A stretch of 64,000 nt of DNA, from NCBI GenBank assembly GCA_016861205.1, contig BOKX01000001.1, positions 456,539 to 520,538 on the forward strand, in the 5' to 3' direction. Below the pieces are notes generated by a model. It had not been told where the DNA came from. It was given only the letters and a program-made list of their open reading frames with translations, and searched no databases. Origin of the DNA: Patescibacteria group bacterium (GTDB lineage Bacteria > Patescibacteriota > Microgenomatia > UBA1400 > PJMF01). Positions 1 to 64,000 of the stretch are shown piece by piece; within the stretch, counting starts at the first letter, position 1, and each line of letters begins with the position of its first letter. A program made the translations under genes and the position numbers.

Positions 1-8
1 GAGTCGCG

Positions 9-227
9 GTGATGTTTTCCGGCCAACCAGCTGTTCATATAGTAGTTGACGCCAACCCATATGACTTGGCGCCGGCCGCCCTGCTGTATCAGCAAGCGGG
101 TTGGGCTGTGTTCAACCAGCACGGCAAACCGTGGCGCGTCACCGACCGAGACTTGATCGTCTGCCACCCAGACCAAGTCACTGAGTTTCACAAGTTAGTA
201 GCAACTAGCTCCACCATCATGGTGTAA
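9..227 (+). CDS. hypothetical small protein; may be the C-terminal part of a gene starting upstream of the window
   Basis: 72-aa ORF at the window edge with no recognisable motif; codon usage and GC resemble the neighbouring genes. Confidence 0.25.
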   Translation: MMFSGQPAVHIVVDANPYDLAPAALLYQQAGWAVFNQHGKPWRVTDRDLIVCHPDQVTEFHKLVATSSTIMV

Positions 228-235
228 AGGGAATC

Positions 236-769
236 ATGAAGTATATCGCCCTGCTGCGAGGCATCAACGTCGGTGGCAACAGCCTAGTTAGCATGAAACA
301 GCTGAAAGAGCTGTTCGAAACGCTGGGCTTGGAAGCAGTCCGCACCTACATCAACTCCGGCAACGTCCTGTTTGAGTCGAAACTGACCGCCGCCAAGCTC
401 AGCCCAAAAATCGAGGCCGCCATCGAGCACGAGTTCAAGTTCCCGGTCTCTGTGTTGGTCAAAAGCCAGCCCGAGATCGAGGCAATTGCCAAGGTCATTC
501 CCGACAACTGGCAGAATAACACCGAGATGAAAACCGACGTCATGTTCTTGTGGGCTGATGTTGATGATCGCTCAACGCTCAAACAGTTGCAGATCAAACC
601 TGAGCTCGACCACGTGACGTATGTGAAAGGGGCCATCATTTGGCACGTGCTGCGCAAACACGTCTCCCGTAGCGGGCTGCTCAAAATCGTCGGCACGCCG
701 CTCTACAAAAAAATGACCATCCGCAACGTCAACACCTTCCGGAAACTGCAAAAAATGTTGGCGGAGTGA
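236..769 (+). CDS. DUF1697 family protein
   Basis: The N-terminal MKYIALLRGINVGG...TYINSGNVLFES matches the DUF1697 signature (LLRGINVGG...SGNV.F), and the length of about 177 aa is typical. The stop codon TGA overlaps the next gene's GTG start (GTGA). Confidence 0.6.
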   Translation: MKYIALLRGINVGGNSLVSMKQLKELFETLGLEAVRTYINSGNVLFESKLTAAKLSPKIEAAIEHEFKFPVSVLVKSQPEIEAIAKVIPDNWQNNTEMKTDVMFLWADVDDRSTLKQLQIKPELDHVTYVKGAIIWHVLRKHVSRSGLLKIVGTPLYKKMTIRNVNTFRKLQKMLAE

Positions 770-1404
770 GCGGTGGTACAATCGCGGCAGTACTTCACTT
801 GCAAGAATGTATGACAGAACAGAGACGAGACCGAAATATCAGAGAAATTGTTTCAGATTTGTATCTGCGCTCACACATGCCGGCCGCCTTATGGATGTGG
901 GAACATCATGTCCTGGTTGTTGCTGACAAAGCCTTGGAAATTGCCACGCATGAATTGGCTAACATAGAAAAATCTGTGTCTGCTGCGCTTCTTCATGATA
1001 TTGCTGACACTCAGGTGCTCAGGAATGACGTGACACACGAGCAAAAATCACAGGCACTTGCTAAAAACATTTTGGTACGTGGTGGCTTTACAGAGACAGA
1101 AGCTGAAGAGATTGTCACCACAATTATTGCCCCGCACTCGTGTTACCCTGAGAACATGCCGCAAACATTAGAGGCAAAAGTGGTCGCCACAGCTGATGCC
1201 TTTGGACATTTGGGCACGGATTTCTACTCACAAGTTAATCCCGAAAAACTCAGCCAATTTGGACTCAACATGAGTCAGGAACAGTATCGGCAATGGGTAC
1301 TCAAAAAAATTGAGAGAGACTTCAAGAACAAGATCTTTTTCGAAAAGATTAAAAGTGAGCTTCAACCCAGTTATGACGCAATTAAAGCTCGGTTTAACGA
1401 GTGA
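766..1404 (+). CDS. HD-domain phosphohydrolase
   Basis: H...LLHDIAD motif (the HD metal-binding dyad) within a 212-aa soluble protein. A GTG start overlaps the previous stop by 4 nt, and an ATG at 823 is an alternative start. Confidence 0.55.
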   Translation: MSGGTIAAVLHLQECMTEQRRDRNIREIVSDLYLRSHMPAALWMWEHHVLVVADKALEIATHELANIEKSVSAALLHDIADTQVLRNDVTHEQKSQALAKNILVRGGFTETEAEEIVTTIIAPHSCYPENMPQTLEAKVVATADAFGHLGTDFYSQVNPEKLSQFGLNMSQEQYRQWVLKKIERDFKNKIFFEKIKSELQPSYDAIKARFNE

Positions 1405-1474
1405 CCCCATCCGGATTCGAACCGGAGTTACAGGGATGAGAACCCTGTGTCCTAGGCCTCTAGACGATGGGGCC
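1402..1474 (-). tRNA. tRNA-Glu (anticodon CTC)
   Basis: Reverse complement folds as a 73-nt cloverleaf. Acceptor stem is GGCCCCA/TGGGGTC. D-arm is TCGTCTAGAGGCCTAGGACA. Anticodon stem is CAGGG/CCCTG with loop TTCTCAT. T-arm is TCCGG-TTCGAAT-CCGGA. Discriminator is A, and no CCA is encoded. Confidence 0.85.
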
Positions 1475-1658
1475 GCCAGGGTTAGAATTATACCATGAGT
1501 TGGCGCTCAATGGCTCGTGGTATTACGAGGCAAGCTTGCATGAGCCGGTGTATGGAGATGCCTTTTTAGCACCCGAGAACACCTGCCAAGTGAGCACTTG
1601 TATTCCCCCTAGGCACCACTCTATACTGTACCTACTACCGCTATACATGGAGGCAGAC

Positions 1659-2147
1659 ATGCAAAAAATCGTAGACATGATGATGGACAAAAAAGCCGTC
1701 GATTTTGTGGCCAAAGTTGAAGATCTCTTTAAGAGTCTCCCTCACTTGCCAGCTGGCATTGTGGAGTTCTTTGTGAAGATTGCACCTTGGTTGGCATTGA
1801 TCGGCGCGGTGCTCAGTTTACTGGCTGGACCAATCTTGGGCCTGCTCAGTGTCTTCTCACTCTTGACGCTCAACCCACTGATCGTCCTGTCAGTCTTGCT
1901 GGCCGCTGTGATTAGTATCGTTACCGCCGTCATGCTGTTCATGGCCTTCAACCCGCTCAAGAATCGCGAGTACAAGGGCTGGTTGCTGATCTTCTGGAGT
2001 GACGTGCTGAGCGCGATCATGATGATCTTCGACGTCATCGTCAACCGTGGCGCTGGCTTAGGCAGCATCGTGTTCACGCTGATTGGGTTCTACATCTTGT
2101 TTGAGATGAAACCTGCTTACAGCAGCAAAAAAGGCCTTAAAGGCTAG
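1659..2147 (+). CDS. small multi-pass membrane protein, function unknown
   Basis: GGAGG lies 5 nt upstream of the ATG at 1659. The product has about 4 hydrophobic helices (IAPWLALIGAVLSLLAGPILGLL...). The longer ORF beginning at 1467 would overlap tRNA-Glu, so the internal start is preferred. Confidence 0.5.
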   Translation: MQKIVDMMMDKKAVDFVAKVEDLFKSLPHLPAGIVEFFVKIAPWLALIGAVLSLLAGPILGLLSVFSLLTLNPLIVLSVLLAAVISIVTAVMLFMAFNPLKNREYKGWLLIFWSDVLSAIMMIFDVIVNRGAGLGSIVFTLIGFYILFEMKPAYSSKKGLKG

Positions 2148-2745
2148 GCTGGGCTCGAACAGCCAGCCACTCTGGTTTCGTTAATGGATGTTGGGTCATG
2201 AGCACCACCGATTCGTCGAGGGTGCTCAACCAACCTGGCACCGCCTCTGCGGCTAATGTTCGCACTTCAATCACCTGATAGCTGTACCAAGCGTTGTTGC
2301 TCCCAAGCAAGCTCAAGGTCTCACCTGGCCGCACTAGATCAAGGTTGCCAAATTGGTGTGGCGTCGCCATCCCTACAATCACCACCGGTCGTGGCTCACC
2401 CAAGTGAGCTGAGCCTTGCCAATACTGCAAGGTAGGTGTTTGTTCCCACCAGGCTGGAAAAAGGCTGGCCGTCTCAGCCAACCACCAACTTTGACTCAGG
2501 CTGTCAACCATGACTTGTTTTGGCACCACATCAGTCACGAACGGTGACTCGGGCAAAGTAGCCTGAACACGACTAGGCGCTGCAAAGACTGTGATTCCCA
2601 GACCAACTCCCAAGCCCAAACCCATGGCAGCAGACCAGACCCAGCGAGCAGCTAACCGCCACTCTGGCAGCTCCAACTTACCGACCAACTTCCACCGACC
2701 ACGGCGGCCGGGGGATTTGAAGACTTTAATTTTTGAATCAATCAC
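2137..2745 (-). CDS. sortase-fold membrane-anchored protein that lacks the canonical catalytic Cys
   Basis: N-terminal TM anchor. The body aligns by eye to the sortase core: AHLGEP / FGNLDLVRPGETLSL / YSYQVIEV / VVLMTQHP / LAVRA compared with GHLPGT / FxDLDxLKxGDxIYV / LxYxV / LTLITC / LLVRG. The position of the TLxTC cysteine reads TQ. Confidence 0.4.
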   Translation of the reverse strand: MIDSKIKVFKSPGRRGRWKLVGKLELPEWRLAARWVWSAAMGLGLGVGLGITVFAAPSRVQATLPESPFVTDVVPKQVMVDSLSQSWWLAETASLFPAWWEQTPTLQYWQGSAHLGEPRPVVIVGMATPHQFGNLDLVRPGETLSLLGSNNAWYSYQVIEVRTLAAEAVPGWLSTLDESVVLMTQHPLTKPEWLAVRAQPSL

Positions 2746-2783
2746 GAGCTTATTATATCAATTTAGGTCGTCTATAATGGGGT

Positions 2784-3908
2784 ATGGCACGATTTCGCTG
2801 GTTACTACCTGTCCTGTTAACCGCATTGGTTACCATCCCCGCCACGACTTGGCTGACGTTGAATTGGTCAACGCTGACTAGCTCCAGTGACGGCTTGATC
2901 TCCCCACTAACCCCTCGGACTGAAGTTCCCAAGCCCCTCAACGCCTACCGCATCTCCACCTTGGCTGACCGGCAGTACGCTGGCCAACCGATCAAGTTGG
3001 TAGAACTGCAGAGCGAAACCCCAGAAGTCAAAACCTACGTCTACACGATGAGCACGCTGGGCAAAACTATGTCCGGCCAGCTCAACATTCCGGTCAGTGT
3101 CCTTGAAAGCACCGAGCCAACTCCAGCTATCCTGATGCTGCGTGGATATGTGCCTCCGGAAATCTTTAAAACGGGCGTCGGCACCAAAAATGCTGCCGCG
3201 GCCCTCGCTCAAGCTGGCTACATTACGGTCGCCCCAGACTTTTTTGGCTATGGCCTGAGTGACCCCGAACCAGCCGACAGCTGGCAAGCTAGATTTGAGA
3301 AGCCGATTATCGCGGCTGAGCATCTCGCCAGCCTCACAACCTACGGTATTCCCGTTGATCTGACCTCAGCCCAGCGACATGACATCTCGGCCTTAGGTAT
3401 CTGGGCACATAGCAACGGTGGCCAGATTGCGCTCACCACCCTCGAGATCCTGGGCCAACCCATCCCCACCACACTCTGGGCACCGGTCACAGTCCCATTT
3501 CCCTACTCGATCTTGTTCTTCAGCGACGAAAACGATGACGAAGGCAAAGCCATGCGGCTCTGGGTCAGTCAGTTTGAAGCTGACTACGACGTGTTCGCGT
3601 TCAGTTTGACCAAACACCTCGATCGCCTCACAGGCCCCATCCAACTCCACCACGGCACCGCTGATGAAGCTGCTCTCAAGGTCTGGAGTGATGAGTTTGC
3701 AGCCAAAGTGGCAGCTGAAAATGACCGCCGCCAAGAAGTTATCAAGGATCAAGCCACCGCTACCGACGCCGCCACGGTGACTGCTACACCTTTACCAAAG
3801 ATTGATCTCAAGTACTTCACCTACCCCGGCGCAGATCACAACCTGCAACCCAGTTGGAACACGGCTATGCAACGAGACGTGAGTTTCTTTGACCAACACT
3901 TGCAGTAG
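2784..3908 (+). CDS. secreted alpha/beta-hydrolase (S9 peptidase / dienelactone-hydrolase-like)
   Basis: N-terminal signal or anchor (MARFRWLLPVLLTALVTIPA). The nucleophile elbow is GIWAHSNGGQIA (GxSxG-like), and a C-terminal HHGTADE motif is typical of S9/DLH-fold hydrolases. Confidence 0.55.
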   Translation: MARFRWLLPVLLTALVTIPATTWLTLNWSTLTSSSDGLISPLTPRTEVPKPLNAYRISTLADRQYAGQPIKLVELQSETPEVKTYVYTMSTLGKTMSGQLNIPVSVLESTEPTPAILMLRGYVPPEIFKTGVGTKNAAAALAQAGYITVAPDFFGYGLSDPEPADSWQARFEKPIIAAEHLASLTTYGIPVDLTSAQRHDISALGIWAHSNGGQIALTTLEILGQPIPTTLWAPVTVPFPYSILFFSDENDDEGKAMRLWVSQFEADYDVFAFSLTKHLDRLTGPIQLHHGTADEAALKVWSDEFAAKVAAENDRRQEVIKDQATATDAATVTATPLPKIDLKYFTYPGADHNLQPSWNTAMQRDVSFFDQHLQ

Positions 3909-3942
3909 GCCCAACAACTACTCACAGCAAGCTAGGCGAGCG

Positions 3943-5265
3943 CTACGTTACTATCGACCAGTCAGTCAATTTGTAGCCGCGGGAAATGATAGTCACAACT
4001 TGATATGGGTATCGCTCGGTGCCAAGTTTGTTCCGCAGCCGTGCCACCAACCGATCGAGTGCCCAGTCGGTCACGCCCAGCTCAACCTGATCAGGCCAGA
4101 CGGCCTCGATGATCTCGTCGCGTTCCACCACTTCATTAAATCGTGAGTTCAACAGATCAAACAGCAGTTGCTCTTTGCGCGTCAAATCTTTGACCGGCCC
4201 GTGCGCCGTTTGCGTCACAAACGGTCCTACTGCCTCGGCAAACAGTGGGCTAAAAAAACGCTGCTCGCTAGTCACCAAGCCAGTTGCCAATAAGTAATCG
4301 GGAATCTCGGTCAGCTTTTTGTGGTGGTGCAGATGCGCCACGGCTTGTCGCTCTACCGGTGTCAAACTAGTCAAAATTTCTTCTGACAACAACTTAATCT
4401 CGTCGTCACTCGCTAACACTTTGCGCAAATCTGGTTCGTTATCTGGAATTTTTTCAAGACTCTTCAGCTTCAACAAACTTAAGTGCAAGTACTGGGCGTG
4501 GCCACCACAAAGCTTAATGACTAGTTGACTGACTTTGGGCGTTAACTTAAGTTCGTACCGCTCACTAAAGGTCTGCAACATCATCTGCACGTCGGCGTCT
4601 TTGGCTGGCAGCAGGTACATGTCTCGGGCAAACACTGATAGTGCTGACTTGGTGAAAACATCCGGTGATAACTCGTAGAGTGGTCGGAAACTGGTGAAAA
4701 TGTAGGCCACCGCTGGGCCACCCGTGTCCTTGATAACCTGCAAGTTAGCAAATAGTTCAGGCGTCAAACCTTTACTGAGCCGATCAAATCGCATGAAAAC
4801 CAAGACCAGGAACAAGCCTTCAGCAGCCACCATGGTCACCAACTTCTGGACACAATCAAGCGTAAAGAACGTGTCACTGAGCTGAATGCTGTCCGCGAAT
4901 AACCGCTCCGCTTTCTGCTTCACGGCCGGTGAAACCTGGCTGGCTTCGACACTGTCTACCAGTCGTTTGAGGGTTAAGGTCCAAAATGCATGGAGTGACA
5001 ACTCCACTAAGTTGTTCAAATCAACCTGGACCCACAGCAGTGGCCCATTCTTAATGTAGGTGTCTGGCACCTCTGGCTGACTCATGAAAAAACGGAGGAA
5101 GTTGCTGATACCCACCCGCTTCATCCCGAGCAGCACCACGGAGTGGTGATGTCGCAAGTGATCGCCCAGTTCTTTGGCAGCCTTGGCCCGAAACTCGATC
5201 GGGTAGCTCGCTTCGCTGTGGCTCAGCATGGTCAGGATTGTACGGCGAAACGCCTCACAACTCAA
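3943..5265 (-). CDS. transcriptional regulator with a C-terminal OmpR/PhoB-type winged-helix DNA-binding domain and a large N-terminal, possibly degenerate ATPase-like domain
   Basis: The C-terminus LLFDLLNSRFNEVVERDEIIEAVWPDQVELGVTDWALDRLVARLRNKLGTE...VVTIISRGYKL matches the trans_reg_C consensus. The N-terminal about 330 aa contain a P-loop-like LLGMKRVGIS and an hhhhDR segment (LVLVFMRFDRL), both weak. Confidence 0.5.
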   Translation of the reverse strand: MSCEAFRRTILTMLSHSEASYPIEFRAKAAKELGDHLRHHHSVVLLGMKRVGISNFLRFFMSQPEVPDTYIKNGPLLWVQVDLNNLVELSLHAFWTLTLKRLVDSVEASQVSPAVKQKAERLFADSIQLSDTFFTLDCVQKLVTMVAAEGLFLVLVFMRFDRLSKGLTPELFANLQVIKDTGGPAVAYIFTSFRPLYELSPDVFTKSALSVFARDMYLLPAKDADVQMMLQTFSERYELKLTPKVSQLVIKLCGGHAQYLHLSLLKLKSLEKIPDNEPDLRKVLASDDEIKLLSEEILTSLTPVERQAVAHLHHHKKLTEIPDYLLATGLVTSEQRFFSPLFAEAVGPFVTQTAHGPVKDLTRKEQLLFDLLNSRFNEVVERDEIIEAVWPDQVELGVTDWALDRLVARLRNKLGTERYPYQVVTIISRGYKLTDWSIVT

Positions 5266-5305
5266 GACGCCAGGCTTGTCAGGTCGGTGTCAGGTGGTGG
5301 TCGGG

Positions 5306-6427
5306 CTAGCTTGGTTTGGCAGTCCCAGCCTCAAGCAGTGAACCACGTCGGTAACCCTCGATCTTCTCGATCTTGCGCTCCATCTGGCGGACACGGGTGC
5401 CGGTAATGTCCTCGTAATCACTTTGCAGGGTTTGCAGACTTTTGCCGTACTTGGAAAACTTATCCTTAAACTTCTGCCACTCACCGACAAACTCATCGAC
5501 ATAGGTAATGACCTCTTTGAGTTTGTCACCGATCATGAAGTTGCGGTAACTCTCCATCACTGTCCGGGCTACGATCAAAAAGGTAAACGGCGACACGATC
5601 AAAACTCGCTTGGCAATGGCTTCATCAACTAATTCTGGGAAGCGTTGATTAATAAACGAGAACACCATCTCATTGGGCACAAACAAAATGGCGTAGTCGA
5701 GCGTTTGCTGGGCCGGATCGATGTAACCAGCCACTTTGGTAATTTTGGTTTTAAGGTCCAGTGAAAACTGTTTCACAAAGGCTTCTTTTTCTGCCTTGGT
5801 GGCGGCGTTCGCCATCTTCTGAATAGCAGCATACGGGAACTTAACATCTACCGGGACGTTGCGCTGATTGGGCAGTAACAGCGTGATGTCTGGCCGCAAA
5901 CCACCGGTTAGTTGTTGGGTTTGTCGAACGTAGTGGACGCCTTCCATCAGACCATTGGCTTGCAAGAGATCTTCGATAATTCGCTCGCCCCACTCCCCGC
6001 GCTGCTGGTTATTGGACAAGACACTTGAGAGCTGTCGTGTGGAAATATTGAGCTCCTCTGTCAGCTTGCGATGCTCACCCAGTTGCCCAACTAACTCGGT
6101 AAACTTCTTGGTGCGATCTTGCTCTAAGAGACGAATTTCGTCTTGGCGAGTTTTGACATCGTCCTTGAGTTCCTTGACGAGCCGCTCCAGCATCTTTTGC
6201 TTGTTGTCCAGATCAATGCGGATTGCATCTTTTTCACTACCCAAAATCTGCTTGCTTTGCTCGGCAATTTTTTGTGCACTCAAACCAAAAGCTTGGTTCA
6301 CCATCGCCTCGAGATTTTGGGGGTTCTGAGCTTTGTGTAAGGCTTGATAGATCAAGATATACAAGCCCACAAATCCCAAAATTAAGGTAATAACCAGCGC
6401 TAAACCGATAAAGACTGCAAAAGACAT
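5306..6427 (-). CDS. rmuC: DNA recombination protein RmuC
   Basis: N-terminal TM helix, a long coiled coil, and the RmuC signature GEWGERIIEDLL...VDVKFPY...ILFVPNE. The start was chosen at the Met just before the TM (MSFAVFIG); an upstream in-frame start at 6478 or 6502 is possible. Confidence 0.8.
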   Translation of the reverse strand: MSFAVFIGLALVITLILGFVGLYILIYQALHKAQNPQNLEAMVNQAFGLSAQKIAEQSKQILGSEKDAIRIDLDNKQKMLERLVKELKDDVKTRQDEIRLLEQDRTKKFTELVGQLGEHRKLTEELNISTRQLSSVLSNNQQRGEWGERIIEDLLQANGLMEGVHYVRQTQQLTGGLRPDITLLLPNQRNVPVDVKFPYAAIQKMANAATKAEKEAFVKQFSLDLKTKITKVAGYIDPAQQTLDYAILFVPNEMVFSFINQRFPELVDEAIAKRVLIVSPFTFLIVARTVMESYRNFMIGDKLKEVITYVDEFVGEWQKFKDKFSKYGKSLQTLQSDYEDITGTRVRQMERKIEKIEGYRRGSLLEAGTAKPS

Positions 6428-6476
6428 AGCAGACCAGAGTATACTGGAAATACACCTAGCTTGTACACGTTGAATC

Positions 6477-6992
6477 ATGTCCGAATCATCACCGCCCACC
6501 AAAGCTCGCTCCCGGCTCCGACCCGATTTCCAACTGCCGAGTTTTCAGCCTGCAGCTCAGCACCAGACTTCGATAGGCCAAACCGCAACGACCACTTCGC
6601 ATCGACATTCACAGACACAAAAGCGGCACTGGCAACCCAATTGGTTGGCGCTCGCTATCAGCGTACCTGGTTGGTTTGGCGTAGGCTGGATCATGACGCA
6701 AGTCGCACCCGACACCATCCGCAACTGGCTCATTCCCGATAGTTATGTACCACTGCTACTTTGCTGGGGGTGGGGTTGGTGGTGGTTGTTTTCGGGCATA
6801 ATCAAAGTTCGCCATACCGCCACTTGGCTGACTGTAACACTCCAAGCTTTACTCTGGCTCAAGCTTCATCAGGTACAACTGACGGTGTGGGTGTGGTTGG
6901 GGCTGGCCGGGCTGGGCGTGTTCGCCGAAGTTTTGTGGCACGTCACGCACTTCCGACGTCAAAAACCGCCGGCCGAGCTACCTACCAAGTAG
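6477..6992 (+). CDS. hypothetical Trp-rich membrane protein
   Basis: 171-aa ORF filling an otherwise empty 550-bp gap. It has three hydrophobic segments, including CWGWGWWWLFSGII, and no homology is recognised. The alternative frame 6461..6742 cannot be excluded. Confidence 0.3.
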   Translation: MSESSPPTKARSRLRPDFQLPSFQPAAQHQTSIGQTATTTSHRHSQTQKRHWQPNWLALAISVPGWFGVGWIMTQVAPDTIRNWLIPDSYVPLLLCWGWGWWWLFSGIIKVRHTATWLTVTLQALLWLKLHQVQLTVWVWLGLAGLGVFAEVLWHVTHFRRQKPPAELPTK

Positions 6993-7052
6993 GGCCGTCC
7001 CTGACAATTTTGTCTGGCACGAACCACCTAGTTCCAGGTATAATCACCCCGA

Positions 7053-8522
7053 ATGAAACCAACCTACTTTTTAAGCACCGCTATTCCTTACATCAACGCC
7101 AAGCCACACTTGGGACACGTGTTGGAGTGGATGCAAGCCGATGCTATGGCTCGCTACCAACGCCTCCTCGGCAAAGACGTGGTGTTCGTGTCTGGCTCTG
7201 ATGAAAATAGTTTGAAAAACGTCCGGGCCGCTGAAAAAGCCGGTGTTGATACCCAAGCTTGGCTTGATGAGTACGCAGCCGAGTTCAAAGCCGCCTACGC
7301 TGAGTTCGGGATTGAACTAGATGCCTTCCGACGCAGCAGTGACCAAACCCACCACTGGCCTGGCGTTCAAGAGCTGTGGCGACGGTGTGATGCCAGCGGG
7401 GCTATTTACAAAAAAACCTACCAAGGCTTGTACTGTGTGGGGTGCGAAGCTTTCTACACCCCTGACGAGCTCGTCGATGGTAAGTGTCCCGAACATCTGG
7501 TGGAGCCAGAAGTAGTGGAAGAGGAAAACTACTTTTTCAAGCTCTCAGCCTACCAAGACCAGATCAAAAGCCTGATTGAATCAAATGAACTGCGCATCAT
7601 TTCGGATCAGTTCCGACAAGAAATGTTGGGCTTTATCGACCAAGGACTCCAAGACTTTAGTATCTCCCGCTCTCAAGACCGCGCTCGGGGAGTTGGTGTC
7701 CCTGTCCCCAATGATGAAACCCAAGTCATGTACGTCTGGTTCGACGCCCTCGCTGTCTATATGACCTCGATCGGCTGGAACTTTGATGAAGCGAACTGGG
7801 GCCGCTACTGGCACCCAATCACCTCTGGTGCTGACCAAGACGAGATCGTGCATGTGATCGGCAAAGGCATCAATCGTTTCCATTCGGTGTACTGGATTGG
7901 CATGTTGTTGGCCGCCGGTTTACCAACCCCGACAACAGTCTCTGTCCATGGCTACATCACCGCCAACGGCCAAAAGATGAGCAAGAGTTTGGGCAACGTC
8001 ATTGACCCCTTTGAACTGGTGGCTCAGTACGGTCTGGAACCTGTACGTTACTATTTGCTCAAAGAAATCCCCACCCACAGTGATGGTGACTTTAACTATG
8101 ACAAGTTTGGCGAAGTCTACACCGCTGACTTGGCAAATGGCCTCGGCAACCTCTGTTCACGCGTCGCTAAACTGGCTGAAAAAGCTGGTGGCAACTGGGC
8201 GGCTTCACCCCAACTTGAGTTTGGGGCGGCTTTCAAAGACCAGCTGGCCGCTTGGCAACTCGACCACGCACTCAAATGGATCGTGGAACAGATCAGTCAA
8301 ACCGACCAGTTCTTGAGTGAAACGAAACCTTGGACCCAAACTGGTGAGGCTCAACGACAAACGTTGCAAACTGCCATTGACCGCATTCGAGTCATCGCGT
8401 TTCACCTGCAACCATTCCTGCCAGCCACTGCCGAAACCATCCTGCAGCACTTCGCTGGCCCCGAGTTACACGCGCTAACCCCACTCTTCCCGCGGTTAGC
8501 TGACCCAAAAGTCTCGAAGTAG
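7053..8522 (+). CDS. metG: methionyl-tRNA synthetase (short form, no C-terminal tRNA-binding extension)
   Basis: Class I HIGH-type motif region (PYINAKPHLGHVLE), a CxxC...CP zinc knuckle, and the KMSKS motif (GQKMSKSLGNV). TATAAT lies 8 nt upstream of the ATG. Confidence 0.92.
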   Translation: MKPTYFLSTAIPYINAKPHLGHVLEWMQADAMARYQRLLGKDVVFVSGSDENSLKNVRAAEKAGVDTQAWLDEYAAEFKAAYAEFGIELDAFRRSSDQTHHWPGVQELWRRCDASGAIYKKTYQGLYCVGCEAFYTPDELVDGKCPEHLVEPEVVEEENYFFKLSAYQDQIKSLIESNELRIISDQFRQEMLGFIDQGLQDFSISRSQDRARGVGVPVPNDETQVMYVWFDALAVYMTSIGWNFDEANWGRYWHPITSGADQDEIVHVIGKGINRFHSVYWIGMLLAAGLPTPTTVSVHGYITANGQKMSKSLGNVIDPFELVAQYGLEPVRYYLLKEIPTHSDGDFNYDKFGEVYTADLANGLGNLCSRVAKLAEKAGGNWAASPQLEFGAAFKDQLAAWQLDHALKWIVEQISQTDQFLSETKPWTQTGEAQRQTLQTAIDRIRVIAFHLQPFLPATAETILQHFAGPELHALTPLFPRLADPKVSK

Positions 8523-8529
8523 GTTACTC

Positions 8530-9339
8530 ATGCAGATCATTGATACCCACTGCCACTACAACTTAGAGCCACTTTGGCCAGAGTGGCAAAAACACTGGGT
8601 ATCTGCTCAAGCCAGCGGCGTTACGCACAGCGTGGTGGTCGGCACCAACGTAACCACTAGCCGGCAGGCTTTGGAGATTGCCGCCAGTGAAGCCAACCTC
8701 CGCGTGGCTGTCGGCATCCATCCGAGTGAGTACCAGGAGCAACTGGAAACACCAGCCACGTTTGATAATCAGCTGGTTTCTTTGTCTGAGATCGACACTT
8801 TGGCCAGCCAAGCCAAAGTGGTAGCAATCGGTGAAACCGGCCTCGACTACTATCGGCTGCCCGATGACCAAGCTCTCCAAACTCAAATCAAGGCTGCGCA
8901 ACAAGCGGCGTTTGAGGGTCACTTGGTGTTGGCCAAAAAACATGATTTACCAGTGATTGTGCATGTTCGTGACGTGGGAGAAGCGGCGTACTGGGACGTA
9001 CTGGCGTTGCTCAAAAAGCACTCACTCACCCAACCATTCATTCTGCACTGTGTCTCTGGTCCGATTGAGTATGTCAAACAAGCTCTTGATCTGGGTGCTT
9101 ACCTAGGTCTCGCGGGCAACCTGACGTACAAAACCGCCGACCACCTGCGATCGATTGCAAAAGTTGCCCCAGCCGACCGGCTGCTACTGGAAACAGATGC
9201 CCCATTTCTGCCACCAGTCCCGCATCGCGGCCAAACCTGTGAGCCATGGATGATCGCCAAAACGGCGCAGTTCTTGCAGACTGAACTCGGTCTCAACTTG
9301 GACCAACTACACGCTAATAGTCAATTTCTTCTGGATTAA
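8530..9339 (+). CDS. tatD: TatD-family metal-dependent DNase/hydrolase
   Basis: IDTHCH at the N-terminus and conserved His/Glu/Asp positions of the TatD TIM-barrel (GETGLDYY, VHVRD, ETDAPFL). Confidence 0.88.
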   Translation: MQIIDTHCHYNLEPLWPEWQKHWVSAQASGVTHSVVVGTNVTTSRQALEIAASEANLRVAVGIHPSEYQEQLETPATFDNQLVSLSEIDTLASQAKVVAIGETGLDYYRLPDDQALQTQIKAAQQAAFEGHLVLAKKHDLPVIVHVRDVGEAAYWDVLALLKKHSLTQPFILHCVSGPIEYVKQALDLGAYLGLAGNLTYKTADHLRSIAKVAPADRLLLETDAPFLPPVPHRGQTCEPWMIAKTAQFLQTELGLNLDQLHANSQFLLD

Positions 9340-9354
9340 GATACAATTGAACCC

Positions 9355-10851
9355 ATGATCAAACGCTACGTTCGCCGCCACCCCATCCGTACTCAGCGTT
9401 TGCTCGAGATCTTACCTGGCTTTGTTTCGTGGTCATTGATTCTGTTTCCCGTCTGGGGTTCGATTTTATTTCCCGTAGCTGTGGCCTACTATGTGATCGC
9501 GTTCACGGTGTACTGGCTGTACCGATCGGCCACGTTGGCAGTTTTGTCTGTGATCGCTCACTATAAAATCAAAGCCGGTAGTTTGTTTGACTGGTTGAGT
9601 GACTTACAACAGACCTATCCCGAGCGCTGGCAAGACATTCATCACATCATTGTTATTCCCACCTATCAGGAACCCTTGAGTACGCTGCAACGCACACTGG
9701 ATGCTTTGAGCCAACAATCTTACCCACTGAAAAACCTGCACATCATGTTGTCATTTGAAGATCGTGAGGGTGACCCAGCTCGCGAAAAAGCTAAACAACT
9801 CAAGAAAGGCTATGGCCACTTGTTTGGTGACCTTTGGACTACGTACCACCCTGATATTGAAGGTGAGGTAAAAGGTAAGTCATCAAATACTTCCTGGGGA
9901 GCTAAACAGGCGAAACAGCACCTGGTTGATAAACAAGGGATGCCGATTGAGAACATCACCATCACCAGTGAAGATGCCGACGCGTTGTTTCACAAACACT
10001 ACTTTAGTGCCTTGACGTACAGTTTCTTAGGTGAAGCCAAACCGTTCAACCGAATCTGGCAGGGCGCGATCGTTTTCTACAACAACATCTGGAAAGTACC
10101 CGCTCCGGTCCGAGTCATGGCCTCGGTCTTTTCGGTGACGCAGATGTACATCCTGATGCGCAAGGACCGGCTAGTCAACTTCTCTACCTACTCGACTTCG
10201 CTCAAACACGTGCATGACATTGGTTACTGGGACACCGACGTGATCCCTGAAGACTACCGTCTGTTCTTCAAGTCGTACTTTGCCAAAAAAGGCGACTTTG
10301 AAGTTGAACCCATCTTCCTACCTATATATGCCGACGCTGCTGAGTCCGCCACCTGGCGAGCGACGCTGCACAATCAGTACCAACAACTCCAACGCTGGGC
10401 CTGGGGCGTCAGCGACGATGCCTACATTATTCGACAATATATTTTGACCGAAGGCGTTCCTTTCTGGGATAAAACCATTCGTGTCCTGAAAGTGATCGAA
10501 GACCACTTCTTGTGGCCGGTCAATTGGTTTGCGATCACTGTGTCCGCAGCTCTGCCACCGATCTTGAATGAGCAGTTCAGCCGCACCATTCTGGGCAAAA
10601 CCTTACCTCAAGTAACTTCCACCCTGTTAACGCTGTCACTCGTCTCGATGATGGTGCTGTTTGTAATTGACGCGATTAATCGACCGCCCCGCCCCAACAA
10701 GCGATCGGTCATTTCATATGTCAAACAGCCGCTGGAGTTCTTGCTGCTGCCAATTATTGGCTTCTTCTTCTCGGCCTTACCAGGCATCGATGCGCACACG
10801 CGGCTGATGTTTGGCAAGTACATTGAGTACCGAGTGACGGAGAAGGTTTGA
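9355..10851 (+). CDS. membrane-embedded family-2 glycosyltransferase
   Basis: N-terminal and C-terminal TM clusters flank a GT-A domain (IVIPTYQEP..., SEDAD acidic motif). Confidence 0.5.
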   Translation: MIKRYVRRHPIRTQRLLEILPGFVSWSLILFPVWGSILFPVAVAYYVIAFTVYWLYRSATLAVLSVIAHYKIKAGSLFDWLSDLQQTYPERWQDIHHIIVIPTYQEPLSTLQRTLDALSQQSYPLKNLHIMLSFEDREGDPAREKAKQLKKGYGHLFGDLWTTYHPDIEGEVKGKSSNTSWGAKQAKQHLVDKQGMPIENITITSEDADALFHKHYFSALTYSFLGEAKPFNRIWQGAIVFYNNIWKVPAPVRVMASVFSVTQMYILMRKDRLVNFSTYSTSLKHVHDIGYWDTDVIPEDYRLFFKSYFAKKGDFEVEPIFLPIYADAAESATWRATLHNQYQQLQRWAWGVSDDAYIIRQYILTEGVPFWDKTIRVLKVIEDHFLWPVNWFAITVSAALPPILNEQFSRTILGKTLPQVTSTLLTLSLVSMMVLFVIDAINRPPRPNKRSVISYVKQPLEFLLLPIIGFFFSALPGIDAHTRLMFGKYIEYRVTEKV

Positions 10852-10898
10852 TTTGGCATAATGGGAGAGTGTCACACTCACCTTCATCTCCCACTTTG

Positions 10899-12500
10899 AT
10901 GCAACGTCTGGACAGTTTTGTGAAACAACATTGGGGTTGGTGGAGCCTGCTCATCGCTGTGCTGCTCTTCCGTTTGCCAACCCTCTGTGAGCCATATTGG
11001 TACGGGGATGAAGGCATTTACTTGACCATCGGCAATGCTCTGCGACAAGGCAGGTTGTTGTACGCTGGCATCGTTGATCATAAAACCCCACTCATTTACT
11101 ACTTCGCCATGGTCCCCTCACAACTCTGGTTCCGCATCTTGATGATGGTGTGGATGATGGTGACGACTTGGTGTTTCTACCAATTAGTCTCGAGTTTTGG
11201 CTGGCGACGTTGGCAAACTTGGCTGAGTAGCTGGATCTTTATCTTACTCACATCACTTCCGGCTTTCGAGGGAAACATTCCCAATGGCGAGTTATTCGTG
11301 ATGGGGTTTGTGCTAGCTGGCTTACTACTTTTAACTCGCACCCGCCTGTGGCTCAATCTACTGGCTGATCCACGCCACGCCCGCTTACCCAGTCACTGGT
11401 CCAAACGTGATATCACCTTAACTGTGTTGGCCGGCATGAGTGGTGGTCTGGGCATTTTGACCAAAGTCCCTGGCTTATTTGATGTCGCAGCCATGGCCTG
11501 GGTCGGCTGGTTAGTACTCACTGCTGGAGTAGTTGACAAAGAGTTTAAAGCTCATGACTGGTGGCCACGACTCAAACTCGTCATAACGAGCTGGTGGTGG
11601 CTAGGATTAGGCATCGTCACTCCAATTGCTTTGAGTGTGCTCTACTTTACACTGCGTGGCAGCTTTGCAAGTTACCTCGAGTTTGGCTTACTTTACAACT
11701 TCCACTACGCCGGCAACTGGCAGCTCGATCTGCCATGGCCCTGGCTAGCTTTCTGGTTTACTTTGCCAGGCAAAATGCTGATTATGGCTGTTGGACTCCT
11801 GCTCGTCACAGCTTGGCAACGCTGGCAATCTCAGGCGTTGAGTTGGAGTTTGGGGTGGTTGTTGCTCGCCTTGTTCGGTTCTTTATTGTCAAATCGACCC
11901 TATCCCCATTACTTTTTACAACTCGTACCAGCACTCAGCATCGTGGTGGTTGCCTGGCTCGGTGAACTCACGCACTTGAAACAGTACCGTTACTTCCGCG
12001 ATAAAAGTCTCGTTCTGGTTGTCTGGCTGGCGACTGCCGCCCTCGTGGCGCTGATCCCGGTGTCGCTCTTGCTACTGAAATTTGGCATGTACCCTACCCT
12101 CAGCTACTACCAAAATTGGTGGCAAGTCGTCACTGGTCAAATCAGCCGCGAAACGTACTACCAACGCTTTAACTGGATCATTCCAGACAATACCCGTGCT
12201 GCCAACATTATTCGCTCGGCTGGAGCTCAAGAAATCTTTATCTGGGGCACTAACCCAATGCTCTACGCAGTTAGTCAGACTGCCCCAACTGGCCGATTCA
12301 CCGTGGCATTTCACATTAAAGATATCAATGCTTTTGACGAAACGATGCGTGACTTAGTCGCAGATCCACCATTGTTCGTGGTAGTTATGAATGAAGATGC
12401 CGAGACCTGGCCTGAAATGCAGACCTTTTTAACTGCTAACGCCTATCAACCAAACTATAGCTTTGAGCACTTTGTGCTGTGGAAGCGACCGAGTAACTAG
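10899..12500 (+). CDS. GT-C fold membrane glycosyltransferase (ArnT/PMT_2-like, polyprenyl-phosphate-sugar dependent)
   Basis: About 12 TM helices, with an early periplasmic-loop YWYGDEGIY motif typical of ArnT/PMT_2-family enzymes. A TTG at 10848 overlapping the upstream stop is an alternative start. Confidence 0.5.
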   Translation: MQRLDSFVKQHWGWWSLLIAVLLFRLPTLCEPYWYGDEGIYLTIGNALRQGRLLYAGIVDHKTPLIYYFAMVPSQLWFRILMMVWMMVTTWCFYQLVSSFGWRRWQTWLSSWIFILLTSLPAFEGNIPNGELFVMGFVLAGLLLLTRTRLWLNLLADPRHARLPSHWSKRDITLTVLAGMSGGLGILTKVPGLFDVAAMAWVGWLVLTAGVVDKEFKAHDWWPRLKLVITSWWWLGLGIVTPIALSVLYFTLRGSFASYLEFGLLYNFHYAGNWQLDLPWPWLAFWFTLPGKMLIMAVGLLLVTAWQRWQSQALSWSLGWLLLALFGSLLSNRPYPHYFLQLVPALSIVVVAWLGELTHLKQYRYFRDKSLVLVVWLATAALVALIPVSLLLLKFGMYPTLSYYQNWWQVVTGQISRETYYQRFNWIIPDNTRAANIIRSAGAQEIFIWGTNPMLYAVSQTAPTGRFTVAFHIKDINAFDETMRDLVADPPLFVVVMNEDAETWPEMQTFLTANAYQPNYSFEHFVLWKRPSN

Positions 12501-12572
12501 GTAACACTAGTCCTTCCTCGACAAGATCGAGTCGCTTATCCCATTGTCCAGCATTAACTGTATAATGAGGCC

Positions 12573-12923
12573 ATGACTAGCCAATCACGCCTCGTCATTC
12601 CGCGATTGCTGAAGGTGCCATTCTTACTAAGTTTCCTGATTAGTTCTGTTTTAACACTCCTGGTGCTTGTGGCGTACTTTCGAGTTCAACCACAAGTTCC
12701 ACTGTTCTACACGTTGGCACGACCAAGCCAGCAACTCGTCGCCAAAGAATGGCTTTTCCTGTTTCCGATTCTCTCGTTTGCCATCAGCCTGGTGCACTTG
12801 AGCATCGCACGCTGGTTGTATCCCCAGACTCGGGTCATTGTTCAATTGTTTAGCTGGATGACAGTGGCTATTCAAGTCACCTTAGCTTTAAGTCTCATTA
12901 GAGTGTTGGTAATCATTTCGTAA
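12573..12923 (+). CDS. small hydrophobic membrane protein, unknown function
   Basis: 116-aa ORF with 3 predicted TM helices, sitting 3 nt upstream of the WecA-like gene. TGTATAAT lies 4 nt upstream of the ATG. Confidence 0.35.
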   Translation: MTSQSRLVIPRLLKVPFLLSFLISSVLTLLVLVAYFRVQPQVPLFYTLARPSQQLVAKEWLFLFPILSFAISLVHLSIARWLYPQTRVIVQLFSWMTVAIQVTLALSLIRVLVIIS

Positions 12924-12926
12924 CCT

Positions 12927-13994
12927 ATGTGGCCATTTATTATTAGTTTTCTTATCAGCACCTTAGCGGCCCCGCTGGTGATTCAGTGGTATCGTCGTCG
13001 TCACTGGGTTGATGATCCAGCTACTCATCGACATGTCAAAGTCACTCACCAGCAACCGGTACCTCGGGGTGGTGGCCTGGTGGTCGCAGCTGGCATCGTG
13101 CTCACCAGCTTACTGTTACTGCCAATTGATTCGTACTTACTTGCCATCATGGCCAGCACAGTGTTGCTAACAGTGACAGGCATCTTAGATGATATTTATG
13201 ACATTCATCCTGGCTGGCGATTAGCCGCGGGTCTTTTGGCTGCTTTGATTGTAGTCGGGGCGGGAATTGGGATTGCCTATGTTTCAAACCCCTTTGGTCC
13301 AGGTGTGATCCACCTTGATCAACCAGTCTGGCAACTACAGATACTCGGAGAAACTCGCAGTGTTTGGGTGTTAGCCGACTTGTTTGCAATCGTCTTTATC
13401 GTTTGGAACATGAATATTGTGAACTGGTCAAAAGGGGTGGATGGACAGTTACCCGGATTTGTCGGCATCGCATTAGTGTTCGTTGGCATTTTGTCGTACC
13501 GATTCATTGACGATCCCACTAGCTTCAACACTGCCCATTTAGCATTCATTGTAGCCGGGGCTTTCTTTGGGCTGCTTGTCTGGAACTTTTACCCTCAGAA
13601 AATCATGCCAGGCTATGGGGCGGGATCGTTGGCCGGTTTTTATCTGAGCGTCTTAGCTATCCTGTCTGGGGCAAAAGTGGCAACTACGCTGATGGTTATT
13701 GCCATTCCCACTGCGGACGCCATTTTTACTATTGCCCGCCGTATTCGAGCCGGTAAGTCACCACTCTGGGGCGACCGCGGCCATCTGCACCACAAACTGA
13801 TGGACGTGCTGGGTTGGGGCAAACGCCGGGTGGCTGTTTTTTACTGGAGTGCTAGCTTAGTCCTTGGCATACTATCTTTGTATTTGAATACTATGGGAAA
13901 GCTGCTTACAATAGGCCTAACGTTTGCCATTGTCTTTGGGTTTTTGAGCTGGGCTAAGTGGGTGTCTGTTTATGGAAAACAAAAATCGACGTAA
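12927..13994 (+). CDS. polyprenyl-phosphate N-acetylhexosamine-1-phosphate transferase (WecA/TagO/MraY superfamily, GT4 family)
   Basis: About 10 TM helices. The MraY/WecA motifs are VPRGGGL, GILDDIYD (the DDxxD Mg site) and NxxNxxDGxDGL-like (NWSKGVDGQLPG). Confidence 0.8.
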   Translation: MWPFIISFLISTLAAPLVIQWYRRRHWVDDPATHRHVKVTHQQPVPRGGGLVVAAGIVLTSLLLLPIDSYLLAIMASTVLLTVTGILDDIYDIHPGWRLAAGLLAALIVVGAGIGIAYVSNPFGPGVIHLDQPVWQLQILGETRSVWVLADLFAIVFIVWNMNIVNWSKGVDGQLPGFVGIALVFVGILSYRFIDDPTSFNTAHLAFIVAGAFFGLLVWNFYPQKIMPGYGAGSLAGFYLSVLAILSGAKVATTLMVIAIPTADAIFTIARRIRAGKSPLWGDRGHLHHKLMDVLGWGKRRVAVFYWSASLVLGILSLYLNTMGKLLTIGLTFAIVFGFLSWAKWVSVYGKQKST

Positions 13995-14940
13995 CGAATC
14001 AGTCTTGATCGCCCTGCTGCGGACGGCACGCCCCCGGCAGTGGATCAAAAATTTGGCGTTGTATGCAGCGCTCGTGTTTTCTGGGTTATTTTTCTTTGAT
14101 CCTGTCGATGGCTGGCCCTACTTGGTAACAGTAACGTATGCGTTCGGCATTTTTTGTTTACTGACCTCATCGGTTTACATCATTAACGATATCATCGACC
14201 AAGAGGCCGACAGTCACCACCCATTCAAGCGTCATCGACCGATTGCTTCCGGATCATTACCAGTTCCAGTCGCTACATTTGCTGCCATCGCGATGTTGAC
14301 GGTCGTCTTTTTGATGTCGATGTGGCTGTCCGGATTTTTCCGACTATTAATCCTAACCTATCTGGTGCTGCAGTTCTTGTACGCCAAAACTACCAAACAC
14401 ATTCCCATCCTCGATGTTATCTCGATCGCCACAGGTTTCTTGATCCGCATTTATGCGGGCGCAGTGGTGGTCAACCTGCACATGAGCGTGTGGTTCTTGT
14501 TGACAGTCGTCTCAGCCTCACTCTTCTTAGCGGTCGGAAAACGCCAGAGTGAGCGAACACTGATGGCTGGCAAAGATGTGGGGGAAACGCGCAAATCACT
14601 CAAGCGCTATAGTCAACGTCTACTGGACCAGTACACGGGCATGTTTGCCAACGCGACTTGGCTCACCTATGCCTTGTTTACGTTTCAAAATGAAGTCGTT
14701 CGACCAGATGAACGGTTTGCTAATTTCTACACCATTCTGCCGCGAACACTACAGTCGCAAAAGTTGTTGATGTTAACTTTGCCGTTTGTGATTGTAGGAG
14801 TAATGCGCTATCTACAACTGGTCTACGAAGATAACGAAGGTGAATCACCTGAGCTAGTCATCATTCGAGATAAGGCTCTTTTGACAACTTGTTTTCTATT
14901 TGGTATTTCTGTCATGATAGTTATCTACTTCCTCACTTAG
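13972..14940 (+). CDS. UbiA-family prenyl-phosphate glycosyl/phosphoribosyl transferase resembling decaprenyl-phosphate phosphoribosyltransferase (DPPR synthase)
   Basis: RPRQWIKN at the N-terminus and the UbiA motif NDIIDQEADSHHPFKRHRPIASG (NDxxDxxxD plus HPxKRxRPIAxG), with 7-9 TM helices. Confidence 0.65.
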   Translation: MENKNRRNESVLIALLRTARPRQWIKNLALYAALVFSGLFFFDPVDGWPYLVTVTYAFGIFCLLTSSVYIINDIIDQEADSHHPFKRHRPIASGSLPVPVATFAAIAMLTVVFLMSMWLSGFFRLLILTYLVLQFLYAKTTKHIPILDVISIATGFLIRIYAGAVVVNLHMSVWFLLTVVSASLFLAVGKRQSERTLMAGKDVGETRKSLKRYSQRLLDQYTGMFANATWLTYALFTFQNEVVRPDERFANFYTILPRTLQSQKLLMLTLPFVIVGVMRYLQLVYEDNEGESPELVIIRDKALLTTCFLFGISVMIVIYFLT

Positions 14941-14946
14941 AAGCTT

Positions 14947-16464
14947 ATGCAACGCGTAAAAAGTTGGGCCACCCGCCACTACCTCGGACTACTAGTGATC
15001 ATTGTTGGCTTTAGTTTGCTGACACGTGTCATTCGGCTCGACCAACCACGAGATTACATCTTTGATGAGGTGTACCATGCCGTTACTGTTAAGTTGATTG
15101 CACGTAACGATGTTCGCGCCTATGAGTGGTGGAATCCACCAGTTGAACCTAACACGGCGGTCGACTGGCTTCACCCACCACTTGCTAAGTACACCCAAGC
15201 TGCGTTTGTTGTTTTACTCGGCGAAAATCCACTCGCGTGGCGTTTAAGTGCTGCCCTAACAGGTGTGATCGTCATCGTCTTAACCGCCAAGTTAGCCTAT
15301 CGTTGGTCAAATGACCATCTGGTCAGTCTCCTGGCCGCCGGCCTAGCTAGTCTTGATGGGTTGCTACTAGTTCAGTCCCGAATTGCTATGAATGATATTC
15401 ACGTCACAGCCGCTATCCTGGCTGCGATATGGTTGTACCTGGAGTTCAAGGCACGCCAGCCCGCTGGACAACTTCTTCCTCATGGCCGGCACACTTGGTA
15501 TTGGTGGTTAGCTAGCATCGCCATGGCAGGTGTCGCTATGGCCACCAAATGGTCGGGTTTATTTGCCGTGGTTTGGATTGCAGGCTGGGAAACCTGGCGT
15601 ACTCTTGATTGGTTAATTAAAACCACGCGACCGTCACGCTCCCTGTTTACCAAGTGGCTGACTATCTCGATCATCACCATTAGTTTCTTACCAATAACCA
15701 TCTATACTGCTGCCTACTCCCATATGTTTTTGCAGGGCAAAAGTTTAGTGTGCCGTGGTCAAGAAGTGGATCAAGGCAAGTGTTACTGTGATCAGACATC
15801 GTCGTGGTGGGTAACAGGCTTGAGCCGGGTGCTACCTGGGCAACGTTCAAACTTGGAAGCCCTCGAAAGTCGCGGCGGTTGCAAACGGCTGCTCTCACAC
15901 TTTAGCGAACTGCATAAACAAATCTGGTGGTACCAAACTAACTTAACTGCTACCCATGACTATCAGTCACGACCCTGGCAGTGGTTCTTTGACCTGAAAC
16001 CAGTTTGGTTCCACGTTAAGTATTATGAGGATGGTCGAATTGCAAACATCTATGCATTTGGCAATCCAGCCGTGATGTGGGGTGGCGTCGTTGCTGTGTT
16101 TGCCACTGTTGCTTTCTTAGTTCGAGAATTACCCAAACCTCGACTTTCTGGTGAGTGGTGGCAGTTGGCCACAATGTTGAGCGCCTACTTACTTGTTTGG
16201 CTACCTTGGCAGTTCTCTCCTCGAATCATGTTTTACTATCATTACACGCCAGCAGTGCCGCTACTGTGCATACTTCTGGCTTGGTGGTTACATCGGTTGA
16301 TGACTTGGCGCGTAGCTGCAAAACCAGTTGGCCGTTACATCATCGGCACGTACGTTGCCGCCTGTCTGCTTGCTTTTGTAGTGTGGTTCCCACACTGGAC
16401 TGGCTTACCTGTTAGCCCTGAGTGGATGAAACAAATCTACTTTGTGATTCCGAGTTGGAAATAA
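14947..16464 (+). CDS. PMT-family (GT39-like) polyprenyl-phosphate-mannose protein mannosyltransferase-like GT-C enzyme
   Basis: Multi-TM protein with an FDEVYHA loop-1 acidic motif (DE) characteristic of PMT/GT39 and a C-terminal membrane domain. Confidence 0.65.
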   Translation: MQRVKSWATRHYLGLLVIIVGFSLLTRVIRLDQPRDYIFDEVYHAVTVKLIARNDVRAYEWWNPPVEPNTAVDWLHPPLAKYTQAAFVVLLGENPLAWRLSAALTGVIVIVLTAKLAYRWSNDHLVSLLAAGLASLDGLLLVQSRIAMNDIHVTAAILAAIWLYLEFKARQPAGQLLPHGRHTWYWWLASIAMAGVAMATKWSGLFAVVWIAGWETWRTLDWLIKTTRPSRSLFTKWLTISIITISFLPITIYTAAYSHMFLQGKSLVCRGQEVDQGKCYCDQTSSWWVTGLSRVLPGQRSNLEALESRGGCKRLLSHFSELHKQIWWYQTNLTATHDYQSRPWQWFFDLKPVWFHVKYYEDGRIANIYAFGNPAVMWGGVVAVFATVAFLVRELPKPRLSGEWWQLATMLSAYLLVWLPWQFSPRIMFYYHYTPAVPLLCILLAWWLHRLMTWRVAAKPVGRYIIGTYVAACLLAFVVWFPHWTGLPVSPEWMKQIYFVIPSWK

Positions 16465-16484
16465 ACAACCCTACTTGGAGCAAG

Positions 16485-19400
16485 TTATTCCTGTGTTTGG
16501 TTGGGTGACCAACTCTCAAAGAACGCCCCCGACGTCAGCTCTGCAGCTACTTCACGAAGTAAGTCAGCCAAAAGTGCCACTTCTTCGTCTGGGAGTTCCA
16601 GTGTTCTGGTGATAAGTTTGCCACTGGTTTTATCGGCTTGTACAAACTCGAAGCATCCATCGACAACTGTGGCATCAAAAGTTTTATCAAGCTGAGTCAG
16701 TAGCTTATAAAACAACAACTGACGTTTATATCCTCCTTGCAAAGCAGGTGGCAGCTGTTGTTCTCGTTCTGACAGCTCAGCTTGGCTCGACTGAGTACTC
16801 GCTGTTAGTTCTCCCAACGTCCGAGGGTTTCCCGTTTTGTAATCGATAACTCGAACCAACTTTTCCTTTGGATCAAGCCAATCAATCCGATCAATTCTCC
16901 CTGTCAGTGGCACATCATCCAACCTAACTCGCTGCGAACCGGAGCCAAAGCGACGTTCAATCAGCCACACCAGTGGCAAGTCATTTTGCAGTTTTGACTC
17001 AAAGTACTGGGTCAAAACATTTCGACCTTGGGTCAGGCGGGCTTGCAACTCATCAGTGGTGAGCGGCTCAGCTTCCAACGCTGCTGTGAACCACTGTAAA
17101 ACTTGGTTGAGCGTAGGCTGCTCATCTCGCAAGCGAGCTTTGAAAAATCGCTCTAAGCTCTGGTGCACCGCCGACCCAAAAGCTAACGTTGCGGACGGCG
17201 GCTCTTGCAACCTCAGTAAGTATTGAAACACAAAATCATCAGGTGACCTCAAATACGTGTTCAAAGCGCTGGCTGACCAAGCAAACGAAGCTATTGATCG
17301 ATCGAAGAGGTGTTTTTGATCAATCCAGGCGAGTGGCGAGGTTGGTGGTTGTCGCCAACCAGCGGGTTCAGTAGTTTGAGAGGCAACCCAGCGATCGAGC
17401 TCGGCCTGATCCCAAGGCTGACTCCAAGATTTCAGCTCCGTCAAAAACTCACTGGGCAATGTCGCCTTTAGCTGCGAGCCCTGGGTGCTCTGGGCTGGCA
17501 GCGTCAAAATCAGCTCGTGTTGAGCCCGAGTAACCGCCACGTACATTAGTCGACGCTCATCTTCATTGCGATCCTTTTCAGTGATATCCGCGTGTTTGAT
17601 TAAACCAGCTGGCAATGGTAGGAGTTCACGACGGCTGGTGTTACCCCAACGACCATCGATACAACCTGACACAAAAACAGTTTGCCACTCACGACCTTTT
17701 GCTTTATGAGCAGTACTCAGGGTCACTTTGCCGACGGTATGCTCGTCACTTTCAATCTCAATTGGTATCCGATATTGGGTGTACAACTCGAGTCGAGCAA
17801 TCACCCCTGCAAGCTGCAACTGTGGTTGCACTAAAGTCCAGGCTGTAATCTCACGCTGAAGGGCAGCTAAACTGGCTGCTAACAATGGCCAGTTCGGCTG
17901 AGTTTTGATCCAAGTTAACCAACCGCTCTCTGTTAAAACTTCCCAGATCCAGCGGTTAATCGGAACCTGAGTCTCTCGCTGCAACCAAGTCTGCCAGCGC
18001 TCTGCAACTTGCTGGAGTTGGTAAAACTCGAGTTGAGTTAAACCTGGTGGCGTCTGATACTTGTCCAGTAACTGAAAATCTTGCGTCAGCAGCGACCAGA
18101 GACTCAACCGACTGACTTTGGCTGCCTGTGCGACTTGAATTACCGAACCAACTGGAATCCCCCACCATGGTTTTATGAGCAACTGAAACAACGCATAATC
18201 ATCAATACCTTGTTGAAGCCGATGCAGTGTTTGCCACCACGCAACCAGATCTTGGATGGCTGGCTCAAGCAGGATATTCTGACCTCCCTGGATAGTCACG
18301 GGAATCGATCGAGCCTGGAACGCGGGCACCAAGCTGTCGACTTCTTTGTTCTGTCGAAATAAAACTGCTATTTCATCAGGTTTAACTCCCGACTTGATTC
18401 GGGCTGCGACTTGATCAGCAATGAACTCAGCCTCCAGCTCAGCTGTTGGTAATTCAGCTACAGCCACAATCCCTGCCATGGGACTAACTGTTTGCAACGC
18501 CTGATCAGCCATCTGGGTAATGGTGCCAGCCCGCAGCTGATTGTGATGTATCAAGCCAGCTGCCGCGTCGTACATTAACTGTGGGCAGCGATAACCTGTC
18601 TCCAGAACAATAATCTCGGCAGCCGGATATTGAGACCTGAAAGCCAACATGTTTTCAATTGATGCACCCTGGAATCGGTAAATTGACTGGTCAGGATCAC
18701 CCACCACACAAATGTTCGCTTGCTCACCCCAAAAGCTGGCTAAATGTGAAACCAGTTCATTTTGGGCAGCATTGGTGTCTTGATACTCATCAACTAGAAC
18801 ATAAAGATACTTCTCTTGATACTCCGCTCGTAGTTCATCATTTGTTTGCAACGCTTGATTCACTCGGGTAATCATGTCGTCATAGTCATAGTGTCCAGCT
18901 TGCTGCAGTTCTTGCTCATAGGCTTCGTACACCGCTGCTAACTCTTGCCACTTAGCAACTTGCTTCTGACCAGCCAACAGCTTGGCTTTAGTCAGCTCAC
19001 TAGCTTGATCCTCGAGATCAGCCGTCTCCGCAGCCACCTGCTCGCGCCACTCCGCCACGGTGATCGCTTCTTTCTTTAACTGTGAAATTGCCGAACCAAG
19101 TTTGGATACGTACAGATCCGGGGCGTTCAACGGTCTGAGTGCAGACAGTGGCAAACGATGAACCAAGCGTTTAATCAACAACAATCGATCAACGTCACTC
19201 AATGGCTGCGCCGACTGGGTCAAGCCAAATATGTCTGGATGCATCATGAGGATTTCATTTGCTAATGCATGAAATGTCTGAATACTGACTCGGTAACCAA
19301 CCGCCCCAACCAAGTTGACGAGTCTGCGACGCATTGTGGCTGCAGCCGATTCAGTAAACGTCAACGCCAAAATCGCCTCTGGTGGCGTGTCAGTTTGCTG

Positions 19401-19571
19401 CAAAATGTGAGCCATACGCATAGTAATAACTTGCGTTTTACCAGTGCCCGGCCCAGCAATTACTAAAAGCGGTCCTTCAATACTTTCCACAGCCTGACGT
19501 TGGCGCTGGTTGAGTTGCGCCAAAGCTGTGGTATATATTACATTTTTAGAACCCATAATAGTTGTTGACAT
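16485..19571 (-). CDS. UvrD/PcrA-family SF1 DNA helicase fused to a C-terminal PD-(D/E)xK (RecB/AddA-type) nuclease domain
   Basis: Walker A is AGPGTGKTQV and helicase motif II is VLVDEYQDTN, followed by a roughly 300-aa C-terminal region with a nuclease-like D...E.K pattern (VIDYKTG). Total length is 1028 aa. Confidence 0.85.
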   Translation of the reverse strand: MSTTIMGSKNVIYTTALAQLNQRQRQAVESIEGPLLVIAGPGTGKTQVITMRMAHILQQTDTPPEAILALTFTESAAATMRRRLVNLVGAVGYRVSIQTFHALANEILMMHPDIFGLTQSAQPLSDVDRLLLIKRLVHRLPLSALRPLNAPDLYVSKLGSAISQLKKEAITVAEWREQVAAETADLEDQASELTKAKLLAGQKQVAKWQELAAVYEAYEQELQQAGHYDYDDMITRVNQALQTNDELRAEYQEKYLYVLVDEYQDTNAAQNELVSHLASFWGEQANICVVGDPDQSIYRFQGASIENMLAFRSQYPAAEIIVLETGYRCPQLMYDAAAGLIHHNQLRAGTITQMADQALQTVSPMAGIVAVAELPTAELEAEFIADQVAARIKSGVKPDEIAVLFRQNKEVDSLVPAFQARSIPVTIQGGQNILLEPAIQDLVAWWQTLHRLQQGIDDYALFQLLIKPWWGIPVGSVIQVAQAAKVSRLSLWSLLTQDFQLLDKYQTPPGLTQLEFYQLQQVAERWQTWLQRETQVPINRWIWEVLTESGWLTWIKTQPNWPLLAASLAALQREITAWTLVQPQLQLAGVIARLELYTQYRIPIEIESDEHTVGKVTLSTAHKAKGREWQTVFVSGCIDGRWGNTSRRELLPLPAGLIKHADITEKDRNEDERRLMYVAVTRAQHELILTLPAQSTQGSQLKATLPSEFLTELKSWSQPWDQAELDRWVASQTTEPAGWRQPPTSPLAWIDQKHLFDRSIASFAWSASALNTYLRSPDDFVFQYLLRLQEPPSATLAFGSAVHQSLERFFKARLRDEQPTLNQVLQWFTAALEAEPLTTDELQARLTQGRNVLTQYFESKLQNDLPLVWLIERRFGSGSQRVRLDDVPLTGRIDRIDWLDPKEKLVRVIDYKTGNPRTLGELTASTQSSQAELSEREQQLPPALQGGYKRQLLFYKLLTQLDKTFDATVVDGCFEFVQADKTSGKLITRTLELPDEEVALLADLLREVAAELTSGAFFESWSPNQTQE

Positions 19572-19713
19572 GGTCAGCTAGATCAGGTAGCCTGAGATTT
19601 AGTACAACCGTAGTGTAACTCAGTTAGGATGAACTCGATAGGGAGTATTTTTCTCTTGTAGAGCGATACACTTTCCACCCAAATTTTGTCAGACTGATCG
19701 GCAAAAATAGTGT

Positions 19714-19742
19714 TTGATTTTACCTGGTTACATGGTAAAATC
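19714..19742 (+). promoter_or_regulatory. putative sigma70-type promoter of the giant glycosyltransferase gene, embedded in a 9-bp inverted repeat
   Basis: TTGATT, a 16-nt spacer, then TAAAAT. The inverted repeat GATTTTACC / GGTAAAATC (19716-19724 and 19734-19742) overlaps both elements. Confidence 0.35.
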
Positions 19743-19781
19743 ACTCGTCTATTCGTTATAGGACTTAATTAGTTAGATTAA

Positions 19782-22700
19782 TTGAATACATCGCATTATA
19801 TTTCAACTGTGTCAGCCGGAACTTCCCCCCCACGAGCATTTCCCAAAATCGACATCATTATCCCGGTCAAGAATGAGGCGGCTAATTTGTCACCGCTGAT
19901 GGCGCGATTAGACACCAGTTTGCGAACAGCTCATATCAAGTATCAAGCCATCATTGTTGATGATCACTCCACCGATGATACTCGAGTAATTGCCAAAAAA
20001 TTAGCTCAAAAGTACCCGATAAAAGTCCTCACTAAAAAAGGCAAACCTGGAAAAGCCTACTCCATTCTCGAGGGAGCGAAAGCCGCTACCAGTGAGTGGC
20101 TAGTCATGATCGATGGTGACTTGCAGTACCCACCGGAAGCCATTCCTGACATGGTAAAACTGATTGACCAACACGGAGTGGTTGTCGCCCGTCGAATCAG
20201 TTATGAGGGCTCGCGACTCCGTCGACTTGGCAGCCGAGCAGTGGCTTGGTTCACCGGTCAGTTTCTACATGGAATTAAGGTCGACGTTCAATCAGGTCTG
20301 AAAATCTTTAAAAAAGATTTCTTGAATTACTTACCTGAAAATGAAGTGACCCCTTGGGCACTAGACCTGCCACTCTTACATGCAGCCCTAGAACTGGGTT
20401 ACACCTTGGGTGAAGTCGAGATTACTTTTGAAAAACGGATTCACGGTAGCTCGAAACTTAGCTTGCTAAAACCAACTTTCGAAATCGGCATGGCCGCTGT
20501 AAAACTTAAACTACGGTCAAGTCAACCGATCCCCATCCCGGCCCACAGTCACCAAAACATGATTGGTGCGGGATTAATTCACCGTCGACGCCAGTTTATT
20601 ACCCACAGCACACTTCACCACCGTCAAACCGCGCTCCACACTATTACTCGTAATCAACGCCGCTTGATTTTAGCAATTTTGGCCTCAGTGGCTGTTGGGA
20701 TCTTTTTGAATCCATTGGAAACGGCGATCGTGGTCGTAGCGTTTCTGAGTTTTGTGTACTTTGTAGATGTGATTTTCAACTTTTTCTTGATCCTGAAGAG
20801 CTTACACTCTCCACCAGAACTGGAGTTCTCAACAACTGAAATCAGCGAACTAAACGATAAAGACCTACCGATTTACACCATTCTTTGTCCGCTCTACAAA
20901 GAGGCTCACATTTTGCCTGGCTTCGTAGCAGCAATGGAGAAGCTTGACTGGCCAAAACACAAGCTCGACGTCATCCTGCTGTTTGAAGAAGACGACCTAG
21001 AAACGATCGAAACCGTTAAAACCATGAAGCTGCCCAAGCATTTCCGAGTTGCCATCGTGCCTGATTCACAACCCAAGACCAAACCGAAAGCGTGTAACTA
21101 TGGTCTCAACTTAGCAAAGGGTGAGTATGTCGTCATCTATGACGCTGAGGATATTCCTGAACCAGCTCAGCTCAAAAAAGCCTATCTAGGTTTTCAAACC
21201 GTTGGTCCAAAAGTGAAGTGTCTACAAGCTAAACTCAATTACTACAATCCAAACCAAAACTGGCTAACACGCTTTTTCACGGCTGAGTATTCACTCTGGT
21301 TTGATGTGATTCTGACTGGCTTGCAATCTATTGAGACTAACATTCCTTTAGGTGGCACCAGTAATCACTTCCGGACCACTGATTTACTCGCCCTCCAAGG
21401 TTGGGATCCATTCAACGTTACTGAAGACTGTGATCTCGGTATTCGTTTGTTCAAGGCAGGCAACAAAACGGCGATCATCGACTCAACCACATTGGAAGAA
21501 GCGAATAGCAACTTCAAAAACTGGATTCGCCAACGCTCCCGCTGGATTAAAGGGTACATGCAAACCTACTTAATCCACATGCGTCAGCCACAAGAGTTTG
21601 TGCGTACTCAGGGTTGGCACGCCCTCTTATTCCAGCTAACCATTGGTGGCAAACTCGCCTTCATTTTGATCAACCCCCTTCTGTGGGTCTTGACCATTTC
21701 TTACTTTGCGCTCTATGCCTATGTTGGGCCAACAATCGAGGCACTATACCCCAGCGTTGTGTTCTACATGGCTGTCACTTCACTTATTTTTGGTAACTTC
21801 ATGTTTATTTACTACTACATGATCGGCTGTGCCAAGCGAGAACACTGGGGCCTTATTAAGTGGGTATACCTAATTCCTTTCTACTGGCTGATGGTAAGTA
21901 TTGCCGGCGCCATCGCTTTGTATCAGTTGATTGTCAAACCACATTACTGGGAAAAAACGGTGCACGGGTTGCATTTGAAGAAAGCGAGTCTCGCCAAAAA
22001 AGCGAGTAAAGTTGCCAAAAAAACTACCCATCAGGTCATGGTTGAAGCCATCGCACAAGAGAAGCCAAGTATCACTGGTCGGCTGCACATTTTTGGATAC
22101 TCTGATTTCAAAAACAAGTGGCTGGAACGTTTAGAACTGAAGCATAAGTACGTTTCGTTAAAACGACTTGTTCACCAACTCTTGTTTGGCGAGTATCGGG
22201 GTGGTTTGTGGTTAGTGTTAGCTACTGTCATTGCGAACTTCCTCAATATGTTGACGAGCTTTTATCTCGGTCATGAACTAGAGTTTTCTGACTTTGCATT
22301 GATCAATACCTTTATAAGCTTACTCTATCTCTTGGGCATTTTAACAAGTTCACTCTCGGCGACTGTTAACCATCGCGCAGCGTTACTGCTCGGTAAGTTT
22401 AAGCAAAAAAGTGCACGTAACTTTTGGACACACGTTCAAAAAAGAGCAGTTATTGTGGCTATCTTGATGTCTCTTTTGTGGTTGGTGAACATTCCTTGGT
22501 TGACTAACTTCTTTAACATGAGTACCCCATTACCTCTCATCATTTTTACACCACTGATCTTCAGTGGTCTGCTAGGAGCAGTGAATGAGGGATACCTTCG
22601 TGGTCGTCTGCTGTTTGAAGTTTTGGCTATCACCACTTTGATCGACCCAATTGTCCGCTTGGGTCTCAGCTTGCTATTCGATGCGGTAAACCTGGAATAC

Positions 22701-24647
22701 TATATGTATGTACCCGTGATGATCTCCGCAATCACGGCTACAGTAATTGGTGGTTGGTACGCAGCCAAAGGCGACACTGGCGTTAAAATCATTAAAGAGT
22801 TTCGATTATCACTCCCATTCTTTAACACTGCGTTGATTTCCAAGTTATCTGCTATCGCGTTTTTTAGTCTCGACAACGTCATTGTGGCTCATTACCTCTC
22901 AACGGAAGAAACAGGTATGTATGGACTGCTGGGTTTGATCGGTAAAATGATTTTCTTTGCCGGGAGTTTGACGGTCGGATTTATTCTGCCGCTAGTTTCG
23001 CATAAAGAAGGTCAACATCAAAAAAGTGAAGCTGTCTTCCACAAACTGCTCCTCTTAACAGTCAGTTTAAGTTCTCTAGCATACATTGCGCTGGGCTTAG
23101 TCTTGCCGTCGATAGCTCCTTACTTCTTTGGCTTAAAACTGAATGCGATTAGAGGCTATCTGCCACTGTATGCACTTGGTATTTTGCTCTACACCATCTC
23201 CCAAACAGTTGTTCAATATCGGCTGGCAAAGCGATCTTACTTTTTCTCCATCGCCTCGTTTTTAGTAGCTATTATTCAGGTGGCAGGCTTGACCATTTAT
23301 CACAACTCACTGACTCAAATAGTGAATGTAATGTTTGTGAGTGGTTTACTCAATGCAGTTGTCCTATTTTCCTTGCATCACTGGTACCACAAAATTGAAG
23401 CCCCATTAAGTAATGTACGAGATTTTCTGGACTTATTTAATCCCATCCCACGTTTGACTCGACCTTTAGAGACCAAGGATCACTACCGGATTTTGATCCT
23501 TAACTGGCGAGATACCAAACATGCTTGGGCTGGCGGAGCCGAAAAGTACATCCACGAAGTCGCTACCCGGTTGGCCGCTGCTGGGCATAAAGTAACAATG
23601 TTTACGGGAAATGATGGCCATCATCCCCGCAACGAGGTTGTTGATGGTGTTCAAGTGGTCCGTCGTGGTGGTTTTTACACCGTGTACATTTGGGCATTCC
23701 TGTACTATGTCCTCCGGTTTAGACCATATGTTGACATCGTGATTGACTGTGAAAACGGCATCCCATTTCTCACACCCTTATATGTTCGCAAACCCATCTT
23801 GTTGCTGATTCATCACATTCACCAAGAAGTCTTTATGACTCACCTGCGGTTTCCTTTTTCCGAAATCGCCGCCCTGATTGAAAGTGACCTGATGCCATTT
23901 TTGTATAAGCACAAAACGCTGATCACGGTTTCCGAATCATCGAAAGATGAAATGATTGGGTTGGGACTAGGTAATACTCAAACGGTTAAGGTCGTTAACC
24001 CTGGCATCGACACCCACCTTTTCACTAAAAAACGAAAGACCAGCCAGCCATCGCTAGTGTACCTGGGCCGGCTGAAACCATACAAACAAATTGATGTGGC
24101 CATAAAAGCCTTTGCCAAAGTCATAGCTGATCATCCGACAGCCACGTTCACGATCGCTGGAAGTGGTGAGTCACTGGAATCACTTCAGCAACTCTGCCAA
24201 AAACTAGGCTTAACATCCCACGTGACGTTCAAACCCTCGGTAACTGACGAAGAAAAAGCCAAACTATTTGCTGAAAGTTGGGTGGCAGTGCAGCCATCAA
24301 CAATTGAAGGTTGGGGCATTACTGTCATTGAGGCAAATGCGGCAGGAACACCAGTAGTTGCATCTAATGTTAAGGGTCTTCGCGACTCTGTAGTTGATGG
24401 CAAAACAGGCATCCTGGTCAAAGCTGGGCAAGTCAGTGAGTTTGCTGCAGCAATCAACAAACTGTTTAGCAATACAAAATTCAGAGCATCACTGTCTCGT
24501 GAAGCCGTGAACTGGGCCAAACACTTTGATTGGAATGTTAGTTACAATAATTTTAATCACATACTCGATGAAACAATTCAGAAGCATCAAACCCATCACA
24601 ATAACGCCTATTCTAAGGAGGTCTATGACCAAAAAATCACTCGCTGA
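19782..24647 (+). CDS. 1621-aa multidomain polysaccharide synthase with four fused modules: a DPM1-like GT2, a processive-type GT2 with QxxRW, a Wzx/MOP-like flippase domain, and a GT4
   Basis: Residues about 20-230 form a GT2 domain (DIIIPVKNE...IIVDDHSTDDT...DGD). About 350-700 form a second GT2 (DAED, QRSRWIKG = Q(Q/R)xRW) with trailing TM helices. About 720-1180 form roughly 12 TM helices resembling polysaccharide-biosynthesis/Wzx flippases. About 1190-1610 form a GT4 domain (EGWGITVIEANAAGTPVVAS, E-x7-E motif). The start is TTG at 19782 or a downstream GTG. Confidence 0.7.
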   Translation: MNTSHYISTVSAGTSPPRAFPKIDIIIPVKNEAANLSPLMARLDTSLRTAHIKYQAIIVDDHSTDDTRVIAKKLAQKYPIKVLTKKGKPGKAYSILEGAKAATSEWLVMIDGDLQYPPEAIPDMVKLIDQHGVVVARRISYEGSRLRRLGSRAVAWFTGQFLHGIKVDVQSGLKIFKKDFLNYLPENEVTPWALDLPLLHAALELGYTLGEVEITFEKRIHGSSKLSLLKPTFEIGMAAVKLKLRSSQPIPIPAHSHQNMIGAGLIHRRRQFITHSTLHHRQTALHTITRNQRRLILAILASVAVGIFLNPLETAIVVVAFLSFVYFVDVIFNFFLILKSLHSPPELEFSTTEISELNDKDLPIYTILCPLYKEAHILPGFVAAMEKLDWPKHKLDVILLFEEDDLETIETVKTMKLPKHFRVAIVPDSQPKTKPKACNYGLNLAKGEYVVIYDAEDIPEPAQLKKAYLGFQTVGPKVKCLQAKLNYYNPNQNWLTRFFTAEYSLWFDVILTGLQSIETNIPLGGTSNHFRTTDLLALQGWDPFNVTEDCDLGIRLFKAGNKTAIIDSTTLEEANSNFKNWIRQRSRWIKGYMQTYLIHMRQPQEFVRTQGWHALLFQLTIGGKLAFILINPLLWVLTISYFALYAYVGPTIEALYPSVVFYMAVTSLIFGNFMFIYYYMIGCAKREHWGLIKWVYLIPFYWLMVSIAGAIALYQLIVKPHYWEKTVHGLHLKKASLAKKASKVAKKTTHQVMVEAIAQEKPSITGRLHIFGYSDFKNKWLERLELKHKYVSLKRLVHQLLFGEYRGGLWLVLATVIANFLNMLTSFYLGHELEFSDFALINTFISLLYLLGILTSSLSATVNHRAALLLGKFKQKSARNFWTHVQKRAVIVAILMSLLWLVNIPWLTNFFNMSTPLPLIIFTPLIFSGLLGAVNEGYLRGRLLFEVLAITTLIDPIVRLGLSLLFDAVNLEYYMYVPVMISAITATVIGGWYAAKGDTGVKIIKEFRLSLPFFNTALISKLSAIAFFSLDNVIVAHYLSTEETGMYGLLGLIGKMIFFAGSLTVGFILPLVSHKEGQHQKSEAVFHKLLLLTVSLSSLAYIALGLVLPSIAPYFFGLKLNAIRGYLPLYALGILLYTISQTVVQYRLAKRSYFFSIASFLVAIIQVAGLTIYHNSLTQIVNVMFVSGLLNAVVLFSLHHWYHKIEAPLSNVRDFLDLFNPIPRLTRPLETKDHYRILILNWRDTKHAWAGGAEKYIHEVATRLAAAGHKVTMFTGNDGHHPRNEVVDGVQVVRRGGFYTVYIWAFLYYVLRFRPYVDIVIDCENGIPFLTPLYVRKPILLLIHHIHQEVFMTHLRFPFSEIAALIESDLMPFLYKHKTLITVSESSKDEMIGLGLGNTQTVKVVNPGIDTHLFTKKRKTSQPSLVYLGRLKPYKQIDVAIKAFAKVIADHPTATFTIAGSGESLESLQQLCQKLGLTSHVTFKPSVTDEEKAKLFAESWVAVQPSTIEGWGITVIEANAAGTPVVASNVKGLRDSVVDGKTGILVKAGQVSEFAAAINKLFSNTKFRASLSREAVNWAKHFDWNVSYNNFNHILDETIQKHQTHHNNAYSKEVYDQKITR

Positions 24648-25350
24648 ACAAGCCAAAGATTTAGCAATCAAAATAGTGAGCCAACTTAGAGCTCCTATCA
24701 TGCGGGCAGTTAAACCAAACTCAAAGTATTGGCTTGCGACCCGATCACTGGAGCCACTCAGTATGAAGTTTGGCTTTGATCGGGGAACCCCAATTGACCG
24801 ATTTTGGATGAATGACTTTTTGACCAAAAATCAGAGCTTGATCAAAGGTCACTGCTTAGAAGTGACTGATGATGCATATCTCGTTCAGTACGGGGGTAAA
24901 AAGGTCACCAAAACGGATGTGCTTGACATCGACCGAAAAAATAAAAAAGCCACTATTTATGGTGACATCCAAAACTTAGACATGATCAAAGATGATACTT
25001 ACGACTGTATCATCCTCACTAATGTCTTGGGTATTATCCCAGACTACGAAGCCGCTGTCCGCGAGTGCCACCGCATTTTAAAACCAGGCGGAACTTTGCT
25101 GTTAACTGTCTCGTCGTTCAGTCCGACCCGTGACTTGGAGGCAAACTTGTGGCGCTTTACGGTCACCTCGGCCAAGTTTGTTTTTGGCAAGTATTTTTCA
25201 CCCAAAAAACTGGATATCCAGTCATATGGCAACGTCTTAACAGGGCAGTGTTTCTGGGTAGGAATGTCACAAGAAGAACTCACTCTTGAAGAGTTGTCGT
25301 ACCAAGATCCACGCTTCTCATGTTTGGTGGCGGTGAAGGCCACAAAGTAA
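24625..25350 (+). CDS. class I SAM-dependent methyltransferase-like protein (motif I degenerate)
   Basis: AAGGAGG lies 5 nt upstream of the ATG at 24625, which overlaps the upstream stop. Post-I, II and III motifs are present (DCIILTNVL, LKPGGTLLL) but the GxGxG motif is not obvious. Confidence 0.5.
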   Translation: MTKKSLAEQAKDLAIKIVSQLRAPIMRAVKPNSKYWLATRSLEPLSMKFGFDRGTPIDRFWMNDFLTKNQSLIKGHCLEVTDDAYLVQYGGKKVTKTDVLDIDRKNKKATIYGDIQNLDMIKDDTYDCIILTNVLGIIPDYEAAVRECHRILKPGGTLLLTVSSFSPTRDLEANLWRFTVTSAKFVFGKYFSPKKLDIQSYGNVLTGQCFWVGMSQEELTLEELSYQDPRFSCLVAVKATK

Positions 25351-25354
25351 AACT

Positions 25355-26278
25355 ATGTCTCGTGCTACTTGCCAGCCCACTATCTCAATCGGTATCCCTG
25401 CTTTTAACGAAGCTGCAAATATTAAGCAGTTGGTAGTAAGTTTGTTACGACAAAAGCAATCCGGTTTTACTGTGACCGAGATCATTGTGGCTTCAGATGG
25501 TAGTACTGATCAGACCGTTTCGATTTTAAAGAGTTTAAATGAGCCGAAAGTGGTGATTTTGGATAACAAAGATCGCAAAGGACAGGCGGCTCGTCAAAAT
25601 CAAATTCTCAAAAAAGTTTCCAGTGATGTGCTGGTGTTGATTAATGCCGATGTAGTCATCGATGATCCAAACTTTTTAACATGCATCGCGGAACCAATTT
25701 TGACTGCAAACGCAGATCTCGTTTCAACCTCGATTAGTACAGTTCCAAGCGAGACGTTCGTGGGTCAAACTCTTAACTACAGTTTAGAAATGAAGAACCG
25801 CGCCTTTGAAAGTTACCAGCATGGTCAAAATATCTATACCTGTCATGGTGCGGCAAGAGCCTTTTCCCGCAAACTGTATCGACACTTTGAGTTTCAGGCT
25901 AGTGTCGGTGAAGATGCCTACTCATACCTGTACTGCGTGATCAACGATTACAAGTATGTTTTCACCTCTCGAACTGTAGTCAAAATTAAGTCACCAGTCA
26001 CAATCAAGGATCACCAACATCAAAGCGTTCGATTCTTTCAAACTGATCGCAAACTCAAACAGTACTTTGCGACAAACGTTCTCCAAAAAGCCTATCACCT
26101 GCCGCTGCAGTTTATGATTGCGTCCTACAGTAAGTTCTTATGGACTCATCCACTACATGCCGGCGCCTATGGGCTGATAGTCATGTTCATGAAGTTGCAG
26201 TCATATCGGCTGGACTTAACAAGTAACACCTGGGCAATTGCTCACAGTTCAAAAAATAAACTAACGCCAACTATTTAG
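25355..26278 (+). CDS. family-2 glycosyltransferase (DPM/DPG-synthase-like)
   Basis: ISIGIPAFNEAANI...IIVASDGSTDQT...DADV, a GT-A fold with the DxD motif. Confidence 0.75.
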   Translation: MSRATCQPTISIGIPAFNEAANIKQLVVSLLRQKQSGFTVTEIIVASDGSTDQTVSILKSLNEPKVVILDNKDRKGQAARQNQILKKVSSDVLVLINADVVIDDPNFLTCIAEPILTANADLVSTSISTVPSETFVGQTLNYSLEMKNRAFESYQHGQNIYTCHGAARAFSRKLYRHFEFQASVGEDAYSYLYCVINDYKYVFTSRTVVKIKSPVTIKDHQHQSVRFFQTDRKLKQYFATNVLQKAYHLPLQFMIASYSKFLWTHPLHAGAYGLIVMFMKLQSYRLDLTSNTWAIAHSSKNKLTPTI

Positions 26279-26279
26279 T

Positions 26280-27089
26280 ATGTCACTATTTTCATTCACT
26301 ACCAGCATTCGCAGGCGTATCTACCTAACTCTTGGTTGGTTTGATCGAATTGGTCATCGGAAAACCCCACTCGCAGTTCTTTGTTATCACAGTTTGAACA
26401 CTGATACCTGGCGATTCAGTATCGATGTGTCTGAGTTTGAAGCGCAAGTTACGTGGCTACAACAAGAGTTTGAGATCATTGATTTTAAAACGTTTCAGAA
26501 CTACTTAGCTGGGCGAGTTCAGCTGAGTCGACCATCTGTTTTGTTAACCTTTGATGATGGGTATCAAAACGTACTGACAGCGGTTCCATTTCTTGCCAAG
26601 CTAGGTATCAAACCTGTCATGTTTGTATTGGCTGAAACCAACCAGGCCAATCGACCAGAACTGGGTAGCTCTCTTCCGTTGATGACACCTGCGCACCTGA
26701 AACAACTCATCAAAAATGGTTGGGAAGTAGGGTGTCACAGCGCAACCCATGCCGATTTTTGGTCTTTGACACCACATGAGGTAGACCGTCAGGTACAACA
26801 AGCTAAAAAGCTACTTGAGAAACAGATCGGTCACCAAGTACGTGCTTTCGCCTATCCAAAAGGTCGTTACACACCAGCCATACTTTCAATGATGAAAAAA
26901 GCTTCTTTTTCATTTGGTTTCACCATGGACGACGGTGCTGTGAGTCCTGGACTCGATACAGTTCGGATTCCCAGAATTGGTGTTGACCGCACACACACGC
27001 TTAGCGAGTTTAAAACTCTAATGTCACCAAGCAATATTTGGTTCCGAAAGATTATTAAAAACTCACCGATAGGCAGATACATCCAATGA
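26280..27089 (+). CDS. polysaccharide deacetylase (NodB homology / CE4)
   Basis: LTFDDGY motif 1 and the HSATH His motif (GCHSATH). Confidence 0.8.
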   Translation: MSLFSFTTSIRRRIYLTLGWFDRIGHRKTPLAVLCYHSLNTDTWRFSIDVSEFEAQVTWLQQEFEIIDFKTFQNYLAGRVQLSRPSVLLTFDDGYQNVLTAVPFLAKLGIKPVMFVLAETNQANRPELGSSLPLMTPAHLKQLIKNGWEVGCHSATHADFWSLTPHEVDRQVQQAKKLLEKQIGHQVRAFAYPKGRYTPAILSMMKKASFSFGFTMDDGAVSPGLDTVRIPRIGVDRTHTLSEFKTLMSPSNIWFRKIIKNSPIGRYIQ

Positions 27090-28285
27090 AAAAGAACCTC
27101 GGCTCAATAGCTATCATTACCAAGTACTTTTGGCCTGTGGCGGCTGGAATTGAGACGAACATTTTAGAGACATATGCTTCACTGGTCAAAACCGGTTGGG
27201 ATGTAAGTGCGTACACTACCAAAAATAGTTTGACAGCTAGCAATGCACATCCCCAAGCTGAGGAAACAGTCCGAGGTATCAAAGTTCATCGAGTCACCTG
27301 GTTGCCATTGCTCGGATACTGGCCAAACATCAATCTCAACCAAACAGATCTGGTTTGTCTCCATAACTTTAACGTGGTACCTCACTTTTGGTTCATGGCT
27401 CTTACGGGTATTTTGAAAATGTTGGGCCGTAAAAAGTACGCTCTCATTTTGACCCCGCACGGCGGTTACAACCCTGAGTGGCGTATTTTCCGAGAACCTC
27501 AACGCTCAATCAAACAGTGGTATCACCGCGTCATCGGCACATTTATGATTAATGCTACAGTGGATGCGGTACGAGCAGTATCAGAATGGGAGAGACAAGA
27601 GATGATCGCTTCGGGACTCAAACCTGAACTCATCACTGTCATCCATAATGGGATAGAGAATCAAGCTTTCGCAGATAATGAAAAAGAAGTTTCCCCAGAA
27701 TTTAAAAAACGAGTGACACAGCTTGGTCGCTACTTGATTCAAATTGGCCGTATTCATACTATTAAAAATTACGAAACTACTATTAAAGCTTTAGCACAGT
27801 TACCCAAGGATATAAAATTTGTGATTGCCGGACCAGTTGGTGAGGAGTGGTACTTAGCTAAACTGCATCAGCTCATTAGTAAACACAATCTAGAAGGACG
27901 AGTCATTTTTTGGGGTGTTGTACGCGGAGCCGAAAAGTACTATCTCATTAAACACGCCCAGATGATGGTTCACATGGCGATGTGGGAAAGCTACTGCAAT
28001 GTAGTCCATGAAGGTATGAGCCAGGGTTTAGTGTGTTTAGTAGCCAACAACACCGCCTTACCATTGTTGATTAAAGACGGCGTGAACGGGTATTGCCTAC
28101 CGACTAAAAATGTCAAAACCTTGGTTGCCAAAATCAAGTATGTGCTTGATCCTAAACAGACGGCTGTCATGAAGAAAATTGGCCGGTACAATAAGACCCA
28201 CGTCACGGAGCACTCATGGGAAAACGTCGCCAAAAAAGTAAACGAGCTTTATCAAGAACAACTAATCAAGAGACGCGGCAAGTAA
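27086..28285 (+). CDS. family-4 (GT-B) glycosyltransferase
   Basis: The C-terminal domain has the E-x7-E-like signature (ESYCNVVHEGMSQGLVCLV) and the expected GT-B two-Rossmann organisation. Confidence 0.7.
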   Translation: MKKNLGSIAIITKYFWPVAAGIETNILETYASLVKTGWDVSAYTTKNSLTASNAHPQAEETVRGIKVHRVTWLPLLGYWPNINLNQTDLVCLHNFNVVPHFWFMALTGILKMLGRKKYALILTPHGGYNPEWRIFREPQRSIKQWYHRVIGTFMINATVDAVRAVSEWERQEMIASGLKPELITVIHNGIENQAFADNEKEVSPEFKKRVTQLGRYLIQIGRIHTIKNYETTIKALAQLPKDIKFVIAGPVGEEWYLAKLHQLISKHNLEGRVIFWGVVRGAEKYYLIKHAQMMVHMAMWESYCNVVHEGMSQGLVCLVANNTALPLLIKDGVNGYCLPTKNVKTLVAKIKYVLDPKQTAVMKKIGRYNKTHVTEHSWENVAKKVNELYQEQLIKRRGK

Positions 28286-28287
28286 GT

Positions 28288-29883
28288 ATGCGAAAAAGCA
28301 TCGGTACCATCACCACTGTGGTCGGAGCGCTAGTACTCATAGTACTAGCGGCTTTGGCGATCAGCACCTTTATCAAGGGTGACTACATCAATGGCCATTT
28401 TGTAAATCAAACCTCGTTTGACACGTCAATTGGTGGTCCCTTTGAACTCACCAACAGTACCTCACGCTACGTCTTAACACAAGCAATGGTTGATAACCAT
28501 AGTTTTGCCCTCACTGACAGTCAAGCTCGCTATGCCAGCCCTGACTTGGTGAAGTTTAAAGATACCTATCTATCTATTTTCACACCTGGTATTTCTCTAC
28601 TGGGGATACCTCTTTACTGGCTCGGTAAGAGTTGGGGTGTACCACAATTGTTAACGTATCTCCTCAATCCGGTGGTCCTGTTACTCGACATTGGCTTAGT
28701 GGCACTCGTGTCGCGAAAACTGGGTTCATCACCAAAACTGGCCATCATGAGTGGACTCATCTTTGCTTTCGCCACCAATGCACTAGTCTATGCCAACACA
28801 TACACCCAGCACGTCGTCACAGTGGCCTTGATTTGTGCCAGCTTACTTTTAGCAGTGTCCAAACTACGTTGGTGGCAGAGGGTTTTGCTTGGCGTTGTAT
28901 ATGGAGCAGCGGTGTTGGTAGATATACCGAACGCTTTTATGCTGCTTCCACCAGTTTTAGTGGCAATCTTCAAAGATGTTGAACTCACTACCATCAAAGA
29001 TCGCGTTAAACTCCAGCTACCGCTGACCGGTGTTTGGCTCTTAATTGGGGTTTTGCCATTCCTCGTACTCTTTGGCTATTACAACTATCAGCTAACCGGT
29101 TCGTACTTCACCCTTGGTCAGTTTATTGGTCGATATGACTACCCAGACACCAATCCAACTGTCAAAACAGCTGAAACCAAAGCCGCTGAGTTGCTCCAAA
29201 CTGCTACCCCATCGGCTAAGTTACCGGAACTTGGGTTTGGTCTCGATCTTCCATTCGAAAGCCGCTCACAACTTGAGGGTGCACACATCCTGTTAACTAG
29301 TCGTCAGCGCAGCTGGTGGTACTACTCACCGGTAGTGTGGCTGGGCGTACTCGGGCTTACTATCGCTTACCTCACCAGCACTACTAAAAAGACTGCAGTC
29401 ATGGTTATTAGTGTCATTGCCATTGATATTTTACTGTACTCAAGTTTTGGTGATCCCTGGGGTGGTTGGGCCTTTGGTCCCCGTTATTTGATCCCGGCTG
29501 CAGCACTACTTACTGCTGGAATCGGTACTGTAGCAACCTATTGTTTGCGACGTCGATGGCTCGGGCTCGGTTTAGCATTAGTCCTCGCTATGACTGTTGT
29601 GTTTAGTGTTTACACTAATGTGCTAGGCGGTGTCACAACTGCAGCTATTCCACCAAAAGGTGAAGCTGAAGCACTTCAGAATGATACACCTTGGACCACA
29701 CTCTACAATCAACGGCTTGTCACACAGAACCGCATCTCAAGCTTAGTATTTAATGAGTACCTGAAAGACATCGTTACTGGTCGGGAGTTCATTACATATC
29801 TGACTGCATTTTGTAGCAGTTTAATTGGAGTTATGTTTGTTTTAGGTTGGTGGGAAAACCGGAAAGTCGGCACCCAAAAATAG
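28288..29883 (+). CDS. polytopic membrane protein, probable GT-C-type glycosyltransferase or polymerase
   Basis: 531 aa with about 11 TM helices and a large first extracytoplasmic loop. It lies inside the glycosyltransferase operon, with ATG at 28288 3 nt after the upstream stop. Confidence 0.4.
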   Translation: MRKSIGTITTVVGALVLIVLAALAISTFIKGDYINGHFVNQTSFDTSIGGPFELTNSTSRYVLTQAMVDNHSFALTDSQARYASPDLVKFKDTYLSIFTPGISLLGIPLYWLGKSWGVPQLLTYLLNPVVLLLDIGLVALVSRKLGSSPKLAIMSGLIFAFATNALVYANTYTQHVVTVALICASLLLAVSKLRWWQRVLLGVVYGAAVLVDIPNAFMLLPPVLVAIFKDVELTTIKDRVKLQLPLTGVWLLIGVLPFLVLFGYYNYQLTGSYFTLGQFIGRYDYPDTNPTVKTAETKAAELLQTATPSAKLPELGFGLDLPFESRSQLEGAHILLTSRQRSWWYYSPVVWLGVLGLTIAYLTSTTKKTAVMVISVIAIDILLYSSFGDPWGGWAFGPRYLIPAAALLTAGIGTVATYCLRRRWLGLGLALVLAMTVVFSVYTNVLGGVTTAAIPPKGEAEALQNDTPWTTLYNQRLVTQNRISSLVFNEYLKDIVTGREFITYLTAFCSSLIGVMFVLGWWENRKVGTQK

Positions 29884-29884
29884 T

Positions 29885-31504
29885 ATGCGAATGCCATCAC
29901 TTATTCTCACTGTTTCTTACAAGTGGTTCGACAAGACTTACCAGTTTTTTGCTCGAACAGCTAGCATGTGGGTCGTGCTTTTATCAGTGCTACTTTCGAT
30001 TGGAGCCTACTACTACTTTCAGTCAGTTCACTTAACTTTGGCGTACAACGACGCGCGTTCGCATCTCAATATTGGTCGCCGGGTCGTGGAGGGACTAAAA
30101 CCAGGCATGGCTCAGCTGGGCAGTGTTTGGCTCCCATTACCACATATTTTGATGGTGCCAACAATTTGGAATGACTACATGTGGCAGACTGGTCTAGCTG
30201 GTGCGGTGCAGTCGATGATTTCATACGTGGCCACCATTTTATTAATCCGCCTCATTCTCAAAAAAATCGGGGTCGATACTTTGGGCCAAGTAGTTGGCAT
30301 GTTAGTGTTTGCTTTAAACTTAAATATTTTATATTTACAGTCTACAGCCATGACCGAGCTACTATTGATCGGCACAATGACGGCTGGCGTGTACGAGTTA
30401 ATAAACTACTACCATGATCAGACTATTTTGTCTTTGATAAAAGCATCATTCTGGATTATGTTGTCGACGCTGATCCGTTACGATGGTTGGTTCTTGTGCT
30501 TCTATGGTTTGGCGTTGGTCGTCATTCAAGCGATTTTGCAAAAAAAGTGGCGAAAAAGTGAAGGTATCTTCTTCCTGTACTGCACTCTGGCAGGATTTGG
30601 TGTTTTCCTGTGGCTGATGTGGAACACAGCTATCTTCAAAGATCCCTTGTACTTTGCGTTCGGTCCATACTCTGCTCACGCTCAGCAGGAGCAAATTGAA
30701 GCCGCTGGCCAGCTCATCACCAAACACGATTGGCTGACATCACTCAAAACTTACTGGTATGCCATGGCCTACAACAGTGGCACATTGGTAGTTGTTTTAG
30801 GTTTGTTAGCTGCCGTTGGCTTATATCTAGATAAAAAAATTGCCTCTAAAACACGACTGGCCCTTAGCGTGCTGTTAGTCCCATTAATGTTTAACATCCT
30901 TGCACTGTACCTCGGTCACTCTGTTCTGTTTGTCCAGGGCATTAACGGTGACACGTGGTTCAACGTGCGCTATGGAATCATGATGATGCCGTCCCTGGCC
31001 GTATTTATCGGTTATCTCGTGTACCGGTTAAAATCACTTCGCTACTTACTACTTGGTGTGTTATGCGCCCTGTATTTGTTCCAGTTCACTTCGTTTGATG
31101 CCGTCACCATCGATGATGGCCGGGTCGGCTCCAGTCAGAAGAATGTGTCTGAAGTTAGCGGCTGGTTACGTGCCCACGCAGCCAACGAAAAAGGCTTTGT
31201 TTTGATCAGTGCTGCCTCACACGATGCTATTATTTTCTCGACGGGCATGCCGATGAAACGGTTCATCCACGAAGGTACTGGCAAATATTGGGAAAGTGCG
31301 ACAACTACTCCAGATCGCTGGGCGCGTTGGATTGTGATGCGGACCAATGATAACAACGATCAAACGTTTAAGTTAGTTAACCAATCAGGTGTGCTGTACA
31401 AATACCAATTGGTTAACTCATTCCCATTTGCTGACATCTACCAATTAAAAGATGAGTACTTACCCAACCTCCAAACGGAAAGTGTACTCGGCCCTCAAAG
31501 GTAA
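29885..31504 (+). CDS. polytopic membrane protein with a C-terminal soluble domain, probable GT-C-type glycosyltransferase
   Basis: 539 aa with an ArnT-like topology (about 11 TM helices followed by about 130 soluble residues). It is contiguous with the other glycosyltransferases. Confidence 0.4.
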   Translation: MRMPSLILTVSYKWFDKTYQFFARTASMWVVLLSVLLSIGAYYYFQSVHLTLAYNDARSHLNIGRRVVEGLKPGMAQLGSVWLPLPHILMVPTIWNDYMWQTGLAGAVQSMISYVATILLIRLILKKIGVDTLGQVVGMLVFALNLNILYLQSTAMTELLLIGTMTAGVYELINYYHDQTILSLIKASFWIMLSTLIRYDGWFLCFYGLALVVIQAILQKKWRKSEGIFFLYCTLAGFGVFLWLMWNTAIFKDPLYFAFGPYSAHAQQEQIEAAGQLITKHDWLTSLKTYWYAMAYNSGTLVVVLGLLAAVGLYLDKKIASKTRLALSVLLVPLMFNILALYLGHSVLFVQGINGDTWFNVRYGIMMMPSLAVFIGYLVYRLKSLRYLLLGVLCALYLFQFTSFDAVTIDDGRVGSSQKNVSEVSGWLRAHAANEKGFVLISAASHDAIIFSTGMPMKRFIHEGTGKYWESATTTPDRWARWIVMRTNDNNDQTFKLVNQSGVLYKYQLVNSFPFADIYQLKDEYLPNLQTESVLGPQR

Positions 31505-31506
31505 TC

Positions 31507-32418
31507 ATGCTACTCTACATCACTAATCCTGAGGAAACACATCCTCAGGCCATCGAGCTTTTAGAGACTCATGGTATTCAGCTTGTGTTCCCAGCAGACG
31601 TTACAGAAAAGTTGTCTGAAATTGAAGCAGTGTTTATCCGGTCAACCACTCAGGCCGATGGGGCTTGGCTAGCACAGTTTCCCAAACTACATTATGTGCT
31701 CTGCGCCGCAGTGGGAACGGATAACATTGATCACTCTGTTTGCCAAACCAGAGATATTGAAGTCATCAATGCGCCCGGCGCCAACTCGGCAGCAGTAGCC
31801 GAACATGCCTTAACATTGATGTTGATGCTTTTAAAAAAAATCCCCCATCACACCCAGACCATTCGCGAAGGTGGCTGGCGAGACCTAACTGCTGTTAACG
31901 ATGAGCTCAAAGGCAAAACCGTTGGCCTGGTTGGGTGTGGGGCTGTCGGACAACGGTTGGCCCGGTTGTGTCAGGCATTTGAAGTTGGTTCATTGATTGG
32001 GTACGACCCATTTGCCAACACACAGCTCCTCAAAACTTTGGGCGTTACCCTGACTGATCTGGAAACGGTGTTTCGCTCAGCTGACATCGTTTCGATACAA
32101 GTTCCTCTCACCACACACACTCAAAACCTGATCACCAAGCCTCTGCTGGCGTTGCTCAAACCCACGAGTTTGGTAATTAACGTTTCCCGGGGTAAAATTG
32201 TCAACGAAGCTGACTTGATTCAGGTGTTGCAAACGCAAAGTATTGCTGGCGCGGGTTTGGACGTGTTCGATCAGGAGCCACATCCAAATCCAACCTTGGT
32301 ACACTTAGATAATGTGGTAGTTACCCCACACATCGGCGGATTTACAACCGAAGCTCGACAAACCATGTCCGTCCTACCTGTGCAACAGTTTCTGAAACGG
32401 TTAATGTTGACAAACTAA
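31507..32418 (+). CDS. D-isomer-specific 2-hydroxyacid dehydrogenase (PGDH/GDH-like)
   Basis: NAD-binding motif GLVGCGAVGQRLARL and catalytic R/E/H region (VSRG...E...HIGG). Confidence 0.85.
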   Translation: MLLYITNPEETHPQAIELLETHGIQLVFPADVTEKLSEIEAVFIRSTTQADGAWLAQFPKLHYVLCAAVGTDNIDHSVCQTRDIEVINAPGANSAAVAEHALTLMLMLLKKIPHHTQTIREGGWRDLTAVNDELKGKTVGLVGCGAVGQRLARLCQAFEVGSLIGYDPFANTQLLKTLGVTLTDLETVFRSADIVSIQVPLTTHTQNLITKPLLALLKPTSLVINVSRGKIVNEADLIQVLQTQSIAGAGLDVFDQEPHPNPTLVHLDNVVVTPHIGGFTTEARQTMSVLPVQQFLKRLMLTN

Positions 32419-32419
32419 T

Positions 32420-33652
32420 ATGAAAAAAACCCTGATTTGGCTGATTTTGATCTGTTGGTGGCTCTCAAAAGCTACCACAGTGTCGGCTGCTGCTTGGTGG
32501 GATTTCCAATCCATCGATACCATGAAGTACTCTCGCGACCCCAGTCGGCAGTTTCTATCTGACCCGGCTGAGTTAAAACGCGTCAGTGACCAGCAAGTCA
32601 AACTCATTGCAGAAACTGGTGCCACACACGTGGCAATTGCAACTCCCTATGATGAGGAATTTTTGCCAGTGTTGAAAACATGGGTGCAGATGGCTCGCAA
32701 GTACAATTTAAAAGTCTGGTTTCGAGGCAACTGGTCGGGTTGGGAAGGATGGTTTGAGTACTCTGGAATTTCACGAGAAGAACACTTGGCTAAAACGGCT
32801 GCCTTTATCAAAGGACATCCTGAACTGTTTGTCGATGGTGATATGTTTTCACCTTGTCCCGAGTGTGAAAATGGCGGCCCAGGTGATCCACGCATGAACG
32901 GGGACGCTCAAGGTTACCGGCAGTTTTTAATCGATCAAAATCGAGTCGCTACAACCGCATTTAAGCAACTTGGCAAAAACGTCAAAGTCAACCTTTTCTC
33001 GATGAATGGTGACGTCGCCGAGCTGATTATGGACGCACCAACAACAAAACAACTTGGTGGGATCGTTACTGTGGACCACTATGTGAAAACCCCTACCCAA
33101 ATGGCTGATGACGTACAAGACTATGCCCGACGCAGCCAAGGTCAAGTAGTTTTGGGTGAGTTTGGCGCACCAATCCCCGACATACATGGGGCAATGACAC
33201 CTGATGAACAAGCTCGCTGGCTTGATGAAACGCTGAGCAAGCTGATCGATGTACCTGAACTGGTTGGTCTGAATTACTGGGTCAATGTTGGGGGTTCGAC
33301 ACAGCTGTGGTCCGATGCTGGAGAGCCGACACCGGCAGTGGCCATCCTCAAAAAGTACTTTCAACCCTCGGCTATCGAAAACCAAGTCGTCGACTCACTT
33401 GGTCAACCGATCGTAGCTGCCAAGATCCGCGGATTACACAAAACCACGCACAGCAACTCAGAAGGCCAATTTTCGTTGCCGTATCTCAGCAGCGAGGGCG
33501 ACGTCGTGATTAGCGCCGTTGGCTATCAGAGCCGATCGCTACCATTGAGTGAGTTGATTGTGAATCACGACCCAATCCAGTTGACCAGCTCAAAACCACT
33601 GACTGTTTGGCAACGAGTCCAGGCTTGGTGGCGATCTTTGTTTGCCAAGTAA
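32420..33652 (+). CDS. secreted TIM-barrel glycoside-hydrolase-like protein with a C-terminal carboxypeptidase-regulatory-like beta-sandwich domain
   Basis: Signal peptide MKKTLIWLILICWWLSKATTVSA and a C-terminal ...SNSEGQFSLPYLSSEGDVVISAVGYQS (CarbopepD_reg-like). The catalytic family is not identified. Confidence 0.35.
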   Translation: MKKTLIWLILICWWLSKATTVSAAAWWDFQSIDTMKYSRDPSRQFLSDPAELKRVSDQQVKLIAETGATHVAIATPYDEEFLPVLKTWVQMARKYNLKVWFRGNWSGWEGWFEYSGISREEHLAKTAAFIKGHPELFVDGDMFSPCPECENGGPGDPRMNGDAQGYRQFLIDQNRVATTAFKQLGKNVKVNLFSMNGDVAELIMDAPTTKQLGGIVTVDHYVKTPTQMADDVQDYARRSQGQVVLGEFGAPIPDIHGAMTPDEQARWLDETLSKLIDVPELVGLNYWVNVGGSTQLWSDAGEPTPAVAILKKYFQPSAIENQVVDSLGQPIVAAKIRGLHKTTHSNSEGQFSLPYLSSEGDVVISAVGYQSRSLPLSELIVNHDPIQLTSSKPLTVWQRVQAWWRSLFAK

Positions 33653-33731
33653 AACCTGTTTTTTTACCTAGCCTGGAACTTTAAGCTCATAACATTTCTT
33701 ATCTTGACGTGGAGTGGTATAATCCACCCAC

Positions 33732-34370
33732 ATGAAAAAGCTATCAAATAGTATCAAAACTGCCCTTACTATCGCATTGGCGACCTGGATGTTGCTGGCG
33801 CGACCAACCCAGTCCGAGGCAGTGGCGACCCCAGCTTTTCCTGTCTGCCCTAACCCCAGTGGGCAACTGATCGCTAACTACGACGCTGGTGTCCACGGCA
33901 TTGCCGGTGACCCAGGTGTCTACGTCGGTAGCGACCAAGTCTTCAAGATCAGTGATACCCAGATCATTCAATGTTTCTGCCCCACCAACAAAGGTGAGGG
34001 TATTCAAACTGTTTGGTGGAAATATACTGAGCTCAGCACCGCCGAAGTCGATTCTTTGATCAAACAAGGTTGGATCTGGATTCCTACAGGCAGTGTTTGG
34101 GGCCTCGATGATGCCAGCTACTTAGCCAAAAACACCAAGTTCCGCTGTTCAGAAGATGGCGGCAATGGTGGCACCGGCGGCGGCTCGAGTTCTGACTCAG
34201 GGTCAAGTTCCGGCAGTTCTTCCAGTTCAGGTGGTATCGGTGGTGCCGTGTTGGGTATCAGCACCTTAGCTAACACCGGTAGCCAAGCCAATTGGCTGGC
34301 TTTACTGTGTCTGACTGCTGTGCTCAGTCTGAGCTACAACATCATTGCTCGACACTCGCTTCACAACTAA
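33732..34370 (+). CDS. sortase-anchored cell-surface protein with an LAXTG (class-E sortase type) sorting signal
   Basis: Signal peptide, then a Gly/Ser-rich stalk (GGNGGTGGGSSSDSGSSSGSSSSSGG), then LANTG, a hydrophobic TM segment and the basic tail ARHSLHN. Confidence 0.7.
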   Translation: MKKLSNSIKTALTIALATWMLLARPTQSEAVATPAFPVCPNPSGQLIANYDAGVHGIAGDPGVYVGSDQVFKISDTQIIQCFCPTNKGEGIQTVWWKYTELSTAEVDSLIKQGWIWIPTGSVWGLDDASYLAKNTKFRCSEDGGNGGTGGGSSSDSGSSSGSSSSSGGIGGAVLGISTLANTGSQANWLALLCLTAVLSLSYNIIARHSLHN

Positions 34371-34391
34371 GGCTTTCGAAAAATTCTTGTT

Positions 34392-34420
34392 CACCCACCG
34401 CGACAGGTGTGGTTATTTTT
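34392..34420 (+). terminator. weak candidate intrinsic terminator for the LAXTG-protein gene
   Basis: Short GC stem (CACC..GGTG) followed by TTATTTTT. Confidence 0.25.
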
Positions 34421-34423
34421 GCC

Positions 34424-34463
34424 GTCCAAAACCAAAACTCCCCCCGCCAAAGCGAGGGGAGTT
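34424..34463 (-). terminator. rho-independent terminator of the RRM-protein gene
   Basis: 8-bp perfect stem AACTCCCC/GGGGAGTT with an inner GC-rich extension, followed on the minus strand by TTTTGGTTTTGG. It lies 17 nt downstream of the stop codon. Confidence 0.7.
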
Positions 34464-34479
34464 GAGTAACTAAAGCAAA

Positions 34480-34854
34480 TTAGTTGTGGTATCGGTCACC
34501 ACCGCGACGATCGTTGCGATCGTAGCGAGGTCGGCGATCAAAACCGCCGCCGCCGCCACCGAAACCTTGACTTCGCTCACGAGGAACGAAAGGTCGGGCG
34601 ACTTTGACCATCAATGGTCGGCCATTCATGTCCATACCATTGGTGGCTTCCAAAGCTGCTTGAGCTTCTTGGGCGTTGCTGAACTCAACAAAGCCGAAGC
34701 CTTTTGAGCGTCCACTCATCTTGTCGATGATCAGTTTTGCACTGGTCACCTGACCGTACTGAGCGTACATTTGGCCGAGTTCTTCCTCGGTCACACTGTA
34801 TGGCAAGTTGCCAACATACAGTTTATTTGGATTGTCTTGAGTTGCATCTGTCAT
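34480..34854 (-). CDS. RRM-type RNA-binding protein with a Gly/Arg-rich tail
   Basis: RNP-2 motif LYVGNL, RNP-1 motif KGFGFVEF, and the C-terminal tail GFGGGGGGFDRRPRYDRNDRRGGDR. Confidence 0.88.
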   Translation of the reverse strand: MTDATQDNPNKLYVGNLPYSVTEEELGQMYAQYGQVTSAKLIIDKMSGRSKGFGFVEFSNAQEAQAALEATNGMDMNGRPLMVKVARPFVPRERSQGFGGGGGGFDRRPRYDRNDRRGGDRYHN

Positions 34855-35070
34855 GACGACTCATACTCCTTACGATGGCCAAAAATAAGCGTACAGGCCA
34901 TCCTTGTACACGTATCCTCGAGTCGCTCTAACACTTCAGGAAATCGGGGCCAGCCAATATTGATGCGCCAGCCAAGTTTCACAGCAGCCGGTGCTGCACT
35001 TTCGGAACTGGCTAGCAGTATAGCACAAATGTGATGAAAATAACAGCTGATACTCGAGAAATTGGCCGAG

Positions 35071-35379
35071 CTAGCTACTCAAGGGGTAGGTTGGTTTTTG
35101 GTTAACTGACGGCTGGGGTACCTGGGATTTTCGGCGTTGCTCAGCATCGGCACAGAAGGCAGCAAACATAAGTGTTCCAACTTTGTCGAGGATTTCTTGG
35201 TCAGTCATTTCCAGCTCGTCTGAGATATACGTACCAATGATGGTGCTCATACCGTGGGCAAAGGCAGCTTGCACTTCAACTGGCGCGCTAGCCAAGTTGG
35301 CATACTTTCGAATTTCGGCCAACAACTGATCGGTCAGTTGCGCTGCACGCTCATCTTTGGCCTGAGGATTTTGCTCCAT
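35071..35379 (-). CDS. hypothetical protein
   Basis: ORF with host-like GC content. The start was set at the internal ATG (MEQNPQ...), because the longer ORF begins with TTG. Confidence 0.35.
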   Translation of the reverse strand: MEQNPQAKDERAAQLTDQLLAEIRKYANLASAPVEVQAAFAHGMSTIIGTYISDELEMTDQEILDKVGTLMFAAFCADAEQRRKSQVPQPSVNQKPTYPLSS

Positions 35380-35484
35380 AACGGGAGGGATTGTACCATG
35401 GACAGGTGCAAGATACAGATAATCAACTCCAGATGTACACAAGCAAATATTGTTTAGCCTTGGGTTTTTGATTACTATGATGCT

Positions 35485-36081
35485 ATGTCACTACGAATGA
35501 GCTACCGAAAAGTTATTATTGGCTTTTTTTTCGTCGCGACCCTTTATGTCGGGTTTGCGGTGTTACTTAATTTTCTTTTCTATGACGCCACTGTGTTGAG
35601 AAGTGTCATGATAAATAAGTGGCAATGTATCGAGTGTGACTATGTCAACACTGATCGCATGCAGATCAAAGCTATTAAGAAAGTTGCGTTTCAAGCCAAT
35701 TACGTAGCAATGCGAAGGCCAAAAGGTCTGGCCAAGTTTCCTGATGGTGGAGTACCCCTTTATCTCAAAGTCGATTCTCGGCCTTTTTTACTTGACATGG
35801 AGACACAATCACTGCAGCAGATGGACAAACCATTGGATTGGGACAATTCTTTCGATGCCCTTCGTGATTTACGAAAGCATGAACCATCGGCACTCATTGA
35901 TGCTTTAGATAGTGAACGCTCACTTTCTGAAGATGCATTTCTCAGCTCACCTTTATTTACATTACGCGATCCTCAAACAGGAAAAGCCTTCACAGTGATC
36001 GTAAAGCAGCTCGGTTTTGACTGGCGTGTACCAATCACCATGCCACTGTTTGGTTATAATGGACTGCGACCACAATACTAA
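35485..36081 (+). CDS. hypothetical membrane-anchored protein (island gene)
   Basis: N-terminal TM helix and a CxxC pair (WQCIECDY). GC content is lower than in the flanking chromosome. Confidence 0.4.
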   Translation: MSLRMSYRKVIIGFFFVATLYVGFAVLLNFLFYDATVLRSVMINKWQCIECDYVNTDRMQIKAIKKVAFQANYVAMRRPKGLAKFPDGGVPLYLKVDSRPFLLDMETQSLQQMDKPLDWDNSFDALRDLRKHEPSALIDALDSERSLSEDAFLSSPLFTLRDPQTGKAFTVIVKQLGFDWRVPITMPLFGYNGLRPQY

Positions 36082-36106
36082 AAGTGCAAGAAGGCCTGTT
36101 TAACAT

Positions 36107-36412
36107 ATGCCTGAATACTTCCTGATTTTACTTTTTTTAGCGGTTTTTAGCATCACGTTACACCTCAAGTACAAGCTACAACTATTTCGTTCAAAGAGGC
36201 ACCGCTACGTTTTCTTTACAATTACATTTGTCGTTGGGATGATTTGGGATAGTTTGGCGATTACCCGTGGTCATTGGTCTTTTGGTGCAGACTATTTGCT
36301 GGGGATAAAAGGCGGTATTCTGCCGTTAGAGGAGTACTTCTTTTTTATTATTTTCCCGTATGCTCTGCTTGTTCTTTACAAGCTAACAGACAAAAAGTTA
36401 GCTCACCTCTAA
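36107..36412 (+). CDS. small membrane protein resembling the lycopene-cyclase-domain family (CrtYcd-like)
   Basis: About 100 aa with 3 TM helices and the pattern IWDSLAITRGHWSF...PLEEYFFF, similar to lycopene cyclase domain proteins. Confidence 0.4.
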   Translation: MPEYFLILLFLAVFSITLHLKYKLQLFRSKRHRYVFFTITFVVGMIWDSLAITRGHWSFGADYLLGIKGGILPLEEYFFFIIFPYALLVLYKLTDKKLAHL

Positions 36413-36419
36413 CTTCACC

Positions 36420-36806
36420 TTAACGAACACCTCGTGAATGAATCCAAGTCTTCAACTGTGGTAAAGCGTCTGACTGTTTATCAAGATTAAAATCAGCTTT
36501 TTCGAGTGCTTGACGACCAGAGTTACCAATCACCGGCACATGCTCAAATTTTTGAATCTCTCGAATCCGTGCAATGATCTTCGTACCGTCATTTTTTGCG
36601 GCATCACCTTCAGACAAACTACCATCAACAATAAATGCCAGCACGGCTAGATCGTTGATGCCCAATTCACAAGCATCAAGAAAGTCTAAGGTTTCTTGCA
36701 GAGTTGAAAGTACTAAGCTTGGTACCTCACCAAGCCTAACCGACAAAAGACGAATCCAAGAAGGATTGTCTTCAACTATAACCACCGTACCTTGTTCAAC
36801 AGCCAT
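36420..36806 (-). CDS. stand-alone response-regulator receiver (REC/CheY-like) domain protein
   Basis: VVIVEDNP acidic pocket, AFIVDGSL as the putative phospho-Asp strand, VPVIGNSG (S/T) and a conserved K near the end. There is no output domain. Confidence 0.55.
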   Translation of the reverse strand: MAVEQGTVVIVEDNPSWIRLLSVRLGEVPSLVLSTLQETLDFLDACELGINDLAVLAFIVDGSLSEGDAAKNDGTKIIARIREIQKFEHVPVIGNSGRQALEKADFNLDKQSDALPQLKTWIHSRGVR

Positions 36807-36989
36807 ATATGCTCCGCTATCTAAATTAACTACTCAACCAGTTTCTGAAGTATTTTATGTTTCATTTTACTGTGTCGGATCTATGGAACCAAGTCGTAAC
36901 TCTGTCGCAGACAGGACAACCTATAGATTTTTACATCTTTGACCCGATCTGATTTTTTTACACAAAATTATGAAACAAGCACTAACATG

Positions 36990-39668
36990 CTAATATTTTA
37001 CTCTTTTTGTCTTATCAATAAACCCTAGAACTTTTCCCCAATTAATTATTTTTTTCAATTGCCAACGCATTGTATCTTCAGTGTATTCACACTCTTCTAG
37101 AAGTAACTTATAGCTTTCAAATACTGGAGAACCTTGGTTAATTTTTCCCCATATCTCAGAGTAGGGCTTTTTAGAAAAGAAAGGCTTCAGTTTATCAAGG
37201 AGATCCTCTTCTGATGTGAAAAATAGCTCTTCTTCTTGAATTAGGTCAAAAGCCTTTAAATTTGATTTACAACTAGTTGAAAGCCGATCATTGATCTCCA
37301 CACTATTAAGAATATTCTGTAAAACTTTGCGCATCTGAGAAAATGTCACAGATGGAATAAAAAAATTACTGCTTCTTTTTCTAGCTCTAATTGAATAAGG
37401 AAGAACACTGATATTACCAAGCTTAGCAATAATCTTATTATGGTCCGCTATATTTAGTGATATCGAACCACCCTTAGAAACTACTAGCTCTGTTCCTTGA
37501 AGCCATGAAAGAAGAACTTTAGAATATGTGCGCCATGTAGAATCTGATGCGCTCAGATAAGGTAAACTTTTCTTTAAATAAGAAGGAATTTCATCCACGT
37601 TTATTGACTCTTCCTTCCCGATTGAATTTAAGAGACTTGATATATACTTATTATTTACCAATTTTCTTCTGATATATTCGCTCAACCGAGCCTGACTAAA
37701 AATATCTTTTACATTTTGTTGTACTCTCCAATAACTACCGTCCTTGACAAAAATTTCAAGATTCATGATTTCTTTAATATGATTATACGCAGTCTTCTTT
37801 GAGAAATTGTACTCTTTCATCAATGCATTAATAGTAAATTTATTTCTGGACATAGCCCAATGAATGATCGAAAGAATAGCAGAAATATTGATTCTAAGGA
37901 TTATTGGTTGCTGAAATTCTGGCAGTTTACTATATACAAGATACTCTTTAAACACATCATTATAAGTATCATAAGTTTCCCCAGTAAGTCTGAGCAAACG
38001 TGCCTGTGTTAGTTTCTCTAAAATTTTGGGCAGTAACGGATCTTCATCGAATTGGATATGTAGTTGGTTATAAGTTGATGGCAATCTGGTTGCAATATTA
38101 ATCAGATATTGTTTTTCTATTTCATCAAGGCCTTCAAGTTCTTCATCAAAAAGATCTTTTAACTGCAAACCTTCTGATATAAGTTCTTTCTCAGACTTCC
38201 CAGTAGACAAAACTTTAAGGATGTGTGCTGCTGTTCTCTTAAGAAGCCACGGAAAACCTTGTGAAAACTCAAGTAAATATGATCTTATATCGCGACCAAC
38301 TTCGAATTCTGAGTTTTCATTAATTCCATCTATTAAAGCGATGGCTTCGTCAGGAGTAAAATCTGTTAATTTATAATGTTTTGACACTAAGTTCAGTTTA
38401 TCCAAGTTGATGCTTTTCTCATCATAAGTAGTCAAAAGATCATCTTTTCTTGCTATCACTATGAATAGATCTTTAGGATATTTTAGAGCGAGGTCTATAA
38501 GTGCCTCATAAGAGTAGTAGACATCTGGATTTGTAAATGTAGACTCAAATTGATCTATGATCAACAGAAATTTTTTCTTTTGTGAAAGAAAAAGTTCTTT
38601 AAAAGCATTCTCAACATCATTTATGTCAGCAATAATCTCATCAGTTGATGTTATATTTTGGATCAGTGTTAAAAAATCAAGTTGACTTTTGATATTTCTA
38701 GCATCATGAGTATGCACGACATTTGTTTTAGCAAGAAGGCTTTCTAGGTATACCAAAAGTGAACTTTTTCCAACTCCAGATCTGCTCTTAACTTGAATTA
38801 TATTAGGAGAACTACCTGTTTCTAAATGTGACTTTATTTCATGAATTAACTCAGATCTTCCAATAAAATATTTTGGATCAACAGGAAATCGATAGTCTAA
38901 CCATCCAGAGCCAACCGTAATATAGCTTGCTTGCCTATTAATTGATCTTTGTTTCAATTTTTTACCGTAAATAACCGGTTCGAAATTTTGAAAATCAGGA
39001 ATTCTTTGAACTACTTCTCTAAGAAATTTTTCATCTGAAACTAATTCAGATTTATCGTTAAATATAGCAAGGTATGATGGAGTTACGTTCTCCGTTGTTC
39101 CTGCAACTAGAACTATATATACTCCTATATTAGTTTTTAATAAGAAGTTATTTCTTGCGGTAAAACCATGTCCGGATAGTTGCTTCGTCAAAATCGCTAT
39201 ATTCGGAAGATTCATTACATCTATCATAGATGCCATTAGTTCTTTTCCTGACAAGGCTTGAATTTTTTTATCATCTAAGTCATCCAGATAGTTCTGTGAC
39301 TCACTAGATATTGATGCCGTCGAGAGGAATATCGCATCTAAACTAGGATCTTTTTTACGTGGTACAGCCAATTTCCCAATAAACGATGTCACTTTTTCAG
39401 CCTCGACTACACTTGAGTAAGCCTTTGCTTCACCTATTAATGTAGTACCAGTAACTTTATGTTTTCCTTCTATGTCATACTCTAAAGAACTTTTTTTTCT
39501 TCTTAGTTCAACCTCATATCCTACTTTGCTCAAGTATTCTGACAAAAGTTCTTCAAAAAGCTTTCCTTTATAGAAGGAAACATTGGAATCATTCGCTTTT
39601 TTATCAATCTGTAGAAACAAGAACATATGTCCGAATATACCCCAAATACCGTTTTTCTGTAAGAACAT
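36990..39668 (-). CDS. Mrr-like PD-(D/E)xK nuclease plus P-loop STAND-like NTPase plus C-terminal helical/HTH region, giving an Avs-like defence-protein architecture
   Basis: The N-terminus LFEELLSEYLSKVGYEV...EYDIEGKH...LIGEAKAY has the Mrr_cat-like D...(E)xK core. FIGRSELIHEIKSHL is an AAA_16/STAND-like lead-in. Walker A is RSGVGKSSLL and Walker B is FLLIIDQFE. An HTH-like segment FSKKTAYNHIKEIM lies near the C-terminus. GC content is about 33%. Confidence 0.65.
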   Translation of the reverse strand: MFLQKNGIWGIFGHMFLFLQIDKKANDSNVSFYKGKLFEELLSEYLSKVGYEVELRRKKSSLEYDIEGKHKVTGTTLIGEAKAYSSVVEAEKVTSFIGKLAVPRKKDPSLDAIFLSTASISSESQNYLDDLDDKKIQALSGKELMASMIDVMNLPNIAILTKQLSGHGFTARNNFLLKTNIGVYIVLVAGTTENVTPSYLAIFNDKSELVSDEKFLREVVQRIPDFQNFEPVIYGKKLKQRSINRQASYITVGSGWLDYRFPVDPKYFIGRSELIHEIKSHLETGSSPNIIQVKSRSGVGKSSLLVYLESLLAKTNVVHTHDARNIKSQLDFLTLIQNITSTDEIIADINDVENAFKELFLSQKKKFLLIIDQFESTFTNPDVYYSYEALIDLALKYPKDLFIVIARKDDLLTTYDEKSINLDKLNLVSKHYKLTDFTPDEAIALIDGINENSEFEVGRDIRSYLLEFSQGFPWLLKRTAAHILKVLSTGKSEKELISEGLQLKDLFDEELEGLDEIEKQYLINIATRLPSTYNQLHIQFDEDPLLPKILEKLTQARLLRLTGETYDTYNDVFKEYLVYSKLPEFQQPIILRINISAILSIIHWAMSRNKFTINALMKEYNFSKKTAYNHIKEIMNLEIFVKDGSYWRVQQNVKDIFSQARLSEYIRRKLVNNKYISSLLNSIGKEESINVDEIPSYLKKSLPYLSASDSTWRTYSKVLLSWLQGTELVVSKGGSISLNIADHNKIIAKLGNISVLPYSIRARKRSSNFFIPSVTFSQMRKVLQNILNSVEINDRLSTSCKSNLKAFDLIQEEELFFTSEEDLLDKLKPFFSKKPYSEIWGKINQGSPVFESYKLLLEECEYTEDTMRWQLKKIINWGKVLGFIDKTKRVKY

Positions 39669-39697
39669 TAAAGCTGGAGGATGTAATGAAAGAAACA

Positions 39698-39871
39698 GCT
39701 ATGCTAAACATGCAAACAATGAGAGCTAGTCAAGTTAACACAAAACCTACTGATGTGATGGACCTGATTGAGTGATTAGCCAAGTTAAAAAAGGCTGGAC
39801 ACTTGACTCACGAGGAATTTGATCATAAAAAAAGAACAACTGCTTGGGTAGTGGTATGTACACTAGTACTG
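39698..39871 (+). pseudogene. small SHOCT-like ORF interrupted by an in-frame TGA
   Basis: GGAGGA RBS, then MKETAML...DLIE, then TGA, then LAKLKKAGHLTHEEFDHKKR (SHOCT-like) and a hydrophobic tail. It is either a disrupted gene or two unrelated tiny ORFs. Confidence 0.2.
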
Positions 39872-40210
39872 ATTAGTACTAGTTAGATTAAAGAATAGTT
39901 TTTTTGATTAAGTTAAAAATATAAGTATAGAGTTATAGATTAGTAAGAGCATAGTTGGATTTCATTATTTTGGCACACTTGTGATAAAGATGGTGGTAGT
40001 TATGGTCGATGCAATTTTGACGTCGTTTTGGATGGTTTAAGTGACCCAAAAATTGTCCAAAACATCCAATCCAACCCACTATTTTTTCATTTCTTTTTGG
40101 TACGAAAATCATACGAAAACCTGACCGCTCAAATGTCAAAAGCAGGACCTATGAAAAAGTTTGATGAATCAATCAATGTGGTTGGCGTAGAAACCGTCAA
40201 TTCCATTATG

Positions 40211-40284
40211 TCGGGGAGACAGGACTCGAACCTGCGACCTCACGCACCCCATGCGTGCATTCTAGCCATCTGAACTACTCCCCG
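40211..40284 (-). tRNA. tRNA-Pro (anticodon GGG)
   Basis: 74-nt cloverleaf. Acceptor stem is CGGGGAG/CTCCCCG. D-arm is GTTC-AGATGGCTA-GAAT. Anticodon stem is CACGC/GCGTG with loop ATGGGGT (G37). T-arm is GCAGG-TTCGAGT-CCTGT. Discriminator is A. Confidence 0.85.
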
Positions 40285-40539
40285 TTAGACCCAAGTTCCC
40301 GTGCAAGCTTGGTGCAAGCTAGCTGCGGCATACTCCAGGTATGGAGATACTTCAACTTGGTGACAACCGCCTGATTATACCGTTACTTACTCGGTTTTCC
40401 CAGTCATTGGTCTTTCTTCGGGCACTAGTCCTTGTTATACTGAGGCTGCTGGTGATCGCTCCACTCGATAGACGACCACCGTAACAGCGCCGGATTATCG
40501 ACGTACACTAACACTACTCTGCCCGAGTAAAGGATCAAC

Positions 40540-41592
40540 ATGGCTAAAGCTAGTATTGCTGCCGCTAAAACGGCTCCTGCCGAAAACACCACTTCTGTCT
40601 CATCAGCTCGATCTCAGGCTGTCTCGATTGCCATGCAGCAAATCGAGAAACAATTTGGCAAAGGTTCCATCATGAAGATGGGTGAAAGTTTAAAAAACTC
40701 AACCGAGATTCCCACCGTCTCAACTGGTTCTCTGGCTGTCAACCTGGCACTAGGTGTAGGTGGCTTTCCCAAAGGTCGGATCATCGAGATTTATGGCCCC
40801 GAAGCCTCTGGTAAAACCACGATCTGTTTACACGCTATCGCCGAGATCCAACGTCAAGGTGGTGTTGCTGCTTTCGTTGACGTTGAACACGCTCTTGATC
40901 CAGCTCGCGCCCGCAAAATCGGTGTTAACTTAGATGAGTTGCTGATCTCTCAGCCAGATTACGGCGAACAAGCCCTCGAGATCACTGAGACGTTAATTCG
41001 CTCAGGTGGCGTTGATATCGTAGTGGTCGACTCAGTCGCTGCCCTGGTCCCCAAGTCAGAAATCGAAGGTGAAATGGGTGATGCTCAAATGGGTCTACAG
41101 GCTCGGCTGATGTCACAAGCCATGCGTAAGCTAACCGCTGCCATCAATAAAACCAAAACCCTCGTCATTTTCACCAACCAGCTGCGTATGAAAATTGGCG
41201 TCATGTTTGGCAACCCTGAGACTACCACTGGTGGTAATGCTCTCAAGTTCTACGCCTCACAACGCCTAGACATTCGTAAGATCGGCAACATTCAAGAGGG
41301 TGACAAGATAGTCGGTACTCGGCATCGAGTCAAAGTGGTCAAGAACAAAGTCGCTCCACCTTTCCGAGTTGCTGAGTTCGACATGGATGAAAACGGCGTG
41401 TCCCGAGTGGGTGACGTTGTCGATATCGGTACAGAAAAGAATGTTATCGAGAAGAGTGGCAGCTTCTATCGATATCAAGGCAATGTCTTGGCCCAAGGTC
41501 GGGAAGCCACTAAACAGTACTTGCTCGAAAATCCATCTGTCATGAAGGACATCGAGAAGGAAATCTGGAAACAAATTAAATCCGAGGCCTAG
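40540..41592 (+). CDS. recA: recombinase RecA
   Basis: Walker [11 protein letters not shown]1/L2 loop regions, and near-full-length similarity to RecA over 350 aa. Confidence 0.95.
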
Positions 41593-41600
41593 ATATACCC

Positions 41601-41628
41601 ATTTTTGATTGAATTATCAATCAAAAAA
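41601..41628. repeat. perfect 12-bp AT-rich palindrome immediately 3' of recA (candidate operator or weak terminator)
   Basis: ATTTTTGATTGA-atta-TCAATCAAAAAT. The half-site ATTTTTGATTGA recurs at 41646-41657, overlapping the -35 of the downstream promoter. Confidence 0.5.
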
Positions 41629-41653
41629 TGATCTGTCATGGTCTGATTTTTGA

Positions 41654-41682
41654 TTGACTATTCGTCTGTTTTGCGGTATACT
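41654..41682 (+). promoter_or_regulatory. sigma70-type promoter upstream of rny
   Basis: TTGACT, a 17-nt spacer, then TATACT. The predicted TSS is near 41689, giving a leader of about 240 nt. Confidence 0.5.
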
Positions 41683-41931
41683 AGCCAATAGTTACGCCTC
41701 ATTTGAGAGCGTGAATAAGCGTTACCAAACGTAAGAATTTACAATATTACTAGTCTTTTATGAGTTTTGGTAGTAAACATCTAGCCTCCACAGCCAGCCC
41801 CGCAGTCGCGGTGGCAGGTTTTGTTGGCTCGCCTAATCGATCTAGATAATCGATTCGCTTCTTCACCTCCTCTGATCTGAACGCTAACTGCCAGATTTAC
41901 GTAATTTGGCTTGATGATACAAAGGAGATGT

Positions 41932-43560
41932 ATGTCATTTTTTAGTAATTTATCGACGCTGTTCGCCAACCAACCGGCCAACGGCAAAACTGGACACCAG
42001 GCAGGGTCACCAGGCCCTAAACCAACTAAGACGCCAGTTCAACCTAAACCTACCCCTAAAGCTCAAGTGGCTAAACCGGCGCCTCAACCCGCCCAACCAG
42101 TCGCACCAGCTCCACGACCAGTTAACCAACCAACTGCTGCTCAAATCGACCAGCAAACCATGGTTCGTGAAGCTCAGGCAAAAGCTCGGGAAATTATTGT
42201 GGAGGCCAAAGATGAGGCCTTGGCGATTCGTAGTAAAGCGGAACGAGAAGCCCGCGAGTTAAACCGTGAGCTGGAAGAGCAACAACGCTCCCTCAACGCC
42301 AAACTTGACCGGATTGACGCCAAACTAAGCCAGATGGACAACCGCGAAGGTGAGCTGGAAAAAGATCGTCAAAACTTAACGAAGCTCAAGCAACAACTTG
42401 AAGAGTCAAAACAGAAAGTTCTGGACAAACTCGAAAAGGTTGCTGGACTAACCCGCGATACTGCCAAGCAGATGTTGCTGGAAGACCTGCAGCAAAAACT
42501 TTCCAAGGACATGGCTCAGCTGATTCGGCAACGCGAAGAAGAAGCCAAGAACGAAGCCGATGAGCGAGTTAAAGACATCCTTGTTGATGCCATGAAACAT
42601 GGTGCAACCGACTATGTGCCAGAGTACACAGTCTCAACTGTGACCCTACCTTCTGAGGAAGCTAAAGGCAAAATCATTGGTAAGTCTGGCCGCAACATTC
42701 ACACTTTCGAGCGCTACACCGGTGTTGATGTCGACCTCGATACCTCACCAACCGAAGTCCGGTTGTCGTGTTTTGATCCGGTCCGCCGAGAAGTGGCTCG
42801 GATTGCGCTGGAGCGACTGGTCAAAGACGGTCGGATTCAGCCAACTCGTATCGAAGAAGTAGTCGACAAAGTTCGCTCAGAGCTCGACAAGATCATGTTC
42901 GAGGCAGGCAAGAAGCTGTGTCACGACGTTGGGGTGTACAACTTACCAACTGATCTGGTTCGCATGCTGGGCAAGTTCAAGTACCGCTTCTCATACGGTC
43001 AGAACTTGATCGGTCACACCTTGGAAGAAACTAAGATCGGTATGAAGCTCGCGCACGAGCTTAAAGCTGATGTGAACGTAGTCAAACTCGGTTGTCTGCT
43101 GCATGACATTGGTAAAGTGTCGGATGAAGCTGACGGCAGTCACGTCGAGTTAGGTATCAAGATCGCCAAGAAGTATGGTTTGCCCCAACCAGTGGTGGAC
43201 TGTATCGCCCAACATCACGAAGACGAACCATTTACTGGCCCAGAGCAAATGATTGTGTACATTGCTGACGCGATCTCTGGCGCCCGGCCTGGTGCTCGTT
43301 ACGAAAACTACGACGAGTACGTCCAACGCTTAACCAAGCTGGAAAACATTGCCACACAGTACAGAGAGGTTAAACAGGCCTACGCTATTCAGGCTGGCCG
43401 TGAAATCCGGGTGATTCTTGAACCCAACGAATCAAAAGACGATGACGTCAAAGTCTTAGCTCTCAAGATCCGTGATGAGGTTAAGAATACCCTGACTTAC
43501 CCTGGGACCGTCACAGTGACAGTCCAGCGTGAGACCAGATCGCAAGAAGTGGCTACGTAG
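41932..43560 (+). CDS. rny: ribonuclease Y
   Basis: KH domain (KIIGKSGRNIHTFERYTGVDV), HD domain (HTLEE...LLHDIGK), and an N-terminal coiled coil. AGGAG lies upstream of the ATG at 41932. The N-terminus is Pro/Ala-rich rather than a clear TM helix. Confidence 0.88.
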   Translation: MSFFSNLSTLFANQPANGKTGHQAGSPGPKPTKTPVQPKPTPKAQVAKPAPQPAQPVAPAPRPVNQPTAAQIDQQTMVREAQAKAREIIVEAKDEALAIRSKAEREARELNRELEEQQRSLNAKLDRIDAKLSQMDNREGELEKDRQNLTKLKQQLEESKQKVLDKLEKVAGLTRDTAKQMLLEDLQQKLSKDMAQLIRQREEEAKNEADERVKDILVDAMKHGATDYVPEYTVSTVTLPSEEAKGKIIGKSGRNIHTFERYTGVDVDLDTSPTEVRLSCFDPVRREVARIALERLVKDGRIQPTRIEEVVDKVRSELDKIMFEAGKKLCHDVGVYNLPTDLVRMLGKFKYRFSYGQNLIGHTLEETKIGMKLAHELKADVNVVKLGCLLHDIGKVSDEADGSHVELGIKIAKKYGLPQPVVDCIAQHHEDEPFTGPEQMIVYIADAISGARPGARYENYDEYVQRLTKLENIATQYREVKQAYAIQAGREIRVILEPNESKDDDVKVLALKIRDEVKNTLTYPGTVTVTVQRETRSQEVAT

Positions 43561-43622
43561 TTCTAAAGTGTTACAATAGAGCCTGTACCGATACTTCGGT
43601 ACAGGCTCATTAGACAGGACAT

Positions 43623-43838
43623 ATGCACTCAGCTATTTTGGTTATCCAGATCGTGTTGGCCGTGTTGATTACCGGCTCAATTCTGCTGCAATCACAAGGG
43701 GCTGGTCTCGGCAGCACTTGGGGTGGTGGCGGTGAAACATACCACACTCGACGCGGTTTGGAGAAAGTTTTGTTTTACTTCACCATCGTCGCCACCGGCT
43801 TATTCGCAGTAGCTTCAGTGGCTGCGGTAGCTTGGTAA
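43623..43838 (+). CDS. secG: preprotein translocase subunit SecG
   Basis: 71 aa with two TM helices separated by LLQSQGAGLGSTWGGGGE, the SecG Gly-rich loop. Confidence 0.7.
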   Translation: MHSAILVIQIVLAVLITGSILLQSQGAGLGSTWGGGGETYHTRRGLEKVLFYFTIVATGLFAVASVAAVAW

Positions 43839-43844
43839 CACATC

Positions 43845-45248
43845 ATGCGGACCTACTATTGGTACGTTACTGCCTATCTAAAAAAACACGGCAAGATCGT
43901 CTTTTTGTCCATTCTGTTGGGCATCGTCTTGTTCATGATCGCCACCCCTTTCTTCTTGAGACGTTTATCGGCTAAACCGACCAAGTACATCGGCATGGTC
44001 GGTGACTACTCATTAACGTCGTTACCAATCAACATTCAACGCCAGCTCAGTTTGGGCCTCACCAACCTGGCAGCAGACGGGGCAGCAGTACCTAGTTTGG
44101 CCGAGCGGTGGATTGTTGAAGACAATGGTAAATCGTACCGATTTGTGTTGCGTCAAAACTTAACTTGGCAAGATGGTCGCCCTTTTAAGTCGAGTGATGT
44201 TAGTTATCGATTTGAAGGCGTGGAAGTCGTCACTACCCCAAATGATGTCGTCTTCAAGTTACCAGATGCCTATGCCCCATTTCCAGTGGTGGTCAGTCAG
44301 CCACTCATCCGCACTGAGTCGCAGCGTTACTGGTGGTTTTTTGTCCGGCCACAGCTGATCGGATTGGGCGAGTATCGTTTGCTGGACTACAAGCTGAATG
44401 GTCAACGTCTAACGCAACTCACTTTAGAAAGTAATCGTGAACGTTTGATTTATCGCTTTTATCTGACTGAAGATGATGCTGTGCTCGGTTTTAAGCACGG
44501 ACAAGTTGACTTGTTGCCTGACTTAGGAACAAGCTATGACTTGCAAAACTGGCCAAACGTCTCAATTACCCCCCAACTTCATACTGAACGGTACTTAGCA
44601 ATCTTCTTCAATAATGCCTCACCTTTGTTCCCCAAAAATGTCCGCCAAGCTCTGGCTTACGCCATGACCAAGCCTGATGCCTCAACTCGAGCTATTGGAC
44701 CCATTAACCCAAACTCGTGGGCTTACTTTGATGGCGGTAAAACCTACGACTATGACCTGGATAAAGCCCAAGAGCGGCTATTGGCTGAACCACCGACCCA
44801 ACCACTTAACATCGAACTAACAACAACCACGGTTTTCCAGCCTGAGGCTGAGCAGATTAAGCAGGAATGGGAACACCTGGGCCAATTGGCGGTCAAAAGC
44901 TGCCAAAATAGCAAAGATATCAAGGAGAAAGCTTTGTGTGCCAACATGCTGATCACAGTTAACTTGCGTCTCAACAACTATCCTGACACTACCAACTTTC
45001 AAGTACTGCTCATCGGCCAAGAGTCACCACCAGACCCCGATCAGTACTCAAGCTGGCACTCTGACCAAAGCACTAACTTCACCGCCTACAAAAACACGCG
45101 TATTGATAGTTTGTTGGAAAAAGGTCGCCAGACCATCGATCAAAGTGAGCGCAAAGCCATCTATCAAGAGTTCCAACAGTTTATGTTGGAAGATGTGCCG
45201 GCTATCTTCATTCGCTACCTGGAAAGCTACGAAATTCGGCGGAAGTAA
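43845..45248 (+). CDS. membrane-anchored family-5 solute-binding protein (peptide/nickel ABC-type SBP fold)
   Basis: N-terminal TM anchor and LAERWIVEDNGKSYRFVLRQNLTWQDGRPF matching the SBP_bac_5 N-terminal signature. No permease or ATPase lies adjacent. Confidence 0.6.
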   Translation: MRTYYWYVTAYLKKHGKIVFLSILLGIVLFMIATPFFLRRLSAKPTKYIGMVGDYSLTSLPINIQRQLSLGLTNLAADGAAVPSLAERWIVEDNGKSYRFVLRQNLTWQDGRPFKSSDVSYRFEGVEVVTTPNDVVFKLPDAYAPFPVVVSQPLIRTESQRYWWFFVRPQLIGLGEYRLLDYKLNGQRLTQLTLESNRERLIYRFYLTEDDAVLGFKHGQVDLLPDLGTSYDLQNWPNVSITPQLHTERYLAIFFNNASPLFPKNVRQALAYAMTKPDASTRAIGPINPNSWAYFDGGKTYDYDLDKAQERLLAEPPTQPLNIELTTTTVFQPEAEQIKQEWEHLGQLAVKSCQNSKDIKEKALCANMLITVNLRLNNYPDTTNFQVLLIGQESPPDPDQYSSWHSDQSTNFTAYKNTRIDSLLEKGRQTIDQSERKAIYQEFQQFMLEDVPAIFIRYLESYEIRRK

Positions 45249-45272
45249 AATGCTGGGCATACTATCTCGAGT

Positions 45273-46310
45273 ATGACCAAGTTAAACACCTCATCTTCTC
45301 TCCTTGACGCGCCCACCTATTTTTCGGACCTGTCTCAACAAATTTTGAACTCGACACAACAAGTCTGGATTCAAACAATGTATTTTGAACCAGGCACCAT
45401 TACAGGCACTTTGCTTAAGGCGCTGATCAAAGCTGCACAAAACAAAGTTGACGTCCGCTTGCATATAGACTGGTTTGGCTTAGCTACCACTGATCCGAAT
45501 CTTAACGTAGTTGCACAGGCACTCCTGACTAAACCCGGCCAAGCTTCGAGGCAAAAATTGCATCAAAAAAAGCTCACTTTACTGCGAGACCTCGAAAAGT
45601 CTGGCGTAAAAATTTACTTTACTAACCCACCTAATTTCGCAAACAAACTTTTACCCTATTGGAAGCGAAACCATGTTAAGTTGAGTATAGTTGATACGAC
45701 TACATATATAGGAAGTTGCAACATCTCTGATGACGATGCTCGGTATATTAACACGATGGTAAAAATCAATGATCACCATCTGACTAATTTATTGCAATCA
45801 TTTTTTTTATATTTCGAAGGCAATGCACCTTTGCCTCCCACTCATACCAAAGTGGATCAGCTAACTACTATTGTTTTTGACAATGGTCAGACAGAACACT
45901 CACCAATTCGTGACGAAGTGTTCAGTGCAGTCGGTAATGCAAAAAAAAGCGTCACGTATGTCAGCCAATTCTCACCGGACTGGCAGCTGTTAATGCAACT
46001 TGAAGCGGCTCGAGCCCAAAATGTTAAAGTAGAAATAATCGTCCCGCAAAAGAATACATTCAATTCCCTGTTTTCCAGTCACCAAGTCCTGAACTATATG
46101 CTTGCCAAGTTAGCTAGTCCACACCTACCACAAAAAAAGCTTGCTGAAATGATTCACGCTAAACTTCTGCTCGTCGATAACCAAACTGTTATCTTTGGAT
46201 CACACAACTTCAACTCAAGTGGAGTGCTAATGGGAACAACTGAGCTAGCTTTGATTTCACATCGTGCTGAACTTGTTACACAGTTTGTTAAATTCGTCGA
46301 AGACCTTTGA
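45273..46310 (+). CDS. phospholipase-D superfamily protein with two HKD motifs
   Basis: HVKLSIVD...IGSCN and HAKLLLVD...FGSHN, which match HxKx4Dx6G(S/G)xN. Confidence 0.8.
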   Translation: MTKLNTSSSLLDAPTYFSDLSQQILNSTQQVWIQTMYFEPGTITGTLLKALIKAAQNKVDVRLHIDWFGLATTDPNLNVVAQALLTKPGQASRQKLHQKKLTLLRDLEKSGVKIYFTNPPNFANKLLPYWKRNHVKLSIVDTTTYIGSCNISDDDARYINTMVKINDHHLTNLLQSFFLYFEGNAPLPPTHTKVDQLTTIVFDNGQTEHSPIRDEVFSAVGNAKKSVTYVSQFSPDWQLLMQLEAARAQNVKVEIIVPQKNTFNSLFSSHQVLNYMLAKLASPHLPQKKLAEMIHAKLLLVDNQTVIFGSHNFNSSGVLMGTTELALISHRAELVTQFVKFVEDL

Positions 46311-46331
46311 GGTTGAGCTTTAATCTAGGCT

Positions 46332-47360
46332 CTACAGCTTCCTCGCCTTTCGGCGTAGTGACTCAAACCAATTAATGGGCTGGTATTTCCAGCTAATCGG
46401 CAAGTCGTGAGCGGGTACAAACTCAGTTACTTGCTCACTGAATCCAGTTTTAAACGTGGTCACCCCAGCAAACCGGTGATTGGGTTGATTCGGAGGGGCA
46501 ATACCCCACAGGTTATACCGCTGACATCCGCGCTCTTTGGCGCGCTGTATGACTGCCCATTGGCAGGCATATGAGCCGGGCAATTTACCGTTAGCAGCCG
46601 TCGAGGTCCCGTAGTGATACACCGCTTCTTGGTTGTAGTACAAGATAAATGCTGAGGCTAACCGCTCGCCATTCAGCTCTGCGTGGAACAACTCGACTTG
46701 GTCATCAGCAGCAAACGCCGCAAACTGTTTTGCCCAAAACTGATGACTAAACGGCACAAAGTTGTGTTTCTTAGCTAACGCCAATTGATCTTGGTACATC
46801 AGGTCAATGTCGGCGGGATCTGTCGAGCGCCGGACGGTAATCCCTTCTTTCTCAGCTCGGCGCACTTCATAACGAGTAGATTTTCGAAAACTGGCCATCA
46901 ACTCATCCAGTGACTTACTTAAATCAACAGTCACCGTAATGTCGGCAGTGACATGCATCGGCGAAGGTTTCGCACCCACTTCATTCAAGAGTGCTGCCAC
47001 TGTCGGTGAGTTGACCACTTGTGGCCGAAATCGAATAAAGTCGACCCGCTCAGCTTGGCCTAGGGAACGCAGATCGGTCATCACTCGATTGACCACCGCT
47101 GGCTGTGACCAATCCAGCAACGGGCCCCCAGCAATCGTCAGATAGGTACCACGCTTAGCGGTTTCTTTAACAGCGGATGCTACAGCGACTGGTCGGCTGT
47201 TCTCTTCCCATACTAATCGTGTCACTGGGTGGCCAAGTTGCTCATGAAAGACGCCCCAGTTCCACGACTGAAGAAAGTTGGCTTCGGGGTAGTGTTGGAC
47301 TACGTTCTCCCAGACAGCTTTGTCGGTAACAGGATTCGGTGGTGTGCTCATAGAACTCAT
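46332..47360 (-). CDS. FemAB-family aminoacyl-tRNA-dependent peptidyltransferase-like protein
   Basis: 342 aa with a FemABX-like N-terminal FLQSWNWG motif, and the length matches the family. Confidence 0.55.
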   Translation of the reverse strand: MSSMSTPPNPVTDKAVWENVVQHYPEANFLQSWNWGVFHEQLGHPVTRLVWEENSRPVAVASAVKETAKRGTYLTIAGGPLLDWSQPAVVNRVMTDLRSLGQAERVDFIRFRPQVVNSPTVAALLNEVGAKPSPMHVTADITVTVDLSKSLDELMASFRKSTRYEVRRAEKEGITVRRSTDPADIDLMYQDQLALAKKHNFVPFSHQFWAKQFAAFAADDQVELFHAELNGERLASAFILYYNQEAVYHYGTSTAANGKLPGSYACQWAVIQRAKERGCQRYNLWGIAPPNQPNHRFAGVTTFKTGFSEQVTEFVPAHDLPISWKYQPINWFESLRRKARKL

Positions 47361-47364
47361 ACCC

Positions 47365-48564
47365 TCACTCCTTCACGTTCGCTTTCAAAGCGGTTATTAC
47401 TCGGGTGGCTTGCTCCAAGCTGATGTGACCGTGGGTTGGTAAGTTAAATACTTTGGCCGCCAACTTTTCGGCGCGTGGGCAACTACCAGTCACATACGCA
47501 CTAGGTCGATTCAGTGACCCGCTATCAACTGGCACTCGGTACCAACGGTCGGTCAGGTAAATGCCCGATTTTTTTAGCTGTTTTGCTAACTGGTCTGGAT
47601 CATCTACCATGACTGGCCAACGGACCAACGAGCATGCTGCTGCTGGCACTCTTGACTGATGGATCGGAATCATTTTCAGCTCGTGCTGATAGAACTCACC
47701 AAGCAACAATCGATGTTCACGCTGTTGAGCCAAACTTCGCAACTGACCCAATACCATCGCTGCCAGCTGAACTGGCAAACTATGCATGGTGGTGGTTGGG
47801 CTGGCTACTGGCGAGCGCAGCAAACCAGTGGCGGTCGCTACTTTGAGGATGACTTTGCCGAGTCCCCAATCAAAAGTCGACCGAACACTCAGCACTACTG
47901 TCGGGTAAATAACGTCTCGCCACCAAGCTGACATCGGTGCGGGAGACAACATGGGCAGCTCTGTAGTAGGTTTGCGACGCAAAGCAGCCGCTCCACCGCT
48001 AACAGCATCAATAATTTTGTCACGACCGAACGAAAGAATCACTGCATCAGCCAACGAACCGACTGGCCGACCATCTTCATCGGTTGCTCCATAACCTTGA
48101 GCCAAGTCTTCAACCAGCACCAACTTGTGTTTGGCAGCCCAAGCGGCGAGCGGCTTCATAGTAGCTGGAATCCCGAGGGTGTGCTGTATCAAAACGAGTT
48201 TAGCTTTGGGTGCCTTGGCTAACGCTTTATCGAGTGTTTTGACATCTGGATTAAAACCATCAGAGCCTAAATCAACAAAGACAGGCTCTGCGCCTACCCG
48301 TGTAATTGCTTCTTCAATTGCGTGACAAGTAAAGGCTTGCGTTAGCACCTGATCACCAGCAGCCACCCCATATGCGCTCAGCACGTACTCGATAGCATCC
48401 CGACCTTTATACGTGAGTACAACCGTGGCGTCGAACTCCGCCTCCAACTTCTCTCGGAGTTCATCGAGCTGCGACTTCTGACTGTTGATCAACTGCCACA
48501 GCGCCAACCGAGCCAACTTCCATGAGTAGTTACCACCCAAGCTGCCAATTATTGCGGTAGTCAT
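47365..48564 (-). CDS. DegT/DnrJ/EryC1/StrS-family PLP-dependent sugar aminotransferase
   Basis: Fold-type I aminotransferase with the SFGRDK(I) Lys region and N-terminal LTYKGRDAIEYVL. Confidence 0.75.
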   Translation of the reverse strand: MTTAIIGSLGGNYSWKLARLALWQLINSQKSQLDELREKLEAEFDATVVLTYKGRDAIEYVLSAYGVAAGDQVLTQAFTCHAIEEAITRVGAEPVFVDLGSDGFNPDVKTLDKALAKAPKAKLVLIQHTLGIPATMKPLAAWAAKHKLVLVEDLAQGYGATDEDGRPVGSLADAVILSFGRDKIIDAVSGGAAALRRKPTTELPMLSPAPMSAWWRDVIYPTVVLSVRSTFDWGLGKVILKVATATGLLRSPVASPTTTMHSLPVQLAAMVLGQLRSLAQQREHRLLLGEFYQHELKMIPIHQSRVPAAACSLVRWPVMVDDPDQLAKQLKKSGIYLTDRWYRVPVDSGSLNRPSAYVTGSCPRAEKLAAKVFNLPTHGHISLEQATRVITALKANVKE

Positions 48565-50045
48565 ACGTGTTTCAGACTTTCTAACAACCAGGCCGGCATC
48601 CGGCCTTCCAGTAACATTAGTACGGACTGTGAACCAGTTTGCAACTCTTGAACACGTGCCATCACCGCTGATCGGCTCGTACGGAGTGTCTCGCCAAACA
48701 CTGCCTCAAAATCACTTTGACCTGCTGCGCCTACATACCAAACTTCACACCCTAGGTTCTTGAGCTGCTGGGCTATGTTGGTGTGAATGTGACCAGACAT
48801 TGGCCCCAAGTCCACGATCCCACTAAATGCCACAACCGTAACTGCTGGCTGACGACGAGCTTGGAGTTCTTTTAGCAGCTCGATGGCTGCCTGAAAGCCC
48901 GCTGGATTCACGGCAAATCCATCATCGATGACGAGTCCGTGTTTCGTTGCCTCTGAGGTGATGAAGCGATTATTGGGCTTGAAGTCTCGCAACGCTGTAA
49001 CCACGACCTCTGCTGGAATCGCCAAGTGCTCGGCAACTGTTAAAGCCGCGCGCACGTTGACCTCGTAGTGACGACCAACTAGTCGGGTTTTAACAACTTC
49101 ACCATGCCACTTAAACTGCAGGTACCCTTGATCGTCGAGTCTAACGTCACTCAACTTCAGTTGGGCATCATCACCGGTGTAAGGCATAATCTTCGCACCC
49201 GACTCAGCTACTCCCACCTCAGCAATGCGAACTGCCCCAGCATCTGCAGCATGGCAAAAAACCAATCCTTCTGGTGGTAACGCCGCTGCTAGCTCACCTT
49301 CAGCTGCCAAGATGTTTTCAATCGAACCAAATAAACTCAAGTGCTGTTCAGTAAATCCGGTCTCCACCGCTAACTGGGGCGGAAAGTATGAAGCTAACTC
49401 AGCGATCTCACCTCGTTTGTAGGTACCATACTCGATGAGCATGATTGGCTCGCCATGGTAATTTTGCAAAATACTCCGGGCTACTGAGTACCGAGTGTTA
49501 TACGAATATGGCGTCACGAAACAAGGTTTCCAAGCTTTGATAACTTGGTGTAGTAGGTGTTTCGTTGTCGTTTTGCCATAACACCCACCAATGCCAATAA
49601 TCAGCGGTTGATGCTGCTTAACTAAGCGAGCTGCTAAGCGTAACTGTGACAGAATCACCAACTCGCTGACCACAGCCGTAGGTACCAAAGCCAAAACAAT
49701 CACACCTGGCAATACCAGATACACTACAATTGCCACGAACCATAAAGCCCATACGCCACTCAACAAATAACTCGTGCCTAAACCCAGACTCACGATCATC
49801 CCGCTTAAAACCGCCACGGTTAGTACTCGAAAAGTAATCCGCGGACGTTTCAGCCCTCGCCGAGAAAAGTCGCTGAGTTGCGGCCACCAGCGCCGCAGTT
49901 CTTGACCAGCCTCATCAGTTTTAAGCCAACTAACTAAGCGGTCAAGTCGGTACTCCTTTTGTTGGGCGAACGCCAACCAGCGTAACCAGCGAATAACGGC
50001 TAGCATAGCCAAAGGAAATAGCGTCAAACTGAGCAACCACACCAT
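48561..50045 (-). CDS. Mur-ligase family enzyme (MurF-like) with an N-terminal 3-4-helix membrane domain
   Basis: P-loop IGIGGCYGKTTTK, a GRHYEV / GRFE-like region, and a MurF-like IDDGFAVNPAGF region (compare IDDSYNANP). The N-terminal about 130 aa are hydrophobic. Confidence 0.6.
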   Translation of the reverse strand: MVWLLSLTLFPLAMLAVIRWLRWLAFAQQKEYRLDRLVSWLKTDEAGQELRRWWPQLSDFSRRGLKRPRITFRVLTVAVLSGMIVSLGLGTSYLLSGVWALWFVAIVVYLVLPGVIVLALVPTAVVSELVILSQLRLAARLVKQHQPLIIGIGGCYGKTTTKHLLHQVIKAWKPCFVTPYSYNTRYSVARSILQNYHGEPIMLIEYGTYKRGEIAELASYFPPQLAVETGFTEQHLSLFGSIENILAAEGELAAALPPEGLVFCHAADAGAVRIAEVGVAESGAKIMPYTGDDAQLKLSDVRLDDQGYLQFKWHGEVVKTRLVGRHYEVNVRAALTVAEHLAIPAEVVVTALRDFKPNNRFITSEATKHGLVIDDGFAVNPAGFQAAIELLKELQARRQPAVTVVAFSGIVDLGPMSGHIHTNIAQQLKNLGCEVWYVGAAGQSDFEAVFGETLRTSRSAVMARVQELQTGSQSVLMLLEGRMPAWLLESLKHV

Positions 50046-50107
50046 ACTGGGTCTATTCTAGGGGATTTCAGGACAACTCACCAGGTCTAGAGTTCGCTGT
50101 GCTCGCA

Positions 50108-50818
50108 TTAACCAAGCCACTGCTTTATAAGCTTGGCCACCTGATGTGAATGGCTGTAGTGTGGCGAGTGGCGCGCTTTTGGAATCAACTGTAAATCACT
50201 GTCTGCAATCAGGTTTTGATACCTCCTAGCGATTTTTGTAGGCGTAACTCGATCTTGTTCGCCCCAGATCAGGAGCGTGGGCACATGGAGGGCGGCTGCC
50301 TCATCAATCACTTCTTGGTCCAAAATTAATGACATAGTCCGACGCAACAGCGGCGGCGCGTTCAGATAGTCTCGCTCTCGAGCCAGCTTGTACAGAAGTT
50401 GGCGTGCTATTGGCACATCAAAGAATATTTTGCCAATTTTGGCAGCTACCCAAAACCCAGCCCTTTTGACCTTAGCTTTCAGCGACCAGTCGCGAATGCC
50501 TGAAGATGCTACCAAAATTAAGTGGGCAATTTGTCGGGGGTGGGTGGCCGCGTAGCGAATAGCCAGCTGACCACCAAATGAGTGACCCAATAAAATAACA
50601 TCACGCTTACCCTTGAGTTTGGTCTCCAACCAGCGCACATAGTCATCGAGTTCCCAAACTTCATGCAACGGCGAGCTGAGCCCAGGCAAGCCCAAAAAAA
50701 CCGGCCGGTACCCCAGGTTCTCCAACTCCCGCATAAATGGCAACCACTTCAGTTCATTATTTTTATCAACTGACCAGCCATGGAGTAAAAAAATATCGTG
50801 TCGTTCTTTGCCTGACAT
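50108..50818 (-). CDS. alpha/beta hydrolase
   Basis: HGWS oxyanion region and the GHSFGG nucleophile elbow. Confidence 0.7.
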   Translation of the reverse strand: MSGKERHDIFLLHGWSVDKNNELKWLPFMRELENLGYRPVFLGLPGLSSPLHEVWELDDYVRWLETKLKGKRDVILLGHSFGGQLAIRYAATHPRQIAHLILVASSGIRDWSLKAKVKRAGFWVAAKIGKIFFDVPIARQLLYKLARERDYLNAPPLLRRTMSLILDQEVIDEAAALHVPTLLIWGEQDRVTPTKIARRYQNLIADSDLQLIPKARHSPHYSHSHQVAKLIKQWLG

Positions 50819-50867
50819 ATGAACTTATTGCCAAACTCGCTTTTGTAATGAAACAGAGATAGTTCGA

Positions 50868-50935
50868 GCTAAACAGGTTGTTTCTTGGCGAAGGACTAGC
50901 TGAACTAATTCGAGACAAGAAACAACCTGTTTAGC
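50868..50935. repeat. perfect 20-bp inverted repeat with a 28-nt spacer in the MFS/hydrolase intergenic region
   Basis: GCTAAACAGGTTGTTTCTTG ... CAAGAAACAACCTGTTTAGC, with no flanking U-tract on either strand. Confidence 0.6.
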
Positions 50936-50992
50936 CGAAGTAGCTCCTGTTGGAATAGAAATGGAGTTTGGTAATAAGTTCATAAGGTTATT

Positions 50993-52228
50993 CTAGACCA
51001 TCTTTTTGAGGAAATATAGCAAACCCAGATGTGATAAACCCATTACCAGCATCATCACTCGCATCGCCACCGCCAAATCAAAAATGGTACTCACCAACCC
51101 AAACACCAGTACGCCCCCAATTCGACCCACGTTCAGAAACAACTCTCGATCAGCTACATAGGCATAGTTGGTAGTGGGATCGCCCTCATCTTGATGTTCA
51201 ATTGCCTGCTCTGCAATCGGACTACTAGCCAACCAGCACCAATGAATCAGTGCGTCGGCCACGAGCAGGTACATTAGCACCGCTGCCCCATTAAAGAGCG
51301 CACTCACCAACAACATAGTAACCAGCAGCACTATATATCCAGCCTGAGCATAGTGATACCGCTGGTGGACTTTGACCTGCCGACCCAACCAGTACAATAG
51401 CCCGGCTGAAATCAAGGCGGCCAATGATTGTGTCGTCCCCAATATCCCCTCTTCACCCAAGAATTGAAAAACCAACAAGGCAGGTAAAAAGAGATCTATA
51501 CCATTTCGGATACCCCGCCAAACTTCAACCCACCGAGCTGCTTGCCAAGTTCGTGATGGGTTGGTTACCCAGATTTTAGAAACAGTCGGTTGTGAAAACC
51601 CTGTCCTGACCACCCAGGTGGCCATCAAACTTAACACGACAACTGCTCCCAACCCCAACCATTGATAGGCCTGATCGACTGTGCCCCAGCCAATCAGCTC
51701 AGCCCCTTTAATAAACCATCCAACCACAAAGGGCGTCACCACCGTCGCCAGAGTCACCAACATCATCTCGATCCCCATAAAAAAATTGCGATGACTATCT
51801 GTGGTCGTCTCGATGCGCAAAAAGTTACGATTTGACCAGTACCAGCCCCATAGGATACCTTGCACGGCCCCAATCCCGATTAACTGCCACCAACTCTGCC
51901 AGGAAAACCAGAACAGCATCAAAACGACTAACGGTTGACCAATAATCCCAAGCCCATATAACCACTGAATTTTGACTCGCCTGAGTAACCAGCCATTTAC
52001 AAAAAAAGTTGCTGGCAAACTGACAAAAATACCCAAGTTGTATAAGGCAACGTACCAAGTTTGATCGAGACGCCTCAGCAAAAATGAGTTTACAAATGTG
52101 TGCAAAATGGGGTACATGAACTCATACACGGTGATCGATGCTAACAAGGCACGGGCTCTGTCAGATAGTTGTTGCCAATGCTGGTACTCGGTAACCACCA
52201 GATCTCGGATGCGGCTAGTCAAAAACAT
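50993..52228 (-). CDS. polytopic membrane transporter (MFS-like)
   Basis: 411 aa with about 12 TM helices and a 6+6 arrangement. No substrate can be inferred. Confidence 0.45.
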   Translation of the reverse strand: MFLTSRIRDLVVTEYQHWQQLSDRARALLASITVYEFMYPILHTFVNSFLLRRLDQTWYVALYNLGIFVSLPATFFVNGWLLRRVKIQWLYGLGIIGQPLVVLMLFWFSWQSWWQLIGIGAVQGILWGWYWSNRNFLRIETTTDSHRNFFMGIEMMLVTLATVVTPFVVGWFIKGAELIGWGTVDQAYQWLGLGAVVVLSLMATWVVRTGFSQPTVSKIWVTNPSRTWQAARWVEVWRGIRNGIDLFLPALLVFQFLGEEGILGTTQSLAALISAGLLYWLGRQVKVHQRYHYAQAGYIVLLVTMLLVSALFNGAAVLMYLLVADALIHWCWLASSPIAEQAIEHQDEGDPTTNYAYVADRELFLNVGRIGGVLVFGLVSTIFDLAVAMRVMMLVMGLSHLGLLYFLKKMV

Positions 52229-52254
52229 ACTCGGGCAATTATACTAGGTGACGT

Positions 52255-52944
52255 ATGAAGACACCCACACGGTTTGCCATCACCACGGTAGCAGTTCTCG
52301 GCTCAAGTCTAGTATTGGCCGCGTGCGGCGGCGTGCAGCTGCAGTCACAAGGTGAGGTACCACTCCAGTTGTATAATCAAAACTCGCCGGTACCCAACCA
52401 GCCAACCAGTCAGCAAGTAAAAAAAGAAACGACGCAACCTGCAACGGCTCAGAAAGGCCAGATGAAAACACTCAATGACTTTAAACCTATTGAAGCCACC
52501 GAAGTGACTTTGACCACTACAAAAGGTGATATTGTTTTTACACTTTATCGAGAACAAGCACCATTAACTACTGCTAATTTCCTCGACTTAGCCAGTCAAA
52601 AGTTTTACGACGGAGTGGTTTTCCACCGAGTTATTCCAGACTTTATGGCCCAGGTTGGAGATCCTTTGAGTAAAGATGAAGCTCAGAAGGCTCGCTGGGG
52701 TACTGGCGGCCCAGGCTACAGTATTGCTGATGAGTTTTCACCAGATTTAAAACATGACAGTGAAGGTGTGGTATCGATGGCAAACGCTGGTCCCAATACC
52801 GGTGGCAGTCAATTCTTTATCACCTACGAAGCGACGCCTTGGCTAGATGGCAAGCATGCCGTCTTTGGCAAAGTGACCAAAGGGATGGATGTTCTCAGAT
52901 CTATCACGATCGGTGACAAGATTACTTCAGTCAGCTACCGCTAA
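52255..52944 (+). CDS. ppiB: lipoprotein peptidyl-prolyl cis-trans isomerase (cyclophilin type)
   Basis: Lipobox LVLAACGG and the cyclophilin motifs FHRVIPDFMAQVGDP and GPNTGGSQFFIT. Confidence 0.9.
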   Translation: MKTPTRFAITTVAVLGSSLVLAACGGVQLQSQGEVPLQLYNQNSPVPNQPTSQQVKKETTQPATAQKGQMKTLNDFKPIEATEVTLTTTKGDIVFTLYREQAPLTTANFLDLASQKFYDGVVFHRVIPDFMAQVGDPLSKDEAQKARWGTGGPGYSIADEFSPDLKHDSEGVVSMANAGPNTGGSQFFITYEATPWLDGKHAVFGKVTKGMDVLRSITIGDKITSVSYR

Positions 52945-52957
52945 TCAGTCGACTCGG

Positions 52958-54502
52958 GTGCGAGTAGGACTTGGTGTCATAGCCAGCTTAGCCGTGGTGT
53001 TGGCGTGGCAACTTGGGCCAACAATCATACAGGCCGCCCGGTTGGTGGCAATCGGTCCTCAGTGCCGGCAAGCGTTTACAACACAAACTGACTTAACTCT
53101 CGAGCCTGACGTATCACTATCTCGCTGTGTATCGAGACTGCAAAGCTTGGCAATCACTATCGATCGATCAGCAATGTTGCGACCGGTAGCAGTGATGGCT
53201 GGTAGCTATTATTTACAGTTACCAACAGAAACCATTAGTCATCTCTTGACTCAAGCGCCGAGTGACTTAGGCATAATCCAACGTGAACTCTTAACCGGCG
53301 ATCGTCGCTACGCAGTCCTGCTTCAAAATAGCGATGAACTCCGTGCTACCGGTGGTTTTGCCGGTTCACTGGCTACCCTAGAACTCCATCACGGTCAAGC
53401 GGTTGGCATCACCGTCTACGACATCTTTGCTCCAGCCGGGCAGTTTACGGGCTATCGAGAACCACCACCAGGAGTAAAAGAGTACTTGAGTGGCGGGGAA
53501 ACCTGGCGACTGCAGGATGCCAACTGGTCACCAGACTTCCCCATGAGCGCTCAAACAGTCCTCAGTTTTTTGGGTGAAAGTGGCTGGCCAGCTATCGACG
53601 GAGTGGTCGGTGTTAACTTGATCTTCATCGAGAAAGTTTTGGCCATCGTGGGACCAGTTTGGCTGCCCGACTATCATCAATTGGTAACAGCTGAAAATTT
53701 AGCTGAGCTGGCCCGTTCAGATCGAGCTAGTTTCTTCCCTGGCTCATATCAAAAAGCTCAGTTTTTGCAAAGCTTAAGTACGCATCTTCGACTCAAACTT
53801 AGTACGTTGACGACTGACCAGTACCGGCGTTTGTTAAAGTTGTTCTTGACTGGCCGGTTGGCCAAGGACTGGCAAGTCTACAGCCATCAGCCTGAGCTGG
53901 AAACCGTTTGGCAAAATTGGGGGTTGGCCGGCGCTTGGGGACCTCTCGTCCAAGATGATGACGTCATGCCGTTTGCTTGGATTGAGTCGAACGTTGGCAT
54001 TAACAAAGCGAATCGCCGCATTGGCAGAACAATTCAGCTGGAAAAAAACCAGCAATCGCTGCAGGTTAGCGCCACCATCACCAACACCAATAGTCCGAGT
54101 AATCGGCCTCTGGTATCTGAGGATATGCCAAACCAACCGAGTGCCACCGTCGCTGCCCAAAGCCGAACCGGTCACTACGTCAACTATCAACGTGTCTGGG
54201 TGCCAGCCACCACCGAGGTGACTTCCTTGCTGCTCAACCAAGTTCCTCAATCCCAGTGGCATGAGCTCGTGCTGACTACCACGAACGGTTATCAAGTCAA
54301 AGAAATAGGTTGGGTAATGACTGTCAGTGAAGACTCACAGGCCACAGTTGAGCTTAACCTGAAACTATCTGAACCAGCCGCCCACAGCGCCCGCCTGTGG
54401 CTCTGGAAACAACCCGGCACTGCGCCGACTACATACTCCGTTACTTCCCCACCTCATTCCCAGCGCTTCGAGTTGGTAACCGATCAATTCGTGAACTGGT
54501 AA
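52958..54502 (+). CDS. membrane-anchored extracytoplasmic protein, DUF4012-like
   Basis: GTG start chosen just after the ppiB stop (the ORF track starts at 52889, overlapping ppiB). It has an N-terminal anchor and an ELRATGGFAGS motif reminiscent of DUF4012 proteins. Confidence 0.4.
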   Translation: MRVGLGVIASLAVVLAWQLGPTIIQAARLVAIGPQCRQAFTTQTDLTLEPDVSLSRCVSRLQSLAITIDRSAMLRPVAVMAGSYYLQLPTETISHLLTQAPSDLGIIQRELLTGDRRYAVLLQNSDELRATGGFAGSLATLELHHGQAVGITVYDIFAPAGQFTGYREPPPGVKEYLSGGETWRLQDANWSPDFPMSAQTVLSFLGESGWPAIDGVVGVNLIFIEKVLAIVGPVWLPDYHQLVTAENLAELARSDRASFFPGSYQKAQFLQSLSTHLRLKLSTLTTDQYRRLLKLFLTGRLAKDWQVYSHQPELETVWQNWGLAGAWGPLVQDDDVMPFAWIESNVGINKANRRIGRTIQLEKNQQSLQVSATITNTNSPSNRPLVSEDMPNQPSATVAAQSRTGHYVNYQRVWVPATTEVTSLLLNQVPQSQWHELVLTTTNGYQVKEIGWVMTVSEDSQATVELNLKLSEPAAHSARLWLWKQPGTAPTTYSVTSPPHSQRFELVTDQFVNW

Positions 54503-54523
54503 CCAGGCTGGTGATACAATTAC

Positions 54524-55633
54524 TTGATGTCAGAACTCGATCCCCAAGTCCTCCTCGACCAAGCCCAAACCGTTTTGGCCGCCAGTTCCCTTGTGGAGTT
54601 GCAACAGACACAAACTCAACTTCATGCTGAAACACTCGCACCAGGCTTTTGGTCTCGACCAGATGCCCAAGCGATCATGCAAAACTTAGCTACCACCGAG
54701 CAGCGGCTGCGTGAACTGGATGAACTTCAAAAACTACGCGACGATGTCCAAGCTTCTCAAGCCTTGTTAGCGGAACTAAGTGCCCAAGCCGAAGACTCAA
54801 CCGACAATCAAGCACTCAACCAAGAACTCACTACCCTGTTACCCAAGCTTGCCAAGTCAATTGCAGCCGTCGAGTTAACTCAGTTCTTGGCTGGTAAGTA
54901 CGATAGTTACGGTGCAATCGTCTCATTTCATTCTGGCCAAGGCGGGACTGAAGCCATGGACTGGGCGGACATGGTTCGTCGGATGTATCTTCGCTACTTT
55001 GAGAAAAAGGGCTGGAAATACCAGTTTATTTCAGAATCAAGAGGTGAAGAAGCCGGCATCAAAGCAGCCGTGTACGAGGTCACTGCTCCTTATGCCTATG
55101 GCTACCTCAAGTATGAGCGTGGCACCCATCGCCTGGTGCGCCTTAGCCCCTTCAACGCCGATAGTTTGCGGCAAACATCGTTTGCATTGGTAGAAGTGCT
55201 GCCATTAATTCCGGCTGACAGTGGCGAAGTTGAGCTTAAAGAAGCTGAGTTGTCATGGCATTTTACCCGGGCTGGCGGAGCTGGTGGTCAAAACGTCAAT
55301 AAAGTGAACACTGCAGTCGAGCTCACCCATTTACCGACAGGCATTGTCGTTCGTTGTCGAGAAGAACGCTCACAAGCACAAAACAAAGCCAGGGCGCTGC
55401 AGCTCCTCAAAGCCCAACTGGCCCAACAAGAAGACGAGAAACAACAAGCTGAGTTGGCCAAAGTCAAAGGCACCCATAGTCATGCCAGTTGGGGAAACCA
55501 GATTCGCAACTATGTTTTGCATCCTTATCACTTGGTTAAAGACACACGGACTGAGGTTGAGTCGACTGATACCGACGCCGTACTCGACGGGGATCTTGAC
55601 CAGTTTATTCAGGCAGAAATCAAGGCACTCTAA
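54524..55633 (+). CDS. prfB: peptide chain release factor 2
   Basis: SPF tripeptide (RLSPFNA) and GGQ motif ([11 protein letters not shown]). It is a continuous ORF with no programmed +1 frameshift site. Confidence 0.9.
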
Positions 55634-55683
55634 AATCCTGTTCCGTTGTCAACTTCGCGTAAACTCAAGTTATGGAAAGGTTT

Positions 55684-55800
55684 CACCAGTTTGTCACAAG
55701 CCTCTGATTGCCGATAACATGACCATATTTAACCTGCAAGATCCTAGAGGCAATCAGCGGAATCTGGAGGCAGGGCCAGATGTCTTGTGACAAACTGGTG
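55684..55800. repeat. 117-nt element bounded by a perfect 17-bp inverted repeat with an inner 9-11-bp stem
   Basis: CACCAGTTTGTCACAAG (55684-55700) pairs with CTTGTGACAAACTGGTG (55784-55800). The inner stem is CTGATTGCC/GGCAATCAG. It lies between prfB and the operon that contains ftsEX. Confidence 0.55.
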
Positions 55801-55851
55801 AGCCGCAATTTCGGGTAGTCGCACGGCTGAGTTATGTAGTATGATTGACTT

Positions 55852-56403
55852 ATGGAAGCCAACCAATCAGTACCCACACCTGCTCTTGAACCCACTCCTC
55901 AGCCGAGTCAACCTGGCGTACTGCATTCGTTGGACATGGATCAGAAAGGCAGTGATATGAAGTCGTCAAAGAAAGTTGTAATGGTGCTGGCTGTGGTCAT
56001 GATCGCAGCGGGCATTGGCACAGGTGTCGGCGTTGCTAAACTTCAAGGCAAGAGCGTACCAGGGGCACCTAGCTCTGCTCAACCAATTCAACAGGTGGCC
56101 GGTAACCAGGTCAAAGCGGGTGACGTGTTTGGTGTGCCCGATGAGAAAACATTTAAAGACAGCGCCGAAGGTTATCTTGAAGCCGGCGGTCTCGACGGTG
56201 AAGGTTCACACCACCTCCTGCGTGAAGGTGGAGTATCTCAAACAGTTTACTTAACTTCTTCGGTAACAGATCTGAGTAAGTTTGAAGGTATGACCGTAAA
56301 AGTTTGGGGTGAAACCTTTAAAGCCCAAAAAGCTGGCTGGTTGATGGACGTAGGCCGTGTTCAGGTCGTCAACCCTCAAGGCCAAGCCCCCAGTGAGGAG
56401 TAA
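55852..56403 (+). CDS. hypothetical membrane-anchored protein encoded upstream of ftsEX
   Basis: Pro/Gln-rich N-terminus, one TM helix (VVMVLAVVMIAAGIG) and an extracytoplasmic about 120-aa domain. An internal Met (MDQKG) is an alternative start. Confidence 0.4.
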   Translation: MEANQSVPTPALEPTPQPSQPGVLHSLDMDQKGSDMKSSKKVVMVLAVVMIAAGIGTGVGVAKLQGKSVPGAPSSAQPIQQVAGNQVKAGDVFGVPDEKTFKDSAEGYLEAGGLDGEGSHHLLREGGVSQTVYLTSSVTDLSKFEGMTVKVWGETFKAQKAGWLMDVGRVQVVNPQGQAPSEE

Positions 56404-56411
56404 CTACGCAC

Positions 56412-57224
56412 ATGATAGTGTTTGACAAAGTCACCAAACGCTTTGGTGATGACACGTTTGCATTGCACGATGTGTCATTCGAAGTTGATCCCGGTGAGTT
56501 TGTGTTTTTAACTGGTCCGTCGGGTAGTGGCAAAACCACGGTCATGAGATTACTGACCCGCGAGTACACACCGAGTGAAGGTGAGATTACTTTTGGCGAA
56601 ACGCCATTGCATGAACTAAAGTCAAACCAAGTTTTTCAGCACCGCCGCCAAATAGGGGTAATCTTCCAAGATTACAAACTGTTAAGCGACTCTAACGTTT
56701 GGGAAAACATTGCTCTGCCGCTGTACATCATTGGCAAGTCACAAGCCGAGATCGAATCAAGGGTGACCGACTTGCTCAAGTTGGTCAACTTGGTTGATAA
56801 AGCCTACCTCTTCCCTAGCCAACTTTCAGGTGGTGAAGCCCAACGCGTCAGTATTGCCCGAGCCTTAGCTACAGGACCTCGGGTCATTTTCGCTGATGAA
56901 CCTACGGGTAACCTCGATCCAGAGACCTCGCTCAGCATTGCCAAGCTCCTTCATAAGATTAATCAGCTTGGTACCACAGTCTTGCTAGCTACACATGATA
57001 CTGGTGTGCTGGACTCACTCAAAAGCGAACGCCGGCTCCACCTCGACAAAGGCAAGCTCGTCAAAGACAGCCACGCGGGTAAAAAGCCAAAGCGTAAACC
57101 AGTGCCAGTCAAAGTTGACCCCGAACAACCAGACACGCCTGATGAGTCTGATGCGAAAAAAGACCCGACCGATGACCACCAACCAACTGAAGTACATGTT
57201 GAAAACTTGGATGGAGCCAAATGA
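56412..57224 (+). CDS. ftsE: cell-division ABC ATPase FtsE (with a Lys/Pro-rich C-terminal tail)
   Basis: Walker A GPSGSGKTT, ABC signature LSGGEAQRVSIARA, and Walker B VIFADEPTGNLD. Confidence 0.85.
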   Translation: MIVFDKVTKRFGDDTFALHDVSFEVDPGEFVFLTGPSGSGKTTVMRLLTREYTPSEGEITFGETPLHELKSNQVFQHRRQIGVIFQDYKLLSDSNVWENIALPLYIIGKSQAEIESRVTDLLKLVNLVDKAYLFPSQLSGGEAQRVSIARALATGPRVIFADEPTGNLDPETSLSIAKLLHKINQLGTTVLLATHDTGVLDSLKSERRLHLDKGKLVKDSHAGKKPKRKPVPVKVDPEQPDTPDESDAKKDPTDDHQPTEVHVENLDGAK

Positions 57225-58090
57225 AATCATTCAGTTCAGCTTTGGTTGGTATGCGACGCTCACCCTATCAGAGCTTGGCTGCTGTAATCATGGTGACCTT
57301 GACGTTCTTCGTAGGCTACGCTTTTTCATTGTTTATCATCGGAGCTGAGCGCATTTTGCAGTACTTTGAGACCCAACCACAGGTCATTGCGTTCTTCACC
57401 CTGGATGCTGACCCCACCACTATCGAGACTGCAGCCAAAACCATGCAGTCCAAGTCATACGTTGAGAAAGTAACAGTCGTCGATAAACAAAAAGCCCTCG
57501 AGTTGTACCAACAAGATAATCAGGACGACCCGTTGCTGCTTGAACTCGTCACGGCTGAAATCCTACCGGCCAGCATTGAGGTCTCGGGGAAAACTGCTGC
57601 TGACTTACCCAAAATCAAAGAAGATCTCAACCAGATTAGTCAAATCGATGAGGTCATTTTCCAACAAGATATTATCGAGTCACTGACCAGCTGGACGCGA
57701 GCCGTGCGACTGATTGGTTTGGGTAGCACAGTTGTTTTAGCAGTCAGTTCGTTTTTGACGGTGCTTGTCATCATCGGCATCAAAGTCACGATCAAGAAGC
57801 AGGCTATCAACATCATGCGTATGATCGGCGCGACTCGTTGGTACATTACCTTACCATTCTTTTATGAAGGTATGGTCTACGGCTTAGTTGGTTCTTTGAT
57901 CGGCTGGGGATTCATGTACGGCTTGTTGTTGTACCTGACTCCTTGGTTAAAGAATTTTTTGGGCAGTATTGCCGTCCTGCCAGTGCCATGGGAACTCCTC
58001 GGCTTACAGCTTGCTGCTGGTAGCTTCTTGGGTATGGTATTAGGTGGATTGACCGGAATTATCGCCACCCGCCGGTTAATCCGACGATAG
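57221..58090 (+). CDS. ftsX: cell-division permease-like protein FtsX
   Basis: One N-terminal TM helix, an about 100-aa extracytoplasmic loop, and three C-terminal TM helices. It is translationally coupled to ftsE by a 4-nt overlap. Confidence 0.85.
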   Translation: MKSFSSALVGMRRSPYQSLAAVIMVTLTFFVGYAFSLFIIGAERILQYFETQPQVIAFFTLDADPTTIETAAKTMQSKSYVEKVTVVDKQKALELYQQDNQDDPLLLELVTAEILPASIEVSGKTAADLPKIKEDLNQISQIDEVIFQQDIIESLTSWTRAVRLIGLGSTVVLAVSSFLTVLVIIGIKVTIKKQAINIMRMIGATRWYITLPFFYEGMVYGLVGSLIGWGFMYGLLLYLTPWLKNFLGSIAVLPVPWELLGLQLAAGSFLGMVLGGLTGIIATRRLIRR

Positions 58091-58099
58091 GTTCAAGTC

Positions 58100-59344
58100 A
58101 TGCGCATATTGCGATCTCGCCAGCTACCACTGCTGACTCTGTTGGGGTTGGTGGTTGGTTTGGGGCTGGCGGCCTTTCCTCCCCTCACTCAGCACATCCG
58201 TGCGGCCGAAAACTGCGAGCTGATTAGCTGTAACAAAGACACCCAATCAGATGATGATTTTTTATCGTGCAACAAACGCAAACAAACGTGTTGGGAAGAA
58301 AAAATTCGGGATGCCAAAAATGCCAGTAACACTTTGGCAAACACCATCTCAATTCTGAACGGTCAGATTCAAGTCCAACAACTGCAGATCGACCAAACCC
58401 TTGCTGAAATTCGCCAGTTGGAGCGAGAAATCGATGACTTAACCAAACGCATTTCTGGCCTGAACATCTCGCTCGATCGCCTAACCACGGTGTTGGTTCA
58501 GCGAGTCCAAGCCCAGTACAAACGCAGTTACTTAACTCCTTTCTCAGCAATTTTGGCTTCCCAAGACTTTACTCGCAGTTTGGCTCAACACAAATACGTC
58601 ACTCATGCCCAGGACCAAACAGCACAGGTCATGCAACAAGCTGAAACCCAAAAACAAACCTATGACCAGCAAAAAGCCCTCAAAGAAACCAAGCAAGCTG
58701 AGGTCGAGAAAAAACAAGCTCAGCTAGAACAACAACGGCAAGGTCTGACCAAACAACGCTCAGAACAACAGTTCCTGCTACAACAAACCAAAAATGATGA
58801 GGCTCGCTATCAACGGGAACTGGAAAAAACCTTGGCTGAGCTTGAAGCTATCCAATCCATCATTGCTGGTCGTGGTAACGAATCAGAAGTCAAAGACGTC
58901 CAACAAGGTGATCAAATTGCCTCGATCATTGTTGGTGCCTCTGCTTGTTCAACAGGCTCTCACTTACACTTTGAAGTTGTCAAAGACGGCAGTCACCGTG
59001 ACCCAGCCGGCTACCTAAGATCAATCGATGCCGCTTGGCAGAATCAACCGGACTCATCATTCGGATTCGGGGGTGATTGGGAATGGCCGCTGAACAATCC
59101 CGCTAAGATCAACCAAGGCTACGGCATGACCTACTATGCGAGAGTACGTCGCGCGTACGGCGGGGCACCTCATACTGGCATTGATATGATCAGCAAATCC
59201 TCGGGCGATTACTCCGTCAAAGCCGTGAAACCAGGCAAGTTATATCGTGGTAGTATTCCATGCGGCGGTGGCACTCTACGCTACGTCCGCGTCGCCCACA
59301 AAGACGACGGCATGAACACGTACTATCTACACGTTAACTACTAG
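58100..59344 (+). CDS. coiled-coil M23 (LytM-type) peptidase (EnvC/PcsB-like FtsEX partner) with catalytic motifs in permuted order
   Basis: Signal or anchor, about 200 aa of Q/E-rich coiled coil, then GDQIASIIVGASACSTGSHLHFEV (HxH segment), followed by YGG..PHTGIDM...YYLHVNY (HxxxD segment). Confidence 0.7.
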   Translation: MRILRSRQLPLLTLLGLVVGLGLAAFPPLTQHIRAAENCELISCNKDTQSDDDFLSCNKRKQTCWEEKIRDAKNASNTLANTISILNGQIQVQQLQIDQTLAEIRQLEREIDDLTKRISGLNISLDRLTTVLVQRVQAQYKRSYLTPFSAILASQDFTRSLAQHKYVTHAQDQTAQVMQQAETQKQTYDQQKALKETKQAEVEKKQAQLEQQRQGLTKQRSEQQFLLQQTKNDEARYQRELEKTLAELEAIQSIIAGRGNESEVKDVQQGDQIASIIVGASACSTGSHLHFEVVKDGSHRDPAGYLRSIDAAWQNQPDSSFGFGGDWEWPLNNPAKINQGYGMTYYARVRRAYGGAPHTGIDMISKSSGDYSVKAVKPGKLYRGSIPCGGGTLRYVRVAHKDDGMNTYYLHVNY

Positions 59345-59368
59345 AGAAAATTTCTGTCTCAGCACCAA

Positions 59369-60868
59369 CTACTCAGCACTCGGCAACACCGTTCGCTTTT
59401 CAACAGTCAGCAAGCCAAAGATTTGGGTCGAGAGTAACTGAGTCGGACCCAGTTCTTCGGTCCACTTTTTGATCCAAAACGGTTCCACCGCTTTCTCAAT
59501 CACTACGTAGATAATTTGGGCGCCGTCACTGGTATCTTGTGGGTACCAATAGCTGTGCAAGTATCGCCAACCTTGATCTTGGAAGTAGGGAATGCTAAAC
59601 GCTTGCAACCGATAGGGCTGACCGGCGGCATCCTGGTGAACATACGCCAGCAACCGGCGTTGGTCAGCCAGGTTTAAGTCATCTTGAATAGTTCTAAAAA
59701 AAACGTCACGGTTCTGGGAGTAGTTCTGCCACAGTGGCCACCAGGTACTTACCAGCAAAGCGACCGCGGCCATCGCCACTACCTTACCCCACATTGGCCG
59801 CCACCAGGCTTGAATAGCCAAAACCCACAACCAAATTACGCTCAAACCCGTGCCAATATAGAGCTGCGGCAGGCTCAGTGAGCGCGGAAACAACATGACC
59901 GGTGCCGTCATTAACCACCATGCTAAACAAAACAAAATGGCAGGTTGAGATTTTTTATGTCGCCAAGCCATGATCACGCCACTCACCATCACCACTAGTG
60001 TTGCCCACCACCGCCAGTCTGCTGCACCCAACAGGTTGCGATGTGTCAATCGAAGTAGTTGCTGGCCGTAACCTACAACTGAACGCGAAAGAGAGCTTGC
60101 CCCCGTCTGATGGTTAGCTTCATTGAGGTACGCTAAGGTTGAGTGCCAGCTGATCCAGTCATTTCGCAGATTAAACAGGAGCATTGGTACGTACCAAAAA
60201 CCCGCGGCCGCCAAACTACCCAGCCAAGCTCTGGCGCTCGGCTTTGGCAGCCACTGCGTCGCCAGCAGTACCACTGCTATCCATCCGAACCAGAGCGTCA
60301 AGATGATTTCAAACTGAGCCGTTAAGCCAGCTACGCCGGCACCCACAATCCACCACCACTCTTGCTTGGTTTTACGAAACTGCCACCAGCACCACATCAC
60401 CACTGGCACGCCCAAAAAAGCTGGAGTCACATTTGAAAGCCAACGACTATAGTGGAGCGCTTCGTAACTAATAATACTCAAAAAAGCCCCCACTGTTGCC
60501 CATTTTGTGGAACCAGTCAGCTCGCGACCTAAGAACCACATCACCACTGGCACAAAAGCTGTTAAGAACACCAAGCTGAAACTAGCAACTAACGGATTGC
60601 CACCACTTAAACCGTAGGGAATCGCCATTAAGTAGTAGTACCAGGCCCCATGGAACAACCCACCGATGTCGGTTTTAGGCCCCACCAGCACAAAGTCGCC
60701 TGACTTGACTATGGCCATGCTAGCCATGGCATCACGACCTTGCTCAAACCCGAAAAACAGATCGACCGGTAAGCGATACCAATGCAGAGTCACAGCCAAT
60801 CCAACCAACATAGCTGGTAGCCACCAACCAAGATATTTCTGCAGGATTTTCCAGCGAGCGGTACGCAT
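59369..60868 (-). CDS. GT-C fold membrane glycosyltransferase (ArnT/PMT-like)
   Basis: 499 aa with about 12 TM helices and an ArnT-like first loop. Confidence 0.5.
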   Translation of the reverse strand: MRTARWKILQKYLGWWLPAMLVGLAVTLHWYRLPVDLFFGFEQGRDAMASMAIVKSGDFVLVGPKTDIGGLFHGAWYYYLMAIPYGLSGGNPLVASFSLVFLTAFVPVVMWFLGRELTGSTKWATVGAFLSIISYEALHYSRWLSNVTPAFLGVPVVMWCWWQFRKTKQEWWWIVGAGVAGLTAQFEIILTLWFGWIAVVLLATQWLPKPSARAWLGSLAAAGFWYVPMLLFNLRNDWISWHSTLAYLNEANHQTGASSLSRSVVGYGQQLLRLTHRNLLGAADWRWWATLVVMVSGVIMAWRHKKSQPAILFCLAWWLMTAPVMLFPRSLSLPQLYIGTGLSVIWLWVLAIQAWWRPMWGKVVAMAAVALLVSTWWPLWQNYSQNRDVFFRTIQDDLNLADQRRLLAYVHQDAAGQPYRLQAFSIPYFQDQGWRYLHSYWYPQDTSDGAQIIYVVIEKAVEPFWIKKWTEELGPTQLLSTQIFGLLTVEKRTVLPSAE

Positions 60869-60877
60869 AGTTACAAG

Positions 60878-62725
60878 TTAAGGCTGATACCGATAGACTA
60901 CCCAAATTACATGGCCACGTCTATCCCGAATTGTAGTCAACGTTTCAACATGACCTCGATTAATCATATCGAGCCAACCTTGTTCATTTGAAGCTACTAA
61001 ACCTGGTCCGGTGATCTCAGCAACCGACTTGATTGCCACCCAGTTGTCGTACTCTACAAACTCACCATCATCCAACTTGGAGGTAGCCTCAGCGGTTTGG
61101 ACTTGCCGAGGATCAACTTGGCCATAAAACCAGTAATACATGAGTGGTCGACCTTGATCGCGAGTAATCCAAATCCGCTGTTCTGAACTTTCCGCTCGTA
61201 GTTTCATCAACGTGGGAATTAACTCTTGGTAACCAACTTGCCAATCGGCACCATACACAGCAGGATAGATTTGGGTGTAGTATCGCCAAAACAACGCGAG
61301 CTGACAAATGTATGCTCCAATAACTGTTACCACAAAAACCTGACGTGACCAACGCGTTAGCGCTCTGAGAGATTTAAACTTCACCCACTTAGCGAGTAAC
61401 TCAGCCCACCACTCACCAATTGCCCACCACCCAGTAGCAATAACAATCATAAGCGCAGGAGCGCCGGGTAACGTTCTGAGTGCGTGTGGGCTACCAAAAG
61501 TAATGGCCGCCGGCACCAGGCTAAACCACCACCAACCTAAAATCAGGGCAGCACCTCTGGTTCGCCGCTTTACGAGTACTAACGTTCCCACCACCAAAGC
61601 CACTACTTCAAGATAGTAGAGTTGACCCATAAACTGAATCGAGTGCCGAGCGTTGTGATCACCACGAATAAACAGAAACTGCGGTGACAAGTGACTAAGG
61701 TAGTTTTTTACAATCTCCCGGCCAAGGACAATTTGGCGATGATAAAAAAACTTTGCCCACGGATCCGCAGCCTCAGCTTGCAACTGAGCACTTTCCAAAA
61801 TATGGTCTGGACGAGCGAGTAAACTCGTTTGGGCAATGCGTTGTTGGACCACTGGCGACGTACTGGCTTGCCACAACGGCCAAATCGTGATTCCTAATAC
61901 CAAGGCGTAACCAACAGCCCATACTCCCCAAGTTTTTAGCAACCATAACCAACCCTTTGGCCACCATAGCCATATCGCTAGCACTGCTAACCACAGCCCC
62001 ATTGCTGGAGCAATTACTCGAGTAGCATGATAGGTGTACATGCTGGCTACGCATAGCAAAATCACCACTCCCCAACCCAAACGGTCTATCACCCGTGGCG
62101 GCCGGTCATACCGTGATAACTCCCAGCTCGCAACTGCGATAGCCAACGTTAACCAAGCTGTCGCCATGTTCACTTCCCAACCACCTCGCGAAAATTGAAT
62201 CAACCAAGGTGAAATCGCAGCCACTCCAGCTACAGTTGCCGCCCACCACCACTTTTCATTGTTTGACAACTGACGCTGCCGGCCCAAAAGACTTTGACTC
62301 CAACTGCTGGCCAACCAAGCAGTGGCTAGCACAGTAATCACTCCTGCGATGGCTGATGGCAATCGAACTGCCCAAGCTCCCAATGGCAAAATTTGCAACC
62401 ACGGAACAATCATGTAAAAGTAACCACTGGGCTTAAAGTCACCAAATGACTCAAAGGCGACGATTGGCCAGGGTTGGCCGTGATGATCCAGACCAGTTTT
62501 TACCAAAGAGTAGGCATCATAGCCTAAAGCCACCTCTTCCCAATACAGTGAAACTGGCCATGCATCCAGCCGGATCAATCGCAGAGCTGCTGCAAGCAAC
62601 ACTGCGCTCACCAACGCCAAAATCGGCCACCAGTGGTTCTTAAGGGTGCGGATCATAAATGTAAAACCTTGGTTTTGCATCGCTACCATACACGACATAG
62701 TTAGCTCGTTCCGGTGGTAACTCAT
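60878..62725 (-). CDS. GT-C fold membrane glycosyltransferase (ArnT/PMT_2-like) with a C-terminal soluble domain
   Basis: 615 aa with an ArnT-like YWEEVALGYDAYSL motif and a C-terminal about 150-aa soluble region. The annotated start overlaps the upstream gene by 86 nt, so an internal Met (62656 or 62680) is likelier. Confidence 0.5.
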   Translation of the reverse strand: MSYHRNELTMSCMVAMQNQGFTFMIRTLKNHWWPILALVSAVLLAAALRLIRLDAWPVSLYWEEVALGYDAYSLVKTGLDHHGQPWPIVAFESFGDFKPSGYFYMIVPWLQILPLGAWAVRLPSAIAGVITVLATAWLASSWSQSLLGRQRQLSNNEKWWWAATVAGVAAISPWLIQFSRGGWEVNMATAWLTLAIAVASWELSRYDRPPRVIDRLGWGVVILLCVASMYTYHATRVIAPAMGLWLAVLAIWLWWPKGWLWLLKTWGVWAVGYALVLGITIWPLWQASTSPVVQQRIAQTSLLARPDHILESAQLQAEAADPWAKFFYHRQIVLGREIVKNYLSHLSPQFLFIRGDHNARHSIQFMGQLYYLEVVALVVGTLVLVKRRTRGAALILGWWWFSLVPAAITFGSPHALRTLPGAPALMIVIATGWWAIGEWWAELLAKWVKFKSLRALTRWSRQVFVVTVIGAYICQLALFWRYYTQIYPAVYGADWQVGYQELIPTLMKLRAESSEQRIWITRDQGRPLMYYWFYGQVDPRQVQTAEATSKLDDGEFVEYDNWVAIKSVAEITGPGLVASNEQGWLDMINRGHVETLTTIRDRRGHVIWVVYRYQP

Positions 62726-63995
62726 CCTCGGGTGTAGCGACTACCACTGTCTGCTTTCGGTCTAAGTCTCCTATGTTAATGTGATCGCTAAATTCATACT
62801 TAATCAACGAGCCACCCTGATAGTAAATGGGATTCGTTTTTCGAACGAACAGGGCATATATGTAAGGCTGGCCGTAGCGACTTGAAAAAATAATTTTGCT
62901 GGCTTCAGGTAAGCCGTCACTGCCTTTCTCAAATGGCACGACATACTTGAAAGCCTCAATGTAGCCATCACTAAATGCAGCCGCAGACTCGCGAGCAAAC
63001 ACTGTGTAGTAGTGCCGAAGATATGACAAGAAAATAAAACCTGATACTAAAATACTCAAACCAATCACCATCGGCTTGAGTAAGTTTTGCTCACCGTGGG
63101 ATCCACGCCAATTTGGCCGATCGGGCACCTCATCCAACCAACGCATAGTCCGATCTATGCCGATGAGTGCTAATCCAAGGAATCCCGGTAAGGCCAACAA
63201 ACTTCGATTGCTATGCGGCACGTCGATTCCAATGATCGCGGGCACTAAACCAATCACAACCCATCCCAACATTACTCCCCACCACCTGCGAGCAGGCAGC
63301 CACTTCATGCCAGCGACAATCCCTAACACAACAGCCACTAACTCCAGCGGAAACAGGACACCCCACTGACCATCTCCATGACGCAGTGTTGGGGTTGCTC
63401 CGGCCACTAAAAACTGTGGTGAAAGATGAATCAATGTATGAGACCAAAGTTTAGCCACAACCTCACTCACTGGCCACCCCTTTGCAAACATACTGGCTTG
63501 CGCAAACCGCTCCCCTCCACTTCCCATCAATGTGTCTCGAACTAGCGGGAACAAAGCCGCCAAACTCAGAACACCAATTCCCAAAATCCAGATTGCCTTT
63601 CTGAGATACGATCGCCAACTTAGACAGAGCGTCAAACCTACCAGCAACGGCACCACAATCTTAGAGCTGTGATACGTGTAAATACTCGCCACTAATCCAA
63701 GCAAAGTCAGAGTTGCTGCTAGCCACTGTTGGCGCTTTTGCCAGCTACTGGTTTTGCTTGGCCAAGGATTGATAAGCCAACTCAACCCAACCATTCCCCA
63801 CAGCAAAAAACTCAGAGCCAGTCCGGATTCAAAGGCTACACGCGAGTAATGTAAATGCCACGGAGAAAATGCTAACAATCCTCCACCTAGTAAAATGGCC
63901 GTCGGTTTTGATAACTTCATTTCTGTCGGCCACCAACGGGAGATCAGCAGCATCCAAGCTGCGACAGCCGCAACACCAGCGATCGCAAATGGCAA
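62640..63995 (-). CDS. GT-C fold membrane glycosyltransferase (ArnT/PMT-like), possibly 5'-truncated by the window edge
   Basis: 451 aa with about 11 TM helices. The ORF reaches within 5 nt of the window end. Confidence 0.45.
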   Translation of the reverse strand: MPFAIAGVAAVAAWMLLISRWWPTEMKLSKPTAILLGGGLLAFSPWHLHYSRVAFESGLALSFLLWGMVGLSWLINPWPSKTSSWQKRQQWLAATLTLLGLVASIYTYHSSKIVVPLLVGLTLCLSWRSYLRKAIWILGIGVLSLAALFPLVRDTLMGSGGERFAQASMFAKGWPVSEVVAKLWSHTLIHLSPQFLVAGATPTLRHGDGQWGVLFPLELVAVVLGIVAGMKWLPARRWWGVMLGWVVIGLVPAIIGIDVPHSNRSLLALPGFLGLALIGIDRTMRWLDEVPDRPNWRGSHGEQNLLKPMVIGLSILVSGFIFLSYLRHYYTVFARESAAAFSDGYIEAFKYVVPFEKGSDGLPEASKIIFSSRYGQPYIYALFVRKTNPIYYQGGSLIKYEFSDHINIGDLDRKQTVVVATPEDELPPERANYVVYGSDAKPRFYIYDPHP

Positions 63996-64000
63996 ACGAA

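Follow-up and report, generated by a model that had tools for sequence, protein, structure and literature searches.

The genes between positions 9355 and 16464 of the window—the whole stretch of 64,000 nucleotides analyzed here—form one co-directional operon on the + strand, separated by gaps of a few bases or overlapping, which is most likely dedicated to a surface or wall glycopolymer. Judged by its sequence, the UbiA-family protein of this operon is a polyprenyl-phosphate 5-phosphoribosyltransferase (PPPRS). On balance, we lean toward a synthase-dependent surface glycan that would be pentofuranosylated outside the cell. The operon and its two upstream neighbors comprise the following features:

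7053–8522, + strand: MetRS (Pfam, NCBIfam)
8530–9339, + strand: TatD-family hydrolase (Pfam, NCBIfam)
9355–10851, + strand: membrane-integrated processive GT2 synthase of the hyaluronan-synthase (HAS)/BcsA type (fold match, motifs)
10899–12500, + strand: GT-C-fold glycosyltransferase, distantly PMT/ArnT-like, 533 aa (AF2 and Foldseek)
12573–12923, + strand: membrane protein with three predicted TM helices, 116 aa (family HMM against GT4 representatives)
12927–13994, + strand: membrane enzyme of a divergent WecA/MraY-superfamily (PNPT; Glycos_transf_4, GT4) branch, 355 aa (Pfam, 6.5e-20)
13972–14940, + strand: PPPRS/DPPRS of the UbiA superfamily, 322 aa (NF008978, PDB 8j8j, residue conservation)
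14947–16464, + strand: PMT/GT39-like GT-C without MIR domains, 505 aa (Pfam PMT, PMT_4TMC)

Pfam recognizes the UbiA protein at the level of the generic family (4.8e-18), and the NCBIfam equivalog model NF008978 matches it with 229.5 bits at a cut-off of 207. Its sole matches in the PDB are the two entries of Rv3806c (8j8j, 7e-36; 8j8k, 3e-26). All residues of Rv3806c that bind PRPP, ribose, the 5'-phosphate, and the lipid phosphate (roles from PMC10994848) are kept; R20, K26, Y69, N72, D76, K86, R89, Q134, Y137, K142, K190, and K208 correspond to R22, K28, Y70, N73, D77, K87, R90, Q135, Y138, K143, K191, and K208 of Rv3806c, and these 12 positions are nearly all invariant across 81 orthologs. 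Among them, K28, Y70, and Q135 of Rv3806c are phosphoribose-specific and not conserved in the rest of the UbiA superfamily (PMC10994848). The resemblance to DPPR synthase proposed in an earlier note on this DNA is thus borne out by model, PDB matches, and binding residues, and the motifs RPRQWIKN and NDIIDQEADSHHPFKRHRPIASG are both located in the translation. An ordinary aromatic/quinone or ether-lipid prenyltransferase—suggested by a Pfam match limited to the generic family and by the name '4-hydroxybenzoate polyprenyltransferase' that JGI gives to many orthologs—is hardly conceivable, since the best non-DPPRS model of the UbiA, MenA, heme-O, and GGGP types reaches 43 bits, the phosphoribose-specific residues are kept, and the gene is located within a glycan operon. 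On the same scores, MenA, UbiA, and archaeal lipid synthases were rejected as identities of this protein. The suggestion that a DPPRS-like UbiA protein is unusual outside mycolata does not hold: 2362 matches were found, and many of those from Patescibacteria are already named DPPR synthase. PPPRS homologues have been experimentally characterized in Citrobacter youngae; they have also been proposed for Pseudomonas aeruginosa and detected bioinformatically in Gram-positives and one phage. They define "three-component" systems of PPPRS, flippase, and GT-C, in which finished glycans receive side chains of ribofuranose, xylofuranose, or arabinofuranose (PMC11127046).

The source organism is an uncultured, small-genome member of the Patescibacteria of the Microgenomates/OP11 type. 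Conservation was assessed over 160 related loci—80 species-level genomes with 58–83% UbiA identity to the window protein (set 1) and 80 distant metagenome loci with about 40% (set 2). The core of these loci consists of a HAS/cellulose-synthase-like GT2, a WecA/MraY-type enzyme, and the UbiA protein. In set 1, the GT4 gene adjoins UbiA in 75/75 loci, and the upstream partners are the GT-C (58/61), the 116-aa gene (62/71, as a stand-alone gene), and directly upstream the GT2 synthase (53/58). The GT4 and UbiA reading frames overlap in 54/76 loci, in the window by 23 nt. Set 2 retains the order synthase, fused PNPT, UbiA (57/63 and 40/51, the former for the synthase directly upstream) as well as intact PPPRS substrate residues. 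The 10899-type GT-C, located within the conserved block in the window's clade, is linked in only 2 of the 80 set 2 loci. Hence, PPPRS has its deep partners in the PNPT and the synthase rather than in the GT-C, and what ties the donor to a GT-C comes from the window's own clade. A Wzy_C (O-antigen-ligase-like) gene is located downstream in 34 set 2 loci, which fits a polyprenyl-PP-linked polymer ligated outside the cell; GT-C enzymes occupy its place in the window's clade. The three adjacent ORFs from 12927 to 16464 had been read as a functional trio. They are present on the + strand as described, and the GT4–UbiA pairing stands, whereas the PMT gene follows UbiA in just 41/70 loci, with housekeeping genes coming next where it is absent. 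The MetRS and TatD genes (45/53 and 48/56 related loci with enough flank) lie upstream in conserved order, co-directional and tightly packed with the glycan genes—TatD also in the distant set 2—and are probably housekeeping genes in a shared transcription unit, outside the pathway.

The WecA/MraY-type enzyme of the window is split. Its 116-aa part bears invariant residues Q39, P43, P65, and R110 and has no Pfam, NCBIfam, or credible PDB match. An HMM of this family aligns to residues ~10–125 in 27 of 150 GT4 representatives of 470–520 aa (E 1e-16 to 1e-6), and the module is fused to GT4 in 75/80 set 2 loci; going by these alignments, it is the N-terminal module of its GT4 neighbor, encoded here as a separate gene. 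A flippase of the GtrA/SMR or MATE type was rejected for this protein, as it matches the GT4 module instead. For the GT4 protein, a primer-forming phosphoglycosyl transferase is proposed. The label "WecA-like" is right with respect to the superfamily but not beyond it, as the protein belongs to a separate branch without the metal-binding carboxylate; NCBIfam scores are 73 bits for WecA TIGR02380 (cut-off 326) and 44 bits for MraY (cut-off 192). D88-D89, N163/N166, and H286-x-H288-H289 are retained. An invariant Y230 takes the place of the Mg-binding Asp/Glu—it falls on the conserved Asp in alignments to MraY (5jnq, 9zno) and human GPT (6bw6)—and 'NxxNWSKGVDGQ' replaces the usual 'NxxNxxDGxDGL'. 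This carboxylate is essential in MraY and GPT, and the chemistry may hence be non-canonical. A column census of representatives shows that the nearest PNPT relatives also lack the Asp/Glu and have the altered motif, while other relatives, with a canonical DGxDGL, have T, S, or N in this column as well, so that loss of the carboxylate need not alter the reaction.

The GT2 synthase, proposed as backbone polymerase and exporter, bears transmembrane helices at both termini and the motifs D207xD209, P-E299-D300, and Q344xxR347W348, all invariant in 52 sequences. The window protein itself matches Pfam Glyco_trans_2_3 below the gathering score (2.7e-4), and many of its orthologs carry precomputed PF13632 matches. 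The top Foldseek PDB matches of its AF2 model (pLDDT 82.5) are the Chlorella virus HAS (8e-10, TM 0.55–0.58, full length), BcsA, and Xenopus HAS1.

The GT-C at 10899, counted from the ATG at this position (the mechanical ORF starts at 10848), has no Pfam match, while its orthologs P0221, P0228, and P0163 exceed the Pfam PMT gathering score. Its AF2 model (pLDDT 94.1) retrieves GT-C enzymes as all of the top 26 Foldseek PDB matches—AglB at 1e-6 and ArnT (5f15) at 3e-6 with a TM of 0.52, with STT3, Pmt4, ALG3, EmbB, and PimE as further neighbors—and shows a C-terminal alpha/beta extracytoplasmic domain. It bears an invariant loop-1 motif E-P-Y-W-Y-G-D37-E38, whose D37-E38 pair is invariant in 68 sequences, and is proposed to be a pentofuranosyltransferase. 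The PMT-like protein at 14947 exceeds the gathering scores of Pfam PMT (81.1 bits) and PMT_4TMC (81.2 bits; both about 1e-22), matches yeast Pmt1 (6p25) at 7e-12, and conserves D40-E41 in loop 1. In these domains, the loop-1 Asp-Glu, and the lack of MIR domains, it resembles bacterial GT39 Pmts (M. tuberculosis Rv1002c, Streptomyces Pmt). Unlike these, it stays at 70 bits where the NCBIfam bacterial Pmt equivalog requires 800, and it has no clear polyprenyl-P-mannose synthase adjacent to it; its position beside PPPRS suggests a different donor. It is putatively a clade-variable accessory transferase at the operon end, using polyprenyl-P-pentose or -hexose. The acidic loop-1 pairs, singled out earlier as a check, are hence present in both enzymes, for which a lipid-linked pentose donor used outside the membrane—as the earlier note had it—is the most economical reading. 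Of the at least seven GT-C paralogs claimed for the window, only these two could be verified. The ORFs at 28216 and 29885 show weak matches to the NCBIfam LA_3751/3752 'putative glycosyltransferase' (9e-11 and 4e-4, far under the cut-off). Those at 59369, 60878, and 62640 are polytopic membrane proteins without Pfam, NCBIfam, or precomputed match, the former two also without PDB sequence match; 60878 and 62640 are paralogous to each other (1e-16). Similarly, "DPM1-like GT2" applies loosely to the N-terminal domain of a 1621-aa ORF—the only part of it resembling polyprenyl-P-sugar synthases of the ArnC, AglJ, or PgfS type—but not to the ORF at 25355, a generic GT2 with a PgaC-like best match.

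In the proposed pathway, the UbiA protein would move ribose-5-phosphate from PRPP onto polyprenyl phosphate at the cytoplasmic face, giving polyprenyl-P-beta-D-ribofuranose-5-P and PPi. Proteins encoded outside the operon would then remove the 5'-phosphate and flip the lipid-linked ribofuranose, with which the GT-C at 10899–12500—and in the window's clade possibly the PMT-like protein at 14947–16464—might pentofuranosylate an acceptor outside the membrane. This acceptor would be the polysaccharide made by the GT2 synthase, for which the split WecA/MraY-type enzyme would probably provide the primer on polyprenyl phosphate. Such logic would be analogous to synthase-dependent O-antigen (WecA followed by a WbbF-type synthase and a ligase) and to mycobacterial arabinogalactan (WecA, GT2 polymerase, DPPRS, GT-C). 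On the negative side, neither a 5'-phosphatase (HAD or PAP2) nor a flippase (MATE, GtrA, or SMR) turned up in the window or the conserved neighborhoods, which leaves the operon short of two parts of the three-component system as published; and a lipid primer is not obligatory for HAS-type synthases, which can initiate without one.

Ribofuranose, the default, is the simplest choice for the sugar transferred and is preferred over arabinofuranose, given that neither DprE1/DprE2 nor another epimerase is linked. The absence of DprE1/DprE2 from the window is confirmed, with no FAD_binding_4 or adh_short among the genes scanned or with precomputed Pfam matches, and the annotated recurrent neighbor clusters of the 160 loci contain no FAD_binding_4/SDR pair either. 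The rest of the ~1.15-Mb genome could harbor epimerases, and DprE1/DprE2-like enzymes from there would convert the PPPRS product so that D-arabinofuranose is transferred. Mycobacteria, and P. aeruginosa in its proposed pilin pathway, do obtain arabinofuranose by way of the same first enzyme, while the candidate systems surveyed by Kelly et al. themselves contained epimerase genes (PMC11127046), and with none linked here we regard an arabinan-type product as improbable.

A division into two pathways sharing one operon is also unlikely, if somewhat less so: the synthase and PNPT would make an undecorated polymer, and PPPRS would feed the PMT-like or other GT-Cs for protein O-pentosylation, by analogy with the pilin arabinosylation by TfpW. 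Patescibacteria depend on pili and surface proteins, and a PMT-family enzyme often follows UbiA, which both speak for this division, as does the protein O-glycosylation with PPPRS-derived arabinofuranose proposed for P. aeruginosa (PMC11127046). Yet the PMT is the least conserved member, and the order of synthase, PNPT, and UbiA, kept to ~40% UbiA identity and with overlapping frames, is hard to account for without functional coupling. In a third alternative, the PPPRS product itself would be the substrate of the carboxylate-less PNPT, e.g., with the 5'-phosphate of polyprenyl-P-ribose-5-P accepting a sugar-1-phosphate, which would make a phosphatase unnecessary and create a new type of lipid-linked primer for the synthase. 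The invariant, translationally overlapped PNPT–UbiA adjacency, a phosphatase linked in none of the 160 loci, the shared active-site changes of the nearest PNPT relatives, and the GT-C not being a deep partner are all in line with this idea. We nevertheless consider it quite improbable, more so than an arabinan, as it is purely inferential and without precedent, the DD and HxHH motifs are retained, and canonical-motif relatives also lack the carboxylate.

The synthase-dependent, pentofuranosylated glycan toward which we lean has its closest published counterpart in C. youngae O1/O2, with ORF15 as PPPRS, ORF14 as MATE flippase, and ORF12 as GT-C/GT136 (Kelly et al., PNAS 2024, PMC11127046), a study whose coverage does not extend to Patescibacteria. 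In both systems, a UbiA-family PPPRS would make the polyprenyl-P-ribofuranose donor from PRPP, a neighboring gene encodes a GT-C acting outside the membrane, and the sugar goes onto a finished or nascent polysaccharide, epimerases being optional. Unlike there, the operon has no fused HAD phosphatase domain, separate phosphatase, or MATE or GtrA/SMR flippase, its GT-C is likened to PMT/ArnT by fold, and the PPPRS gene shares a conserved operon with a HAS-like synthase and a PNPT that is both divergent and split.

Mycobacterial arabinogalactan synthesis involves Rv3806c UbiA, Rv3807c, DprE1/E2, Rv3789, WecA, GlfT2, and AftA/Emb. The operon resembles it in having an enzyme of the Rv3806c type whose substrate-binding residues are identical, and the general plan agrees as well, with a PNPT as initiator, a GT2 enzyme as polymerase, and GT-C transferases supplied with a lipid-linked pentofuranose. 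As in M. tuberculosis, the PPPRS gene is located close to that of the GT2 polymerase. Here, by contrast, DprE1/E2, a PAP2 phosphatase, and the GtrA-like Rv3789 have no linked counterparts, a membrane-channel HAS/BcsA-type synthase stands in place of GlfT2 as the polymerase, the catalytic-site carboxylate is missing from the PNPT, and the lipid is presumably C55 rather than C50. The synthase-dependent O:54 antigen of Salmonella enterica uses WecA, the WbbE/WbbF synthase, and the WaaL ligase; the pairing of a PNPT initiator with a HAS-like processive GT2 synthase recurs here, as does a Wzy_C/WaaL-like ligase gene downstream in the distant set 2, but PPPRS is an invariant third partner, and the organisms are presumably monoderm, without lipid A. 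Thousands of Patescibacteria possess this PPPRS gene; decoration outside the cell with a pentose delivered on a lipid carrier, familiar from tuberculosis bacteria and from some gut bacteria, has so far been undescribed in this phylum.

The three adjacent ORFs claimed by the earlier note—encoding a Glycos_transf_4, a UbiA-family and a PMT-family protein—were all found as described, and belong to a larger block. The window itself is part of a contig of about 1.15 Mb from an uncultured bacterium. The conservation of the block was assessed on 80 species-level loci from Patescibacteria of Pacebacteria, Woesebacteria and Microgenomates (OP11) type, which were recruited via the UbiA protein. All ORFs of these loci were clustered, and the counts of adjacency to the UbiA gene were normalised for contig ends, the denominator being the loci with enough flank.

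Conserved block around the UbiA gene, with adjacency to UbiA among the 80 loci
9355-10851, + strand: synthase ORF, 498 aa; 53/58 loci
10848-12500, + strand: GT-C ORF, 550 aa; 58/61 loci
12573-12923, + strand: 116-aa ORF; 62/71 loci
12927-13994, + strand: Glycos_transf_4 (GT4) ORF, 355 aa, PF00953 at 72 bits; 75/75 loci
13972-14940, + strand: UbiA-family ORF, 322 aa, Pfam UbiA
14947-16464, + strand: PMT-family ORF, 505 aa, Pfam PMT at 81.1 bits and PMT_4TMC at 81.2 bits, above the gathering score; 41/70 loci
TatD gene; 48/56 loci
MetRS gene; 45/53 loci

The trio of GT4, UbiA and PMT does not hold as a unit, and its coordinates misplace the edge of the module, because the upstream genes adjoin UbiA more often (53/58, 58/61 and 62/71 loci) than PMT does; the boundary was hence drawn on the wrong side. 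In loci that lack PMT, housekeeping genes come next. Intergenic gaps within the operon amount to a few bases or are replaced by overlaps, as for the GT4 and UbiA ORFs, which share 23 nt. A scan for promoters and terminators gave no excess over shuffled sequences. Many MAG records among these loci (L007-L086, 58-83% UbiA identity) show Patescibacteria-type synteny yet bear implausible titles such as "uncultured Pseudomonadales bacterium" or "Vitreimonas sp."; they were probably mislabelled or mis-binned when submitted.

The UbiA protein, taken alone, is very probably a polyprenyl-phosphate 5-phosphoribosyltransferase (PPPRS). Both motifs quoted in the earlier note are present in its translation, and the reading of the protein as DPPR-synthase-like holds at the level of sequence: it scores 229.5 bits against the NCBIfam equivalog "decaprenyl-phosphate phosphoribosyltransferase" (NF008978, cut-off 207) and 217 bits, under the cut-off of 234, against NF008977, while models of quinone, heme-O, chlorophyll and ether-lipid prenyltransferases reach at most 43 bits. 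The only PDB matches are two cryo-EM entries of Mycobacterium tuberculosis Rv3806c (8j8j, 7e-36; 8j8k, 3e-26). For this enzyme, Gao et al. showed which residues contact pyrophosphate and Mg2+, the hydroxyls and 5'-phosphate of the ribose moiety, and the phosphate of the lipid; among them, K28, Y70 and Q135 set the phosphoribosyl transferase apart from ordinary UbiA enzymes, which do not share them (PMC10994848). The window's protein carries the Mg/PPi motif N-D-x-x-D-x-x-x-D (N72, D73, D76, D80); the K/R cluster binding the PRPP pyrophosphate (Rv3806c R22, K87, R90, K143, K208) corresponds to R20, K86, R89, K142 and K208, and the phosphoribose-specific contacts (Rv3806c K28, Y70, Q135, and Y157 or F) correspond to K26, Y69, Q134 and F156. 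Every ligand residue of Rv3806c is kept—R20, K26, Y69, N72, D76, K86, R89, Q134, Y137, K142, F156, K190 and K208—and nearly all equivalent binding residues are invariant among 81 UbiA orthologs. A grouping with MenA or UbiA, the outcome named in the earlier note as fatal to its reading, is contradicted by the equivalog score, the PDB relatives and the binding residues, and at sequence level the DPPR-synthase assignment stands. The predicted reaction is PRPP + polyprenyl-P -> polyprenyl-P-ribose-5-P.

The enzyme is a further member of an already known family, and the view that it is unusual outside mycolata has to be dropped: the window's UbiA gene has 2362 database relatives, with more than 120 clusters at 69% identity or above, many of which are already labelled DPPR synthase in Patescibacteria, and homologues occur in Citrobacter youngae, other Gram-negatives, Gram-positives and a phage (PMC11127046). 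For the C. youngae homologue of Rv3806c, formation of polyprenyl-P-ribofuranose from PRPP was demonstrated biochemically (PMC11127046). Kelly et al. defined "three-component systems" of PPPRS, flippase and GT-C for the extracytoplasmic addition of ribofuranose, xylofuranose or arabinofuranose, with candidates in Gram-negatives, Gram-positives and one phage, and the same enzyme was proposed for the arabinofuranose pathway of the P. aeruginosa pilin (PMC11127046). Our literature searches for such a system in Patescibacteria or CPR found no paper describing it; a preprint on the Lipocone superfamily names both UbiA and Patescibacteria in unrelated contexts.

PDB sequence-profile searches with the 9355, 10848 and 116-aa families gave nothing meaningful, which made fold prediction necessary. 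No gene of the block is more conserved than the synthase at 9355-10851, whose best 120 clusters all reach 75% identity or more; its own Pfam score of 21.3 stays below the gathering score of 27. Its structural model (pLDDT 82.5) aligns along its entire length with Chlorella virus hyaluronan synthase, BcsA and Xenopus HAS1, with a GT-A domain and a transmembrane channel, and the motifs DxD (D207xD209), ED of (T/G/P)ED (E299-D300) and QxxRW (Q344xxR347W348) are invariant. Judged from this model, the protein is a predicted processive polymerase-exporter.

The protein at 10899-12500 has no Pfam match, and three of its orthologs pass the Pfam PMT threshold. Its fold, predicted with 67 homologues at a pLDDT of 94, has GT-C enzymes without exception as its 26 best structural neighbours—among them AglB, ArnT (TM 0.52), STT3, Pmt4, ALG3, EmbB and PimE—and an invariant E-P-Y-W-Y-G-D-E motif follows the first helix, which points to a GT-C enzyme. 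In the PMT-family protein, the loop-1 Asp-Glu pair (D40-E41) is conserved in 46 orthologs, and the protein reaches 70 bits against the cut-off of 800 of the bacterial Pmt equivalog NF058602. These two are the verified members of the seven GT-C paralogs counted in the earlier note; the other five have weak family matches or none. The proteins at 28216 and 29885 match a putative membrane glycosyltransferase family weakly, while for those at 59369, 60878 and 62640 neither family searches nor precomputed annotations gave a match, and 59369 and 60878 also lack a PDB sequence match and a precomputed Pfam match. When the GT-C family profile was aligned by hhalign to individual sequences (the PMT ORF, 28216 and 29885), the probabilities were about 1% at most. 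Among the other claimed GT-Cs, a local HMM built from this family matched only 60878, at 8 bits, which was not accepted as evidence of kinship.

The proteins from 59369 to 63995 form a tandem of three unannotated polytopic membrane proteins at the right edge of the window, the third of which is truncated there and measures 547 aa in locus L169 (L169:11270-21245). Beyond the window, the tandem is followed by an ORF of 492 aa and by four genes of GT2 or GT4 type, and the whole forms a third glycan locus. A second glycan cluster (19782-33652) encodes a 1621-aa fusion protein with one GT4 and two GT2 domains; its other products are a polysaccharide deacetylase resembling PgaB/IcaB, a methyltransferase, a GT2, an Agl16-like GT4, a D-2-hydroxyacid dehydrogenase, a CarboxypepD_reg-domain protein and two polytopic membrane proteins that match LA_3751/3752 weakly. 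As to the "DPM1-like" GT2 domains claimed here, a resemblance to polyprenyl-P-sugar synthases of the ArnC, AglJ or PgfS type is confined to the N-terminal domain of the fusion, whereas the GT2 at 25355 is generic.

Between these loci, a low-GC island (36400-40300, 33-36% GC versus about 49%) carries an 892-aa ORF (36990-39668, - strand) with an Mrr_cat restriction-endonuclease domain and an nSTAND1 NTPase. This ORF adjoins tRNA-Pro(GGG) (40210-40284) and is absent from a strain-variant contig of the same species (L087), which suggests a tRNA-associated defence island that varies between strains. At 46332-50045 (- strand), genes for a FemAB-family transferase, a DegT/DnrJ/EryC1 aminotransferase and Mur-ligase-domain proteins stand in a row and may serve peptidoglycan stem-peptide or cross-bridge modification.

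By its Glycos_transf_4 domain, the GT4 protein belongs to the PNPT superfamily (MraY/WecA/GPT), but the label "WecA-like" does not extend further: it scores 73 bits versus a cut-off of 326 for WecA (TIGR02380), and 44 bits versus a cut-off of 192 for MraY (TIGR00445). It keeps both the DD motif (D88, D89) and an HxHH-type loop (H286, H288, H289), all five residues being invariant. In MraY and GPT, a conserved Asp coordinates Mg2+. In alignments with two MraY structures and human GPT, this position is taken by the invariant Y230 ("PGYGxGSL"), and the Mg-binding carboxylate of "G(D/E)xGS" (MraY D265, GPT D252) is missing from the GT4 protein. An exhaustive search of 1.84 billion representatives shows where this substitution occurs: the nearest relatives have F or Y in the Y230 column and share G(F/Y)G and "WS(N/K)GVDGQ", intermediates with "PGDSGS" have D, and remoter relatives bear the canonical "G(D/E)xGS" and "DGxDGL". 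Some relatives with canonical DGxDGL carry T, S or N in this column; hence, the loss of the acid alone is no proof of a new PNPT reaction, and a first reading of the missing Asp as proof of inactivity was softened.

Many PNPT representatives measure 470-520 aa and bear an N-terminal extension of about 130 aa. Because the HMM of the 116-aa family matches this extension in 27 representatives (E 1e-16 to 1e-6), the 116-aa ORF is, by sequence, a detached module of the PNPT; the fusion in other lineages also ruled out that it is a GtrA/Rv3789-like or SMR-like flippase. The window's GT4 protein and the representatives P0361-P0510 mark an uncharacterised PNPT subfamily, in which G(F/Y)G replaces "G(D/E)xGS", "WS(N/K)GVDGQ" replaces "DGxDGL" and a 3-TM N-terminal module is either fused or its own gene of about 116 aa; the search for it gave 206 clusters with E<=1e-30.

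Scanning metagenome contigs with the fused PNPT forms yielded a distant set of 80 loci. The PNPT is fused in 75/80 of them, the HAS-like synthase lies directly upstream in 57/63, and a UbiA gene about 40% identical to the window's—with every PPPRS residue kept—follows within 1.5 kb downstream in 40/51. A GT-C encoded with the PPPRS is a feature of the window's clade only, as it is linked in just 2/80 distant loci; conversely, a Wzy_C (O-antigen-ligase-like) gene follows in 34 distant loci and in none of the first set. As the gene order persists without a linked GT-C, the deep core consists of synthase, PNPT and PPPRS, and the extracytoplasmic transferase varies by clade. In this fused-PNPT lineage (L089-L168; e.g., L118:3316-3984, L118:5882-7186), an OmpR-type response regulator often stands between PNPT and UbiA, and the Wzy_C-type gene after UbiA is accompanied by a PEGA/SH3 protein.

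By sequence and structural models, one operon combines a predicted PPPRS with a PNPT-superfamily enzyme, a synthase of the processive GT2 type and a pair of GT-C enzymes. A MATE, GtrA or SMR flippase has no match among the window genes, where the PNPT module at 12573-12923 is the only small membrane protein, and a HAD or PAP2 5'-phosphatase has none in the window or its conserved neighbours, the UbiA ORF being single-domain. The epimerase pair DprE1 (FAD oxidase) and DprE2 (SDR reductase) is missing from the window genes examined, as the earlier note had stated, and from the annotated recurrent neighbour clusters. In a pathway that would follow the logic of the Salmonella O:54 WecA/WbbF/WaaL system, the PNPT would prime polyprenyl-P and the synthase would extend and export the polymer. 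The PPPRS would supply polyprenyl-P-ribofuranose once unlinked proteins had dephosphorylated and flipped its product, and the GT-C—perhaps also the PMT-like enzyme—would add the pentofuranose on the outer side of the membrane. The scheme as a whole has its parallel in the assembly of mycobacterial arabinogalactan. We consider the chances of this pathway, a pentofuranosylated synthase-made glycan, to be slightly better than even. The transferred sugar is ribofuranose by default, since no epimerase, phosphatase or flippase is linked; arabinofuranose may be transferred instead.

A further, improbable reading has the PNPT work directly on polyprenyl-P-ribose-5-phosphate, with synthase, PNPT and PPPRS forming one core—possibly an essential envelope unit. 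The lack of any linked phosphatase would then be accounted for, and a wall polysaccharide would be built on a lipid primer or linkage unit that contains ribose-phosphate and is of a hitherto unknown kind. In this reading, the unit would be shared by Microgenomates-type Patescibacteria and a remoter uncultured lineage. On the whole, the earlier note made a real finding and read it sensibly, though it over-rated it as "unusual".

The operon consists of a HAS-like synthase, a split and carboxylate-less PNPT, a PPPRS and, optionally, a PMT-fold GT-C, and comes without flippase or phosphatase; this architecture is a novel form of the known pentofuranosylation theme and overturns no current concept. 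Patescibacteria account for a substantial part of bacterial diversity and have a host-attached lifestyle, and to our knowledge, almost nothing is known about their cell-envelope glycans. Here, a deeply conserved operon beside metG-tatD would couple a PRPP-derived lipid-linked pentofuranose donor to a processive synthase, which gives a testable prediction—a surface polysaccharide decorated with ribofuranose—and a gene set for expression. It would also carry the pentofuranosylation paradigm, itself of recent date, into another phylum and another architecture, and it highlights a PNPT subfamily, so far uncharacterised, whose 3-TM module is split or fused and whose metal-binding carboxylate is missing.

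Follow-up and report, generated by a model that had tools for sequence, protein, structure and literature searches.

A single open reading frame at 19782..24647 in a 64,000-nucleotide stretch of DNA from a Patescibacteria group bacterium (contig BOKX01000001.1; the whole stretch is hereafter called the window) encodes a real, conserved membrane enzyme of the Patescibacteria (CPR), a single chain composed of four autonomous modules: two GT2 glycosyltransferases (GT2a and GT2b), a twelve-helix domain predicted to be a MOP-superfamily transporter of the Wzx/PST type, and a GT4 glycosyltransferase. The fusion family is widespread in Patescibacteria, where its members are labelled merely 'glycosyltransferase'. 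In the literature searched we found nothing relevant on a GT-flippase fusion or on this family in CPR bacteria, and no account of a Wzx domain joined to a GT. All coordinates given below refer to the forward strand of the window.

Results

Four modules in one reading frame

A preliminary description of the locus had proposed one uninterrupted frame carrying four modules. Translation of 19782..24647 contained no internal stop, and the module assignments are backed by HMM, solved-structure and fold comparisons. The window's list of open reading frames gives the gene as a single frame of 1621 codons from a TTG, stop included. The true start is most likely the GTG at 19809, which would yield a protein of 1612 aa, because codon 10 is Met in 97% of 120 aligned homologues and an identical database protein (P0001) has 1612 aa. 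The identical protein is also encoded on an independent 43-kb contig. The sequence motifs quoted at the outset (DGD 111-113, DAED 454-457, TED 547-549, QRSRW 584-588 and E1509-x7-E1517) are all invariant in the family.

The lower GC content claimed for the 19.7-31.5 kb locus stood, with the quoted range (about 42-45%) roughly right: values from 20 to 28 kb were 0.435-0.462, compared with about 0.49-0.51 on either side. A promoter and terminator scan of the locus returned signals not above those of shuffled sequences. A TTGATT-16-TAAAAT site at 19714-19741 is the only one suitably placed upstream of the fusion ORF.

GT2a resembles polyprenyl-phosphate glycosyltransferases

The first module (aa 10-240; 19809..20501) had been read as a DPM1/GtrB-like GT2, and Pfam, PDB sequence and Foldseek comparisons all agree with a GT-A domain of the DPMS/ArnC/GtrB kind. 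PF00535 matched aa 25-151 (E 2.8e-36), and among PDB sequences the matches were DPMS (5mlz, 2.9e-20), ArnC (4.7e-12) and GtrB (1.1e-9). Foldseek aligned 233 columns with 5mlz (rmsd 3.0) and also matched ArnC and GtrB; across polyprenyl-phosphate GT2s the fold superposed at rmsd 2.5-3.4 Å over about 230 residues. The DxD aspartates, D111 and D113, are invariant in homologues. GT2a thus probably works like the polyprenyl-phosphate glycosyltransferase class, yet it is a member of no named equivalog, with NCBIfam bit scores far under the cut-offs (ArnC 60 versus 529; AglJ 54 versus 325; PgfS 54 versus 500). Its nearest relatives (DPMS, ArnC and GtrB) all produce polyprenyl-phosphate sugars and, by analogy with these relatives alone, the acceptor may be polyprenyl phosphate. 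GT2a itself lacks a TM helix. The TM hairpin first described as following this module belongs to the second, BcsA-like module, because homologues consisting of GT2b only begin at query residue ~224-263.

GT2b resembles exopolysaccharide synthases

The N-terminal part of GT2b (20505..20801) comprises a conserved GAGxxHxxxxFITH segment followed by the two-helix TM hairpin (aa 295-338), identified by hydropathy and in the AF2 model, where it forms helices 281-300 and 302-331 in model numbering. The catalytic domain (aa 341-610; 20802..21611) is a BcsA/HAS-like GT-A domain. It was matched by PF13641/PF13632 (Glyco_tranf_2_3 / Glyco_trans_2_3; aa 365-647, E 2e-29 / 2e-23) and, by sequence, by BcsA in the PDB (1.2e-7). 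Foldseek aligned 445-450 columns with BcsA, membrane helices included, at rmsd 5.2-5.3, and also matched hyaluronan synthases. This domain is the best-conserved stretch of the whole protein (column identity 0.75-0.86), and its D, DxD, TED, QxxRW signature, comprising the DAED, TED and QRSRW motifs, is invariant in the 36-121 sequences compared. The C-terminal membrane bundle (aa 611-735; 21612..21986), delimited by hydropathy (TM at aa 612-713), AF2 and Foldseek, ends in a conserved HYWEKTxHGLH; parity and the positive-inside rule suggest that it holds four helices, giving a predicted layout of 2+4 TM helices around the GT domain (hydropathy, AF2). The Pfam matches, together with those to BcsA in sequence and fold, bear out the initial reading of a processive-type GT2 with its own C-terminal bundle.

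NCBIfam scores for CelA, PgaC and TIGR03111 were all far below cut-off, and the fusion ORF also matched Pfam Glyco_transf_21 (E 1.6e-6). The QxxRW motif is found in non-processive lipid glycosyltransferases too. Beyond the fusion, GT2b occurs in other phyla at >50% identity, either alone or with c-di-GMP receptor domains; homologues at 52-56% identity bear two to six N-terminal MshEN c-di-GMP receptor domains, and the link to such domains was seen in Chloroflexota and Actinomycetota. The invariant TED and QxxRW, the predicted BcsA fold including its membrane part and the MshEN-bearing homologues together point to an exopolysaccharide-type synthase.

A disordered linker precedes a MOP-like domain

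A Lys/Arg-rich linker (aa 736-795; 21987..22166) is predicted to be disordered, with pLDDT <50 for model residues 732-766 and 19 K/R in aa 714-808. It is the seam of the fusion, since the clean gene boundaries of relatives map here (junctions in L020, L043, L051, L054, L057 and L059).

The third module (aa 796-1205; 22167..23396), with 12 TM segments at aa 809-1200 by hydropathy, corresponds to the region of about 450 aa that had been likened to Wzx/MOP flippases. The window's own block gave no Pfam match even at E<=10, and none in NCBIfam; the MOP/Wzx-like identity is taken from its predicted fold and from the matches of its homologues, which agree. The AF2 model (pLDDT 88.1, pTM 0.86) was compared with the PDB by Foldseek, and all 49 matches at E<=1e-3 were MOP proteins (WzxE 2.9e-7, MurJ 5.8e-7, MATE 2.6e-7), with TM-scores of 0.68-0.73 to WzxE and about 0.7 to WzxE and MATE. 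Among 31 homologous segments, seven matched Polysacc_synt (PF01943; best 1.3e-11), two PF13440 (Polysacc_synt_3) and two MatE in Pfam, and four matched SpoVB in NCBIfam; a precomputed PF01943 match was present in about 15 of 120 full-length homologues. Residues D1031, G1045, Y1047, K1055 and P1070 are invariant or nearly so. Matches of the block's profile to orexin receptors among PDB sequences were set aside as a spurious effect of TM composition. The subfamily also occurs as a free-standing protein of 410-520 aa, and its relatives are repeatedly fused to GT4, GT2 or GNAT domains.

GT4 module and topology of the chain

The fourth module (aa 1236-1621; 23487..24644) is a GT-B domain of family GT4, identified through Pfam, PDB and NCBIfam comparisons. 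PF13439 (Glyco_transf_4, 7.8e-14) and PF00534 (Glycos_transf_1, 1.3e-42) together covered aa 1251-1576, and both glutamates of its E-x7-E motif, E1509 and E1517, are invariant among homologues, in keeping with the retaining GT4 first described. The nearest solved relatives were MshA (1.5e-18), PimA (1.1e-14) and PimB' (1.4e-10). The NCBIfam Agl16 model aligned over nearly its full length (3e-26), under its cut-off. A match to PF20706 ('GT4 in conflict systems') was dismissed as overlapping the generic GT4 models.

The TM prediction called for in the preliminary description returned the hairpin at 295-338, the bundle at 612-713 and the 12 segments at 809-1200. All catalytic domains are likely to lie on the cytoplasmic side, with which the positive-inside charge agrees, so the TM helices separating them must be even in number; GT4 is a cytoplasmic module in the predicted topology. 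Packing of the modules against one another, a question raised in the preliminary description, gains no support from a 1200-residue AlphaFold model, whose pTM is only 0.62 and in which the linker is disordered.

The fusion is conserved and has split counterparts

More than 120 protein clusters align collinearly with the fusion over 97-98% of its length, at 48-61% identity; they come from independent NCBI, JGI, ENA and Logan assemblies. Four-module genes in a single ORF were present in about 18 species-representative genomes, including Woese-, Gottesman-, Dojka- and Doudnabacteria. The homologous fusions that the preliminary description had proposed to search for are thus numerous. A contig scan with a single MOP sequence returned no confirmed relative, whereas a scan with the full-length alignment recovered relatives.

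The modules also occur in other arrangements. GT2a-GT2b and MOP-GT4 are clean neighbouring genes in L020, L043, L051 and L057; GT2b-MOP-GT4 fusions occur in L015-17, L029 and L032; and in L035 and L039 a GT2a-GT2b-GT4 fusion is followed by a free MOP gene. L050 joins GT2a-GT2b to a PMT_2 (GT-C) domain in one ORF. Within 10 kb of the GT2a-GT2b-GT4 fusions of L027, L033, L034, L044 and L048, no MOP gene was found. The partial fusions and split genes form a Rosetta-stone series, and the clean split-gene forms and MOP-less fusions show that the covalent link between modules is not obligatory.

We give almost no credence to the idea that a frameshift or assembly error merged separate genes, or that the 12-TM block is nothing more than the membrane region belonging to the processive GT2: relatives with clean split genes do exist, and four others (L018, L019, L026 and L052) have overlapping ORFs that are probably frameshifted, but more than 120 independent clusters are collinear, the identical protein recurs on the separate 43-kb contig, and the 12-TM block folds in the model as a full MOP transporter, occurs as a free protein and is set apart by the disordered linker.

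The fusion gene heads an operon with putative GT-C-like proteins

The fusion gene heads the operon; methyltransferase, GT2, deacetylase and GT4 genes follow, together with those for two polytopic membrane proteins, U555 and U539. The SAM-methyltransferase gene (24625..25350) is probably translationally coupled to the fusion ORF, since its ATG and AAGGAGG ribosome-binding site lie inside the 3' end of that ORF. Three tightly packed genes follow (25355..28285), encoding a GT2 (307 aa), a Polysacc_deac_1 deacetylase (269 aa) without signal peptide and a GT4 (399 aa); counterparts of these genes are also found downstream of the fusion in L002.

The two membrane proteins, which the preliminary description did not mention, are probable GT-C-like transferases, on the basis of PMT_2 matches in their homologues, topology and a conserved acidic residue after TM1. 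For U539 (29891..31504), three of six homologues matched PMT_2, and phmmer matched U539 to C-terminal extensions in L069 (2.8e-90) and L050 (2.5e-87), which match PMT_2 themselves; the scores of such U539-fused forms are near threshold (30-35 bits versus a cut-off of 26.1). Its conserved Asp, D56, lies directly after TM1 in a Y-x-D-A-x-S-H motif. U555 (28288..29883; 9 TM peaks) is a distant paralogue of U539 (hhalign probability 93.9%, E 1.6e-7), and one of its four homologues weakly matched PMT_2. The U539 family profile had no match among PDB sequences, those of solved GT-C enzymes included, and profiles of both proteins were negative against the window's PMT-family protein and an upstream 550-aa protein (single-sequence templates).

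U539 is a near-universal partner of GT2b (55/61 loci, uncorrected for phylogeny) and is fused to it in Ktedonobacteria. U555 tracks the GT4 module, being present in 37 of 41 loci with GT4 versus 2 of 20 without (raw counts, likewise uncorrected). This co-occurrence suggests two sub-circuits, one of GT2b (with or without GT2a) and U539, the other of GT4-MOP and U555.

Discussion

Proposed function

We somewhat favour a hybrid system, in which synthase-type polymer export is combined with lipid-linked sugar decoration by GT2a, GT2b, GT4, the MOP domain and the GT-C-like proteins. GT2b would polymerise a beta-linked backbone and extrude it via its own TM bundle. GT2a would load a sugar onto polyprenyl phosphate, and on the inner leaflet GT4, possibly with the soluble glycosyltransferases of the operon, would assemble or extend a glycan linked to a lipid. 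The lipid-linked sugar or sugars would be flipped by the MOP domain, and on the outer side the GT-C-like proteins would transfer them to the growing polymer or to some other acceptor in the envelope. The fusion itself would supply stoichiometry and proximity without being essential, because in relatives these modules are encoded by separate genes. As the preliminary description had supposed, the chain may couple synthesis, extension and translocation physically; the recurrent fusion or adjacency of the same modules speaks indirectly for such coupling, and the clean split genes and MOP-less fusions weaken the case.

A lipid-linked-oligosaccharide pathway, comparable to the Dol-P-based Agl pathways of archaea and to protein O-mannosylation, has a fairly low probability. 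Here GT2a would prime a single polyprenyl-phosphate-linked glycan, GT2b, GT4 and the operon glycosyltransferases would extend it non-processively, the MOP domain would flip the finished unit and the GT-C-like proteins would attach it to the wall or to an S-layer or pilin protein, with no polymer export by GT2b itself. In its favour, short lipid-linked units are the classical cargo of Wzx-type domains, U539 homologues resemble the PMT family, and the operon also encodes the methyltransferase, the GT2, the GT4 and a deacetylase that looks cytoplasmic. GT2a and GT4 also match the archaeal N-glycosylation models AglJ (1.3e-14) and Agl16 in NCBIfam, but all Agl matches are far under the family cut-offs. 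The properties of GT2b also argue against this pathway: it has the full TED and QxxRW, its predicted 2+4 TM arrangement matches BcsA over about 450 columns with membrane helices, and its existence elsewhere, either by itself or joined to c-di-GMP receptor domains, is in keeping with an exopolysaccharide synthase that works autonomously.

There is a small chance that the locus makes a lipoglycan of the lipomannan or LTA-like kind, with GT4 and/or GT2b glycosylating a membrane glycerolipid anchor on the cytoplasmic side, the MOP domain flipping the glycolipid and the GT-C-like proteins elongating it on the outside with the polyprenyl-phosphate sugar from GT2a. In Actinobacteria, PimA/PimB, Ppm1 and GT-C mannosyltransferases make up an analogous system. 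PimA and PimB' are among the solved relatives of GT4, but its top matches are MshA-type. GT2a is closest to DPMS, the enzyme class of Ppm1, GT2b matches the lipid glycosyltransferases of Glyco_transf_21, and the operon has two conserved GT-C-like proteins. Against this, the MshEN-regulated homologues and BcsA-like bundle fit a secreted polymer better, and no lipid-anchor-specific enzyme was identified.

The chances are slim that the protein represents a hybrid export route beyond the Wzx/Wzy, ABC-transporter and synthase pathways, a complete primer-polymerase-exporter in one chain. On that view GT2a would supply a polyprenyl-phosphate primer, which GT2b would lengthen processively without its leaving the lipid; movement of the lipid-linked chain or its reducing end across the membrane would fall to the MOP domain instead of a synthase pore, and U539 would ligate it to the envelope.

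Work on Wzx/MOP flippases is difficult, since the substrates and enzymes that go with them are seldom known and are usually encoded separately. The fusion is a natural tether of a Wzx-type domain to three glycosyltransferases, with every intermediate split form among its relatives, so that a single polypeptide allows direct tests of how substrates are handed on, of what the flippase accepts and of how a synthase-type polymerase interacts with lipid-linked sugar decoration. Microgenomates and other Patescibacteria, among which the locus is common, are ultra-small and for the most part uncultured; their envelope glycans are little characterised and likely relevant to host attachment. The analysis also gives two conserved 'hypothetical' membrane proteins a probable role as GT-C-like transferases, and identifies a cross-phylum GT2 synthase family with a GT-C-like protein as partner and with ties to c-di-GMP receptor domains.

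Comparison with known systems

Close parallels are the three-component transmembrane glycosylation systems GtrB/GtrA/GtrC, CsbB/GtcA/YfhO and GacI(+GacJ)/GacK/GacL (PMC8035078), in which a GT-A enzyme makes a polyprenyl-phosphate sugar, a flippase (Wzx-type in the case of GacK) moves it and a polytopic GT-C enzyme, working outside the membrane, transfers it to a separately made polymer. GacI/GacK/GacL is a precedent for a GT-A enzyme, a Wzx-type flippase and a GT-C enzyme acting together (PMC8035078), and the locus has all three types, the GT-C being putative. Unlike these systems, the fusion joins the GT-A enzyme and Wzx-type flippase covalently and adds a BcsA-like synthase and a GT4; moreover, GT2a is without TM helices of its own and the GT-C-like proteins fall outside the named families.

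GT2b shares with BcsA, class I hyaluronan synthase, PgaC and NfrB the D/DxD/TED/QxxRW signature and, by prediction, the N- and C-terminal TM helices, arranged 2+4 as in viral HAS. NfrB is a c-di-GMP-controlled exopolysaccharide synthase with MshEN domains, which are likewise borne by relatives of GT2b (PMC8669469). The window's protein differs from these synthases in lacking PilZ and MshEN domains as well as a BcsB/PgaD-type partner, with the GT-C-like U539 as conserved partner instead. XagB is a putative glycosyltransferase of an uncharacterised biofilm exopolysaccharide, encoded in the Xanthomonas xagABCD operon (PMC3609779). Several members of the fusion family carry 'glycosyltransferase XagB' as a purely automatic JGI label; XagB is a single-module protein.

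The MOP domain is closest to the Wzx/PST-family flippases (WzxE and SpoVB, with MurJ and MATE more distant), and its predicted 12-TM, two-lobe fold is that of WzxE. In contrast to Wzx/PST flippases, the domain is too divergent in sequence for an HMM match of its own and is embedded between enzymes, and in relatives the MOP domain is N-terminally fused to GT4, GT2 or GNAT. The idea of a synthase and a flippase in a single chain has a counterpart in the MprF/PplT fusions, where a lipid-modifying synthase and the flippase of its product form one polypeptide and PplT is also found with GT-A/GT-B domains (bioRxiv 10.1101/2022.03.11.483950). The fold of PplT is unrelated to MOP, however, its substrates are phospholipids, and those fusions comprise two modules rather than the four found here.

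Four modules in a single reading frame

The fusion ORF (19782-24647 (+)) was described preliminarily as one uninterrupted gene, and ORF listing and translation agree, giving 1621 codons from a TTG from which amino acids are numbered here. Its start codon is probably the GTG at codon 10 (nt 19809), because 97% of 120 homologues keep the aligned methionine and a length of 1612 aa is recorded for the database protein identical to the fusion (P0001). Pfam detected Glycos_transf_2 (aa 25-151, E 2.8e-36), a second GT2 (Glyco_tranf_2_3/Glyco_trans_2_3, aa 365-647) and a GT4 pair composed of Glyco_transf_4 (aa 1251-1412) and Glycos_transf_1 (aa 1416-1576, E 1.3e-42). Hydropathy located a TM hairpin (aa 295-338), a TM bundle (aa 612-713) and twelve TM peaks (aa 809-1200). 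The motifs quoted previously, DGD (111-113), DAED (454-457), QRSRW (584-588) and E1509-x7-E1517, are present and without variation in alignments of the fusion family; TED (547-549), an addition to that list, is likewise invariant.

The first module, GT2a (aa 10-240), is the DPM1/GtrB-like GT2 that had been proposed, since Pfam, PDB sequence and fold matches concur. Among solved structures it comes closest in sequence to Pyrococcus DPMS (2.9e-20), ArnC (4.7e-12) and GtrB (1.1e-9), on which it superposes at 2.5-3.4 Å over ~230 residues in a 1200-residue AlphaFold model; no NCBIfam equivalog cut-off was reached by GT2a. For the fourth module, GT4 (aa 1236-1621), the nearest solved relatives are MshA (1.5e-18) and PimA (1.1e-14), and the Pfam pair and invariant glutamates uphold the GT4 assignment.

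The nearest solved relative of the second module, GT2b (aa ~242-735), is BcsA (1.2e-7). The folds align over 445-450 columns (rmsd 5.2-5.3 Å), a length that therefore includes membrane helices, and hyaluronan synthases were also matched by Foldseek. Homologues containing only GT2b begin at query residue ~224-263, so a GAGxxHxxxxFITH segment and the TM hairpin were assigned to GT2b, for which sequence predicts a 2+4 TM architecture. Thus the second module stands as a processive-type GT2 with DAED, QRSRW and its own C-terminal TM bundle, but the hairpin preceding it, formerly set apart, is part of it. GT2b is the most conserved of the four modules (column identity 0.75-0.86); identity to the related locus L002 is 80% for GT2b, 54% for GT4, 51% for GT2a and 34% for the third module.

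That third module (MOP block, aa 796-1205) had no direct match in Pfam or NCBIfam. Among 31 homologous segments, however, Polysacc_synt was matched by seven (best 1.3e-11), SpoVB by four, and Polysacc_synt_3 and MatE by two each. An AlphaFold model built on the alignment of these segments was confident (pLDDT 88.1, pTM 0.86), and all 49 Foldseek matches in the PDB at E<=1e-3 were MOP transporters, led by MATE 6gwh (2.6e-7), WzxE 9g95 (2.9e-7; TM 0.68/0.73) and MurJ 6nc9 (5.8e-7). By these homologue matches and the complete MOP fold in the model, the region is more than a membrane portion of the processive GT2, and the proposed Wzx-like identity holds.

Fused, split and partial forms in relatives

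Searched against 5.8 billion proteins, the fusion protein matched more than 120 clusters (1540-1640 aa; 48-61% identity, 97-98% coverage) drawn from NCBI, JGI, ENA and Logan assemblies; since they span nearly its whole length, the gene is not a frameshift artefact. Named clusters are Patescibacteria, Microgenomates, Gottesman- or Woesebacteria, labelled 'glycosyltransferase'. Many TPA_asm records (L005, L008, L010, L012, L013, L024, L027-L030 and others) carry the Patescibacteria-type locus at 45-57% identity under MAG titles of 'uncultured Gammaproteobacteria', 'Bdellovibrionales' or 'Pseudomonadales'; these taxonomic labels are probably wrong.

Scanning one genome per GTDB species identified a GT2b relative in at least 595 genomes, and for the 80 best loci the modules were placed on ORFs read from stop to stop. 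Homologous fusions, whose existence had been left to be checked, are common: ~18 of these loci hold all four modules in one ORF. Others encode GT2b-MOP-GT4 (L015-17, L029, L032), GT2a-GT2b followed by MOP-GT4 (L020, L043, L051, L057, L058), GT2b followed by MOP-GT4 (L054, L059), GT2a-GT2b-GT4 without MOP (L027, L033, L034, L044, L048) or with an adjoining free MOP gene (L035, L039), GT2b or GT2a-GT2b followed by MOP (L047, L056, L061, L062), GT2a-GT2b alone, or GT2b alone. Apparent splits with overlapping ORFs (L018, L019, L026, L052) are probably frameshifts. In clean splits the first gene stops directly after a conserved HYWEKTxHGLH and the second starts ~15 residues ahead of MOP TM1, a junction coinciding exactly with the Lys/Arg-rich linker of the window protein, which AlphaFold predicts to be disordered (model residues 732-766, pLDDT below 50).

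Searching exhaustively with a profile of the MOP block gave 1241 representative clusters at E<=1e-30, comprising free proteins (410-520 aa), MOP-GT4 proteins (725-860 aa) and parts of the larger fusions. MOP-GT4-GT2, MOP-GT2-GT4, MOP-GT4-GNAT and MOP-APH-GrpB also occur. Fusions that involve enzymes other than GTs are seen in P0183 (1195 aa; MOP, GT4 and GNAT acetyltransferase) and P0130 (955 aa; MOP, APH phosphotransferase and GrpB). This hints that flippases of this subfamily are routinely tethered to the enzyme finishing their substrate. The Rosetta-stone pattern of split and fused forms argues that the modules share one pathway; the window protein carries the maximal fusion of the series, and fusion is optional because split and MOP-less forms exist.

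Operon and GT-C-like partners

The fusion ORF opens a tightly packed operon. Within its 3' end lie the AAGGAGG RBS and ATG (24625, (+)) of a methyltransferase. Downstream follow a GT2 (307 aa), a deacetylase (Polysacc_deac_1) that lacks a signal peptide, a GT4 (399 aa), U555 (28288-29883 (+)) and U539 (29891-31504 (+)), both polytopic membrane proteins with no annotation, a 2-hydroxyacid dehydrogenase and, last, a secreted 410-aa protein (32420-33652 (+)). A relative with 53% identity to the fusion has the same downstream gene order. The 410-aa protein combines a C-terminal CarboxypepD_reg-like domain with a clear signal peptide and might be a secreted enzyme acting on glycans, of a sort commonly encoded in synthase operons. 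In the equivalent neighbourhood of L002 there is an Apiosidase-family gene.

As described before, GC is lower at the locus (0.44-0.46 at 20-28 kb versus ~0.50 in the flanks). The 237-bp upstream intergenic region contains a promoter-like TTGATT-16-TAAAAT (19714-19741) and separates the fusion from a divergent AddA-like UvrD-helicase/PD-(D/E)XK nuclease gene (16485-19571 (-), 1028 aa). A second glycan locus lies upstream (9355-16464 (+)). Its products are a 498-aa protein whose GT2 and chitin-synthase-like matches are weak, a 550-aa protein without assignment, a WecA/MraY-type Glycos_transf_4 protein, a UbiA prenyltransferase and a GT-C of the PMT family; the UbiA and GT-C pairing recalls decaprenyl-phosphoribose-type pathways. 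At 36-40 kb GC falls to 0.33-0.36 versus ~0.50, beside tRNA-Pro(GGG) (40210-40284) and recA. This stretch, encoding an 892-aa Mrr_cat restriction nuclease-nSTAND1 NTPase fusion (36990-39668 (-)), resembles a defence-type STAND NTPase island gained by horizontal transfer.

In Ktedonobacteria and Chloroflexia, GT2b carries C-terminal extensions that are homologous to U539 (phmmer 2.8e-90, 2.5e-87, 1.7e-45) and match PMT_2 above the gathering score. Ktedonobacteria fuse GT2b to this domain in ORFs of 970-1544 aa (L050 8800-13431; L069 10732-14613; L073 6173-9082); the ORF of L050, 1544 aa long, includes GT2a as well (GT2a-GT2b-PMT_2). PMT_2 or PMT was matched by three of six free U539 homologues. 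Profile alignment relates U555 to U539 as a distant paralogue (hhalign probability 93.9%, E 1.6e-7). The catalytic acid of GT-C enzymes sits just after TM1 (PMC8035078), where U539 has an invariant Asp (D56, in Y-x-D-A-x-S-H) and U555 retains P-F-E. Both are probable GT-C enzymes; we stop short of calling this proven because a profile search of solved structures with the U539 family gave no match. Two U539 homologues contain one in-frame stop codon each (L055 17170-18849, Parcubacteria MAG; L081 12184-13593, Minisyncoccia MAG), which could reflect a pseudogene, sequencing error or recoding.

Of the 61 loci whose downstream flank reaches 8 kb or more, 55 have U539 alongside GT2b, and U555 occurs in 37/41 loci with GT4 versus 2/20 without (Fisher p 9e-10, kinship ignored). 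This tracking suggests a pair of sub-circuits: U539 would work with GT2b, whether or not GT2a is present, and U555 with GT4-MOP.

Proposed mechanism and relation to known systems

In the predicted topology, cytoplasmic GT2a would be followed by a tight hairpin, cytoplasmic GT2b and four TM helices, then the 12 TM helices of MOP and a cytoplasmic GT4; the TM count after GT2b must be even because the linker that follows contains 19 Lys/Arg and MOP proteins have both termini in the cytoplasm. The 1200-residue model (pTM 0.62) has a disordered seam and does not support rigid packing of the modules. The analysis establishes what the modules are, that their fusion is conserved and that modules and partners are linked; we infer substrates, processivity, flipping, GT-C activity and acceptor. 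In the model we favour, GT2b would polymerise a beta-glycan backbone and extrude it, GT2a would produce polyprenyl-P-sugar, and GT4, perhaps aided by the soluble enzymes of the operon (GT2, GT4, methyltransferase and deacetylase), would assemble a lipid-linked glycan. MOP would flip the lipid-linked sugar(s), which U539 and U555 would transfer outside.

A purely lipid-linked-oligosaccharide, Agl-like pathway is fairly unlikely, and a PimA/Ppm1/GT-C-type lipoglycan pathway is a weaker candidate still. A frameshift or assembly error, or a 12-TM block merely belonging to the GT2, is extremely improbable, given clusters from four sources collinear over 97-98% and a block that models as a MOP transporter and exists as free proteins. 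The hybrid-export reading of the fusion protein is itself quite doubtful, and current pathway concepts would be overturned only if it were true.

In summary, the four-module fusion is real, widespread and uncharacterised. Our literature search found no paper on fusions of a Wzx/MOP domain with glycosyltransferases, or on this fusion family in CPR bacteria. Database names are generic: 'glycosyltransferase' and, at JGI, 'XagB', an uncharacterised Xanthomonas biofilm EPS glycosyltransferase (PMC3609779). For glycobiologists, such a one-chain design with its ready-made series of split relatives should be of use and something of a surprise.

GT2b also has homologues outside Patescibacteria (52-56% identity), in Paraconexibacter (Actinomycetota), Dehalococcoidia and Chloroflexota, whose N-termini bear 2-6 MshEN c-di-GMP receptor domains in tandem (L077 9059-11353; L079 6922-10944; L082 7361-11389). 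NfrB, an exopolysaccharide synthase under c-di-GMP control, has the same domain type (PMC8669469), but in reversed order. Each of the four modules falls in a known class. A synthase-flippase fusion is known in MprF/PplT, but the flippase fold there is unrelated to MOP; and GT-A lipid-sugar synthases, Wzx-type flippases and GT-C enzymes are known in combination as separate proteins, whereas here GT-A and flippase share one chain.

What the first reader, a model, noticed from the sequence alone, without database searches (positions are those of the whole stretch)
58100..59344. FtsEX-associated coiled-coil M23 peptidase with a circularly permuted catalytic domain
In canonical LytM/M23 domains the HxxxD motif (HTGID) precedes the HxH motif (STGPHLHFE). 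Here the order is reversed. The segment GDQIASIIVGASACSTGSHLHFEV comes first, straight after the coiled coil. It is followed by INQGYGMTYYARVRRAYGGAPHTGIDM...GMNTYYLHVNY, which matches the N-terminal half of an M23 domain, including the terminal YxHL-like strand. All four metal-binding or catalytic residues are present, so this looks like an active but circularly permuted M23 domain rather than a degenerate EnvC-like activator. The gene sits immediately downstream of ftsE and ftsX, so the encoded protein is probably the septal hydrolase or hydrolase activator controlled by FtsEX.
Basis: partly seen in the sequence, partly recalled or inferred. Interest (0 to 1): 0.55.

Follow-up and report, generated by a model that had tools for sequence, protein, structure and literature searches.

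The report
Circularly permuted M23 cell-wall peptidase beside FtsEX
The gene after ftsE-ftsX in this Patescibacteria (Microgenomates) window encodes a secreted coiled-coil protein whose zinc cell-wall peptidase (M23/LytM) domain has its two halves in swapped order, an arrangement shared by hundreds of relatives and absent from the literature I could search.

Summary
ORF 58100-59344 (+, 414 aa) lies 9 nt after ftsX. It has a signal or anchor segment, a long coiled coil, then an M23 domain in reversed order: HLH at aa 288-290 precedes HTGID at aa 358-362 and YLHV at aa 409-412.

- **Order test:** In native order Pfam matches only profile positions 61-96. Joining aa 313-414 to aa 256-312 gives one contiguous match (positions 2-96 of 96, E 4e-12).
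- **Profile test:** A re-ordered family profile hits 44 solved M23 sequences in single stretches (best E 3e-21). The native-order profile gives one hit, split into two crossing pieces.
- **Tandem test:** The domain aligns collinearly across the junction of a tandem-M23 protein.
- **Fold:** AlphaFold gives one compact domain (pLDDT 94, pTM 0.90).
- **Active site:** Y353, H358, D362, H411 and H288 are invariant or nearly so, and H290 is kept in at least 90% of 51 diverse members.
- **Context:** ftsE-ftsX-gene order holds in four divergent relatives. The coiled coil resembles EnvC, PcsB and RipC.

Most likely this is an FtsEX-controlled active septal endopeptidase. Activity and FtsX binding are untested, and order-dependent fold searches found no M23 match. 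I rate it a new variant of a known kind, of moderate interest.

The parts
56412..57224 (+). ftsE (ABC ATPase, 270 aa), with a charged C-terminal tail
   Evidence: Pfam ABC_tran, E 1.5e-35. Its last 4 nt overlap the start of ftsX.
57221..58090 (+). ftsX (289 aa), with an extracellular FtsX_ECD domain and the FtsX permease domain
   Evidence: Pfam FtsX_ECD at aa 54-145 (E 6.5e-13) and FtsX at aa 171-288 (E 8.1e-12).
58100..59344 (+). Whole gene: a 414-aa secreted or anchored coiled-coil protein with a circularly permuted M23 domain
   Evidence: ORF. There are 542 homologues at E <= 1e-3, and the 120 listed are 56-96% identical. No promoter-like or terminator-like site lies between ftsE, ftsX and this gene.
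58100..58207 (+). N-terminal signal peptide or membrane anchor (aa 1-36). It is basic, then hydrophobic, then IRA|AE.
   Evidence: Read from the sequence. A hydrophobic N-terminus is present in all 33 aligned homologues. The cleavage site is inferred and was not predicted with a tool.
58214..58291 (+). Conserved four-cysteine motif (C39, C44, C57, C64)
   Evidence: C57 and C64 are invariant. C39 and C44 are conserved in at least 90% of 33 sequences.
58250..58864 (+). Long helical coiled-coil region (aa 51-255; helices 51-74, 79-143, 147-153 and 157-255)
   Evidence: AlphaFold secondary structure. Best Foldseek PDB matches are EnvC in the FtsEX-EnvC complex (8tzl_E, E 2.8e-4) and EnvC bound to the FtsX domain (6tpi_A). 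PcsB (4cgk) and RipC in FtsEX-RipC (8idc_E) follow. Pfam CC_PcsB matches 20 of 51 family members, best E 5e-9.
58847..58882 (+). Helix-to-domain junction AIQSIIAGRGNE (aa 250-261)
   Evidence: A250, I251, Q252, S253, I254, A256, G257, G259 and E261 are invariant in 33 homologues.
58865..59035 (+). C-terminal half of the M23 domain, placed first (aa 256-312). It contains HLH (aa 288-290, nt 58961-58969) and C283.
   Evidence: Pfam profile positions 61-96. It aligns to residues 100-141 of 9gy1_A. H288 is invariant and H290 is kept in at least 90% of 51 diverse members.
59015..59089 (+). Segment joining the old C-terminus to the old N-terminus (aa 306-330, LRSIDAAWQNQPDSSFGFGGDWEWP)
   Evidence: It aligns with the inter-domain linker of the tandem-M23 protein P0214. 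W313, P317, D318, W327, W329 and P330 are invariant in 33 sequences.
59036..59341 (+). N-terminal half of the M23 domain, placed last (aa 313-414). It contains Y353, HTGID (aa 358-362, nt 59171-59185), C388 and YLHV (aa 409-412, nt 59324-59335). The protein ends at Y414.
   Evidence: It aligns to residues 39-92 of 9gy1_A. In the re-ordered construct it fills Pfam profile positions 2 to about 60. H358, D362 and H411 are invariant in 51 diverse members.
55852..56403 (+). Conserved 183-aa single-pass membrane protein between prfB and ftsE. It may belong to the cluster; its function is unknown.
   Evidence: No Pfam match. It sits in the same position in two homologous loci, and its C-terminal ~100 aa are almost invariant.

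Best explanation
The gene encodes an extracytoplasmic peptidoglycan endopeptidase of the M23/LytM zinc-peptidase fold, with its catalytic domain circularly permuted. The part that normally comes last (a beta-hairpin plus the HxH strand) follows the coiled coil directly. The part that normally comes first (loop 1, HxxxD, and the strand carrying the second catalytic His) comes last and ends the protein.

**Shown here:**
- The swapped order of the two halves.
- Their assembly into one confidently predicted domain.
- Retention of the residues that correspond to LytM Tyr204, His210, Asp214, His260, His291 and His293.
- A fixed gene order ftsE-ftsX-gene.
- A coiled coil like those of the FtsX-binding proteins EnvC, PcsB and RipC.

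**Inferred:**
- The coiled coil docks on the FtsX extracellular domain.
- ATP binding and hydrolysis by FtsE move it and switch the peptidase on at the division site, as in monoderm FtsEX-PcsB, FtsEX-CwlO and FtsEX-RipC systems.
- Because of the permutation, the last coiled-coil helix enters the domain next to the strand bearing catalytic H411 and the free C-terminus. Groove loops 4 and 1 become one continuous chain. Both changes could alter how FtsEX movement reaches the active site, and could alter substrate specificity.
- The permutation probably arose from a tandem M23 duplication followed by loss of the two outer halves.
For: **Permutation**
- In native order Pfam matches only profile positions 61-96, and phmmer against PDB sequences shows crossed half-matches.
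- The re-ordered construct gives one match to profile positions 2-96 of 96, E 4.3e-12. It also gives one gap-free junction alignment to 9gy1_A.
- The re-ordered family profile hits 44 distinct M23 PDB sequences, each in one stretch spanning the catalytic domain. Examples are 9gy1 (E 3.2e-21), LytM 2b44 residues 20-132 and lysostaphin 4qp5 residues 15-138.
- The native-order profile gives a single hit with two crossing stretches.
- BLASTP aligns aa 10-158 of the domain collinearly to residues 127-267 of the tandem-M23 protein P0214, across its domain junction.

**One domain, not two**
- The domain model has pLDDT 94.1 and pTM 0.90.
- A Cys upstream of HxH and a Cys in the other half co-occur: 211 proteins have both, 6 have neither and none has only the first.
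- About 97% of the permuted proteins I identified end no more than 6 residues after the Yx-His motif.

**Active site**
- H288, H358, D362 and H411 are invariant, and H290 and Y353 are kept in at least 90% of 51 sequences that go down to 29% identity.
- The roles of the equivalent LytM residues are taken from PMC9662197.

**FtsEX link**
- The gene order is conserved in P0083, P0067, P0265 and P0236, although the outer flanks differ.
- Foldseek places EnvC in its FtsEX and FtsX-domain complexes first, with PcsB and RipC further down the list.
- CC_PcsB matches 20 of 51 members.
- An Amesbacteria genome has the same coiled coil after ftsEX but carries a Peptidase_C39_2 domain instead, which fits a modular FtsEX-tethered hydrolase.
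Against: - No enzymatic, zinc-binding or FtsX-binding data exist for any family member.
- Foldseek searches of the confident domain model against PDB and BFVD returned no M23 match, not even a partial one.
- Order-dependent aligners are expected to do poorly on a permutant. Even so, the fold assignment rests on sequence profiles and on AlphaFold confidence, not on a structural superposition.
- The native-order control used a different and less diverse alignment than the re-ordered profile.
- The cysteine co-occurrence is not corrected for shared ancestry.
- Gene order suggests a functional link but does not prove physical coupling.
Confidence: 0.7

Rival explanations
1. The protein is a non-catalytic EnvC-type activator. 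The permuted LytM-like domain does not cut peptidoglycan. Instead it binds and releases another hydrolase, such as an amidase, under FtsEX control.
For: EnvC in FtsEX or FtsX-domain complexes gives the best structural matches for the full-length model. One source annotates a family member as 'septal ring factor EnvC'. The architecture (coiled coil plus LytM-type domain) matches EnvC.
Against: EnvC-type activators have lost their metal ligands. Here H358, D362, H288 and H411 are invariant, and H290 and Y353 are nearly so, across sequences down to about 30% identity. Such conservation is hard to explain without catalysis. In the studied FtsEX systems of bacteria without an outer membrane (PcsB, CwlO, RipC; established knowledge), the FtsEX partner is itself the hydrolase. 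I am assuming, not testing, that these Patescibacteria also lack an outer membrane.
Confidence: 0.08
2. The two halves do not fold together within one chain. Either they are decayed remnants of two tandem M23 domains, or they complement each other between subunits of a coiled-coil dimer (domain swapping).
For: Tandem-M23 proteins exist, and they match the query across their junction. PcsB-type proteins dimerise (established knowledge). No structural superposition on M23 could be obtained.
Against: The monomer model of aa 256-414 has pTM 0.90 and pLDDT 94. All catalytic residues of both halves are conserved. The C-terminus is fixed 1-3 residues after the catalytic His in most members, as expected if the new termini meet inside one domain. 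The cysteines of the two halves co-occur. The permuted unit also occurs as a single module at the end of unrelated giant proteins that Pfam does not show to carry the PcsB-type coiled coil.
Confidence: 0.05
3. The protein is an active permuted M23 lysin whose main job is not the cell's own division. It might instead attack or remodel the wall of a host or neighbouring cell, as expected for episymbiotic Patescibacteria. In that case the ftsEX adjacency is only operon convenience.
For: The same permuted domain sits at the C-terminus of giant, probably surface-exposed proteins of 894-2174 aa. One of them also carries an endonuclease/exonuclease/phosphatase domain. M23 enzymes are often used as weapons (PMC9662197).
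Against: The ~400-aa coiled-coil form is always found directly after ftsX in the five loci examined (the window and four relatives), even where the other neighbours differ. Its coiled coil resembles the FtsX-binding coiled coils of EnvC, PcsB and RipC.
Confidence: 0.1

Closest known systems
Canonical M23B/LytM-type peptidoglycan endopeptidases (LytM, lysostaphin, ShyA, the Mycobacterium-type chain 9gy1)
   Same: It has the same catalytic residue set: the oxyanion Tyr, the Hx3D and HxH zinc motifs, and the extra catalytic His. It has the same sequence profile once re-ordered and the same order of predicted beta-strands when read around the circle.
   Different: The chain starts after the strand with the LytM His260 equivalent and ends on that strand. 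HxH therefore precedes Hx3D. Groove loop 4 is covalently continuous with loop 1. The new termini lie beside the active-site strand. A family-specific cysteine pair links the halves in most members. The 2022 M23 review does not contain the word stem 'permut'.
EnvC (FtsEX-bound amidase activator of Gram-negative bacteria)
   Same: It has a signal sequence, a long coiled coil and a C-terminal LytM-type domain, and its gene is functionally tied to ftsEX. EnvC gives the best full-length structural matches (8tzl_E, 6tpi_A).
   Different: The EnvC LytM domain is in canonical order and is catalytically degenerate. This protein keeps all ligands and is permuted. No sequence-level match to the EnvC coiled coil was found (NCBIfam EnvC E 0.041, far below cut-off).
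PcsB, CwlO and RipC (FtsEX-controlled hydrolases of Firmicutes and Actinobacteria)
   Same: It has an FtsX-linked coiled coil followed by an active hydrolase domain. Pfam CC_PcsB matches 20 of 51 family members. PcsB and RipC are among the structural matches. Its gene follows ftsEX directly; the studied partner genes lie in varied positions.
   Different: Their catalytic domains are CHAP or NlpC/P60 cysteine peptidases, not an M23 metallopeptidase.
Canonical coiled-coil M23 proteins (for example P0234, P0263, P0267 and P0252 from the library search)
   Same: They have the same overall plan (signal, ~250-aa coiled coil, active M23 domain) and similar length.
   Different: In these proteins the coiled coil is followed by loop 1 and Hx3D, and the protein ends after HxH. 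Here the order of the halves is reversed.
Circularly permuted NlpC/P60 families (YaeF/poxvirus G6R and LRAT-like)
   Same: They are a precedent for a cell-wall peptidase superfamily in which catalytic residues swap order through circular permutation (PMC6403190).
   Different: They have a different fold and chemistry (Cys-His papain-like) and are not associated with FtsEX.

Membership tests
Peptidase family M23 (LytM/lysostaphin fold) | Sequence-profile match above the curated Pfam PF01551 threshold | tested here: met
   36.5 bits against a cut-off of 28.7 in native order. 46.5 bits and full profile coverage (2-96 of 96) after re-ordering. 50 of 51 family members match.
Peptidase family M23 (LytM/lysostaphin fold) | Zinc-binding motifs H(x)nD and HxH, plus the additional catalytic His and the oxyanion Tyr (PMC9662197) | tested here: met
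   H358 and D362, H288-x-H290, H411 and Y353 are present. They are invariant or kept in at least 90% of 51 diverse members.
Peptidase family M23 (LytM/lysostaphin fold) | Canonical linear order: Hx3D, then the catalytic His about 30 aa before HxH, then HxH | tested here: not met
   The order here is HxH (288-290), then Hx3D (358-362), then His411 and the C-terminus. It is restored only by circular re-ordering.
Peptidase family M23 (LytM/lysostaphin fold) | Three-dimensional M23 beta-sheet fold with the ligands around one metal site | tested here: inconclusive
Peptidase family M23 (LytM/lysostaphin fold) | Zinc-dependent cleavage of peptidoglycan peptide bonds | not testable with these tools
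   This needs purified protein, a zymogram or muropeptide analysis, and ligand mutants.
FtsEX-controlled coiled-coil cell-wall hydrolases and activators (EnvC, PcsB, CwlO, RipC class) | Genetic linkage to ftsE-ftsX | tested here: met
   The gene starts 9 nt after ftsX in the window. The same order is found in four divergent relatives.
FtsEX-controlled coiled-coil cell-wall hydrolases and activators (EnvC, PcsB, CwlO, RipC class) | Exported protein with a long coiled coil preceding a hydrolase-type domain | tested here: met
   Predicted helices 79-143 and 157-255. Structural matches to EnvC, PcsB and RipC. CC_PcsB matches 20 of 51 members. The hydrophobic N-terminus is read from the sequence.
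FtsEX-controlled coiled-coil cell-wall hydrolases and activators (EnvC, PcsB, CwlO, RipC class) | Physical binding of the coiled coil to the FtsX extracellular domain, and ATPase-dependent activation | not testable with these tools
   FtsX here has an FtsX_ECD domain, but no complex prediction or experiment was possible.
EnvC-type murein hydrolase activator | Degenerate LytM domain lacking the metal ligands, acting as an amidase activator | tested here: not met
   All ligands are present and conserved. NCBIfam EnvC scores 12.9 bits against a cut-off of 270.

The most novel reading that the evidence does not exclude
The permutation is not a neutral rearrangement but an adaptation. It moves the chain termini to the edge of the active site, so the last helix of the FtsX-bound coiled coil feeds directly into the catalytic sheet, beside the strand carrying catalytic His411 and the free C-terminus. 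FtsEX movement could then gate an intrinsically active M23 enzyme mechanically, without the occluding helices used by EnvC and PcsB. This would be a new coupling mechanism for FtsEX-hydrolase systems. The protein would be the main division hydrolase of a large uncultivated bacterial radiation.
Probability: 0.2. Interest if true: 0.72.

Novelty: new variant of a known kind. Interest (0 to 1): 0.52.

Why it matters
- **Textbook family, new topology.** M23/LytM peptidases are a textbook family defined by Hx3D preceding HxH. A natural, widespread circular permutant shows that the fold tolerates re-threading at the active-site strand. It also offers a ready-made design for engineered lysins with new fusion points.
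- **Annotation gap.** Domain models see only about one third of this domain, so these proteins are named 'hypothetical', 'CwlO-like' or 'EnvC'. A dedicated model would correct the annotation of a likely core division enzyme across Microgenomates. These are uncultivated bacteria with reduced genomes whose division machinery is poorly known.
- **Mechanism.** The coiled coil enters the catalytic domain at a different point than in EnvC-like proteins. The family is therefore a natural experiment on how FtsEX transmits force to its hydrolase.

Tried and rejected
- **Order-dependent structure searches.** Foldseek searches of the domain model against PDB and BFVD gave only noise, with no M23 hit. I treat this as uninformative for a permutant, but I record it as missing confirmation.
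- **Model coordinates.** They are not exposed, so ligand geometry and the distance between the termini could not be measured.
- **Hidden canonical order.** I looked for one. Upstream of aa 256 everything is helical, and the histidines there (H164, H169) are not among the conserved columns. The protein ends at Y414, so I rejected this.
- **Assembly or frameshift artefact.** I rejected it, because 219 of 278 retrieved homologues share the order and about 97% of those end within 6 residues of the same motif.
- **Curated family covering the whole domain.** NCBIfam gave nothing near its cut-offs.
- **Literature.** Seven full-text searches found no report of a permuted M23 or LytM domain, nor of FtsEX partners in Patescibacteria.
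- **Genome-collection scan.** It returned only 6 loci. They were useful for the Amesbacteria domain swap but too few for a survey.
- **Origin of the permutation.** I did not build a phylogeny, so whether it arose once or several times is open.
Full report
**1. What is at the coordinates**

An ORF runs from 58100 to 59344 on the + strand and encodes 414 aa. Upstream on the same strand lie:
- prfB (54524-55633; PCRF and RF-1 domains);
- a 183-aa membrane protein with no family match (55852-56403);
- ftsE (56412-57224; ABC_tran, E 1.5e-35);
- ftsX (57221-58090; FtsX_ECD, E 6.5e-13, and FtsX, E 8.1e-12).

ftsE and ftsX overlap by 4 nt, and the gene starts 9 nt after the ftsX stop codon. The simple scans find no promoter-like or terminator-like site between them. 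The arrangement reads as one operon.

**2. Is the M23 domain really permuted?**

- **Native order.** Pfam Peptidase_M23 matches above threshold, but only profile positions 61-96 at aa 265-302. phmmer against solved structures aligns aa 355-413 to residues 39-92 of the M23 chain 9gy1_A, and aa 265-307 to residues 100-141 of the same chain. The order is crossed.
- **Re-ordered single sequence.** I joined aa 313-414 to aa 256-312 in silico. Pfam then gives one contiguous match to positions 2-96 of 96 (46.5 bits, E 4.3e-12). Each half alone scores below threshold or not at all. The alignment to 9gy1_A becomes a single stretch (residues 39-141, E 1.3e-6). The native C-terminus ...YYLHVNY runs straight into AGRGNESEVKDVQQGDQIA with only a 3-residue gap.
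- **Re-ordered family profile.** A profile of 31 re-ordered domains (A3) hits 44 distinct M23 sequences in the PDB, each in one stretch covering the catalytic domain. Examples are 9gy1 (E 3.2e-21), LytM 2b44 residues 20-132 of 133, lysostaphin 4qp5 residues 15-138 of 140, ShyA, SpoIIQ, DipM and EnvC.
- **Native-order profile.** The full-length native-order profile (A1) gives one hit at E 4.1e-5, made of two crossing pieces. This control used a different and less diverse alignment than the re-ordered profile.
- **Tandem-duplicate test.** BLASTP aligns aa 10-158 of the native domain collinearly with residues 127-267 of P0214, a protein with two tandem canonical M23 domains. The alignment spans the second half of domain 1, the linker and the first half of domain 2. 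This is the classic signature of a circular permutant, and it suggests an origin by duplication and loss of the outer halves.

**3. One domain or two fragments?**

AlphaFold on aa 256-414, with a 51-sequence alignment reaching down to 29% identity, gives mean pLDDT 94.1 and pTM 0.90. That indicates one compact domain with confidently placed parts.

The predicted strands, read circularly, follow the canonical M23 succession (compared with the alignments):
- the HTGID strand;
- a short strand and a long hairpin;
- the YLHV strand;
- the chain end and chain start;
- a further hairpin;
- the HLHFE strand.

Two sequence features agree with the two halves being in contact and the new termini being constrained.
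- **Cysteine pair.** I identified 219 permuted proteins among the 278 retrieved. A Cys just upstream of HxH (C283) and a Cys in the other half (C388) co-occur: 211 have both, 6 have neither, none has only the first, and 2 carry a different CxxC.
- **Fixed C-terminus.** 213 of the 219 end within 6 residues of the Yx-His motif, most within 1-3.

**4. Catalytic competence**

The 2022 M23 review gives the defining features: H(x)nD and HxH zinc motifs, a further His about 30 residues before HxH (LytM His260), and an oxyanion Tyr (LytM Tyr204) (PMC9662197).

The alignments give this mapping:

| This protein | LytM equivalent |
|---|---|
| Y353 | Tyr204 |
| H358 | His210 |
| D362 | Asp214 |
| H411 | His260 |
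| H288 | His291 |
| H290 | His293 |

All six are invariant in 33 close homologues. In 51 diverse members H288, H358, D362 and H411 are invariant, and H290 and Y353 are kept in at least 90%. This is the pattern of an active enzyme, not of a degenerate EnvC-type domain.

**5. The rest of the protein and the link to FtsEX**

- **N-terminus.** It is basic, then hydrophobic, and ends in IRA|AE, so it looks like a signal peptide or anchor. This is read from the sequence and was not run through a predictor. A conserved four-cysteine motif follows.
- **Coiled coil.** The full-length model (pLDDT 78.9) has helices 79-143 and 157-255. Its best PDB matches are EnvC in the Vibrio FtsE/FtsX/EnvC complex (8tzl_E, E 2.8e-4) and EnvC bound to the FtsX periplasmic domain (6tpi_A). 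The RipA N-terminal domain, PcsB (4cgk) and RipC in FtsEX-RipC (8idc_E) come further down the list. Pfam's PcsB coiled-coil model matches 20 of 51 family members, best E 5e-9.
- **Gene order.** ftsE-ftsX-gene is kept in close relatives (P0083, P0067). It is also kept in divergent ones whose outer neighbours differ (P0265, P0236).
- **Domain swap.** In an Amesbacteria genome the gene after ftsEX encodes a homologous coiled coil followed by a Peptidase_C39_2 cysteine-peptidase domain. The coiled coil thus looks like an FtsX adaptor carrying exchangeable hydrolase modules, as in PcsB (CHAP) and in CwlO and RipC (NlpC/P60).

**6. How it most likely works**

*Shown:* an exported coiled-coil protein with an intact-looking but permuted M23 active site, genetically locked to ftsEX.

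*Inferred:*
- The coiled coil binds the FtsX extracellular domain.
- The FtsE ATPase cycle changes its conformation and licenses peptidoglycan cleavage at the septum.
- The permutation has two structural consequences that can be read from the sequence.
  - The last coiled-coil helix runs through an invariant junction (AIQSIIAGxGxE, aa 250-261) directly into the catalytic sheet. It enters next to the strand that carries H411 and the free C-terminus.
  - Groove loop 4 (after HxH) and loop 1 (before Hx3D) become one continuous, conserved segment of about 60 residues (aa 293-357). The review names these two loops as walls of the substrate groove.

  Either change could alter regulation or specificity. 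This is a hypothesis.

**7. Distribution**

The word-indexed search found 542 relatives at E <= 1e-3, and the 120 listed are 56-96% identical and about 400 aa long. The exhaustive search of 1.84 billion cluster representatives with the domain alone found 418 hits at E <= 1e-3 and 92 at E <= 1e-10. Most of the first ~110 listed hits match the query end to end and finish at the protein's C-terminus.

Nearly all named sources are Patescibacteria, mostly of the Microgenomates group: Pacebacteria, Woesebacteria, Woykebacteria and Chisholmbacteria. A few MAG labels name other taxa (Vitreimonas, Pseudomonadales); I take these to be mis-assignments. Many sources are unnamed, so restriction to this phylum is likely but not proven.

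- Some members (P0250, P0265) keep near-canonical motifs (GSTGYSTGPHVHFE, FGGYGNAVVIDH, YGHM) yet are permuted.
- The permuted unit also ends giant proteins of 894-2174 aa, one of which carries an Exo_endo_phos domain.
- Beyond these, the hit list turns into canonical M23 proteins that match in two pieces, including ordinary coiled-coil M23 proteins.

**8. Comparison with what is known, and novelty**

The protein works like the FtsEX-controlled hydrolases of monoderm bacteria, and its catalytic chemistry is that of M23B enzymes. It fails one defining feature of M23 as usually stated, the linear motif order. It is not an EnvC-type activator.

No curated Pfam or NCBIfam model covers the whole domain. 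Sources name these proteins hypothetical, CwlO-like, EnvC or DD-metalloendopeptidase.

Full-text searches combining circular permutation with M23, LytM or EnvC found nothing relevant. Searches combining FtsEX or FtsX with Patescibacteria or the candidate phyla radiation also found nothing relevant. The M23 review contains no occurrence of 'permut'. The only cell-wall peptidase permutation these searches turned up is in NlpC/P60 (PMC6403190). The library does not hold most subscription journals, so absence there is not proof of absence.

**9. Verdict**

- **Observation:** confirmed.
supported.
- **Novelty:** a new variant of a known kind, namely a circularly permuted M23 domain in an FtsEX-associated coiled-coil hydrolase that is widespread in Microgenomates.
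- **Interest:** moderate (0.52). It is a clean, apparently undescribed topological variant of a textbook enzyme family, sitting in a likely core division protein of an uncultivated radiation. Its chemistry and system logic are familiar, and function is untested.

Noticed in passing
window 55852-56403 (+); also L001 2448-3101 and L004 2426-3025: A 183-aa single-pass membrane protein with no Pfam match sits between prfB and ftsE. The same gene occupies the same position in two homologous loci. Its C-terminal ~100 aa are almost invariant (GDVFGV..TFKD.AEGYL...EGSH.LLR.GG..QTVYLTSS.TDL.K..GM.VK.WGETFK.Q.AGWLMDVGRV). It may be an unrecognised partner of the FtsEX-hydrolase cluster.
   Followed up: partly
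L010 5917-7077 (Candidatus Amesbacteria contig DAHWUD010000011.1): The gene after ftsE-ftsX encodes a coiled coil homologous to the window protein (31% identity over aa 44-262). It ends in a Peptidase_C39_2 papain-like domain instead of M23, so the hydrolase module has been swapped on a shared FtsX-adaptor coiled coil.
   Followed up: partly
proteins P0203 (1256 aa), P0206 (894 aa; cluster mate P0271, 2492 aa) and P0219 (2174 aa): The same permuted M23 unit sits at or near the C-terminus of giant proteins. P0206 also has an endonuclease/exonuclease/phosphatase domain, and P0219 has a bacterial TSP3 repeat. Pfam shows no PcsB-type coiled coil in them, and their gene neighbourhoods were not examined. 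They might be surface or attack proteins.
   Followed up: partly
window 58214-58291 (aa 39-64) and 58847-58882 (aa 250-261): The mature N-terminus carries a conserved four-cysteine motif (C39, C44, C57, C64). The helix-to-domain junction AIQSIIAGxGxE is invariant in 33 homologues and is more conserved than most of the coiled coil. The function of both is unknown.
   Followed up: no
window 59369-63995 (-): Three consecutive large multi-pass membrane proteins (499, 615 and more than 451 aa; the last two ORFs overlap by ~85 nt) have no Pfam match at E <= 1e-5. By eye they look like GT-C/ArnT-type glycosyltransferases.
   Followed up: no
window 19782-24647 (+): A 1621-aa ORF fuses two family-2 glycosyltransferase regions with a family-4/group-1 glycosyltransferase region (Glycos_transf_2, Glyco_tranf_2_3, Glyco_transf_4, Glycos_transf_1).
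   Followed up: no
window 36990-39668 (-): An 892-aa protein combines an Mrr_cat restriction-endonuclease domain with an nSTAND1 NTPase domain. This architecture looks like a defence system.
   Followed up: no
window 57085-57224 (FtsE aa ~225-270); L001 3175-4116; L004 3127-4092: FtsE carries a charged, proline-rich and acidic C-terminal extension (KKPKRKPVPVKVDPEQPDTPDESDAKKDPTDDHQ...). The FtsE proteins of two homologous loci are longer still (313 and 321 aa).
   Followed up: no
model of window aa 256-414: A model with pLDDT 94 found no significant Foldseek match in PDB or BFVD, although M23 structures are abundant there. Order-dependent structure search appears blind to this permutant, which may explain why it has gone unnoticed.
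   Followed up: partly
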